This document shows positions 1 to 28,061 of a stretch of 28,061 bases of DNA, piece by piece (the stretch's first letter is position 1; every line of letters begins with the position of its first letter). The stretch lies in IMG/VR virus record IMGVR_UViG_3300035698_010745; one strand, written 5' to 3'. Made by a program: the position numbers and the translations under genes. The stretch comes from an uncultured virus (IMG/VR IMGVR_UViG_3300035698_010745). Taxonomy: Duplodnaviria; Heunggongvirae; Uroviricota; Caudoviricetes. Below the pieces are notes generated by a model. The model ran no database searches, was not told where the DNA came from, and was given only the letters and a program-made list of their open reading frames with translations.

Positions 1-50
1 CGTTGAGGACATGAAGGATGGGGACGCGGGATGACGGTTAAAGAAATTGA

Positions 51-76
51 CAGAATCCTGGCTCGGCTATGCAATG
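51..76 (+). promoter_or_regulatory. CAGAAT-N14-GCAATG motif, putative phage promoter (copy 1)
   Basis: Exact bipartite motif with 14-nt spacer just upstream of an ORF; 11 copies in the window. Confidence 0.75.
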
Positions 77-86
77 TAGGTGTAGA

Positions 87-290
87 ATGGAGGCAGAGAT
101 GCTGAAGAGATACGCGATGGTTGTGATAGTTGAGGTTGAGGATGGCGTGAATGACTCCAAGGGCTCGGCTAAGAATGTCGAGCGGTACCTGCATCGCCTT
201 GTGGCGGAGAACATGGGGTCGCGGCATGACCGGGGACGGGGGATACCCCTCAAGGTAAAGGGTTCCCAGGTCGGCAAGGTGTTATTGTAA
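87..290 (+). CDS. hypothetical protein
   Basis: ORF downstream of the motif; start uncertain. Confidence 0.55.
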   Translation: MEAEMLKRYAMVVIVEVEDGVNDSKGSAKNVERYLHRLVAENMGSRHDRGRGIPLKVKGSQVGKVLL

Positions 291-367
291 TTTTTGAGGT
301 TCGCAGAGCGCAACCCCCTTGCCTTACTGAGCAAGCGAGGGGGCGGGGGACAACGGGTAGCAGGACG

Positions 368-490
368 ATGAAGGCCCTCAGACCCCCGGCCAGCCGGAAA
401 CGGCAGGTACACAAACGCAAGCTGGAAAAAGACACTGGCGGATTAGCTCCCCGCAAGGTAAGTCTTACCTCATTTTCGGAGAAAAGATGA
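368..490 (+). CDS. small basic hypothetical protein (40 aa)
   Basis: ATG after CAGGA; stop overlaps next start (ATGA); region is also hairpin-rich, so it may be non-coding. Confidence 0.35.
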   Translation: MKALRPPASRKRQVHKRKLEKDTGGLAPRKVSLTSFSEKR

Positions 491-981
491 ATCGCAAGGC
501 ATACATAGTAGACCGGCGCAGGGCGAGGGATTTTCCTGTAAATCCACGGGGATGCCATATTGTCTTGCAAGAGCCCACACACCACTACAAAGACGAGTTG
601 CCCTATGCCGGGTGGCACGATACCATTGTTATCGAGGCACACGACATCTGTCGCCCAGAAGAAGGGTATGTTCATTTCAATGCGGAAATGGCTTCTCGTC
701 TTGCCGATTTCTTGTTGAAGAATGACGGCAGGCCGATGCTGGTGAATTGTGACGGCGGGATTTCCCGGTCGACAGCGGTAGGGGCAACGCTTCGGGACCG
801 GTTCGGGTATGAGGTCGTGTTTGTGTCTGCCGGGGATGATTTGTTCAGGAACGTCTTGATATGCGTGACTCTTGCAAGGGAGTTCCGGTGGCGTGAGGAT
901 TTTTTGTCAGGCGGCGAGAACACGGGTCAAGCGGGTGAGGTGAGGTGCCCCGATAGTCCCGCGCCGGTTGGTTCGGCCTGA
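487..981 (+). CDS. protein-tyrosine/dual-specificity phosphatase-like protein
   Basis: CX5R P-loop LVNCDGGISRSTAV. Confidence 0.75.
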   Translation: MNRKAYIVDRRRARDFPVNPRGCHIVLQEPTHHYKDELPYAGWHDTIVIEAHDICRPEEGYVHFNAEMASRLADFLLKNDGRPMLVNCDGGISRSTAVGATLRDRFGYEVVFVSAGDDLFRNVLICVTLAREFRWREDFLSGGENTGQAGEVRCPDSPAPVGSA

Positions 982-1070
982 CTTTGCTTAACATTTTGGC
1001 AAGTATAATTTTGTCCACTTGATTCTGAGCGGCTGGTAGCATAAAAAGAGCTGAATTCTCTCGAATGTCT

Positions 1071-1096
1071 CAGAATCTCCGTACGCTCCCGCAATG
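1071..1096 (+). promoter_or_regulatory. CAGAAT-N14-GCAATG motif (copy 2)
   Basis: Exact motif in intergenic gap. Confidence 0.75.
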
Positions 1097-1133
1097 AATG
1101 GGTATGGGAGCAACAACACACACGGAGGACGCG

Positions 1134-1844
1134 ATGGACATACGAGAGATTGCTGGCAAGACCTACGTAATTGACGGCGACCAGTGGTACGACGAGAACC
1201 TCAACCCCCTCACCCGCAAAAGCACGACCTTCAAGGGTACGAGCTTTGCCGTGACCTTTACCCAGTTCGAAGAGTATGAAAACTACTTCGGGCGGTGCCT
1301 GATACTGGACATCACCGAGGAAAGCCTCACCGTGCGCTATATCCGGGCCGACAAGGCCCCGGTGCGGGATGGCCTTGTGGCAACCTACCCCGTAGCCGCG
1401 CAAGCCAAGACAGTAGCAAATGCGCAGCGTACGGAGAAGGCGGAGCTGGACCGGACGAACACTTACGACTTTACCGGAACCGATAGCGACTTCACGCTTT
1501 TGTGGATTGCCGAGAATGGCAAGATTGACGTAACATGCGCCCCGCACAGTGCAGACAACTTCCGGGCCTATTATCAGGCGACAGTGGGCCATTCGGCGGA
1601 TGACCACATTGGGGACGGGTTCAACCCGAACGGGCACACGGACCGGTGGGGCAACACTCTCCAGGTCCACATCCCGATGCCGGACGAGGACGGCTTGAAG
1701 GGGTTGACACTGCCCGAGGACGGTGTAAGGGTTGACGGTGGCACGATAATCGTGAGCAACAATGCTTACGTGCGTGGGTTGTTCCGCAAGGGTTTTGAGA
1801 TTGGCCACAATGTTGAGAATACGAAACTCCAGATGGCCAGCTAA
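1134..1844 (+). CDS. hypothetical protein
   Basis: Long ORF; GGAGG RBS before ATG 1134 (in-frame ATGs at 1098 and 1104 are alternatives). Confidence 0.8.
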   Translation: MDIREIAGKTYVIDGDQWYDENLNPLTRKSTTFKGTSFAVTFTQFEEYENYFGRCLILDITEESLTVRYIRADKAPVRDGLVATYPVAAQAKTVANAQRTEKAELDRTNTYDFTGTDSDFTLLWIAENGKIDVTCAPHSADNFRAYYQATVGHSADDHIGDGFNPNGHTDRWGNTLQVHIPMPDEDGLKGLTLPEDGVRVDGGTIIVSNNAYVRGLFRKGFEIGHNVENTKLQMAS

Positions 1845-1886
1845 GCGTATAATGGGTGGAGTGGGCACAAGAATAAAGGGGACAAC

Positions 1887-2117
1887 ATGAAGACGCGAAC
1901 GAAGGAAGAAGACCGGGCGAAAAAGGGAGCGGCCAAGAAGAAAGCGGCTGAGCGGAACTGCACAGGGGACAAGAAAAGCGCGTGTGGTTACAACCGGTTC
2001 AAGACGGTTGAGAAGAAGAACGGCGTTCGCCTCAAGGTGGCTTGCCGGAATTGCGGCACAGTCAGGGATGTGGTGGAATTCGAGAAGGCCAAAGCTGAGG
2101 TGGCAAAGGCCGCGTAA
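1887..2117 (+). CDS. small basic Cys-containing (zinc-ribbon-like) protein
   Basis: AAGGGG RBS; Lys/Arg-rich; four Cys including CRNC. Confidence 0.7.
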   Translation: MKTRTKEEDRAKKGAAKKKAAERNCTGDKKSACGYNRFKTVEKKNGVRLKVACRNCGTVRDVVEFEKAKAEVAKAA

Positions 2118-2123
2118 ACAACC

Positions 2124-2405
2124 ATGAAGAGCATAGCGACATACCGTGTAAAGATGGCACCCACGTGCTCCAAAGCGGAACTGAAGTTCCGTGAGGGCTC
2201 ACAAATCATCGACATTGAGCGGGACATGGGTGATGTGGTGTTCCGGGTAATCGAAGACCCGGAACGGCTCCAGGTGACTCGTACATTTCATCTGTGGGGT
2301 GTCATCCCCAAGGATGTAAGTGGATACACGTGGCTCAAGACCTTCCATCGGGGGTATACCCCCTCCATCGAGTACCTCTTCGAGGTGTCCAGTGGACGAG
2401 AATAA
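2124..2405 (+). CDS. hypothetical protein
   Basis: ORF packed in operon. Confidence 0.7.
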   Translation: MKSIATYRVKMAPTCSKAELKFREGSQIIDIERDMGDVVFRVIEDPERLQVTRTFHLWGVIPKDVSGYTWLKTFHRGYTPSIEYLFEVSSGRE

Positions 2406-2649
2406 GGTCCAACGGCTCAAGGACGCAGGCTATTCGGTTCGTCCGTGCTGTGTCCTGTGTACAGGCTACCGGAAAGGGGTAAAAACCCCCTTGTGGGGTA
2501 CTTGCCGCAAACACCTGTATCAACATGGCAAGCATACCGGAGAACCCCGTGAGGCCAGTGTGATGGCTTGTGGGTGGTGTTCATCGTTCGAATGGAGCCA
2601 GGCCGAGATGTCCAAACTTGGTCCTTACAAATGCCTTGTTGATGATTGA
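2392..2649 (+). CDS. Cys-rich hypothetical protein
   Basis: GTG start after GAGGTG; CxxC motifs. Confidence 0.65.
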   Translation: MDENKVQRLKDAGYSVRPCCVLCTGYRKGVKTPLWGTCRKHLYQHGKHTGEPREASVMACGWCSSFEWSQAEMSKLGPYKCLVDD

Positions 2650-2653
2650 TTTT

Positions 2654-2679
2654 CAGAATCCATGGGCGCTTGTGCAATG
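2654..2679 (+). promoter_or_regulatory. CAGAAT-N14-GCAATG motif (copy 3)
   Basis: Exact motif; ATG begins 7 nt after it. Confidence 0.75.
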
Positions 2680-2686
2680 AACGGGT

Positions 2687-2902
2687 ATGAAGAAAGTTGA
2701 AGGTGGACATATTCGGGATGGGATTACCGTAGCCAAGAGGTATCGGATGGAGAAAGCCTTGCTGCGGCTACACGTACAGATGCGTAGTGAGTTTCCCATG
2801 GGAAGGCCCAATGGCTTTCCGGGGCAAGAGACCAGGAGGTACGACCGGATAGACCAGGAAATTGAGACTCTTAAACTCAAACTCGGGCAGGGCGAGCGAT
2901 GA
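2687..2902 (+). CDS. hypothetical protein
   Basis: ORF directly after the motif, no SD. Confidence 0.65.
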   Translation: MKKVEGGHIRDGITVAKRYRMEKALLRLHVQMRSEFPMGRPNGFPGQETRRYDRIDQEIETLKLKLGQGER

Positions 2903-3066
2903 CCAAGCAGATGTCGAAAATAGCATTCAACAGGGGCAAGTGTGACGCGAAGTCCGATTTTGAGTGTGGGCGGCGAAACCGAGAATGGGTGTGCCAAGGG
3001 CAGTTGTTTTGCTTGCCAGCATGGAATCAACCCTATTGTGACGGGTACAAATCGTGGTGGAAGTAG
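2899..3066 (+). CDS. hypothetical protein (55 aa)
   Basis: ATGA overlap with upstream gene; fills the gap (MTKQMSKIAF...KSWWK). Confidence 0.55.
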   Translation: MTKQMSKIAFNRGKCDAKSDFECGRRNREWVCQGQLFCLPAWNQPYCDGYKSWWK

Positions 3067-3074
3067 GTGGAGTG

Positions 3075-3284
3075 ATGGCTACATCAGCAAACGTAACACA
3101 CTACGGCGTAAAGGTTGGCGACCACAGACAGCACCATTTGTGCAAGACGCATTGGGAAAAGCTGGACCGGTTTCAACCCGCAAGCGAGCACACTATTGCG
3201 TCGTTTTGGGCGGACGAGGACGAAGTGATACACGAAGGCGAGGTCCAATGTCTTGATAAGTTCCTAAAGGGGAGGGCAGGATGA
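3075..3284 (+). CDS. hypothetical protein
   Basis: Purine-rich RBS (AGGTGGAG); operon packing. Confidence 0.6.
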   Translation: MATSANVTHYGVKVGDHRQHHLCKTHWEKLDRFQPASEHTIASFWADEDEVIHEGEVQCLDKFLKGRAG

Positions 3285-3607
3285 AGCAGAAGGATACAGT
3301 GGATTTGGTGCCGGGCGACGTGGTTGACTGGGGCGACCAACTGGACAAAATCATCTCCGTGGAGAAGGGGACTGGCGTCTACAATTTCAAGGTGGAACGC
3401 ACGTTCCTGGATGACCGGGTAGAATCTCCCGTGAATGCTACTTTCTCGGCTGGTGTGCTGTCCGTACAGGACATCGCGGAGTTTTGCCCAGGTTGCGGCA
3501 GCATGGACACGGACACGAATCCCGTGGACATCTTGCCCGGCGAGTGCCCGGTGTGTATTTGCAGGCGGATACAGGCGGAAATTGATGCGGAAACGGTTGA
3601 TGCCTAA
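3281..3607 (+). CDS. hypothetical protein with C-terminal CxxC pairs
   Basis: GGAGG RBS; ATGA overlap. Confidence 0.7.
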   Translation: MKQKDTVDLVPGDVVDWGDQLDKIISVEKGTGVYNFKVERTFLDDRVESPVNATFSAGVLSVQDIAEFCPGCGSMDTDTNPVDILPGECPVCICRRIQAEIDAETVDA

Positions 3608-3830
3608 GATAACCCAGGAGTACGTGGACGAGAAGATTGAAGCCTACGATGTCGCTATCAACGCGCTGGTAGCACATGAGCCTGGCTCTGATTGTGACAA
3701 GGAGCTGGCGGCGATGCTCCGTGAGAAGCTGGCTAAAAAACTGAACAGAGAGTGCCAGCGGTGGTTCAACAAGTATGCAATGGAGGAAGACGATGATTCA
3801 AGTAATGATGGACCTGGAAACGATGGGTAA
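3600..3830 (+). CDS. hypothetical protein
   Basis: Overlapping start MPKITQEY... Confidence 0.6.
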   Translation: MPKITQEYVDEKIEAYDVAINALVAHEPGSDCDKELAAMLREKLAKKLNRECQRWFNKYAMEEDDDSSNDGPGNDG

Positions 3831-4335
3831 TAGTCACAACGCGGCTATTGTTGAAATTGCGGCGGTGAAGTTCGACCCGGCCAAGGGGTGTATCCTGGAC
3901 GACTTCGGCAGGAAGGTGGACCTGGAGAGTAGCATTGATATTGGACTTGAGGTGAACCCGGCCACCATTATCTGGTGGATGCAGCAGAGCGATGAAGCCC
4001 GGAAGAATGTGACGGACACGTCTGGGGCTATTACCATCAAGGAGGCCCTCGTGGACTTCGCGCAGTGGTATGGCCCGGATTTGCTGCCTATATGGGGCAA
4101 TGGGGTTGCCAGTGACAATGTCTGGATGAAGAGTGCTTTTGATAAGGCCGATTTGACGTGCCCGTGGACGCACAAGCAAGACCGGTGCTACCGGACCATC
4201 CGTGAGCTGTGCCCGCCGGACCTTCATACGCCGGACATCGGGACAAAGCACAAGGCGATGGACGATGCCATATTCCAGGCCACGCACCTGATGGCTATTC
4301 TCGGGACTTTGCCGTCTGGCAACGGATTGATGTAA
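3793..4335 (+). CDS. DEDDh 3'-5' exonuclease/exoribonuclease (DUF5051/RNase AS-like)
   Basis: MMDLETMG (ExoI), WGNG..SD (ExoII) and HKAMDDA (ExoIII) motifs; GGAGG RBS. Confidence 0.85.
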   Translation: MIQVMMDLETMGNSHNAAIVEIAAVKFDPAKGCILDDFGRKVDLESSIDIGLEVNPATIIWWMQQSDEARKNVTDTSGAITIKEALVDFAQWYGPDLLPIWGNGVASDNVWMKSAFDKADLTCPWTHKQDRCYRTIRELCPPDLHTPDIGTKHKAMDDAIFQATHLMAILGTLPSGNGLM

Positions 4336-4338
4336 TCT

Positions 4339-4364
4339 CAGAATCCTGGGGTGCCAGCGCAATG
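4339..4364 (+). promoter_or_regulatory. CAGAAT-N14-GCAATG motif (copy 4)
   Basis: Exact motif upstream of the tRNA operon. Confidence 0.7.
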
Positions 4365-4396
4365 ATGGACCAGGAGAAAAAAAGTTGAAAAAAAGG

Positions 4397-4426
4397 TTGC
4401 ACGGGTGAAGGGGCACGGAGTATAGT
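4397..4426 (+). promoter_or_regulatory. sigma70-type promoter of the tRNA operon
   Basis: TTGCAC-N18-TATAGT with upstream A-tracts (UP-element-like), just before tRNA-fMet. Confidence 0.65.
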
Positions 4427-4434
4427 CTTAATAC

Positions 4435-4511
4435 TGCGGGATGGAGCAGCCCGGTAGCTCGGGAGGTTCATAACCTCCAGGTCGTTGGTTCAAATCCAAC
4501 TCCCGCTACCA
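4435..4511 (+). tRNA. tRNA-fMet (CAT), initiator type
   Basis: Cloverleaf; 1:72 mismatch; initiator-like D arm TGGAGCAGCCCGGTAGCTCG; TTCAAAT T-loop; encoded CCA. Confidence 0.9.
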
Positions 4512-4519
4512 AGGAGAAG

Positions 4520-4612
4520 ATGAAAATGTTTGATGCACGGACAAGGACGAGAACGACAGGGCGCACCGGATGGACCGGTACGGCGTCCGGGGTCTGTTCT
4601 GTCCTCGTGTAA
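4520..4612 (+). CDS. attenuator leader peptide MKMFDARTRTRTTGRTGWTGTASGVCSVLV
   Basis: AGGAG RBS at 4512-4516; 15 consecutive Arg/Thr/Gly/Trp codons (4538-4582); followed by alternative hairpins and a terminator. Confidence 0.85.
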   Translation: MKMFDARTRTRTTGRTGWTGTASGVCSVLV

Positions 4613-4634
4613 AACCAAACGACAGAACGTAGAC

Positions 4635-4673
4635 GACCTCGGTTAGCCGAAAGGCCAATCGGGGTTTTTGTTT
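4635..4673 (+). terminator. intrinsic terminator (attenuator 3:4 hairpin)
   Basis: ACCTCGGTTAGCC-GAAA-GGCCAATCGGGGT stem (one mismatch) followed by TTTTGTTT. Confidence 0.85.
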
Positions 4674-4678
4674 GCCCG

Positions 4679-4698
4679 TCATAATTCTTTGATAATCG
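4679..4698 (+). promoter_or_regulatory. TCATAATTCTTTGATAwTCG motif upstream of HNH gene
   Basis: 19/20 identical to 7473-7492 (minus strand) upstream of the other tRNA-array endonuclease. Confidence 0.6.
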
Positions 4699-4741
4699 AA
4701 CCATTAGTGAGTGGTTACATTCACAAGGTGGAGGTTCGATT

Positions 4742-5389
4742 ATGAAAGATGGCAAGATGAGTAGGAGTGAGGCAGGGCGTCTTGGGTGGGAGAAATCCGA
4801 AGAAAAGAATAGGATAAGATATAAGAAGTTTAGGGATGAGTACGAGAAATGCCCAAAGATATGTGGGGATTGTGGAACCCCATTACCGTATGAAAAAAGA
4901 AGGCATCTCTTCTGCAATCATTCTTGTGCGGCAAAGAAAAACAACCAAGGAGTAAGAAGGAATGGGAGACAGCCGGGGAAGTGTTTGTATTGTGGCGAAA
5001 GGCTTCAGTTGTCGAGCAGAAAATTCTGTAACATCCAGTGCCAGAAGGAGCACTCTTACCAGGAATACATCAAAAAATGGTTGAGTGGCAAGGTCACGGG
5101 GCTGACAAATCACGGGCTTTCCATATCAAACCACATCAAGAGATGGCTCGTTGATACGTATGGGCGAGAGTGTTCGGTATGCGGTGGGACGGAATGGATG
5201 GGCGGGACAATGCCTCTTACGGTTGACCATGAGGACGGAAGTTACAAAAATAACAGACCTAAAAATCTTCGACTTGTTTGTGGGAATTGTGGGATGCAGT
5301 TGCCAACATTCGCTGGGAGAAATCGTGGAAATGGAAGACTGGCTAGAAAGCAGTGGGATGACAAATTGGCGGCAGTGATGTCGTCTTAA
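4742..5389 (+). CDS. HNH homing endonuclease with N-terminal zinc fingers
   Basis: CxxC..FCNxxC repeats; C-terminal CSVC...VDHEDG...NNRPKNLRLVCGNC; GGAGG RBS. Confidence 0.85.
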   Translation: MKDGKMSRSEAGRLGWEKSEEKNRIRYKKFRDEYEKCPKICGDCGTPLPYEKRRHLFCNHSCAAKKNNQGVRRNGRQPGKCLYCGERLQLSSRKFCNIQCQKEHSYQEYIKKWLSGKVTGLTNHGLSISNHIKRWLVDTYGRECSVCGGTEWMGGTMPLTVDHEDGSYKNNRPKNLRLVCGNCGMQLPTFAGRNRGNGRLARKQWDDKLAAVMSS

Positions 5390-5397
5390 ATTCAAAT

Positions 5398-5473
5398 GCC
5401 GGTGTAGCTCAGGTGGTAGAGCGCGATACTCGTAATATCGAAGTCACCCGTTCAAATCGGGTCTCCGGCTCCA
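5398..5473 (+). tRNA. tRNA-Thr (CGT)
   Basis: Anticodon arm CGATA-CTCGTAA-TATCG; CCA end. Confidence 0.92.
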
Positions 5474-5488
5474 GGTTGAAAATTGAAT

Positions 5489-5565
5489 AGGTCAGTAGCT
5501 CAATTAGGCAGAGCACCGGTCTCCAAAACCGGGGGTTGGGGGTTCAATTCCCTCCTGGCCTGCCA
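5489..5565 (+). tRNA. tRNA-Trp (CCA)
   Basis: CCGGT-CTCCAAA-ACCGG; G73; CCA end. Confidence 0.93.
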
Positions 5566-5599
5566 GTGACGCTCATTGAAAATAGAATATGAGAACAAT

Positions 5600-5642
5600 G
5601 CCGGGTGCCCAGAGGAAAACTGGGGCAAACCGCCCGGCTCCA
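5600..5642 (+). ncRNA. tRNA-like minihelix (acceptor stem, one hairpin, TCCA end)
   Basis: GCCGGGTG...CGCCCGGC-T-CCA with internal CCCAG/CTGGG hairpin, located between tRNA genes. Confidence 0.5.
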
Positions 5643-5643
5643 T

Positions 5644-5720
5644 GTGCCAGTAGCTCAGTTGGATAGAGCACTTCCCTCCGAAGGAAGGGGCCGCACGTTC
5701 GAACCGTGTCTGGCACACCA
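5644..5720 (+). tRNA. tRNA-Arg (CCG)
   Basis: CTTCC-CTCCGAA-GGAAG; A20; CCA end. Confidence 0.93.
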
Positions 5721-5727
5721 TTAAGAC

Positions 5728-5804
5728 GCCCCCATAGCTCAGTTGGTAGAGCAGCGCACCTGTAATGCGCAGGTCGACGGTTCGAATCCTGTCTGGGGGC
5801 TCCA
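5728..5804 (+). tRNA. tRNA-Thr (TGT), atypical C33
   Basis: GCGCA-CCTGTAA-TGCGC; Thr-type acceptor; CCA end. Confidence 0.85.
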
Positions 5805-5810
5805 CACAAT

Positions 5811-5886
5811 GCGACGGTAGCTCAGTTGGTAGAGCGCCACCTTGCCAAGGTGGGGGTCGAGAGTTCGAACCTCTTCCGTCGCTCCA
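5811..5886 (+). tRNA. tRNA-Gly (GCC)
   Basis: CCACC-TTGCCAA-GGTGG; U73; CCA end. Confidence 0.93.
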
Positions 5887-5888
5887 GT

Positions 5889-5964
5889 GCCGCTATAGCT
5901 CAGCCGGTAGAGCATCGCCTTGGTAAGGCGAAGGTCGTGAGTTCGATTCTCACTGGCGGCTCCA
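5889..5964 (+). tRNA. tRNA-Thr (GGT)
   Basis: TCGCC-TTGGTAA-GGCGA; CCA end. Confidence 0.93.
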
Positions 5965-6003
5965 AGGACGAGGTCAGGAGTTCGAACCTCCTTTCGGGCT
6001 CCA
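5965..6003 (+). pseudogene. 3' half of a tRNA (probably Thr-type)
   Basis: AGGACG-AGGTC-AGGAG-TTCGAAC-CTCCT-TTCGGGC-T-CCA; no 5' half seen. Confidence 0.75.
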
Positions 6004-6007
6004 GTAC

Positions 6008-6082
6008 GCGATGGTAGCTCAGTCAGGTAGAGCGACCTTCCCAAGGTCAATGTCACGAGTTCGATTCTCGTCCGTCGCTCCA
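6008..6082 (+). tRNA. tRNA-Gly (CCC), shortened anticodon stem
   Basis: GACC-TTCCCAA-GGTC directly abutting the D stem; CCA end. Confidence 0.8.
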
Positions 6083-6097
6083 AGTGTATAGTAGGGC

Positions 6098-6358
6098 ATG
6101 GGTACGAATGACGGCATACTGGCGAGGATTGCGTGTACAGCTTGCGGGTTTACGGATTATGTGACAGATGAACAATGGTGTAATGGGGCAGATGGGAAGG
6201 TCGGGCATACAAAGAGTGGTGTGTGGGCCTTCTCGTGGTGGAATGGCACACACACCGGGAACGCTTGTCTTTGTCCCAGGTGCAGGGAGCCGATGCCGGT
6301 CAAGCTGGAACCGGGACATTACGGCTTGGGTGTTACGTGGAATGAAATAGAATTTTAA
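6098..6358 (+). CDS. Cys-rich hypothetical protein within the tRNA array
   Basis: CTAC...CLCPRC; TATAGT-N5-ATG, no SD. Confidence 0.65.
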   Translation: MGTNDGILARIACTACGFTDYVTDEQWCNGADGKVGHTKSGVWAFSWWNGTHTGNACLCPRCREPMPVKLEPGHYGLGVTWNEIEF

Positions 6359-6359
6359 T

Positions 6360-6434
6360 GCGGCATAGGTGTTGTTGGTGGCACACGGGCCTTCCAAGCC
6401 TGTAGGACGAGTTCGAGCCTCGTATGCCGCACCA
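6360..6434 (+). tRNA. tRNA-Gly (TCC)
   Basis: CGGGC-CTTCCAA-GCCTG; A discriminator; CCA end. Confidence 0.88.
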
Positions 6435-6452
6435 GAAGGAAAGGAAGTGGCG

Positions 6453-6653
6453 ATGAATCCATCACATGTGATGTTTACGGACACCGACGGAGATGTCCAC
6501 GTGGCACCTCGTGAAGGCGTGAGGCTTGATAGCGATATCGGTAAAAATAGGTTATTCGTTACTGTTTGTGAGGAGGAAGAGTACGATATTTCCAAAGAGG
6601 AATTTGAAAGGATTACCCCTATCCTTACGGAAGCTCAGTTTATAGGGCCATAG
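6453..6653 (+). CDS. hypothetical protein (66 aa)
   Basis: AAGGA RBS; lies between tRNA genes. Confidence 0.6.
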   Translation: MNPSHVMFTDTDGDVHVAPREGVRLDSDIGKNRLFVTVCEEEEYDISKEEFERITPILTEAQFIGP

Positions 6654-6715
6654 TTCAACGGACAGAACAGAGGATTCCTAATCCTCAAATCTGGGTTCGA
6701 TTCCCAGTGGCCCTA
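6644..6715 (+). tRNA. tRNA-Arg (CCT), no encoded CCA
   Basis: GAGGA-TTCCTAA-TCCTC; 3' end duplicated at 7495-7514, where CCA follows. Confidence 0.88.
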
Positions 6716-6769
6716 GTTGGCGGATTCAGACCACCTCCACGCGGTGTCAATGGTAACAGGTAATGCTGG

Positions 6770-7456
6770 CTAAGAGTCTGATAAACGGGCATCAATGATG
6801 TCCTGAATGATTTTCAGGAACTTCATTGATGATTGTTCTTTGAAGTATTTTTGATGTGATGTGTCAATAGAACACAAACCGATGCCTGCTTCATGGCAGG
6901 CTGCAAACTTGCGCCTGTCGTTGTTTTGAACGGCATCTAGTTTGTCTTGCCCGTGAATTGGCTCGTAGTGGTAGATTCCATTGAGTTCAAAGGCAAGGTG
7001 AAGTGAGGGGATGAAAATATCGAGTTCGGACTGGATAGCATCCTTACGGTTGAAGTGAATTTCAAGGTCTGGATAGAGGGCAGTGAGTTGTTCTTCAAGC
7101 CACTTCTCCAGCTTGGAGCGTCGGGTACCATGCTTCTTGTGGAGATTGTTCCATCGCACGGAGCACGAACGATTGCAGAAATAGTTACCAGATTTTGATT
7201 TCTGGGAAGCGTATCTCCTTACTGGTTTGTTGCATTGCCTACAGGATGTGATTATGGCGGGGTGTTGGTAGAATCTTTCACACCGACTTGAACAGAAGCT
7301 GCCCGTTTCTCTGTTCCGGTTCGGATTTAGAATCATTTGGATTCGATGTTTGGAGATGCGGAATGGTTGCTGGCAGTGTTTGCATTTTAGTGGTAGCTTT
7401 TCACGAGATTTAGCAGCTTTGAATTCTTGGTCTGTATATAGTGGGTGCATGGTCAT
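6770..7456 (-). CDS. zinc-finger plus Vsr/DUF559-like (PD-(D/E)xK) putative homing endonuclease
   Basis: CxxC/FCSxxC repeats; ELDIFIPSLHLAFELNGIYHY; AGGAGG RBS on the minus strand. Confidence 0.8.
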   Translation of the reverse strand: MTMHPLYTDQEFKAAKSREKLPLKCKHCQQPFRISKHRIQMILNPNRNRETGSFCSSRCERFYQHPAIITSCRQCNKPVRRYASQKSKSGNYFCNRSCSVRWNNLHKKHGTRRSKLEKWLEEQLTALYPDLEIHFNRKDAIQSELDIFIPSLHLAFELNGIYHYEPIHGQDKLDAVQNNDRRKFAACHEAGIGLCSIDTSHQKYFKEQSSMKFLKIIQDIIDARLSDS

Positions 7457-7472
7457 CCTCCTACCTATAGAC

Positions 7473-7492
7473 CGAATATCAAAGAATTATGA
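7473..7492 (-). promoter_or_regulatory. TCATAATTCTTTGATAwTCG motif (copy 2)
   Basis: Reverse complement matches 4679-4698 at 19/20. Confidence 0.6.
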
Positions 7493-7733
7493 AATTCGAT
7501 TCCCAGTGGCCCTACCAAGGAAAGGAGGGTGACATGGCAAAAGGAAGATACATTATTGAAGATAGCCTGTACGGTGACGATTACGCATGTCGTAAAATGC
7601 CTGCCGAAAAAGGAAGCGGTTTGTAAGTGTGTGGCCCTGAATAAGAGTCCGGCCTAATGTGGGACTCCCAGTGCCGACGGGCGCGGTCCGACAATTCTTC
7701 CCGAAGGGATGTGTCCGCTGAAGAAAAATTCCC

Positions 7734-7759
7734 CAGAATTGATGCCCCTTTGCGCAATG
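7734..7759 (+). promoter_or_regulatory. CAGAAT-N14-GCAATG motif (copy 5)
   Basis: Exact motif upstream of tRNA-Arg(TCT). Confidence 0.75.
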
Positions 7760-7782
7760 AATGCTTAGGAGGGGCAAGAGAT

Positions 7783-7859
7783 GCCCCGGTAGCTCAGTAG
7801 GATAGAGCATCGGATTTCTAATCCGGCGGCCACAGGTTCGAATCCTGTTCGGGGCACCA
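7783..7859 (+). tRNA. tRNA-Arg (TCT)
   Basis: TCGGA-TTTCTAA-TCCGG; A20; CCA end. Confidence 0.93.
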
Positions 7860-7875
7860 ACCCAAGGAATTGAGA

Positions 7876-9498
7876 ATGAGTAACGTACAGGGCCTTTTGC
7901 GGGTGGCGAAGGAGTCGGGGCAAGACTTCGAATGGTATCCCACAACAAATGAAATATTGGACGCCATTTGTTCTCATATTGACAACGGCGATTACGGCTG
8001 TCGCCACAATCAAAAGGTCCTGGATATTGGGGCCGGAAATGGCAAGGCACTGGTATATTTTCGGGACAAGGAAATTGCCTCTGAGGATGGTCTTTACGCG
8101 ATAGAGATATCCGAGCCCCTCCGTGCCGTCATGGATGAATCCATCTTCGTGATTGGCACAAACCTGTTCGAGCAAAGCCTGTGGGACAAGGCAGCCGACA
8201 TCACGTTCTGTAATCCACCATACTCCGCCTATGGGGAATGGGTGGCGAAGGTATTACGAGAATCCGTTTCCGAGCGCATTTATTTCGTTATCCCCCATCG
8301 ATGGAAGGATGACAAGAAAATCCAGGACGCCTTGCGCGACCGGGGTCCCAAGGTGAAGGCCAAGGTAATTGGCAGCTTTAATTTCGCCAACGCCGAACGC
8401 AGAGCCCGTGCCGAGGTGGATATTGTTTACGTCTACAACCCCATACGAGAGGATAATGACCCATTTGATTCATTTTTCCATGAATATTTTGGGGCGGTGG
8501 CTGACAAGTTCGATGACACACAAATTCCCACGCCCGACCCGGAGGAAACTAAGAGGGAAGAGGAAGCGGCCCAACAAAAGGTCGTGGGTGGCAAGAATAT
8601 AATCGAGCGGCTTGTCACCGGGTACGAGGACGAGCGCCAGCGCATCATCCTGGCTTACGAGAAGATAGGGGACGTCGACCGGGAAATCTTGGACGAGCTG
8701 GGCATCAACAAAGACCGACTCATTTCGACGTTGCGGGAGCGAGTTGTAAATCTGAAGAAAAAATACTGGGGATTGCTTTTCGATAATTTCGATGCTTTGA
8801 CCCGGCGGCTCACCTCGAAGACCCGTAACGCCATGATGGCCCGGCTCAACAGTGAGATGAGTGTGGATTTCACAGTGGGCAATGCCTACACCGTGGTCAT
8901 ATGGGCCATCAAGCAGGTCAACAAGTATGTCGATGACCAGTTGATGGAGGTGTTTGAGAGCCTTGTTGGGGCTGATTCTGCATGTGCCTACAAGAGCAAC
9001 AAGAAGCTTTTCATCGATAATTACTGGAGATACAGTGGAGAGGAGTCCAGGGCCACGCACTTCTATCTGGATTATCGGATTGTGACGGAGCGTTGTGGTG
9101 GGCTGGCCGTGGGTGACTTTGTCTATGGCCGGGAACGCGAAACCGGCTTGAGCGACCGGGCCTACGATATGATATCGGATGTGCTTACGGTTGCGAACAA
9201 CCTGGGGTTTGCGCACAAAGGTAGCGGCCCGCACCGCTCGTGGAGCCGGGGTGCCGAGTTCTTCCACACACACGATGACAAGGAACTTTTGAAGGTCCGT
9301 GCATTCAAGAACCAAAATTTGCATTTATTCCTGAACCAAGATTTCATGCTGGCCTTGAATGTTGAGTACGGGCGGCTACGTGGATGGCTGAGTAGTCCCC
9401 AGGATGCCGCGAAGGAGTTGGATGAGCCGAAAGCCATCGCCTTGTACGATACGAATCTTAAGTTGGGCCGCTCGACTGTGCCGCTACTCATGGATTGA
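7876..9498 (+). CDS. amino (N6-adenine type) DNA methyltransferase with DUF4942-like C-terminus
   Basis: DFEWYPT, VLDIGAGNG (motif I), FCNPPY (motif IV), C-terminal KVRAFKNQNLHL. Confidence 0.85.
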   Translation: MSNVQGLLRVAKESGQDFEWYPTTNEILDAICSHIDNGDYGCRHNQKVLDIGAGNGKALVYFRDKEIASEDGLYAIEISEPLRAVMDESIFVIGTNLFEQSLWDKAADITFCNPPYSAYGEWVAKVLRESVSERIYFVIPHRWKDDKKIQDALRDRGPKVKAKVIGSFNFANAERRARAEVDIVYVYNPIREDNDPFDSFFHEYFGAVADKFDDTQIPTPDPEETKREEEAAQQKVVGGKNIIERLVTGYEDERQRIILAYEKIGDVDREILDELGINKDRLISTLRERVVNLKKKYWGLLFDNFDALTRRLTSKTRNAMMARLNSEMSVDFTVGNAYTVVIWAIKQVNKYVDDQLMEVFESLVGADSACAYKSNKKLFIDNYWRYSGEESRATHFYLDYRIVTERCGGLAVGDFVYGRERETGLSDRAYDMISDVLTVANNLGFAHKGSGPHRSWSRGAEFFHTHDDKELLKVRAFKNQNLHLFLNQDFMLALNVEYGRLRGWLSSPQDAAKELDEPKAIALYDTNLKLGRSTVPLLMD

Positions 9499-9523
9499 CA
9501 CTGGCACCGGGAAGTGATAGATT
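9495..9523 (+). promoter_or_regulatory. sigma70-type promoter
   Basis: TTGACA-N17-TAGATT with TGn extension. Confidence 0.55.
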
Positions 9524-9550
9524 CTTCCCTACAACACAAGGAGGTTGGTA

Positions 9551-9976
9551 ATGAAAAGGATTGTTGTCGGTCTAATACTCGCTACTGTTGCCTGTGTCTG
9601 TGTAGCGGCTCCTCTCCCCAAGTCCGAGATAGGCATGTCGTCTAGCGGCATCAAAGTATATTACGCTCACGACCCGGTTTTCTACGGAACCCCAGAAGCG
9701 GAAGCGGACCTGAATATCCTGGGTAAGTTCGGAATGAACGTGGTTGACCCGAGTTGGCCAAGCATCCAGGATATTGTCACACAAATGCGTGCCGACGGGC
9801 AAACTGAGGAAGAAGTCGTGGAATATCTCATGCGATATGTGGATAGCTGCGATGCTCTCGTATTCAGAAAAATGGCGGACGGGACAATTTCGGCAGTCGT
9901 GCAGACAGCCATTGACCGAGCCAGAGGGGCTGGCAAGCCCGTGCTCCAGATTCCAGTTTTCCCGGTGTCTCCCTAA
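9551..9976 (+). CDS. exported protein with nucleoside 2-deoxyribosyltransferase-like fold
   Basis: Signal-peptide-like N-terminus; KVYYAH...VVDP...DSCDALVF...AGKPV pattern; AAGGAGG RBS. Confidence 0.6.
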   Translation: MKRIVVGLILATVACVCVAAPLPKSEIGMSSSGIKVYYAHDPVFYGTPEAEADLNILGKFGMNVVDPSWPSIQDIVTQMRADGQTEEEVVEYLMRYVDSCDALVFRKMADGTISAVVQTAIDRARGAGKPVLQIPVFPVSP

Positions 9977-10090
9977 AAATTTCGTGTCCGAATGTCCAGT
10001 TCAGGTGGGCATAGGGGTATGAAGGAGAGGTGTGGAAAATAGGCCCGAATTTCGGGCTGAAAAAATCTTTGATTTTTTCTTGCTTTTATG

Positions 10091-10120
10091 TAGACACCTT
10101 TTTGTTCCAGGTGGTACTAT
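10091..10120 (+). promoter_or_regulatory. sigma70-type promoter of ncRNA
   Basis: TAGACA-N18-TACTAT with TGn and upstream T/A tracts. Confidence 0.6.
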
Positions 10121-10131
10121 TCTATTGGATT

Positions 10132-10245
10132 CGAGCGTGGTGGCGGAAGGTTAGACGCACCGGAAGCTATCGCTCTCTGGTCCCGGAGGTGCCTTGGCCG
10201 AGGTTACTATTCCGGGGTACAGGCTACCATGCCTGTCCATGCTCG
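10132..10245 (+). ncRNA. tRNA-like RNA with enlarged, branched anticodon arm
   Basis: 9-bp acceptor-like stem; Leu-like D arm TGGCGGAAGGTTAGACGC; CCGGAA/TTCCGG stem; ACAGG/CCTGT T-like stem; own promoter and terminator. Confidence 0.65.
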
Positions 10246-10260
10246 TTATCCGTTAGAGAA

Positions 10261-10298
10261 AGTGCTCCGGGGAACGGAAGGCCCCGGAGTGCTTTTTT
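10261..10298 (+). terminator. intrinsic terminator
   Basis: AGTGCTCCGGGG...CCCCGGAGTGCT followed by a T run. Confidence 0.85.
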
Positions 10299-10335
10299 CT
10301 TCTCTCGCTGGTGTTGCTGAGGTGTATAATCAGAC

Positions 10336-10671
10336 ATGGGCAATTTCAAGAGCGTAATTATGCAAGCCGTGACAATGGAGCCTCCTCCAACGGTGAATGT
10401 CCCGGTGATAGATATTCATGCGCCGGGCCATATCCAACTCGACGGAACGTCACAGGTTGTCCTCTACAACGACGAAGTGAATTCTTTTGACCATGTGGTG
10501 CACTCCTTGCAAGATGTATTTGCCCATACCCACCAAATAGCTGAGAAAATCACGCTTGATGCTCATACTAACGGGAAAGCCATTGCCGAGGTAGAAGGAC
10601 ACACAGAGGCTGTCCGCCACAAGGGGCAGCTTTCGTCCTATGGAATTACGGCAGAAGTTGAGAGAATATAA
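10336..10671 (+). CDS. clpS: ATP-dependent Clp protease adaptor ClpS
   Basis: VVLYNDEVNSFDHVV...AHTNGKAIA ClpS signature. Confidence 0.88.
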   Translation: MGNFKSVIMQAVTMEPPPTVNVPVIDIHAPGHIQLDGTSQVVLYNDEVNSFDHVVHSLQDVFAHTHQIAEKITLDAHTNGKAIAEVEGHTEAVRHKGQLSSYGITAEVERI

Positions 10672-10713
10672 GTGGGGAAAACGGGACACGGTCCCAAAAT
10701 AAAGGAGGTCGGG

Positions 10714-11175
10714 ATGAAGAGGTTCGTTATTATCGTATCAGTGCTCTTAGGTGTAATTCTCCTTGCGGGCTGCGCCACAGGGCCGAAGAGCGCTCTGAGT
10801 GGGAAAGTCCTGCGGTCTGACTATGTCGTGTACTTTGAGCAGTCCGACCGGGTCCCGAAGGAAGTCCTGTTGGCGGCAAACAAGGAACCACAACCCCTCG
10901 CTTCGGCCTTGGGTGCCGTTCCCGTCGAAGTCATCGCGGAGGTTATCGACAAGGTGCTGGAGATTGTGCCGAAGGTAACAGAGGGGTATGGAGAGGAGCG
11001 CATGGCCAATGCCCTCATCGGACGTCGGATGTTGTTTGTCGGCTATGACCAGACCGAACAGCTCCGGGAAATCAAAAACATCGTGGACAGCATGGGCAGC
11101 TCCATCGAATACATCACGCCACAATATGCGCCAGGCGCGGGTGTTCGTGCTTTCGGGAAACCAGTCGAGAAGTGA
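10714..11175 (+). CDS. putative lipoprotein
   Basis: MKRF + hydrophobic stretch + LAGC lipobox; AAGGAGG RBS. Confidence 0.8.
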   Translation: MKRFVIIVSVLLGVILLAGCATGPKSALSGKVLRSDYVVYFEQSDRVPKEVLLAANKEPQPLASALGAVPVEVIAEVIDKVLEIVPKVTEGYGEERMANALIGRRMLFVGYDQTEQLREIKNIVDSMGSSIEYITPQYAPGAGVRAFGKPVEK

Positions 11176-11176
11176 C

Positions 11177-11659
11177 GTGACCCCCGAAGAAGCACAACAG
11201 GCCACAGAAAGCCATATAGCCGTTGTGAAAAGGCGGCTGGGGCAAGTTATCCAGTTCTTGGAAATTCGGGCTTGCGAACATGACGCCAGCAAGCTCGAAT
11301 CGCCCGAGGCCGAAATGTTCCAGGCTGTCACCGAAAACCTGTCGGGCCTGACTTACGGCTCCCCTGAATACGAGGCGCAGCGCCAAGAGATGCTAGGGAT
11401 GGCTCTCAAGCACCATTACGAGCACAACCGGCATCACCCGGAACACTTCGAGGACGGAGTGAACGGGATGAACCTGATTGACTTGGTAGAGATGTTCTGC
11501 GATTGGCTTGCTGCAACAGAACGTCATGCCGACGGGAATATCTACAAGAGCATTGATTCCACAGCCGAGCGACTAGCTAAGGATGGCATGCCCTTGGACC
11601 CCCAGGTGGTGTGCTTGCTGAGAAACACCGCTAAGTTGTTTGAGGCACAAAAGGAGTAG
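11177..11659 (+). CDS. DUF5662-family HD-domain protein
   Basis: HDASKL...HHYEHNRHHPEHF...MNLIDLVEMFCDW. Confidence 0.8.
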   Translation: MTPEEAQQATESHIAVVKRRLGQVIQFLEIRACEHDASKLESPEAEMFQAVTENLSGLTYGSPEYEAQRQEMLGMALKHHYEHNRHHPEHFEDGVNGMNLIDLVEMFCDWLAATERHADGNIYKSIDSTAERLAKDGMPLDPQVVCLLRNTAKLFEAQKE

Positions 11660-11674
11660 ACAGAGGTACGTGGC

Positions 11675-12067
11675 ATGATACATGTCCGCAACAAGCGTAC
11701 TTTCAAAGGCCCTGGGACTTATGTCGGGCGCGGGTCCTTTTTCGGCAATCCCTTCAGCCATGTTCCTTCAAAGATTGCCGAGTTCCGGGTGGAGACCAGG
11801 GACGAGGCCGTCGACCGTTACGAGCCATGGCTCCGGGACAAACTCTTGAATGAGGGTACCGTGCGTCAGGCATTCGATTTGCTTGTCGAGACTTACATAG
11901 CATATGGAGTATTGACCTTGATATGTTGGTGTGCGCCGGAGAGGTGCCACGCGGAGGTCATCGCCAAACTGATTGAGGAGGCTGTCTGTGCCAGAACGCC
12001 ATGTCACGAACATCAGGAACAAGGCCAAACCGTGGAAACGTCGGGCTGCGGCGAAAATGGCACGTAA
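11675..12067 (+). CDS. DUF4326-family protein
   Basis: YVGRGSFFGNPF and LICWCAPERCHAEVI. Confidence 0.85.
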   Translation: MIHVRNKRTFKGPGTYVGRGSFFGNPFSHVPSKIAEFRVETRDEAVDRYEPWLRDKLLNEGTVRQAFDLLVETYIAYGVLTLICWCAPERCHAEVIAKLIEEAVCARTPCHEHQEQGQTVETSGCGENGT

Positions 12068-12374
12068 CAAAACGTGGCCGGAGAAGATATTATGGAAACG
12101 CCTGAAGGACAAGCAACTGGGCGTCAACTTCCATGCTCAAAAAATCGTTCTTGGGTACATCGTGGACTTCTGGTGTCCCAGAGCGGCCCTCGTGGTGGAA
12201 GTCGACGGCTCTTACCACTTGACAGCAAAGCAAAAGAAATGGGATTCGCGCCGGGACGCAGTGATGAGGCGCAAGGGAATCTCGGTGATGCGGTTCACGG
12301 CGTCGGAGGTACAGAAGAACACCCCTGCCGTCGTCGCACTGATAAAGGTGAGGATGCTGAAGCGGATGGCCTGA
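11988..12374 (+). CDS. DUF559/Vsr-like endonuclease
   Basis: TWPEKILW...YIVDFWC...VVEVDGSYH...RD; GAGGAGG RBS before GTG. Confidence 0.85.
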   Translation: MPERHVTNIRNKAKPWKRRAAAKMARNKTWPEKILWKRLKDKQLGVNFHAQKIVLGYIVDFWCPRAALVVEVDGSYHLTAKQKKWDSRRDAVMRRKGISVMRFTASEVQKNTPAVVALIKVRMLKRMA

Positions 12375-12574
12375 AATGCCCCCGGTGTGATGGGGCAGCT
12401 CAAAGCGTCATCTATATGGGATTTCCGATGCATTTGTGCTCTCGTCGTGAGTGTAACACCCTATGGGGCTTCTGGTCTATTATCCCGTGCTTTTGGTTCA
12501 ACGGGTGGTTTGTGGCGTATGATGGGCGGTACTGGAAGGCACTATTGGTGTGGGTGTGGGGGAATGACGAATGA
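12371..12574 (+). CDS. hypothetical protein (start uncertain)
   Basis: 3' part of the 12074-12574 ORF fills the gap; CPRC..C motif, aromatic-rich; ATGA overlap with next gene. Confidence 0.45.
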   Translation: MKCPRCDGAAQSVIYMGFPMHLCSRRECNTLWGFWSIIPCFWFNGWFVAYDGRYWKALLVWVWGNDE

Positions 12575-12906
12575 AGAGGTCGGTCCGGGCGGCTCGTGAG
12601 ATTGCGTTCTGGCAGCCACGGTTCAGGTTGTTGGAGGGGTGGACCATCGAATTCGACACGGAGGATGAGTTCAAAGGGCAGTCCCATCATAACGTCCGAG
12701 ATAAAAAGGGACTCATCTTCGACTGGGGCCGGGGTATAATGCCTCGGGACTACATCTTCCATGAGATGCTGCATTTCGCATGGGCCGTGGTGAGAGTAGC
12801 CAAGAAGTATTTGGGGCCGGGTGGTAGCCGGGAGTGCGAAGAGACGGTGGTCCAGGACTTGAGCCGGATAGTGATTTATGAACAAGACATACCAGGGCGA
12901 GTGTGA
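12571..12906 (+). CDS. HExxH putative metallopeptidase-like protein
   Basis: IFHEMLH plus downstream EE. Confidence 0.6.
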   Translation: MKRSVRAAREIAFWQPRFRLLEGWTIEFDTEDEFKGQSHHNVRDKKGLIFDWGRGIMPRDYIFHEMLHFAWAVVRVAKKYLGPGGSRECEETVVQDLSRIVIYEQDIPGRV

Positions 12907-13216
12907 GCTATGCGAGCGGTTTGCGACAACATTATCGGAGCATCACCTCATTCCCCGCACTATGCATTCCAACAAGCGGGTCAAGAAGATGTTCACGCGG
13001 GCGGAGATGGTCACCCGAACGGCGGATTTTTGCCATCCATGTCACAGGGCCGTGCATGCCTTCTGGCACAACAAGGAGCTGGCCCTGGAGCATAACTCTA
13101 TTGAAGAGCTGCGGACTCAGCCGGAAATTCAGCGGCATATCGTGTGGGTACGAAAGCAGCAGCCCGGATTCAAGTCTAAGGGCCGTCGGAAGGATAGAAA
13201 GGAGAAGCAATGGTGA
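12878..13216 (+). CDS. small HNH-family protein
   Basis: CELCER...EHHLIPR...FCHPCHRAVH. Confidence 0.8.
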   Translation: MNKTYQGECELCERFATTLSEHHLIPRTMHSNKRVKKMFTRAEMVTRTADFCHPCHRAVHAFWHNKELALEHNSIEELRTQPEIQRHIVWVRKQQPGFKSKGRRKDRKEKQW

Positions 13217-13365
13217 AGGAGATTGTTGGTCTTGCGATAGCCATTAGCGGCTATGGCTTCGTTATCTGGATCATTCGGTTTGCCCACAAGGAGCGGATGA
13301 GAATGGTCCATCACATCTTGCAGAATATTCGTTCCCGTGGCCGTAGAATTACTTGTGTGGGATAG
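13210..13365 (+). CDS. small membrane protein (51 aa)
   Basis: AAGGAG RBS; single hydrophobic helix with basic tail. Confidence 0.55.
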   Translation: MVKEIVGLAIAISGYGFVIWIIRFAHKERMRMVHHILQNIRSRGRRITCVG

Positions 13366-13409
13366 CTGGATTTGATAATGTTTTTGTGTCACAAACTAAG
13401 GAGGTCAAA

Positions 13410-15818
13410 ATGAGCGACCGTATTCCGATGATTCCGCCGTTTCGTGTCGTTTCCCGCGTCCAGATTCTCGCGGAAACGAAGGACTATAACCACGAGATGA
13501 TGAATATCCCGGCCATGTGGCGGGAGACTCGTGGGGAAGGCGTCAAGATTGTCATCCTTGATACCGGAGTCCCCAATCACGATGACCTGAAGCCCGTTGG
13601 CGGGAAGTCCTTTATCCCTGGCTACGAAGAGGACCATAATGGTCATGGATGTGTTTCTCCAGATACCCTTGTTCATACTAATTTTTGTGGCATCGAGACT
13701 ATTGAGAGGCTGTACTCTCGGGTGGAGACTCCTGAGCTGACATGGGAGTCCCCGGATGGAAGTACCGGAATGGTCAAAGACGTGAGGAGTATGGGAATAA
13801 AGACCTATGCGCTTGATGAAGATAGCGGCCTCGCCACCATTGCCCCGATTGAGCTTATGCACCGAACAAAAGTGTCAGGGCAAGTGTGCAGTGTCAGCCT
13901 TGAAGGGGGAGAGTCTTACAAGTTGACGCCGTGGCATGAGGTTTGCGTTCTTGTTCACCTTCATCATGACAGGTATGAAGTCAGAAGAAAGCGTGCCGAT
14001 GCATTGAAGGAGGGGGACCGGATGCTGTTTGCGAGTGGCCCGGTTGCGGGGAATCTTGTTTCGGAGCCGTATCGGGTTGAGGGGTCAAAATATCGAGAGT
14101 GTCTGAACTGTGGTCATATTCCGAATAATTTCAAGCCAAGGTCATCAAGGTGCCAATGTAAAAAATGTGGCAAGTTAAGGTGGGTGGAGAAAAGAAGGGT
14201 TCACCTTGTGACCGAAGACTGGGCATACTTGGCTGGTCTTGTCGTAACGGATGGTCATATTTCTATCAAGGGGTATCGTGTAGAGATTACTTCGGAGACT
14301 CCTGAGATTCTTAATGCCGCAATTGAGGCGGCGTCCCGTCTTGGAATAACCGGCAAGATAGATGTTCCGAGGGGAAGGTGTCCCAGAGTCTTATTTGGCT
14401 CTAAGGAAATGGTTGATGTTATGCTCTCGATGGGAATTCAAGCATTTCGGAAAACATACACGCAGACATTGCCGGAATTCGTAGGGAAATCTCCTTTTCC
14501 TGTTGTTTGCTCGTTTGTTGCCGGGACTATTGATGGGGATGGATGTATTTCTCCTAAGAACACCAAGAATCGCATCACGACGGCATCCCCCGACTTCGCT
14601 CGCCAGTTTTCCGCGCTGCTGAACAGCATTGGCGTCTCCAGTGGTGTTCAGAATTACGGGAAAGGTCGTGGCTTTAGTTCCGGCAAGAAACAGAGTGGAT
14701 TTGTGGATGTTCTGAATGTTACCTTTTCAGGAATATTGCCAGAGATAGCCTCTCGTCTGTGCCATCCCGTCAAGAGAGAGAGGGGAAGTCGGGAACTAAA
14801 CCATAGAAGAAAGGCTCGCAGGATTTCGAGTGTAGGGAGGGAGGAGTGGAGCGGAGACTTCTTCGACTTCACCGTGTCTGGACATCATACTTATCTTGGA
14901 AATGGGCATTTTGTCAGCAACACGCATTGCGGAGGCATTATTGCCGCCCTGGCCAACAACAATATGGGTGTCGCCGGGATTGCCCCGGAGTGTGAGGATT
15001 ACTATGGAGCCGTTCTGGATAGGAGTGGTTCCGGGGAAATCTCACAGATTGTTTCCGGTATTCGTTGGGCCGTGGACGTAATCGGAGCCAACGTCATCAG
15101 CATGAGTCTCGGAATCCCGGATGGTTATCCTATCAACCCATCACTCGAAGCCGCCGTAAATTACGCTCGTAGCCAAGGCATAGCCGTCATTTGTGCCGCA
15201 GGCAATGAGGCCGGAGGTGTCGGACAGCCCGCGTGTTACGACAGTGCAATTGCCGTTGCCGCCGTCAACAGCCGTCACGAGAATGCGTCATTCTCCAACA
15301 GGGGGCCGGAAATCGATTTCGCAGCGGGTGGTGTGAATGTCTACTCCACGTACCTGAATAACGGCTATGCCAAGCTGTCAGGGACGAGTATGGCATGCCC
15401 GGCATTGGCTGCCGTGGCGACGCTTATCCTTGCGGACGAGAAGAAGGACCATGACCGGTGGATGTCGCCTGACGAACTCGTTGAGAAGATGAAGCGTATT
15501 GCCTATGACGTTGGCGGGGACGGCTTCGATGAGTTGTACGGACACGGCATCCCCGTATTCCGTGCTGGAGAAGGAGAGCCGGACGAGCCGGAAACCGGCG
15601 AGCCACCACTTCCGCCGGACCCTGACCCAAAGCCCGAGAAGCCTAAGAAGTCCGCCTTCCCGTGTGGCTTGACCTGGAAGGTACTCAAAGCGTTTTCGGA
15701 TGGAGCCGATGTTGCGGCAAGGGGTGGAGCAGACCCGGATGGGGCCATTCTTGCCGGTCTGCAATCCGTCGGGGAGTACGCCGGAAAAGCTACCGAAGTC
15801 AGACAGGATGATGCCTAG
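13410..15818 (+). CDS. S8 subtilisin-like (intracellular-type) serine protease containing an intein
   Basis: ILDTG (Asp), NGHG|THCGG (His), AAGN, GTSMACP (Ser); AAGGAGG RBS; no signal peptide. Confidence 0.92.
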   Translation: MSDRIPMIPPFRVVSRVQILAETKDYNHEMMNIPAMWRETRGEGVKIVILDTGVPNHDDLKPVGGKSFIPGYEEDHNGHGCVSPDTLVHTNFCGIETIERLYSRVETPELTWESPDGSTGMVKDVRSMGIKTYALDEDSGLATIAPIELMHRTKVSGQVCSVSLEGGESYKLTPWHEVCVLVHLHHDRYEVRRKRADALKEGDRMLFASGPVAGNLVSEPYRVEGSKYRECLNCGHIPNNFKPRSSRCQCKKCGKLRWVEKRRVHLVTEDWAYLAGLVVTDGHISIKGYRVEITSETPEILNAAIEAASRLGITGKIDVPRGRCPRVLFGSKEMVDVMLSMGIQAFRKTYTQTLPEFVGKSPFPVVCSFVAGTIDGDGCISPKNTKNRITTASPDFARQFSALLNSIGVSSGVQNYGKGRGFSSGKKQSGFVDVLNVTFSGILPEIASRLCHPVKRERGSRELNHRRKARRISSVGREEWSGDFFDFTVSGHHTYLGNGHFVSNTHCGGIIAALANNNMGVAGIAPECEDYYGAVLDRSGSGEISQIVSGIRWAVDVIGANVISMSLGIPDGYPINPSLEAAVNYARSQGIAVICAAGNEAGGVGQPACYDSAIAVAAVNSRHENASFSNRGPEIDFAAGGVNVYSTYLNNGYAKLSGTSMACPALAAVATLILADEKKDHDRWMSPDELVEKMKRIAYDVGGDGFDELYGHGIPVFRAGEGEPDEPETGEPPLPPDPDPKPEKPKKSAFPCGLTWKVLKAFSDGADVAARGGADPDGAILAGLQSVGEYAGKATEVRQDDA
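13650..14921 (+). mobile_element. intein (424 aa) with LAGLIDADG homing endonuclease
   Basis: Starts CVSPDTLV; block B LTPWH; LAGLVVTDG and FVAGTIDGDG; ends FDFTV..HTYLGNGHFVSN followed by Thr+1. Confidence 0.92.
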
Positions 15819-16233
15819 GAAGAAAAAATGCCCAGTGTGTCTGGTCTTGAGGGGAGAGCAGCCTGGTAAAGGAGCCCTGTGCCGGGATTGTACTGGAAAC
15901 AAGCAGCTCCGGGATACGTGGTCTGAGTATAATCTCATTGCCATGATGGCACAGACGAACTGGATTTATCGGTTTCTGCTTCCTATCTTACTGATATGTG
16001 GACATGGGATTTTGTTCTTCAAGGATGGGGACGCGTTCAAGTACGGGACGGGTGTTGCCTGCTTTGTGGCTTGGGCGGTGTACTTTTTCAATCTGTTCTA
16101 TTTGTGGCCGAAATACGAACTTCGGTTAGCCGACATGCGGGAGAGAAAGCGAGCAGTATTTGACAAGTTGTTCGTGATAAAGGTTGCAGGGGACAGGCGG
16201 GTCAGTGGAACCTATTCGGCCCCAGCAAGGTAA
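15808..16233 (+). CDS. membrane protein with N-terminal CxxC pairs
   Basis: CPVC..CRDC; two hydrophobic helices. Confidence 0.7.
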   Translation: MMPRKKKCPVCLVLRGEQPGKGALCRDCTGNKQLRDTWSEYNLIAMMAQTNWIYRFLLPILLICGHGILFFKDGDAFKYGTGVACFVAWAVYFFNLFYLWPKYELRLADMRERKRAVFDKLFVIKVAGDRRVSGTYSAPAR

Positions 16234-16300
16234 TGAAATGATGACAACTGTTCCAGAGGAAGGAGGCGAGCCATGACCTAACAACTGAAAGGAGTTAGTC

Positions 16301-16711
16301 ATGGCACGCACATACAAGAAGTTCCCTTGGGCGTTGAACACGTATCATCGCGCACCCAAGGGGAAGCAGAGGGCATTGAGGGGTAACGCTCGTAAGGGTG
16401 CAATCCCTCCCGACGAATGGGACGATAAGAACTTCGACAAGCAGTGCTGGCTGCCACAGACAGTCAGCGACCGCTTGTTGGACAAAGGGTGGGACCCTTA
16501 CGCGGTCATCCATCATCTGGTCCACCGTTACCGGGTAACTCAGAGGGTTGCCAGGGAAGTAGTGGAGATAGGCATGTGTGGCAGGCGTAGTTGGCCCGCA
16601 GGGGTCGTTGTTGTATACAAGGAGGAGCGGAGCAAGTATGAAGATTCAATTGGAAGCAGGGGCCATTCTTATCAAAGGGCGTGGGGTGACGGTCTCGATG
16701 GCGGAGCATGA
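16301..16711 (+). CDS. basic hypothetical protein
   Basis: AAGGAG RBS; 136-aa ORF. Confidence 0.7.
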   Translation: MARTYKKFPWALNTYHRAPKGKQRALRGNARKGAIPPDEWDDKNFDKQCWLPQTVSDRLLDKGWDPYAVIHHLVHRYRVTQRVAREVVEIGMCGRRSWPAGVVVVYKEERSKYEDSIGSRGHSYQRAWGDGLDGGA

Positions 16712-16811
16712 AGGCAAGACCGAAGTGGTAGTACACGATAGGGCAAGTAGCGTCCGGCTCTTGAAGGACAAGGACGGCATCCACATTGGCAAGCGCAAGC
16801 CGGTAAAATGA
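16638..16811 (+). CDS. hypothetical protein
   Basis: GGAG RBS before MKIQLEAG. Confidence 0.6.
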   Translation: MKIQLEAGAILIKGRGVTVSMAEHEGKTEVVVHDRASSVRLLKDKDGIHIGKRKPVK

Positions 16812-16814
16812 TTT

Positions 16815-16840
16815 CAGAATCTGCCCGACCTGGCGCAATG
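16815..16840 (+). promoter_or_regulatory. CAGAAT-N14-GCAATG motif (copy 6)
   Basis: Exact motif in intergenic gap. Confidence 0.75.
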
Positions 16841-16860
16841 TAGGGTTGGGAGGGCAGATT

Positions 16861-17310
16861 ATGATTACAAGAAAAGCTGCTGCCACTGCGATTCGCAAGG
16901 CAAAGCAGGGCGAACGCAAGCCAGACCGGGACGAGATGGAGTTCCTGGCCAAGATGGTTGGCCGGAGCCAGTACAAGAAGGCTCTGGACTATTTCCAAAG
17001 CATGGACACGTTCGTGCGGGAAGGTATCCCGGATGACGTGGTTCACTTTCTTCGCGCAAAGGTTGGCGGTGGAGTGCGCGAGATTATCGGCCACATCCGG
17101 CTGAAGGATTGCAAAAAGGTCTTCAAAGAAGGCTTCCTGCCCGGCGTGGTAGCCAAAGTTCCTTTGGAGTTCCCCCAGGGGATTACGGACGACCAGTTGG
17201 CGATGGCCATGGTGCAACACAACGATGAGGTGTTGGCCAAATTCGTGGAAGTCGTGTACAGGGAGGGCGATAGTGAACTCTGCACAATCGATACGTCCCG
17301 TGGTTTCTGA
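16861..17310 (+). CDS. hypothetical protein
   Basis: GGAGG RBS. Confidence 0.75.
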   Translation: MITRKAAATAIRKAKQGERKPDRDEMEFLAKMVGRSQYKKALDYFQSMDTFVREGIPDDVVHFLRAKVGGGVREIIGHIRLKDCKKVFKEGFLPGVVAKVPLEFPQGITDDQLAMAMVQHNDEVLAKFVEVVYREGDSELCTIDTSRGF

Positions 17311-17400
17311 GTTGGGCCACGCAAGCCTGAGTTCCGGGCTAAGGGCGGCACGTCGGACTTGCAGCGCATTGGGAATTGAGTTTGTCGTCTCGGAGGAGCT

Positions 17401-17574
17401 ATGAAGCGCACCGGGAAATACGACAAGGAAATCATGTCTGCGAACACAGAGGTTTGCGTGGGGGCACTGACCTCCGAACAACTACGCGAAATCCTTATCA
17501 CGCCTGATGGCCGTGGTGAGCTGGTGAAGGAGTGGGCGCTTGATGAGTTAATCGAAAGATTGAGGAGCAGGTGA
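17401..17574 (+). CDS. hypothetical protein (57 aa)
   Basis: GGAGGAG RBS; MKRTGKYDKE... Confidence 0.6.
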   Translation: MKRTGKYDKEIMSANTEVCVGALTSEQLREILITPDGRGELVKEWALDELIERLRSR

Positions 17575-17577
17575 AAG

Positions 17578-17799
17578 ATGGCAAACAAACCGAAAAAGAA
17601 ACCGTTTGAGGTGATTGACATTGGCTTGCCGGATTGCCCGTTCTGCCATGTTGCGCCGGAGTTCGGCCTGAACAATCGCGATGGGCTTTACGAGCTGAAG
17701 CATCTGCCCGAAGGGATTTGCCCGGCCCGGATAGAGCAGCACATGGGAGCCGAACTGGAGGAGGCCACGGCTTTCGCGAAGAAGTTTTGGAGGGTGTAA
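17578..17799 (+). CDS. hypothetical protein with CPFC motif
   Basis: RBS; operon packing. Confidence 0.65.
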   Translation: MANKPKKKPFEVIDIGLPDCPFCHVAPEFGLNNRDGLYELKHLPEGICPARIEQHMGAELEEATAFAKKFWRV

Positions 17800-18087
17800 G
17801 TGGCATCGGATGAAATGGGGCGGACGATAACCTGCCACGATGTCGGCATGGGAGGCAATTGCGGGTGTGACTGCCCGGTGTACCGGGAAGGTGATTGCGA
17901 CTCTCCGCCGGAGCCCTATGTGTGGATTTGCGTTGACGATGTTGGTATGAACTTAACGAAAGAAAAGAGCTATCCGCAGGTTTGTAAGGATGCGGAGTTC
18001 CTCACCGTAATGGACGATGAGGGCATTGAGCGGGAGTTTTTCTTATCAAGGTTTGACCTTGCGGAACAGGAGGTGGCGAATGCTTGA
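17800..18087 (+). CDS. Cys-rich hypothetical protein
   Basis: GGAGG RBS; GTG start. Confidence 0.6.
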   Translation: MASDEMGRTITCHDVGMGGNCGCDCPVYREGDCDSPPEPYVWICVDDVGMNLTKEKSYPQVCKDAEFLTVMDDEGIEREFFLSRFDLAEQEVANA

Positions 18088-18322
18088 ATCGATAGGGATA
18101 GTGACAATGGTGGTTATCAACTCCATCATCTCCTGTACAATCGCGCTTCTGGCTTGGAATACGGGTTTTGGGCCGGAGGGGGGTATGCGCTTTCGTACCC
18201 GGAAGAGAGGGTATGTGTTTTCTGTACTTATGGGGGCGTTGTGGCCGATATCCCTTTCGTTTTTATGGATGAGCAAGAAAAAGGAAACCGATGCTGACCC
18301 TGACAAAACCGCAGAAGGTTGA
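18080..18322 (+). CDS. small membrane protein
   Basis: AGGAGG RBS; two hydrophobic segments. Confidence 0.65.
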   Translation: MLESIGIVTMVVINSIISCTIALLAWNTGFGPEGGMRFRTRKRGYVFSVLMGALWPISLSFLWMSKKKETDADPDKTAEG

Positions 18323-18659
18323 GGCCAGGAAGGCGTTGGATGGGCAGTCGTATGACTTCATGGTGATACGTGACGGCTGCGATGAAGAGGAGGACCTTCT
18401 GACGGACGCGGACATAGCTTTCTTGTGTGCTAACATGAAGGGGGATATCGAAATGACCCCCGAGCACTCAGCCGATGTCCGGCAACGGATGACGGATGCG
18501 GTGCCCATGACGCCAGGGCTGGACGCGAATACATTATTTGACAGGGCGCAACGTGGGGTAAAACTACCAAAAGGGTCCATTGACCCGTATAACGAGGAGA
18601 AAGTTATGGTATTAACAAGTGAACAGATTGCGAAGATTAAAAGTCGAAGCGGTTATTGA
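18291..18659 (+). CDS. hypothetical protein
   Basis: AAGGA RBS. Confidence 0.7.
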   Translation: MLTLTKPQKVEARKALDGQSYDFMVIRDGCDEEEDLLTDADIAFLCANMKGDIEMTPEHSADVRQRMTDAVPMTPGLDANTLFDRAQRGVKLPKGSIDPYNEEKVMVLTSEQIAKIKSRSGY

Positions 18660-18816
18660 CCACTTACAATGGTTTCGCCGAGGGCTCATTGAGAATGGGG
18701 CACCGGCACCGGAGACAATTACCTTCGACCAAATCAAGGCTAGTGCCGGATACAACCATTCACTGGATTCGTTCGTTGCCGGATACACCATGGCGAAAGC
18801 TGACAGCTTAAAGTGA
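18619..18816 (+). CDS. hypothetical protein
   Basis: Fills the gap; GTGA overlap with next gene. Confidence 0.5.
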   Translation: MNRLRRLKVEAVIDHLQWFRRGLIENGAPAPETITFDQIKASAGYNHSLDSFVAGYTMAKADSLK

Positions 18817-19070
18817 ACTTGCAATGGCTCGACCAGTGGGTTGTGTGGAGGCATGGACACATCTATGCCCCGAAGCCCCCAACAAGGCCGTGCAAGTGCC
18901 AATCGGTACGGATATGGGTTGTGTTCTATGCCCGGCAGTTCCTGTGGAGTGTGGACAAGTTTGTAGACGATAGGTATGGGGAACAGCGGAAAGCTGAGTG
19001 GACGGCAAGAATGAATTGCCCGGATGGTGTGATTGCCACTTGGGCCGAGGGGAGAACAAGATGCACGTGA
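18813..19070 (+). CDS. hypothetical protein
   Basis: Operon packing. Confidence 0.5.
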   Translation: MNLQWLDQWVVWRHGHIYAPKPPTRPCKCQSVRIWVVFYARQFLWSVDKFVDDRYGEQRKAEWTARMNCPDGVIATWAEGRTRCT

Positions 19071-19300
19071 TAAGTTCATCGGATGGGCGGAGTTTGCATT
19101 TCCCTATCAAGGAACTGCATAGGAAGTACGAGGAAGACAAGTTTCGGCTCCAAATGAAGTATTATGCTCTTATCCGGGCAAAGCACGGCGTATGGGCAAG
19201 TAACCAGGATAAGTTTGTCAAAAGCCGAGACCAGTTTAACGAACTTGACGGTACGGTAATGGAGGACCTTTTCGAGCATTACGAAATATGTAATCAGTGA
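19061..19300 (+). CDS. hypothetical protein
   Basis: GGAG RBS before MHVISS. Confidence 0.6.
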   Translation: MHVISSSDGRSLHFPIKELHRKYEEDKFRLQMKYYALIRAKHGVWASNQDKFVKSRDQFNELDGTVMEDLFEHYEICNQ

Positions 19301-19309
19301 CCGGCGCAC

Positions 19310-19366
19310 ACCTCGACAGCTCAATAGGGAGCAAGGCAACGGGTTCGAGACCCGTTCGGGGTACCA
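19310..19366 (+). ncRNA. tRNA-like RNA lacking the anticodon arm
   Basis: ACCTCGA/TCGGGGT acceptor + A-CCA; D arm GCTC-AATAGG-GAGC; T arm ACGGG-TTCGAGA-CCCGT; only about 6 nt between D and T arms. Confidence 0.75.
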
Positions 19367-19478
19367 GGAGGGGCGTGTCAGCGGAGACAGGGAACACTCT
19401 GGCACTTGTGAGACATGCGAGTAGGGAGCCGGGTACGTAACCGACCTGAAGGTGTGGGGTAGACCCCAAGCCCCTCCA
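19367..19478 (+). ncRNA. second tRNA-like RNA with enlarged middle domain
   Basis: GGAGGGGC/GCCCCTCC closing stem ending in CCA; internal CAGG/CCTG stem enclosing hairpins; TGGGG/CCCCA T-like hairpin. Confidence 0.5.
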
Positions 19479-19485
19479 TCATTTT

Positions 19486-19511
19486 CAGAATTCAGAGGAC
19501 TTAGTGCAATG
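19486..19511 (+). promoter_or_regulatory. CAGAAT-N14-GCAATG motif (copy 7)
   Basis: Exact motif. Confidence 0.75.
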
Positions 19512-19519
19512 AGGTGACT

Positions 19520-19996
19520 ATGAGTGATAAGCCAAAATATGTAATTCCGAGCCTGGGTGTGACCGGCAAAGAGATATGGGAAGCCTGGAAGGCGTTGCCC
19601 AATCGCCCCCAGGAAGTGATTGAAGCCACGGTTGCGGGTATGGAGCTGATTACCATCAATGCCTATGGCGAGCCGGAGATAGTTCGACATGACAAGGGCG
19701 TAGATGAGCAAGACAACTTTACGGGCTACTTATCCACAGTGCGGGAGCTGACGGTGGAGGAGCATGACGCGCTATACGAGGCAATTGCCCGTGGATGGAT
19801 TACGATTGAGTCCCGTAAGCGGTGGGGCGTTCTGGCCTGCATGGGTTACGCCGACGCCGGGCAGCTTGTGAAGGTACATCATCAGGCGACAGGGCGACCC
19901 TTGGCCGAATGGCTTAAATCGGAGGAGGGCCAGAAATGGACGGTCCGTGAGGCCCGGCGCGACAAAGAACTGGCCGAAAGATACGCATCTGCGTGA
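19520..19996 (+). CDS. hypothetical protein
   Basis: ORF directly after the motif. Confidence 0.75.
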   Translation: MSDKPKYVIPSLGVTGKEIWEAWKALPNRPQEVIEATVAGMELITINAYGEPEIVRHDKGVDEQDNFTGYLSTVRELTVEEHDALYEAIARGWITIESRKRWGVLACMGYADAGQLVKVHHQATGRPLAEWLKSEEGQKWTVREARRDKELAERYASA

Positions 19997-20003
19997 TATT
20001 CCT

Positions 20004-20029
20004 CAGAATCCTGCCGTAGTCGCGCAATG
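20004..20029 (+). promoter_or_regulatory. CAGAAT-N14-GCAATG motif (copy 8)
   Basis: Exact motif upstream of RNase Z. Confidence 0.75.
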
Positions 20030-20048
20030 AATGGGTAGGAGACGAAAT

Positions 20049-20900
20049 ATGAAGGATACGTTGAAAGTTTTGCGCGGCCATTCGTTGGCGATGTACTCGA
20101 CGTGGCTCTATCACGAGCCGACGCGGGTGTTGCTTGATTGCGGCGAAGGTGTCTCCACATCCATGCGGAACCACATTTTCGGTGTGGAGCAGATATTCCT
20201 GACGCATGGTCACTATGACCACATCGGGGGCGTGGCCGGAGTGATTTACTCCAGAGCTGCGGCTCGCGGTGACAAGGAAAAGCCGCTGACGATTCACTAC
20301 CCGAAGGGCTGCCGTCAGGTGGAAGCCTTGCGCCAGTTTGTGACCGGGTCGATTCACCACATCAAGTACGAGTTGAAGTGGGTCGAGGTGGAGCCGGGCG
20401 ACCGGGTCTGTGTTGGTAAGAAGGTGGAAGTGGAAGCCTTCAAGGTGGAGCACACCAGTGGCTTGTGTTTGGGATACAAGCTGGTCGAGAAGCGTCACCG
20501 GTTGCCGAAAGAGTTGGAAGGCCGTCCGTCGGAAGACATCAAAACAATTGCACAGGCCCAGGGCCGTGACGCGGTTCGTGAGTGGTACGACAAGGTTGTG
20601 CTGGCTTACTGCGGCGACAGTGCCCCGGTAAGGGCATCGAGCGTGGCCGGGGCAGAGGTACTCATCCACGAGGCGACCTTCTTGGACGGGAACGACCGTG
20701 TTGGCAAAGGCCACAGCACGGCGCAGGAGGCAATCGAAAACGCGGCTTATGCCGGTGCCGAGTCGTTGATACTATTCCACGTGTCGGGGCGCTATGACCG
20801 CCGAGAGGTGGCACAGCGGATTCGGGACACGGCTCGCCATGTCGGTTGGGAAAAGCCGTTGGCCGTGTTGCTTGGTCACAATCTGATAGAAATTAGATGA
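20049..20900 (+). CDS. rnz: ribonuclease Z (tRNase Z), Thermotoga (TM)-type, metallo-beta-lactamase fold
   Basis: LLDCGEG, FLTHGHYDH, GDS, HEATF, GHS and FHVSGRY motifs; short TM-type arm HRLPKELEG. Confidence 0.88.
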   Translation: MKDTLKVLRGHSLAMYSTWLYHEPTRVLLDCGEGVSTSMRNHIFGVEQIFLTHGHYDHIGGVAGVIYSRAAARGDKEKPLTIHYPKGCRQVEALRQFVTGSIHHIKYELKWVEVEPGDRVCVGKKVEVEAFKVEHTSGLCLGYKLVEKRHRLPKELEGRPSEDIKTIAQAQGRDAVREWYDKVVLAYCGDSAPVRASSVAGAEVLIHEATFLDGNDRVGKGHSTAQEAIENAAYAGAESLILFHVSGRYDRREVAQRIRDTARHVGWEKPLAVLLGHNLIEIR

Positions 20901-21124
20901 CATTGGCGAAACATAGGAACATCTCCATTGGGGGAATTGTCTATCAGTGGAAGGTGTCTGCCAACCGGAAGCTTCACTTGGTAGTGTTCGACCCGGCAAC
21001 CAAGCGGAAGCTGGTGGTCTACTTTGATGAGCCGTCTGTTGTTCTCACCCCGAAATCCGTTCGTGAGTTCATTCTTGAGGCCGAGGCCCAGGGCTGGACC
21101 GGCACGATTCGTTGGGACAGGTAG
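20897..21124 (+). CDS. hypothetical protein
   Basis: ATGA overlap; ends LTPKSVREFILEAEAQGW. Confidence 0.7.
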   Translation: MTLAKHRNISIGGIVYQWKVSANRKLHLVVFDPATKRKLVVYFDEPSVVLTPKSVREFILEAEAQGWTGTIRWDR

Positions 21125-21386
21125 TGACAACGGCAAGCAGATTTGAGGTGGGCGACATTCAGGTCTCACCAGCAGGCACAAGCATCTTGCGGGAATGCAC
21201 AACTGGGTCTATATGTTCACTGGATACAGCCGAGGTGGACGTGCTCTACTCCATTCCGGTAAACCCCGCAAAAAAGAAGTGGATTTCGTCACACCTCCCG
21301 GTGTATAGTCTCTATGGATTCAAGGCCGTAGAAAGTCTTCACTCCATCGTCAGGCTGTTTTTTGTGGTGCCCGGAAGAGATTTTTT

Positions 21387-21412
21387 CAGATTCCGGGCAT
21401 GGTCGGGCAATG
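21387..21412 (+). promoter_or_regulatory. CAGATT-N14-GCAATG motif variant (copy 9)
   Basis: One mismatch; upstream of the release-factor RBS. Confidence 0.65.
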
Positions 21413-21432
21413 GGAGAAGAAGGAGGTACACC

Positions 21433-22114
21433 ATGAAGGATGAAGTCATAGTTGAAATCAGGGCCGCTGAAGGCGGAGCTGATGCGAAACTCTTAGTGCG
21501 CGACCAGCATAGTATTTACTGTGCTTTTGCGAGCCGAGAGCGGCTTTGACCTAGCCCTTCTGGAAGAAAGAGACGGTTACATTTCCTTCTGGGCTCGGGG
21601 TAACGGGGCTCGGAAGCGATTCCTCCCCGAATGCGGTGGCCATAGGTGGCAGCGTGTTCCCCCTACCGAGAAGCGTGGCAGGTATCAAACCTCCACGATA
21701 ACTGTAGCCGTGGTCGGTGAAGTGGGCATCAGTGTGTCCATCCGGCCCGAGGATTTGGAGTGGAGGTTCTGCCGGGGCCGAGGCAAGGGTGGACAGAACC
21801 GAAACAAACTGGATACGGCGGTGCATTTGACGCATAGGCCGACCGGAATCCGGGTGTGGTGCGAAGATGAGCGCAAGCAGTCGCAGAATAAGCGCAAGGC
21901 GCTACAGCGATTGACGGAGGAGGTTGAGAAGCGGAGCCGGGAGCAAGCCGGAGCCAAGCAGAATAAGGAGCGCAGGCAACAGATAGGTTCAGGGATGAGG
22001 GGTGACAAGATTCGCACTATCCGGGTCCGGGATGATACCGTGACGAACCATTTGAACGGTAGAAAAATACGGTATACGGACTATGTGAAGGGCATCTTCA
22101 AAGGGCTACAATGA
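21433..22114 (+). CDS. class I peptide chain release factor-like protein (domain 1 absent), made via +1 programmed frameshift (about 226 aa)
   Basis: Frame 0 (21433-21546) VEIRAAEGGADAKL; CTT-TGA-C at 21544-21550; +1 frame has ECGGHRWQRVPPTE...TST, GKGGQNRNK and R.DKIRT. Confidence 0.88.
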
Positions 22115-22257
22115 GGAAGCAACTAAAGAAGAAAAAGAGAAGCTGCGCCCTTTGCAAGCCGTTTAAGATGGCAAAAGCGAATAGATGGTCCTTGAAAGAC
22201 AAGGATGCGTTGAAGCGGGATGAGGCAGAGATAAGGGAAGAACAACGCCGCAACTAA
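22111..22257 (+). CDS. small basic protein (48 aa) with CALCKP motif
   Basis: ATGA overlap with the release factor stop. Confidence 0.6.
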   Translation: MRKQLKKKKRSCALCKPFKMAKANRWSLKDKDALKRDEAEIREEQRRN

Positions 22258-22268
22258 GGAGGTGCACG

Positions 22269-22934
22269 ATGACAGCGGCAGCAACACTGGCACAGAACAA
22301 CAGGGTTTTGGTGCTAAACAAGAACTGGCAACCGGTCAATGTGATGAGCGTTTTGGGCGCGATTCATAAGGTCTGGAAAGAGCGGGCAAAATTCGTAGAC
22401 CCAGAGACGTACGCTACGTACGATTTCGAAAGTTGGGTGACGAACTGGGATGACGCTATTCGTTATTCGCGAATCGCGGAAGACCGTATTGTGCCTGGTG
22501 CCGGGTTCTCTTTGGTGTTGCCGGAGGTTGTCGTTTGCACCGAGTACGGCGGGTTTCAGTCCTGTGTGTCTCGTCGCAGGCCGAAGTTCAGCCGGACGAA
22601 CATTTACCGGCGGGACAAGAAAACCTGTCAGTATTGTGGCCGCAAGCACAAGATGGCCGACTTGACGATGGAGCACGTGGTTCCGAAGTCTCAGGGTGGC
22701 GAGATGACTTGGGAGAACATTGCGTTGGCTTGCTTTAACTGTAACCAGAAGAAGCGGGACAGGACGCCTCGGCAAGCGGGGATGCGGTTGATTCGTCGGC
22801 CTTTCCGTCCGACGGCCCAGGATATGGCTGTTACGCCGATGGAGCGGTTGCAGCGCAAGATTGGCGGGAATGCGCCCAAGACCTGGGAAGCGTTCCTGGG
22901 CAAGATGTACATGAATGTCGAGCTGAAGGACTAG
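22269..22934 (+). CDS. HNH endonuclease (McrA-like)
   Basis: VLVLN...FSRTNIYRRD..TCQYCG...EHVVPKSQGG..WENIALACFNCN..K; AAGGAGG RBS. Confidence 0.9.
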   Translation: MTAAATLAQNNRVLVLNKNWQPVNVMSVLGAIHKVWKERAKFVDPETYATYDFESWVTNWDDAIRYSRIAEDRIVPGAGFSLVLPEVVVCTEYGGFQSCVSRRRPKFSRTNIYRRDKKTCQYCGRKHKMADLTMEHVVPKSQGGEMTWENIALACFNCNQKKRDRTPRQAGMRLIRRPFRPTAQDMAVTPMERLQRKIGGNAPKTWEAFLGKMYMNVELKD

Positions 22935-22957
22935 ATTCGGTACAATTAGGAGGATTC

Positions 22958-22993
22958 AAGGCCCCCGGAGGGAAACTTCTGGGGGCCTTTTTT
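22958..22993 (+). terminator. intrinsic terminator
   Basis: AAGGCCCCCGGAGG-GAAA-CTTCTGGGGGCCTT followed by a T run. Confidence 0.88.
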
Positions 22994-23018
22994 GTGTTCG
23001 GAGCGTATATAATGGGAC

Positions 23019-23948
23019 ATGAGGAATGTCTCTGAAAAGCATCTTCGACTACTTTTAGCCGGAGCCGAGTTTGTCAATGGCACACAGCGTGATGGATGGG
23101 GGACAAATCTTCAAGCCCTAGTTACTTTTATGGAGAATAATGGCAAGTTGCCGCGACAAAGGTCGAAACACCGGGAAGAAAGAAGAATGGGGAATTGGTG
23201 TGCTCTCCAGCGGAAGAGACACAAGAGAGGAGACTTATCTGACGAAAAGGTTGGAGCCCTGAATTCGCATCCTTGGTGGCAGTGGGATTCTCGAAAAACC
23301 GGAGATTTGGAGTGGATTGAGATTCTTTGTCGGATTGATGTTCTGGGGCGGCTTCCTTCTCGTTATTCCAAAGATGAAGGAGAAAGGTTTTTGGGGAAAT
23401 GGTGTTCCCGCCAAAGGACGAGGCACAAGGGAGGGGTGCTGTCTCCCCGTCGGACATCTCTCCTTGAGACCAGGGGGTGGTGGAAATGGGACGATGGCAT
23501 AGACTGGGATGCCCATCTGGAAATGATGTGTGCGAGGATTAAGGATTTTGCCTCAAAAGAGGGGAGACTTCCGGCCATTTCTGGGCCAGAAGACGAAGCT
23601 GATATGATGAAATGGATTTATGAACAGAAAAGGAAGCAGTCGAACGGGAGGCTATCCAGAAAGAGGGCGGATGCGTTGCGAGATGTGGAGATAGAACTGC
23701 GAGGCATGGGGATAGCGTCGCAACAACCCTATCGGGATGGGTGGCATAAAGATTTCAAGTTGGTCAGGGTTTTTGTTCGGGAACATGCGAAGTTTCCTTC
23801 TAGGTGTTCCAAGGACTCCGAAGAGAAACGGATGGGGAATTGGTGTCACACCCAAAGAAAGGCTTTTAAGGGCCAAGACGGGCGCAAAATAATACGTGAA
23901 CGGGTTAAGTTGCTTGAGTCTATCCCCGGTTGGTACTGGAGTAAATAA
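23019..23948 (+). CDS. helicase-associated (HA) repeat protein
   Basis: Repeats of W...F...G.LP.....E..MG.WC..QR...L....W.W. Confidence 0.8.
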   Translation: MRNVSEKHLRLLLAGAEFVNGTQRDGWGTNLQALVTFMENNGKLPRQRSKHREERRMGNWCALQRKRHKRGDLSDEKVGALNSHPWWQWDSRKTGDLEWIEILCRIDVLGRLPSRYSKDEGERFLGKWCSRQRTRHKGGVLSPRRTSLLETRGWWKWDDGIDWDAHLEMMCARIKDFASKEGRLPAISGPEDEADMMKWIYEQKRKQSNGRLSRKRADALRDVEIELRGMGIASQQPYRDGWHKDFKLVRVFVREHAKFPSRCSKDSEEKRMGNWCHTQRKAFKGQDGRKIIRERVKLLESIPGWYWSK

Positions 23949-23951
23949 TTT

Positions 23952-23977
23952 CAGAATCCAGGGCCTGTTGTGCAATG
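23952..23977 (+). promoter_or_regulatory. CAGAAT-N14-GCAATG motif (copy 10)
   Basis: Exact motif. Confidence 0.75.
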
Positions 23978-23995
23978 TAGGAGTAGGAGGATGAT

Positions 23996-26107
23996 ATGTG
24001 TGTTATCGAAGAGGCATTCCGAGTCGCAAGCAAATCCGCAGTGAACGGTAAATTCCTAAATTCAACGGATACCGGCACGTACAACAATGCTGGAATATTC
24101 GAGTGCTCCATGAAAGAGCATCAGCGGGACCTGTATAACGCCCATGCCTTCTCTCCATTTCTTGTCTACTTGTCTCCGACAGGGTCTGGCAAGTCAACTG
24201 CCGTCAGGTTTTGCCTCATTCCCCGAATCCTAGAAGACCCCAACCAGAAGGTGGTTATTGCCATACCGACATTGGCGAACGCGGTCCCATTTCGGGACGT
24301 TATCCTAATATTTGATGACGGTAGCCGGATGCGATGGTCGCCCGGCGTTGACTTGTGTAAGGGGGCCAACAACGAGAAGGGTAAGATTCAAACCCTTGTC
24401 GATTTCCTGAAGCAGAAGAAGTTTAACAAGAGCCCGACGTTCCGAATCGCGATTTGTAGCCATGTCACCTTGGCTGGCGCTGACAAGGCCCTTCGGAAAG
24501 AAGGGGCATCCGTTCGTGGTAAAGCCTACAGAAATACGAATATCGTGGTCGATGAAGCTCACCACGTCAAAGACCATGAAACAGAGCGTAACCAGATAGG
24601 GAATCTGGCAGACTTCCTTGTGTCAAATCGAAAGACCATACCCGGAGCATCCTTGTGGTTGGTTACAGCTACGTGGATGAGGGGTGATTGCCTCTCTATC
24701 GTGTCCCCCACAAACAGGGACGTGTTCGACTGCCACGAACTGCCAATGGATGAGCATTGGAATAATAACTTCAAGTACCTCAAGGAATATCAGTATGGCT
24801 TTGTCCACTATACAGGCGAGCCGTTCTCTGCGATTACTTCCGCATTCAAGGTGAGCCGTGGAAAGACCATTATCTATTGCCCGCCGAATGGAAGCCGATT
24901 GACGAATCGGCACACAAACGGGTGCAAGTTGGCATTTCGCAGACACTTGAAGAGGGCCACTGAGAAGGCGTGGCCCGGTGTCAGGATTCTGGATTTGGTT
25001 GATGAAGCGGGGCGTGATGGCCGGAAGGAAAATATCCTGACAGTACCAGCCGTGATGGCAAAGGATGTGGATGTGGTATTCGCAGTGGCCATGTTTGATG
25101 AGGGTGTTGATTGGCCGGAGGCCGAGCAGGTCTTTGATTTGTCCCCGAGCGGTTCCAACCGCATCCATGCACAGCGGAATGGACGACTGACCCGTGACAT
25201 TCCGGGGAAGGAAAAGATTTCCTACCTTGTTTTCCTGCCAACGTGCATCGAAGAGATAATGGACCGCGAGCTACACCGTCGGTATCTAAACATGACCCAT
25301 GCCGCGTTGAATTCTTCGTACTTGATGGAGGATTGGTTTCATCCTGCCAAAATAACGGAAAAGTCTCGGAATGGGCATCCGGTTGACAAATCGGAGGCTG
25401 TCAACTGGTTCAGGGAAGAGGTCCCGGATTACAATGACCGGTCTGACTTGCTGGAAAAAGTAGAAAGCGAACTCCTGAGTTTGCGCGGATTGGGCAAAGT
25501 GGCCAAATCCCGTATCAGGAGAACCATCACGGGGGTGGTTGAGGATTTCGGAGTAGAGCATGTGGACGCCATCGTCCGTCAGATAACCTTGATGTTCCGG
25601 CGCAGGACACTGGCCGTTGGGGAAGACATGGGGTGGGCCGTGGACGCCGGTTTCGACGAGCTATGGGATGACAGCATTCTTGATGGGATGTTGACGTTCA
25701 TTGCAAATAGCTGTGGCATCAAGACATTTGCCAAGTACCGAAAAATAAGTGCCGAATACTGGGAACACATTTGGGAACAGAACATGGGTGACTATGAGGC
25801 GTTTCTGAAGAGGGGTGGCCGTCGCCCCCGTATCAACGCCAAGAGTAAGAAGGAAGCCAAGTTGGCAAAGTGGTTTGAGGGTGAAATGCGGAAGAAGGAA
25901 CTACGGAGCGAGAACAATTTGGTTGTGTCCAAGATTGCGGCTTACAAGAAGGCTCATGGCCGTTTTCCAGGGCGGAGCACTAAAGACCCGGATGATGACC
26001 GTCGCAACCTTGGGAAGGCGTACTTCGCTTTGCGGGATGAATACAAGGGAGGCACGATGTCGGATGAGCGGGTTGACAAGCTGAAGAAGGCATTCGGTTG
26101 GAAATAG
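23996..26107 (+). CDS. superfamily 2 (DEAH) helicase with C-terminal HA-like repeats
   Basis: SPTGSGKS (I), VVDEAHH (II), TAT (III), FDEGVD (V), QRNGRLTR (VI). Confidence 0.88.
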   Translation: MCVIEEAFRVASKSAVNGKFLNSTDTGTYNNAGIFECSMKEHQRDLYNAHAFSPFLVYLSPTGSGKSTAVRFCLIPRILEDPNQKVVIAIPTLANAVPFRDVILIFDDGSRMRWSPGVDLCKGANNEKGKIQTLVDFLKQKKFNKSPTFRIAICSHVTLAGADKALRKEGASVRGKAYRNTNIVVDEAHHVKDHETERNQIGNLADFLVSNRKTIPGASLWLVTATWMRGDCLSIVSPTNRDVFDCHELPMDEHWNNNFKYLKEYQYGFVHYTGEPFSAITSAFKVSRGKTIIYCPPNGSRLTNRHTNGCKLAFRRHLKRATEKAWPGVRILDLVDEAGRDGRKENILTVPAVMAKDVDVVFAVAMFDEGVDWPEAEQVFDLSPSGSNRIHAQRNGRLTRDIPGKEKISYLVFLPTCIEEIMDRELHRRYLNMTHAALNSSYLMEDWFHPAKITEKSRNGHPVDKSEAVNWFREEVPDYNDRSDLLEKVESELLSLRGLGKVAKSRIRRTITGVVEDFGVEHVDAIVRQITLMFRRRTLAVGEDMGWAVDAGFDELWDDSILDGMLTFIANSCGIKTFAKYRKISAEYWEHIWEQNMGDYEAFLKRGGRRPRINAKSKKEAKLAKWFEGEMRKKELRSENNLVVSKIAAYKKAHGRFPGRSTKDPDDDRRNLGKAYFALRDEYKGGTMSDERVDKLKKAFGWK

Positions 26108-26108
26108 C

Positions 26109-27248
26109 ATGAAGAACATACCCGAAAAGCATTTGAGGCTGCTGCTGGCTGGGGCAGAGTTCGGCGAGACTCAGGACCCTGACCAGAGATGGGAGGAGAT
26201 TTTCGGAAAGGTGAAAGAATTCAGGGATGTCCACAATAAATTTCCTTCGCGTTATTCAAAACAACCGGGAGAAAAGAGGTTGGGAAGATGGTGTCACAGT
26301 CAGAAGAATGCTCGTAGGGGGACCAGAGGGACAATTACCGATGATAGAATTAAGCAACTTGAATCTATTGATGGATGGTTGTGGAACTCGGATTTTGATG
26401 GCAGATGGAAAGAAAATCTTTACAAGGTCATAGCATTTCAGAATGAGCATGGAAGATTCCCTTTCGACTCTGGAAAAGACCGGGAGCAACAACGATTGGC
26501 ACGATGGATGCAGAACCAAAAAAAATCTAAGAAAGGTAGAGGGGGTAAGATGACTCCCGAAAGGATAAAGGACCTTGAGTCTCTTTCTGGTTGGAACTGG
26601 GAATCGGATGACTCCGATAGGCGATGGCAAGAATCATTTGAAAGGGTTAAGAGGAACGGAATCCCTTCCTTGTCCTCAAAGAATCAGAAAGAACGTAAAT
26701 TATCAATATGGTGTAATTCCCAGAGGCAGGCTAGAACGGGTTCAAATGCCGGTAAGATGACTCCCGATAGAATTAAGCAACTTGAATCTATTGATGGATG
26801 GTTGTGGGAAAATGACTTTGATGACAGGTGGCAGGACAATCTTGATAAGGTCAGAACATTTCAGAATAAGCATTGCCGGGTTCCTTCGGTGAGGTCAAAG
26901 AATCAGGAAGAAAAGAGATTGGGTAAATGGTGTTATCATCAGAAAAGAGCCTTGGCAGGTGGCCATTACAAGACAACTCCTGATAGAGTCAAAGCTCTTG
27001 AATCCATACCGGGTTGGACATGGAAAAATGACTTTGATGACAGGTGGCAGGACAATCTTGATAAAGTCAGGACATTTCGGAATGAACACGGAAGGTTGCC
27101 ACGTCACCACAAAGACCCAGAAGAGCGACGATTAGTATGTTGGTGTCGAGGTCAAAGGTGTGCCTATTTGGGCAATAGTCATTACAAGACGACGCCCGAG
27201 CGAATCAAGGCCCTTGAAGCAATCGAAGGCTGGTACTGGAGCAAATAA
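26109..27248 (+). CDS. helicase-associated (HA) repeat protein, five repeats
   Basis: Five ~70-aa repeats ending RIK.LESI.GW.W. Confidence 0.82.
   Translation: MKNIPEKHLRLLLAGAEFGETQDPDQRWEEIFGKVKEFRDVHNKFPSRYSKQPGEKRLGRWCHSQKNARRGTRGTITDDRIKQLESIDGWLWNSDFDGRWKENLYKVIAFQNEHGRFPFDSGKDREQQRLARWMQNQKKSKKGRGGKMTPERIKDLESLSGWNWESDDSDRRWQESFERVKRNGIPSLSSKNQKERKLSIWCNSQRQARTGSNAGKMTPDRIKQLESIDGWLWENDFDDRWQDNLDKVRTFQNKHCRVPSVRSKNQEEKRLGKWCYHQKRALAGGHYKTTPDRVKALESIPGWTWKNDFDDRWQDNLDKVRTFRNEHGRLPRHHKDPEERRLVCWCRGQRCAYLGNSHYKTTPERIKALEAIEGWYWSK
26343..27064 (+). repeat. exact intragenic direct repeats
   Basis: 42 bp at 26343-26384 = 26766-26807; 40 bp at 26809-26848 = 27025-27064. Confidence 0.85.
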
Positions 27249-27251
27249 TTT

Positions 27252-27277
27252 CAGAATCCCCGGCCCCTGTCGCAATG
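27252..27277 (+). promoter_or_regulatory. CAGAAT-N14-GCAATG motif (copy 11)
   Basis: Exact motif; ATG begins 7 nt after it. Confidence 0.75.
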
Positions 27278-27284
27278 AATGATT

Positions 27285-28034
27285 ATGAAGAGACGTCAAA
27301 CATGGGATAATCGGTCGAACTACGACAAGCATCCCGACTGGGACACTCCAGGTAAGCTGGAAGCCCGCAGAATGTCTGTAGTCAAGTCCTATCGCCTTCT
27401 GACGGGTAATCAGTCCCTTCCCAAGGGCAAGCAACACTGGACGATGTGTGGAGCCCATTACAAGGACGTGGACGGTATGTTGTCTCCTATCTCCGGCGAA
27501 CTTGGCCAGCTTGTAGAGGAGGGCCTGATTACGCCCGACCAGTGGCGGGGTGTAGACCGGAAAGACGAAGTCATTGATGCCAACCGAAAATTCTATCCCG
27601 ATGTGTGGTGGGGATGTGGCTTCTTCGATGAGGTAATGAAGGAGGAATGCGTCAATGGCCGGTTCAATCCTGGCCTTATCAACTATGATGGAATAATGGG
27701 GCCGAAGCTCGGTATTTCCTATATCAAACAGATTTTTGAGCTGATTGATTACGATGTCTGTGGGGCATTGGTCTTGGTGGCCAATTTCGTTATACGGAAT
27801 CCATATCGCCCGAACCTCAATTCCGACCCGATGGATGTTATCAGGCGTTGGCTAAAGAAGGAATGCCGCTTGGCCGACCATTGGTCCATTTGCCCGGTGT
27901 ATTGGGGATACAAGGGCGGGGCGAGTGCTCATAGTGTTTCTGGGATGGGGACATTCATGTTTGTGAAGGCCGAACATGATGGGATTCCCCAATTCACGCC
28001 GGGTCGGGAGATAATGATGAAGGCATTGCCATGA
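27285..28034 (+). CDS. hypothetical protein (possible degenerate Rossmann/methyltransferase-like fold)
   Basis: Long ORF; WRGVDR..EVI..N and LINYDG segments are only weakly suggestive. Confidence 0.7.
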   Translation: MKRRQTWDNRSNYDKHPDWDTPGKLEARRMSVVKSYRLLTGNQSLPKGKQHWTMCGAHYKDVDGMLSPISGELGQLVEEGLITPDQWRGVDRKDEVIDANRKFYPDVWWGCGFFDEVMKEECVNGRFNPGLINYDGIMGPKLGISYIKQIFELIDYDVCGALVLVANFVIRNPYRPNLNSDPMDVIRRWLKKECRLADHWSICPVYWGYKGGASAHSVSGMGTFMFVKAEHDGIPQFTPGREIMMKALP

Positions 28035-28061
28035 GGAATATCCCTGATAAGTATTACTTCA
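28031..28061 (+). CDS. 5' end of a probable further HA-protein paralog (truncated by window)
   Basis: MRNIPDKYYF resembles the MRNVSEKHL and MKNIPEKHL starts; ATGA overlap. Confidence 0.45.
   Translation, partial: MRNIPDKYYF

Follow-up and report, generated by a model that had tools for sequence, protein, structure and literature searches.

A candidate leader-peptide attenuator matched to the tRNA genes of an uncultured phage

Positions 4397–4673 of the window, the whole 28,061-nt stretch of an uncultured Caudoviricetes virus (IMG/VR record IMGVR_UViG_3300035698_010745) analysed here, appear to form a ribosome-mediated (leader-peptide) transcription attenuator that heads a phage tRNA operon and would place the supply of tRNAs under demand control, a reading to which we assign a probability of roughly 0.7. 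Such a leader, with control codons mirroring the downstream tRNAs, had been put forward in the original prediction, and it is supported because the three competing pairings and the position of the stop codon agree with a trp-type model, the codon–tRNA match exceeds chance, and eight analogous units exist. The analysis establishes how the sequence is built, how unlikely it is by chance and that analogues exist; translation of the leader, coupling and the response itself are inferred. This type of control is familiar from amino-acid genes; here it would stand ahead of the tRNA genes of a salt-lake phage, a setting that we did not find in print.

Leader ORF and tRNA genes of the unit

ARAGORN and Rfam agree on 11 tRNAs in the window and none besides. 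The first is an initiator-like tRNA-Met: on reading of the sequence, its CCA end is encoded, A11 pairs with U24 and U1·U72 is a mismatch, all marks of bacterial initiator tRNAs. A putative promoter ends 8 nt 5' of it. The features of the unit are as follows.

4397–4426, plus strand: promoter-like site (TTGCAC, 18-nt spacer, TATAGT) from a relaxed hexamer scan, not in the stricter consensus scan
4435–4511, plus strand: initiator-like tRNA-Met (CAT; ARAGORN, Rfam, 59.1 bits), first gene of the unit, 5' of the putative attenuator
4511–4516, plus strand: Shine–Dalgarno sequence AAGGAG, sharing the last base of the tRNA-fMet CCA end and unpaired in the MFE fold
4520–4612, plus strand: 30-codon leader ORF ending in TAA (4610–4612); a second possible start lies in frame at 4526
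4534–4611, plus strand: predicted 1:2 hairpin (anti-antiterminator, likely pause hairpin), −39.2 kcal/mol, with the control codons on its 5' arm
4538–4582, plus strand: control codons 7–21 (7 Thr, 4 Arg, 3 Gly, 1 Trp; 11 distinct codons)
4587–4642, plus strand: predicted 2:3 antiterminator, in which 4587–4603 pairs with 4621–4629 and 4635–4642 and occupies the 5' half of the terminator stem
4635–4673, plus strand: predicted intrinsic terminator (3:4), with one mismatch in its 14-pair stem and a GAAA loop, then TTTTTGTTT
4668–4696, plus strand: weak promoter-like site (TTGTTT, 17-nt spacer, GATAAT; 8/12 matches) from the relaxed scan, not in the consensus scan
4742–5389, plus strand: HNH endonuclease gene (HNH_3, below Pfam's cut-off; phrog_10822, 7e-16) with a separate GGAGG site
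5398–6716, plus strand: nine tRNAs (ARAGORN, Rfam), Thr-CGT, Trp-CCA, Arg-CCG, Thr-TGT, Gly-GCC, Thr-GGT, Gly-CCC, Gly-TCC and Arg-CCT
6770–7456, minus strand: homing-endonuclease gene inside the array
7783–7859, plus strand: tRNA-Arg (TCT), cut off from the other tRNAs by the reverse-strand homing-endonuclease gene

The predicted 30-residue ORF with a ribosome-binding site is present directly 3' of tRNA-fMet and encodes MKMFDARTRTRTTGRTGWTGTASGVCSVLV. Its AAGGAG lies 3 nt from the ATG at 4520 and 9 nt from the in-frame ATG at 4526, the better spaced of the two starts. Codons 7–21 read exactly as had been listed, and they specify Thr, Arg, Gly and Trp exclusively, which is the exact amino-acid set of the ten downstream tRNAs; the restriction of the latter to these four amino acids was confirmed by both tRNA searches. 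The tRNA calls and the codon reading likewise bear out that each of the ten downstream anticodon classes has a cognate codon in the run, and that CGC is the sole control codon without a tRNA in the window. Among the nine tRNAs at 5398–6716 lie two small ORFs (6098–6358 and 6450–6653) and one tRNA 3'-half remnant.

Alternative RNA structures and proposed mechanism

The modelled leader RNA has a trp-type anatomy, with a 1:2 hairpin, a 2:3 antiterminator and a 3:4 terminator followed by a U tract. Folding of the whole 181-nt region gives a z score of −3.19, and an equally stable fold is found in 2 of 200 shuffles. The 2:3 antiterminator reaches −24.2 kcal/mol before region 4 is made, which is only moderately unusual (26 of 1000 shuffles of the upstream part are as stable or more so), and once regions 2 to 4 are present the two conformers are isoenergetic (−33.3 versus −33.0). 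The terminator (stem-loop 4635–4666, U tract 4665–4673, −18.9 kcal/mol) is absent from the list of a simple consensus scan because its stem has one A·C mismatch. It follows the leader as predicted but does not adjoin the array, since the HNH gene lies between them. With a modelled ribosome footprint at codons 4–16, 11 nt of the 5' half of the terminator pair upstream, versus 0–2 nt with the footprint at codons 22–30, a count of paired terminator bases that is matched by 368 of 1000 shuffles and is thus not unusual. Stalls at the last control codons (about 19–21) would mask part of region 2 in these folds. In full-length equilibrium folds the terminator persists at nearly all stall positions, and the switch would therefore have to act kinetically.

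In the mechanism that we propose, transcription would begin just 5' of tRNA-fMet and enter the leader, whose translation would serve as the sensor. A ribosome slowed in region 1 (4538 to about 4575) by any of its Thr, Arg, Gly or Trp codons would leave region 2 (4587–4609) free to pair with region 3 (4621–4642) once the latter is made, so that the terminator stem would be blocked and RNA polymerase would continue into the HNH gene and the Thr, Trp, Arg and Gly tRNA genes. When the codons are read fast, the ribosome at the stop codon, which lies directly 3' of region 2, would mask that region, allowing the 3:4 terminator to form and transcription to end at the U tract; in an untranslated leader, the very stable 1:2 hairpin would lead to the same outcome. 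The circuit would be one of negative feedback, in which tRNAs for the four amino acids are made when charged tRNA is scarce and shut off when it is plentiful, while the initiator tRNA, 5' of the switch, would be produced whether or not termination happens.

The codon–tRNA match and its resolution

The match of the leader codons to the tRNAs is far beyond chance. Across all six frames of the window, the leader's run of 15 is the longest made up of Thr, Arg, Gly and Trp codons and the next longest is 9 (7803, 1907, 474, 117, 45, 5, 5, 2 and 1 runs of lengths 1 to 9, then the single run of 15). The original prediction had called for the chance of the match to be computed by shuffling: a run of at least 15 arises in 0 of 20,000 dinucleotide-preserving shuffles of the whole ORF and in 1 of 20,000 of its T-poor 51-nt core, and all ten anticodon classes are covered in none of the 20,000 shuffles of either. 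The second position is G or C in 15 of 15 control codons, and the run can be read in the leader frame only.

At the level of individual codons, there is no excess of matching to the tRNAs over expectation. Codons that are cognate by wobble number 15 of 16 in the window leader (14.2 expected) and 99 of 115 in all nine units (93.4 expected). These counts go against the isoacceptor-level tuning that had been claimed, and only the all-ten-classes statistic (p about 0.01–0.02) favours it; with the peptide fixed, synonymous choice alone covers all ten classes with a probability of 0.012 (uniform) to 0.017 (phage usage).

More broadly, phage tRNAs are known to counter host defences that target tRNAs. 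The same hardware might act as an isoacceptor-resolved alarm for damage to host tRNAs by anticodon nucleases or tRNA-modifying toxins, with replacement tRNAs supplied only under attack. We consider this unlikely, while noting that the coverage of all ten anticodon classes (given the peptide and in shuffles alike) would suit such an alarm, and that the isoacceptor sets in the array, complete for Thr, Gly and Trp and with three species for Arg, look like replacement rather than supplementation for rare codons. A defence system that cleaves a tRNA, with phage counter-measures located in the tRNA region, is described in one report (PMC13096335). However, neither the window nor the analogues show a link to defence, the use of cognate codons does not rise above synonymous expectation, and a stall would signal a lack of charged tRNA whatever its cause, starvation and simple codon demand among them. 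We know of no tRNA-targeting system that covers Thr, Arg, Gly and Trp jointly.

The HNH gene and the reach of the proposed attenuator

The terminator is separated from the first array tRNA by 732 nt, HNH gene included. Without this 648-nt gene, for which no relatives were found in viral_contigs, about 84 nt would remain between the terminator and tRNA-Thr. Because terminators of the analogues lie 8–130 nt from the first tRNA, the HNH gene is probably a secondary insertion between terminator and array. The weak promoter-like site at 4668–4696 overlaps the terminator U tract and could act as a promoter that lets the HNH gene and the array bypass the switch; others occur within the array at 6065–6092 and 6326 (relaxed scan). 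Promoter-like motifs had been placed at 4679, 6087 and 7734, and the relaxed scan recovers sites corresponding to the first two and none near the third. Control of the whole array by the attenuator, as first envisaged, is not supported, as the HNH gene, the site at 4668–4696, the further promoter-like sites and the reverse-strand gene intervene; for tRNA-Arg (TCT), such control is uncertain.

A still less likely arrangement is that a real attenuator mainly gates the HNH gene, with the array on its own promoter or promoters and the codon match a sign of the module's common descent, not of current control. The position of the HNH gene as the first one past the terminator and its separate GGAGG site would fit, as would the three promoter-like sites downstream of the leader, but these sites are weak (8/12 matches) and the consensus scan yields no excess (5 sites versus 4.6 in shuffles). 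Moreover, the 8 nt between the HNH stop codon and tRNA-Thr contain no terminator, and therefore read-through transcripts must enter the array; the terminators of the analogues abut tRNAs directly, and the codon set would be senseless for an endonuclease gene.

Analogous units in unrelated phages

Sequence searches found no relatives of the phage or of its leader; four metagenome runs yielded pieces that are identical to the window. Short ORFs with terminators do precede other tRNA arrays: eight independent leader–terminator–tRNA units were found in three unrelated phages of IMG/VR (records of L109, L113 and L116), whose loci were fetched via an unrelated gene, the array-resident endonuclease. 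No matched leader was found in T5, where the best of 59 scored short ORFs had 9.2 bits, or in Phaeobacter phage MD18, where the best of 31 had 5.8. Distinct terminators within 130 nt of a tRNA in other loci have a matched leader in 4 of 9 cases, and the design ahead of phage tRNAs is not universal. When 991 short ORFs 5' of tRNAs were scored, the top four were the window leader and three others (24.9–27.3 bits), a range reached (at least 24.9 bits) by 3 of 19,820 random-set controls. The eight leaders match the blocks P/H/Q, D/E/V/L/A/W, K/Y, F/V/L/R and Q. In the leader-by-array score matrix, the own block scores best within the phage for 8/8 leaders and the observed diagonal total is reached in 0 of 100,000 permutations, for units partly selected by the same score. 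Footprint folds predict a ribosome-dependent antiterminator in 3/3 analogues tested; of 1000 shuffles each, 0, 7 and 23 equal the respective fold.

Like the window element, the analogues combine a short ORF, whose codons mostly specify amino acids served by its tRNA block, with a following intrinsic terminator; seven of the eight leaders start with MK, and region 2 mimics the 3' half of the terminator. In contrast to the window, these phages are AT-rich, lack a Shine–Dalgarno site, share a promoter-like motif and carry several units per genome, each with its own amino-acid set, whereas the window element has a Shine–Dalgarno site and about 52% G+C, follows tRNA-fMet and has the HNH gene 3' of its terminator. 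No sequence similarity between the window element and the analogues was detected.

It is very improbable that the element is a plain terminator of a tRNA-fMet unit, with the ORF a chance frame in a structured 3' trailer that is perhaps a processing substrate or gives rise to a small RNA. In favour of this reading, hairpin-rich trailers with a terminator are ordinary behind tRNAs (in E. coli metY-nusA-infB, too, partial terminators follow an initiator tRNA), the trailer fold is stable, and no relatives of the ORF were found. Against it, the ATG-frame run is extreme for the window and in shuffles and matches exactly the amino acids of the following array, its three-base periodicity is a coding signal and not a helix signal, and other phages show the same design for different sets of amino acids.

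Comparison with known systems

The literature searched contains no description of a leader-peptide attenuator controlling tRNA genes, in keeping with the original statement that none had been described for a tRNA array. T-box riboswitches resemble the proposed attenuator in using terminator/antiterminator control to report the state of a specific tRNA pool, but they bind uncharged tRNA directly, without translation; no T-box was matched in the window by Rfam at gathering thresholds, at which only the 11 tRNAs matched. In E. coli metY-nusA-infB, an initiator tRNA is likewise first in the operon and is followed by a terminator that is partially read through, whereas the downstream genes encode proteins. 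We know of no leader peptide with matched codons in that operon. The pheM leader attenuates pheST, which encodes phenylalanyl-tRNA synthetase, and applies leader-peptide attenuation, as proposed here, to part of the machinery that decodes the amino acid being sensed; there, however, the target is a synthetase gene, one amino acid is sensed and the genome is cellular.

Multivalent leaders are found among the enterobacterial attenuators of amino-acid operons, with Thr and Ile codons in thrL and Ile, Leu and Val codons in the ilvGMEDA leader; trpL, hisL, leuL and pheL are further examples. The window leader resembles them in its short ORF, its clustered codons for several amino acids and its predicted 1:2, 2:3 and 3:4 structures, in a stop codon so placed that a finishing ribosome would mask region 2, and in read-through expected when charged tRNA is short. 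Unlike them, it is phage-borne and would regulate tRNA genes (and the HNH gene) rather than biosynthetic enzymes, its 11 different codons sample four amino acids, an initiator tRNA heads the unit, and the tRNA output would feed back directly on the quantity that is sensed.

A leader frame behind tRNA-Met holds a run of codons for the amino acids of the downstream tRNAs

The window contains 11 tRNA genes, all on the + strand within 4435-7859 and concordant between ARAGORN and Rfam, in the order Met-CAT, Thr-CGT, Trp-CCA, Arg-CCG, Thr-TGT, Gly-GCC, Thr-GGT, Gly-CCC, Gly-TCC, Arg-CCT, Arg-TCT. On reading its sequence, the first of these displays a U1.U72 mismatch, an A11:U24 pair and an encoded CCA, features that we take to mark a bacterial-type initiator. 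Directly behind it lies a short open reading frame (the leader), with the following elements.

Ending 8 nt 5′ of tRNA-Met (+): promoter-like TTGCAC-N18-TATAGT, found in a relaxed scan and absent from the list of a stricter one
4511-4516 (+): Shine-Dalgarno AAGGAG, overlapping the CCA end of tRNA-Met and unpaired in the predicted fold
4520 and 4526 (+): ATG start codons, so that the short frame has both a Shine-Dalgarno and a start codon
4520-4612 (+): leader frame of 30 codons, peptide MKMFDARTRTRTTGRTGWTGTASGVCSVLV, stop codon TAA at 4610-4612

The original prediction listed the codons at leader positions 7-21, and re-reading the sequence returned an identical list: 15 consecutive Thr, Arg, Gly or Trp codons, the same four amino acids carried by the tRNAs of the downstream array. 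When runs are counted with this residue set (T, R, G and W, derived from the array tRNAs), the 15-residue run is the maximum over all six frames of the window, the runner-up being 9, and run counts drop about four-fold with each extra residue. The match also held on shuffling: a run of at least 15 appeared in 0 of 20000 dinucleotide-preserving shuffles of the leader frame and in 1 of 20000 of its T-poor 51-nt core, and all ten anticodon classes of the array were covered in 0 of 20000 shuffles of either. Codon position 2 is G or C in all 15 control codons of the ATG frame, while the other two frames read differently, a coding-type periodicity. With the peptide held fixed, synonymous choice alone matches all ten anticodon classes with p = 0.012-0.017, and the fraction of cognate codons (15/16, with 14.2 expected) is not above synonymous expectation. 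Taken together, the run statistics and this null result make the mirror solid at the level of amino acids, whereas at the level of isoacceptors it is true as a description and only suggestive as a design.

Predicted competing RNA structures link the leader to an intrinsic terminator

The 181 nt 3′ of tRNA-Met fold far below shuffled controls (z = -3.19; equalled by 2 of 200 shuffles). Three mutually competing pairings are predicted in the leader RNA among four segments of the trp type (regions 1-4).

4534-4611 (+): 1:2 hairpin, -39.2 kcal/mol, with the control codons in its 5′ arm
4587-4603 with 4621-4629 and 4635-4642 (+): 2:3 antiterminator, -24.2 kcal/mol with regions 2 and 3 alone, occupying the 5′ half of the terminator stem
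4635-4666 (+), followed by TTTTTGTTT: 3:4 intrinsic terminator, -18.9 kcal/mol, between the leader and the downstream genes; not on the list of a simple consensus terminator scan

With regions 2-4 present, the terminator and antiterminator conformers are isoenergetic (-33.3 versus -33.0 kcal/mol), and the outcome would thus be decided by kinetics. When the full transcript is folded to equilibrium, almost every stall position retains the terminator. We simulated the ribosome footprint codon by codon on the nascent leader RNA up to the terminator loop. With the A site at codons 4-16, 11 nt of the 5′ half of the terminator are paired with region 2; at codons 18-20 this pairing falls to 8 and then 4 nt, and from codon 22 to the stop only 0-2 nt of the 5′ half remain paired. 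In this model, the final two or three control codons are too near region 2 to function. Since the TAA (4610-4612) is immediately 3′ of region 2 (4587-4609), a ribosome completing the leader masks region 2, and as modelled the stop placement and the pairings follow trp-type logic. The fold energy of the antiterminator is equalled in 26 of 1000 shuffles; its paired-base count, equalled in 368 of 1000, is non-significant. The window has no match to the T-box covariance model (specifier loop and T-box motif), the 11 tRNAs being its only Rfam matches at gathering thresholds.

The tRNA array has probably been invaded by mobile endonuclease genes

The terminator placed 3′ of the leader in the original prediction is present; it does not adjoin the tRNAs, from which 732 nt and an HNH gene separate it. 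The region behind it contains the following features.

4668-4696 (+): weak promoter-like TTGTTT-N17-GATAAT from a relaxed scan, overlapping the U tract
4742-5389 (+): HNH endonuclease gene, identified by domain searches, with its own GGAGG; it ends 8 nt 5′ of tRNA-Thr with no terminator between
5398-7859 (+): array of ten tRNAs, with two small open reading frames inside it
5965-6003: 3′ half of a tRNA (T arm and acceptor strand with a CCA end), located between tRNA-Thr(GGT) and tRNA-Gly(CCC) and lacking a 5′ half
6770-7456 (-): HNH/homing-endonuclease gene, just after tRNA-Arg(CCT)

Removing the HNH gene at 4742-5389 would leave about 84 nt between the terminator and tRNA-Thr, and we infer that this gene is a later insertion. 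The orphan half at 5965-6003 is a decayed or truncated tRNA gene. On either side of the reverse-strand endonuclease gene lies a 19-nt copy of the 3′ end of tRNA-Arg(CCT) (6696-6714 and 7495-7513), the distal one being followed by ACCA (to 7517), and from its sequence the gene looks like a homing insertion into the 3′ end of this tRNA that duplicated the end. The HNH gene, the reverse-strand endonuclease and the flanking repeat thus indicate that the array has been invaded by mobile endonuclease genes. Control by read-through is plausible for the first nine tRNAs of the array and uncertain for tRNA-Arg(TCT) at 7783.

A third HNH endonuclease gene lies elsewhere in the window (22269-22934, +), and the 28-kb region is unusually rich in selfish endonucleases. 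An intein containing a LAGLIDADG homing-endonuclease domain interrupts a gene for a subtilisin-like S8 peptidase (13353-15818, +), and a helicase gene lies between two genes for proteins with "helicase-associated" (HA) domain repeats, in 4 and 5 copies (23019-23948, 23996-26107 and 26109-27248, +). Two overlapping + strand frames, 21112-21549 with a weak PCRF match and 21521-22114 with PCRF and RF-1 (97 bits), together resemble a class-I peptide chain release factor whose gene is split by, or requires, a frameshift. The release factor and the tRNA array point to heavy investment in translation.

Matched leader-terminator-tRNA units occur in other phages

Relatives of the reverse-strand endonuclease were found at 28 IMG/VR loci (L109-L136; 47-61% identity) on large phage contigs, and 19 of these loci carry four or more tRNAs. 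They lie almost always inside tRNA arrays, on the strand opposite to the tRNAs, and by sequence appear to constitute a family of endonucleases homing to tRNA arrays. At these loci and in the window, we scanned all short open reading frames upstream of tRNAs. In a first pass over 1895 frames the window leader was the extreme, followed by frames in L116 and L113. In a segment log-odds scan of 991 frames, four stood apart at 24.9-27.3 bits (window, L113, L109 and L116), the window leader scoring 26.1 bits. Of 19820 controls in which the amino-acid set was random, only 3 reached 24.9 bits. Against its own tRNA block the window leader scored 39.2, and against other blocks at most 5.4.

Reading around every terminator in the records of L109, L113 and L116 (G001, G002 and G003, respectively) revealed eight leader units, each with a strong intrinsic terminator 8-130 nt 5′ of the first tRNA.

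G001, leader MKNLVNIQPQPQQHPQDGEWGSYT: Pro, His, Pro, Gln, Gln behind the terminator
G001, leader MKNLLDILMVVLDAVLWAADEDRLCSVG: Asp, Asp, Glu, Glu, Val, Val, Leu, Ala, Trp
G001, leader MTTFRKYYYCKKSYKKYLIRIGIIMSKVMI: Lys, Lys, Tyr
G003, three homologous units: the same kinds of tRNA block
G002, Phe/Val/Leu/Arg leader: Phe, Phe, Val, Leu, Val, Val, Arg
G002, leader MKLTVNTQQQQQQPSYYEGCLAIVY: four tRNA-Gln

Within each phage, the own block gave the best score for all eight leaders, and the observed total was reached in 0 of 100000 leader-block permutations, a figure to be read with the fact that some units were chosen by that score. In the three analogues that were folded, region 2 imitates the 3′ half of the terminator and the switch depends on the ribosome footprint as in the window; their fold energies were equalled in 0, 7 and 23 of 1000 shuffles. 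The units of G001, G002 and G003 share a motif, ...TTTGT..CGTATTTA..., 30-90 nt 5′ of each leader ATG; it is likely to serve the individual tRNA sub-operons as promoter. Like these analogues, the window leader draws its residues mostly from its own tRNA block; unlike them, its terminator lies outside their 8-130 nt range, and the unit, with its Shine-Dalgarno and moderate G+C, is unrelated in sequence to the AT-rich analogues.

Such units do not accompany every terminator near tRNAs. Outside the window, nine distinct terminators lie no more than 130 nt from a tRNA, and four of them have a matched leader. Terminators near tRNAs in L117 and L118 (two sites) are the ends of long protein-coding frames and were rejected; for the terminators of L122, L123 and G002 (at 3642) there is no matching frame, and the G002 terminator ahead of four tRNA-Leu has no Leu-rich frame. 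No matched leader was detected in the tRNA region of T5 (59 short frames scored, best 9.2 bits) or in Phaeobacter phage MD18 (31 short frames, best 5.8 bits). ARAGORN also called tRNAs with the amber-reading CTA anticodon in L120, L121, L125 and G003 (at about 20740 in oriented coordinates); these may be suppressor tRNAs, hinting at stop-codon recoding.

Salt-lake metagenomes contain identical leader sequence, and the databases searched gave no homologous leader

A homologous leader was not found in IMG/VR, JGI metagenomes or GenBank phages, where relatives of the neighbouring proteins have at most 48% identity over substantial alignments. Blastn searches of GenBank phages with 4300-4760 and 5390-6090 returned similarities to single tRNAs only, and no exact match to a 29-mer from the leader was found in viral_contigs. 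Relatives of the exonuclease encoded at 3775-4335 (34 loci in viral_contigs, at most 47% identity; 56 loci in metagenome_contigs, at most 48%) are accompanied by few scattered tRNAs and no related array. Relatives of the 542-aa protein, at 18 loci with at most 40% identity and two more matching over 29 residues only (59%), have no tRNA array at any locus, and tblastn of this protein against phages gave two records at 31% identity. The HNH gene at 4742-5389 had no related locus in viral_contigs, and the 86-aa open reading frame had no relative. Six metagenome runs from salt lakes, belonging to six studies, contain the stretch itself, and sequence of 3700-8000 occurs at low depth in such metagenomes of several studies and years. 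In the four runs compared, the DNA contig pieces that cover the leader show no difference from the window, leaving no polymorphisms to analyse. Joints in the run contigs were set aside, as their sides are 20-25 nt long and resemble tRNA clusters of other organisms.

Discussion

The anatomy, the statistics and the analogues lead us to read 4397-4673 as a ribosome-mediated leader-peptide attenuator at a tRNA array, with a probability of about 0.7. We infer that the leader is translated, that its transcription and translation are coupled, and that the element responds to decoding speed. As a plausible mechanism, slow decoding of the Thr, Arg, Gly or Trp codons of the leader would free region 2 to form the antiterminator, allowing RNA polymerase to continue into the HNH gene and the tRNA array, while fast decoding, or the absence of translation, would lead to termination at about 4673. 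The initiator tRNA, upstream of the switch, would be made in both states. Because read-through yields tRNAs that speed decoding of the leader, the element would act as a negative-feedback controller of tRNA supply.

The original prediction went further, proposing an isoacceptor-level OR gate and a sensor of tRNA loss inflicted by host defences. Carried furthest, this would make the leader a test strip resolved at the level of isoacceptors, with at least one codon for each of the ten phage tRNAs. It would have evolved to notice when a single host tRNA species is lost, as when anticodon nucleases or tRNA-modifying defence toxins act, and to release the full replacement set on demand. On that reading, the initiator tRNA would lie outside the switch so that the sensor always stays translatable, and the tRNA arrays of phages would act against host defences as inducible modules that bring their own sensor. 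We consider this specific purpose unlikely.

How phages control the tRNA genes they carry, and why they carry them, are long-standing questions. On the attenuator reading, the control element itself reveals what it senses, its test frame being spelled in the amino acids of the tRNAs that follow. Translation of this matched frame would imply a phage that gauges decoding capacity and produces tRNA as needed, extending the textbook mechanism of amino-acid operons to the tRNA genes themselves in a direct feedback loop. The rule, leader composition equals block composition, is simple to read and may predict transcription units in phage tRNA arrays; the small, naturally occurring leader unit may also be used to build sensors for particular tRNA pools. 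The form in the window, from a salt-lake phage and unrelated in sequence to the AT-rich units, points to a design that either evolved independently or is very old and widespread.

To our knowledge, leader-peptide attenuators regulate genes for amino-acid biosynthesis or aminoacyl-tRNA synthetases. Compared with these ribosome-mediated systems, the genes downstream of the leader in the window are instead an HNH gene and ten tRNA genes, and full-text literature searches brought up no published description of leader-peptide attenuation of tRNA genes. Relative to published systems, what would be new here is the probable use of leader-peptide attenuation on phage tRNA genes.

What the first reader, a model, noticed from the sequence alone, without database searches (positions are those of the whole stretch)
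19310..19366. 57-nt tRNA with intact acceptor, D and T arms and CCA but no anticodon arm
Seen: all three remaining stems pair fully and CCA is encoded, which looks like clean loss of one arm rather than decay. The 3' end resembles tRNA-Arg(TCT) at 7783. Inference: possibly a decoy for CCA-end-modifying toxins, a processing signal releasing the adjacent RNA, or an aminoacyl donor.
Basis: partly seen in the sequence, partly recalled or inferred. Interest (0 to 1): 0.72.

Follow-up and report, generated by a model that had tools for sequence, protein, structure and literature searches.

The report
Anticodon-less tRNA look-alike in phage operon
A salt-lake phage carries a 57-base RNA module shaped like a tRNA with the codon-reading arm missing; it most likely marks where tRNA-trimming enzymes, including the phage's own RNase Z, cut a long message, and similar modules occur in many other phages.

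Summary
Bases 19310-19366 (+) fold into a 7-bp acceptor stem, a 4-bp D stem, a 5-bp T stem with a TTCGAGA loop, then A-CCA. Exactly tRNA positions 27-43 are absent. ARAGORN and Rfam do not call it. It cannot decode.

No relative of this locus could be fetched, so neither its age nor its conservation is known.

It is not a one-off. Two narrow pattern scans found armless tRNA look-alikes in other phages and prophages. In one scan 33 of 42 distinct sequences, not selected for pairing, had a perfect 7-bp acceptor stem.

The module lies 9 nt after one ORF. It directly abuts a 112-nt stem-closed RNA, and it sits 665 nt upstream of a phage RNase Z. That enzyme is closest to the Thermotoga type, which cuts right after an encoded CCA.

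Best reading (about 0.45): a cis processing signal like plant-mitochondrial t-elements, cut by RNase P and the phage RNase Z. Rivals: a released tRNA decoy (0.2), and a recent deletion relic (0.25).

Earlier notes of this scan describe similar elements on other DNA. No expression or cleavage data exist.

The parts
19310..19366 (+). 57-nt anticodon-armless tRNA look-alike. Acceptor 19310-16 with 19356-62; D arm 19319-32 (4 bp, 6-nt loop ending GG); linker 19333-38; T arm 19339-55 (loop TTCGAGA); discriminator A 19363; CCA 19364-66.
19367..19478 (+). 112-nt RNA module starting directly after the CCA, closed by an 8-bp stem GGAGGGGC/GCCCCTCC. No family match and no look-alike among the fetched loci. 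Contains AGGAGG plus a 21-codon GTG frame (19375-19440).
   Evidence: (z -1.95; 6 of 200 shuffles as stable)
18998..19300 (+). Upstream ORF of 100 aa with no family. Its stop lies 9 nt before the element.
19520..19996 (+). Downstream ORF of 158 aa (RBS GAGG, ATG 19520). An ORFan.
20031..20900 (+). RNase Z homologue of the Thermotoga maritima type (HxHxDH motif THGHYDH). Proposed enzyme for the cut after A19366.
21433..22114 (+). Context only: an RF1-like release factor lacking domain 1, read through a CTT TGA C +1 frameshift site. Same gene block.

Best explanation
The element is a non-decoding tRNA mimic that keeps only what tRNA end-processing enzymes read: the 12-bp acceptor/T-arm stack, the D/T-loop elbow and ACCA. 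It is transcribed inside a rightward polycistronic message. Host RNase P cuts at its 5' end (before A19310). The phage's own Thermotoga-type RNase Z cuts right after the encoded CCA (after A19366). These cuts separate the upstream message from the block ORF158 - RNase Z - RF1. They also give that block a 5' end (G19367) buried in an 8-bp stem, which should slow 5'-end-dependent decay. The freed 57-mer may be a by-product or may act on its own. Shown here: the structure, its position, the kind of RNase Z, and the recurrence of armless look-alikes in phages. Inferred: transcription, both cuts, and the stabilising effect.
For: The structure is exact and not chance.

It sits between co-oriented ORFs, 9 nt after a stop codon. 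It is separated by 0 nt from a stem-closed 112-nt module that precedes the RBS of the next ORF. No sigma-70-like promoter or terminator was found on the + strand in 18500-20200.

The gene at 20031-20900 matches T. maritima tRNase Z chains 1ww1/2e7y at E 9.5e-58 over residues 15-258. E. coli RNase Z scores 6e-20 and B. subtilis 1e-14. Its best NCBIfam model is RNase_Z_T_toga, 1.5e-58. That enzyme cuts CCA-containing precursors right after A76 (PMC1540738, abstract and introduction). Ten of the window's 11 tRNA genes encode CCA.

True tRNAs of this phage already sit between ORFs on the same strand.

Plant-mitochondrial t-elements are a precedent. They are tRNA-like and carry the T-arm motif. The A. 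thaliana nad6 element lacks the anticodon arm. Their ends coincide with mapped mRNA ends made by RNase P and RNase Z (PMC1920247 abstract and section 35; PMC5499578 passage).

Other armless look-alikes lie between co-oriented genes. L261 has two copies flanking a 48-aa ORF. In L237 the element lies 40 nt after one ORF and 39 nt before a CsrA gene. In L343 it lies 64 nt before a small-terminase gene.
Against: There is no RNA evidence: none of the 10 listed sequencing runs is on record as RNA.

No relative of this locus was found, so conservation and covariation here are unknown.

The 112-nt fold is only modestly better than shuffles, z -1.95.

The RNase Z match is below NCBI's curated cut-off (198 against 507 bits), and its cut site is inferred from the Thermotoga enzyme.

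In the five genomes or records searched whole, armless-length matches are one or two per genome, so this is not systematic punctuation.

A recent deletion in a tRNA that once sat here would look the same and would still be processed.
Confidence: 0.45

Rival explanations
1. The released 57-mer is the product. It would be a stable, CCA-ended tRNA decoy that occupies a factor reading the acceptor end or the elbow, such as a host anti-phage toxin acting on tRNA 3' ends, a tRNA nuclease or a modification enzyme. It could not enter decoding.
For: It keeps the CCA, the elbow bases (G18 G19; T-loop TTCGA) and an unbroken 12-bp stack. Armless look-alikes recur as single genes in (pro)phages that carry few or no tRNA genes: 5 of 5 proviruses searched had one, and 3 of those 5 had no other match. 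This suggests a dedicated RNA and not array decay.
Against: No target is known and no defence or toxin gene was seen beside it among the ORFs scanned. In the larger class, CCA is encoded in only about 2 of 42 distinct sequences, so a CCA-directed role is not a class feature. This reading is compatible with the processing reading and not exclusive of it.
Confidence: 0.2
2. It is a dead tRNA gene. A tRNA once sat between these ORFs and lost its anticodon hairpin by a replication slip across the inverted repeat. The rest is intact only because the event is recent.
For: This genome does hold tRNA debris. Bases 5965-6003 are a T arm plus a 3' acceptor strand plus TCCA with no 5' partner. The element is most like the phage's own tRNA-Arg(TCT), 40 of 57. 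Four runs show one identical sequence, so nothing speaks to its age.
Against: It differs from a standard tRNA in three separate core features (C8 in place of U8, a 6-nt D loop without A21, no arm), yet 0 of 16 stem pairs is broken. Two pairs differ from tRNA-Arg(TCT) on both sides. The same clean architecture recurs with unrelated acceptor sequences in many phages: 33 of 42 distinct sequences have 7 of 7 pairs. It lies 11.4 kb from the tRNA cluster, in the largest non-tRNA gap I see among the + strand ORF junctions from 15.7 to 28 kb (my reading).
Confidence: 0.25
3. It is one domain of a larger, roughly 170-nt RNA (19310-19478) that acts as a regulatory leader or small RNA for the ORF158 - RNase Z - RF1 block. 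One possibility is feedback in which RNase Z cuts its own operon leader.
For: The two modules abut without a spacer and fold independently in the 201-nt fold. The RNase Z gene is in the same block. In the L019 group of viral and metagenome contigs, an armless look-alike and about 60 nt downstream form one conserved island.
Against: No Rfam family matches at E up to 10. The second module has no look-alike in any fetched locus or elsewhere in the window. An ORFan gene lies between the leader and RNase Z.
Confidence: 0.07
4. It is charged with an amino acid and used outside decoding, as an aminoacyl donor or a tmRNA-like rescue partner of the nearby truncated release factor.
For: It has an encoded ACCA and an intact acceptor/T stack. 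A release-factor gene lacking domain 1 lies 2 kb downstream.
Against: It has none of the anticodon-independent identity sets that I recall: pair 3-70 is C-G and not G-U, base -1 is C and not G, and the variable region is 5 nt. ARAGORN finds no tmRNA. ORF158 gave no SmpB-like or other signal: no Pfam SmpB match, AlphaFold2 pLDDT 40.6.
Confidence: 0.03

Closest known systems
Plant-mitochondrial t-elements (Forner et al. 2007, PMC1920247; described in PMC5499578)
   Same: Degenerate tRNA shape with an acceptor/T-arm mimic and T-loop motif. The A. thaliana nad6 element lacks the anticodon arm. They sit at mRNA borders and are cut by RNase P and RNase Z, so they define mRNA ends.
   Different: Organelle versus phage. 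The t-element ends are mapped experimentally, and here nothing is. This element encodes CCA and is paired with a virus-encoded, Thermotoga-type RNase Z. Its T loop matches 10 of the 11 positions of GGTTCRANYCC (A where Y is expected).
t-element cassettes used in Haloferax to release crRNAs (PMC6546412, passages)
   Same: A tRNA-like module directly abuts another RNA, so that RNase P and RNase Z cuts give that RNA exact ends. This is the arrangement proposed for 19366|19367.
   Different: That system is engineered. From memory, a natural haloarchaeal case lies upstream of 5S rRNA (not checked in the library).
Canonical tRNA (Rfam RF00005)
   Same: Acceptor, D and T arms; G18 G19; T-loop TTCGA; discriminator plus CCA. 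70% identical to the phage's tRNA-Arg(TCT).
   Different: No anticodon arm, C8, a 6-nt D loop. No Rfam or ARAGORN call.
tmRNA tRNA-like domain
   Same: A tRNA top half without an anticodon arm.
   Different: In tmRNA the two acceptor strands are separated by the mRNA-like part, the D arm is degenerate and G3:U70 is required. None of this holds here, and ARAGORN finds no tmRNA.
YrlA / bacterial Y RNA tRNA-like domain (Rfam RF02553)
   Same: A close tRNA mimic that cannot decode.
   Different: From memory, YrlA is circularly permuted, with a closed acceptor, no free CCA and a stem in place of the anticodon stem. There is no Rfam match here.
Phage T4 rnaC/rnaD and T5 stable tRNA-like RNAs; MALAT1 mascRNA
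   Same: Small non-decoding RNAs with tRNA-like ends, processed by tRNA enzymes. mascRNA is cut off a longer RNA by RNase P and RNase Z.
   Different: Different sizes and folds. No sequence comparison was made here.

Membership tests
Canonical tRNA (RF00005) | Anticodon arm carrying an anticodon | tested here: not met
   Positions 27-43 are absent. The only 'tRNA' that ARAGORN offered (intron mode, lowered threshold, 19242-19366) has poor stems and overlaps the upstream ORF.
Canonical tRNA (RF00005) | Score at or above the Rfam gathering score (29 bits), or an ARAGORN call | tested here: not met
   No match even at E up to 10. ARAGORN default gives none.
Canonical tRNA (RF00005) | Acceptor, D and T arms with elbow bases G18 G19 and T54 T55 C56 | tested here: met
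   The D loop is only 6 nt, and position 8 is C.
t-element-like processing signal | tRNA-like acceptor/T-arm mimic with T-loop motif GGTTCRANYCC, non-decoding | tested here: met
   GGTTCGAGACC matches 10 of 11 positions. The architecture matches the description in PMC5499578.
t-element-like processing signal | Lies at the border of mRNAs within a transcription unit | tested here: met
   9 nt after the stop of ORF 18998-19300, same strand as all neighbours, no + strand promoter or terminator match nearby. The transcription unit itself is inferred.
t-element-like processing signal | Element ends coincide with mapped transcript ends; cut by RNase P and RNase Z | not testable with these tools
   No RNA run holds the stretch.
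Armless tRNA look-alikes of phages (class defined here) | 7-bp acceptor, D arm, short linker of 1 plus 2-8 nt, T arm, no anticodon arm | tested here: met
   A model built without the window (R2, 15 sequences) scores it at 55.9 bits, against 20.6 or less for the window's true tRNAs. Caveat: the members were found with a pattern taken from this element, so the test is partly circular.
Armless tRNA look-alikes of phages (class defined here) | Common descent with the other members | tested here: inconclusive
   Only the architecture and the generic tRNA motifs are shared. The acceptor sequences are unrelated.
tmRNA | G3:U70, a tag reading frame, split acceptor strands | tested here: not met
   Pair 3-70 is C-G. 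No tmRNA by ARAGORN, also at a lowered threshold.
YrlA (RF02553) | Match to the covariance model; permuted order | tested here: not met
   No Rfam match. The order of arms is the ordinary one.
Thermotoga-type RNase Z (for gene 20031-20900) | Closest to T. maritima tRNase Z; HxHxDH metal motif | tested here: met
   1ww1/2e7y at E 9.5e-58 against 6e-20 for E. coli. THGHYDH is present. TIGR02650 is the best family but scores below its cut-off.
Thermotoga-type RNase Z (for gene 20031-20900) | Cuts after A76 of CCA-containing precursors | not testable with these tools
   This property is taken from PMC1540738. It is inferred for the phage enzyme.

The most novel reading that the evidence does not exclude
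Armless, elbow-and-acceptor-only tRNA mimics are a widespread, dedicated phage RNA class. This phage makes its copy with a ready CCA end using its own RNase Z. The freed 57-mer would act in trans as a decoy or competitor for a host factor that reads tRNA 3' ends or elbows (a defence toxin, a nuclease or a quality-control enzyme), and would not be mere punctuation.
Probability: 0.2. Interest if true: 0.8.

Novelty: new variant of a known kind. Interest (0 to 1): 0.5.

Why it matters
If the reading holds, a phage uses the organelle-style trick of a stripped-down tRNA as an RNA cutting mark, and it brings its own after-CCA RNase Z to serve it. That would make phage mRNA and tRNA maturation partly independent of the host.

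The wider result may matter more. Clean anticodon-armless tRNA look-alikes are common in (pro)phages and often stand next to terminase genes. The canonical-D-arm ones score as 'tRNA' in Rfam (20 of 20 tested), so pipelines built on that model may label them as odd or pseudo tRNAs. I found no paper that treats them as a class.

They are easy to test: cleavage assays, end mapping and deletion in a cultured prophage.

Tried and rejected
Relatives of the locus:
- Megablast of 18800-19900 against the phage collection gave no match.
- Sensitive blastn of 19290-19520 gave 6 records, each covering 19% of the query or less (H2-H5 annotated tRNA-Glu; H1 and H6 unannotated).
- IMG/VR scans with ORF158, the 100-aa ORF, RNase Z and the helicase gave 4 weak 30-residue matches and otherwise nothing.
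- ORF158 has no homologue but itself among 5.8 billion proteins.
- RNase Z relatives exist (P0005 at 76% identity; P0006-P0018 at 53-67%), but their DNA was out of reach. An alignment-based IMG/VR scan gave one true relative (L273, 36% identity) with no tRNA or mimic nearby.
- No whole genome is held for the window.

Expression and variation:
- No RNA holder is listed among the 10 runs.
- Contigs of 4 runs (10 pieces) are identical to the window, so there is no natural variation to read.

Rejected readings:
- ARAGORN with introns at a lowered threshold proposed a 125-nt tRNA-Arg(tcg) at 19242-19366. I rejected it as spurious.
- Overlapping ORFs (211 and 77 aa on the minus strand, 47 aa on the plus strand) have no significant family match; the best is E 0.028.
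- Structure of ORF158: AlphaFold2 pLDDT 40.6 and Atlas pTM 0.32, too poor for a fold search.
- The second module has no look-alike in the fetched loci or the rest of the window.

An inference I withdrew: searches found 96 normally spaced matches, only 1 of which had G before AGC, and none had the spacing expected for a 6-nt D loop. From this I inferred that a short D loop is specific to armless elements. One search then found 51 armless elements with a standard 8-nt D loop, so the short loop is not a class feature.

Chance matches: most of the 125 matches to the first pattern are chance hits in GC-rich coding DNA. Only 14 have 7 of 7 acceptor pairs, against 0 in an offset control. L087 and L259 lie inside long ORFs and are probably chance; L087 was nevertheless used in model R1.

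Literature: the searches found no paper on anticodon-armless tRNA-like RNAs of phages. Subscription journals and bioRxiv supplements were not searchable.

Full report
WHAT IS THERE

Bases 19310-19366 on the + strand read ACCTCGA CA GCTC AATAGG GAGC A AGGCA ACGGG TTCGAGA CCCGT TCGGGGT A CCA. That gives:
- a 7-bp acceptor stem (one U-G pair);
- a 2-nt spacer;
- a 4-bp D stem with a 6-nt loop ending in GG;
- one base corresponding to position 26;
- a 5-nt variable region;
- a 5-bp T stem with the T loop TTCGAGA;
- the 3' acceptor strand, discriminator A and an encoded CCA.

When aligned with the window's 11 tRNAs, the gap is the whole anticodon arm (positions 27-43) plus three D-loop bases. The minimum-energy and centroid folds are exactly this shape: -22.1 kcal/mol, z -2.9, 0 of 200 shuffles as stable. 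A scan of both strands of the window for this fixed geometry finds 16 of 16 pairs only at 19310. With the T-loop, GG and CCA requirements, about 2e-8 such sites are expected by chance.

ARAGORN lists 11 tRNAs (4435-7859) and not this one. Rfam gives 11 tRNA matches and nothing in 19150-19650, even at E up to 10. The RNA cannot decode.

The likeness to tRNA-Arg(TCT) is 40 of 57, the best of 11. Unrelated tRNAs of this window reach 79%, median 56%, so direct descent is not shown. Relative to that tRNA, two stem pairs differ on both sides (1-72 G-C to A-U; 51-63 A-U to G-C). Two more differ on one side and still pair. No pair is broken.

SURROUNDINGS

All credible genes run rightward. The element starts 9 nt after the stop of a 100-aa ORF (18998-19300). 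Directly after the CCA, with no spacer, comes a 112-nt stretch (19367-19478) closed by the 8-bp stem GGAGGGGC/GCCCCTCC. Then come 41 nt with an RBS, and the ATG of a 158-aa ORFan at 19520. The fold of the second module is only modestly better than shuffles (z -1.95; 6 of 200 as stable). It has no Rfam match and no look-alike in any fetched locus.

The next gene (20031-20900) is an RNase Z. It matches the T. maritima tRNase Z structures 1ww1/2e7y at E 9.5e-58 over residues 15-258. E. coli scores 6e-20 and B. subtilis 1e-14. Its best NCBIfam model is RNase_Z_T_toga (1.5e-58, 198 bits), which is below the curated 507 bits. According to PMC1540738 (abstract and introduction read), that enzyme, unlike other RNase Z, cuts CCA-containing precursors precisely after A76. 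This fits the phage, since 10 of its 11 tRNA genes encode CCA.

Further downstream lies an RF1-like gene. The window comes from an uncultured virus seen in salt-lake metagenomes: 10 runs from 10 studies, none on record as RNA. Contigs from four of those runs are identical to the window over this stretch.

IS IT A ONE-OFF?

No relative of this locus could be fetched. The design does recur, as the following scans show.

First pattern. I took a pattern from the element: its D arm, a gap of 3-12 nt, then the T loop.
- Of the 125 matches examined (the window's own included), 14 had 7 of 7 acceptor pairs and 17 had 6 of 7. An offset control gave 0 and 12.
- So a minority are real and most are chance hits in GC-rich coding DNA.
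- A variant of the pattern, with G fixed before the AGC of the D arm, hit 46 loci in cellular genome bins. Real examples there include L261, L246 and L237.
- A model built without the window (R2, 15 sequences) scores the element at 55.9 bits and the window's true tRNAs at 20.6 or less. This is partly circular, because the members were found with the element's own motif and chosen for pairing.

Second, less biased test. I used a pattern with the standard 8-nt-loop D arm and the same short gap.
- It hit 51 IMG/VR loci with 42 distinct sequences.
- Of these, 33 have a perfect 7-bp acceptor stem in the fixed register, although pairing was not part of the search. Four have 6 of 7 pairs and five have 5 or fewer.
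- All 20 loci that I passed to Rfam score 40-54 bits on the tRNA model, with the anticodon arm shown as a deletion of 15-17 model positions.
- The gap is 10-12 nt in all of them, at the upper edge of the allowed range, so the class may extend further.

Context of class members.
- Five of these loci lie in nearly complete proviruses. Each provirus holds one armless element. Three have no other match to the model, and two have one further, tRNA-length match.
- In L343 the element is 64 nt upstream of a small-terminase gene. In L339 it is 248 nt downstream of the large terminase. In the L032 group it lies upstream of a small terminase.
- The other two of the five (L340, L342) showed no terminase among the neighbouring ORFs scanned, and L341 lies near an integrase-like gene.

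An earlier inference of mine, that the 6-nt D loop is specific to armless elements, was overturned and is withdrawn.

HOW IT MOST LIKELY WORKS

The element retains just what RNase P, RNase Z and the CCA enzyme read: the acceptor/T stack, the elbow and the 3' end. This is established knowledge, recalled. It stands between cistrons and touches another structured RNA.

I therefore favour a cis processing signal. RNase P would cut before A19310, and the phage's Thermotoga-type RNase Z would cut after A19366. These cuts would free the upstream mRNA and leave the ORF158 - RNase Z - RF1 message with a 5' end locked in a stem.

The closest precedent is the plant-mitochondrial t-element:
- It is tRNA-like with the T-arm motif.
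- Its ends coincide with mapped mRNA ends and are attributed to RNase P and RNase Z (PMC1920247 abstract and section 35).
- PMC5499578 (passage) states that the A. thaliana nad6 t-element lacks the anticodon arm.
- In Haloferax, engineered t-element cassettes release crRNAs with exact ends (PMC6546412 passages).

Everything about transcription and cutting here is inference.

RIVALS

1. A trans-acting decoy (0.2). The class occurs as single dedicated genes, which fits a product RNA, but no target is known, and CCA is encoded in only about 2 of 42 class members.
2. A recent deletion relic (0.25). The genome does hold tRNA debris at 5965-6003, and age cannot be judged without relatives. Against it: three separate core departures from a tRNA with no broken pair, and the recurrence of the design.
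3. One domain of a larger leader RNA (0.07).
4. A charged RNA (0.03). It has no anticodon-independent identity set that I recall, and no tmRNA features.

Chance is excluded.

KNOWN OR NEW

It is not a tRNA, tmRNA or YrlA by their defining features (see the membership table). It works most like a t-element. For phages I found no paper describing anticodon-armless tRNA look-alikes as a class (the library lacks most subscription journals).

Earlier notes of this scan report similar armless or top-half tRNA mimics on other DNA and name t-elements as the closest known kind. They are unchecked AI notes. I verified only the papers they pointed to.

I rate this a new variant of a known kind. The specific addition here is the pairing with a phage-encoded after-CCA RNase Z.

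LIMITS

There is no RNA data, no homologous locus and no experiment. The class census rests on two narrow patterns and capped scans. Model R1 includes one probable chance member (L087).

Noticed in passing
window 21433-22114 (frameshift site 21544-21550): Release-factor gene with a prfB-style +1 frameshift heptamer CTT TGA C. Reading CTTT as one step gives a 226-aa product that matches RF1 contiguously (profile positions 104-316 of 347, E 9e-55). It has a PPT motif in the PxT place and lacks RF domain 1. An RF1-like protein gated by a UGA frameshift is unusual.
   Followed up: partly
window 20031-20900: Phage-encoded RNase Z of the Thermotoga type (1ww1/2e7y at E 9.5e-58). 161 homologues at E of 1e-20 or better in metagenomes, the best at 76% identity. 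The few named ones are labelled as MAGs: Planctomycetota-type names in 4 rows, Armatimonadetes in 1, 'bacterium' in 1.
   Followed up: partly
window 5600-5642: 43-nt hairpin (8 + 5 bp with a 3'-side bulge) ending in U-CCA, 1 nt before tRNA-Arg(CCG) and just after a TTGAAAATAGAATA motif. It looks like a minihelix-type mimic of the tRNA top half. Fold z -2.15 (5 of 200 shuffles as stable).
   Followed up: partly
window 5965-6003: tRNA remnant between tRNA-Thr(GGT) and tRNA-Gly(CCC): variable region, T arm (AGGAG TTCGAAC CTCCT), 3' acceptor strand, T-CCA, with no 5' acceptor partner.
   Followed up: partly
window 5476-5489 and 5576-5589: Repeated motif TTGAAAAT(T/A)GAATA in two spacers of the tRNA cluster. 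Two exact matches against 0.5 expected; 8 of 100 shuffles reach 2. Possibly a phage promoter.
   Followed up: no
window 13353-15818: Subtilase (Peptidase_S8) gene interrupted by an intein with a LAGLIDADG homing endonuclease. Two HNH endonuclease genes at 4742-5389 and 22269-22934.
   Followed up: no
window 19366-19440: AGGAGG directly after the CCA, followed by a GTG-started 21-codon frame (19375-19440) inside the 112-nt module. Either a possible leader peptide or chance.
   Followed up: no
L288-L338 (IMG/VR); L339-L343: A class of 58-59-nt tRNA look-alikes with a standard D arm and no anticodon arm, in proviruses of about 35-48 kb. 33 of 42 distinct sequences have perfect acceptor stems. All 20 tested score as tRNA in Rfam (40-54 bits). 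Two of five examined lie beside terminase genes. One (L309) abuts the 3' end of a weak, sub-threshold GOLLD RNA match (33.8 bits against a gathering score of 150).
   Followed up: partly
L019, L020, L009, L032, L043, L050, L062, L007: Armless look-alike plus about 60 nt downstream form a conserved island in otherwise diverged non-coding DNA, preceded by a hairpin with a T run and lying upstream of a small-terminase gene (L032). No Rfam family matches.
   Followed up: partly
L261 937-989 and 1192-1236: Two near-identical armless look-alikes 255 nt apart flank a 48-aa ORF on a contig of an archaeal genome bin. The first is followed after 14 nt by GGAGG and an ATG.
   Followed up: no
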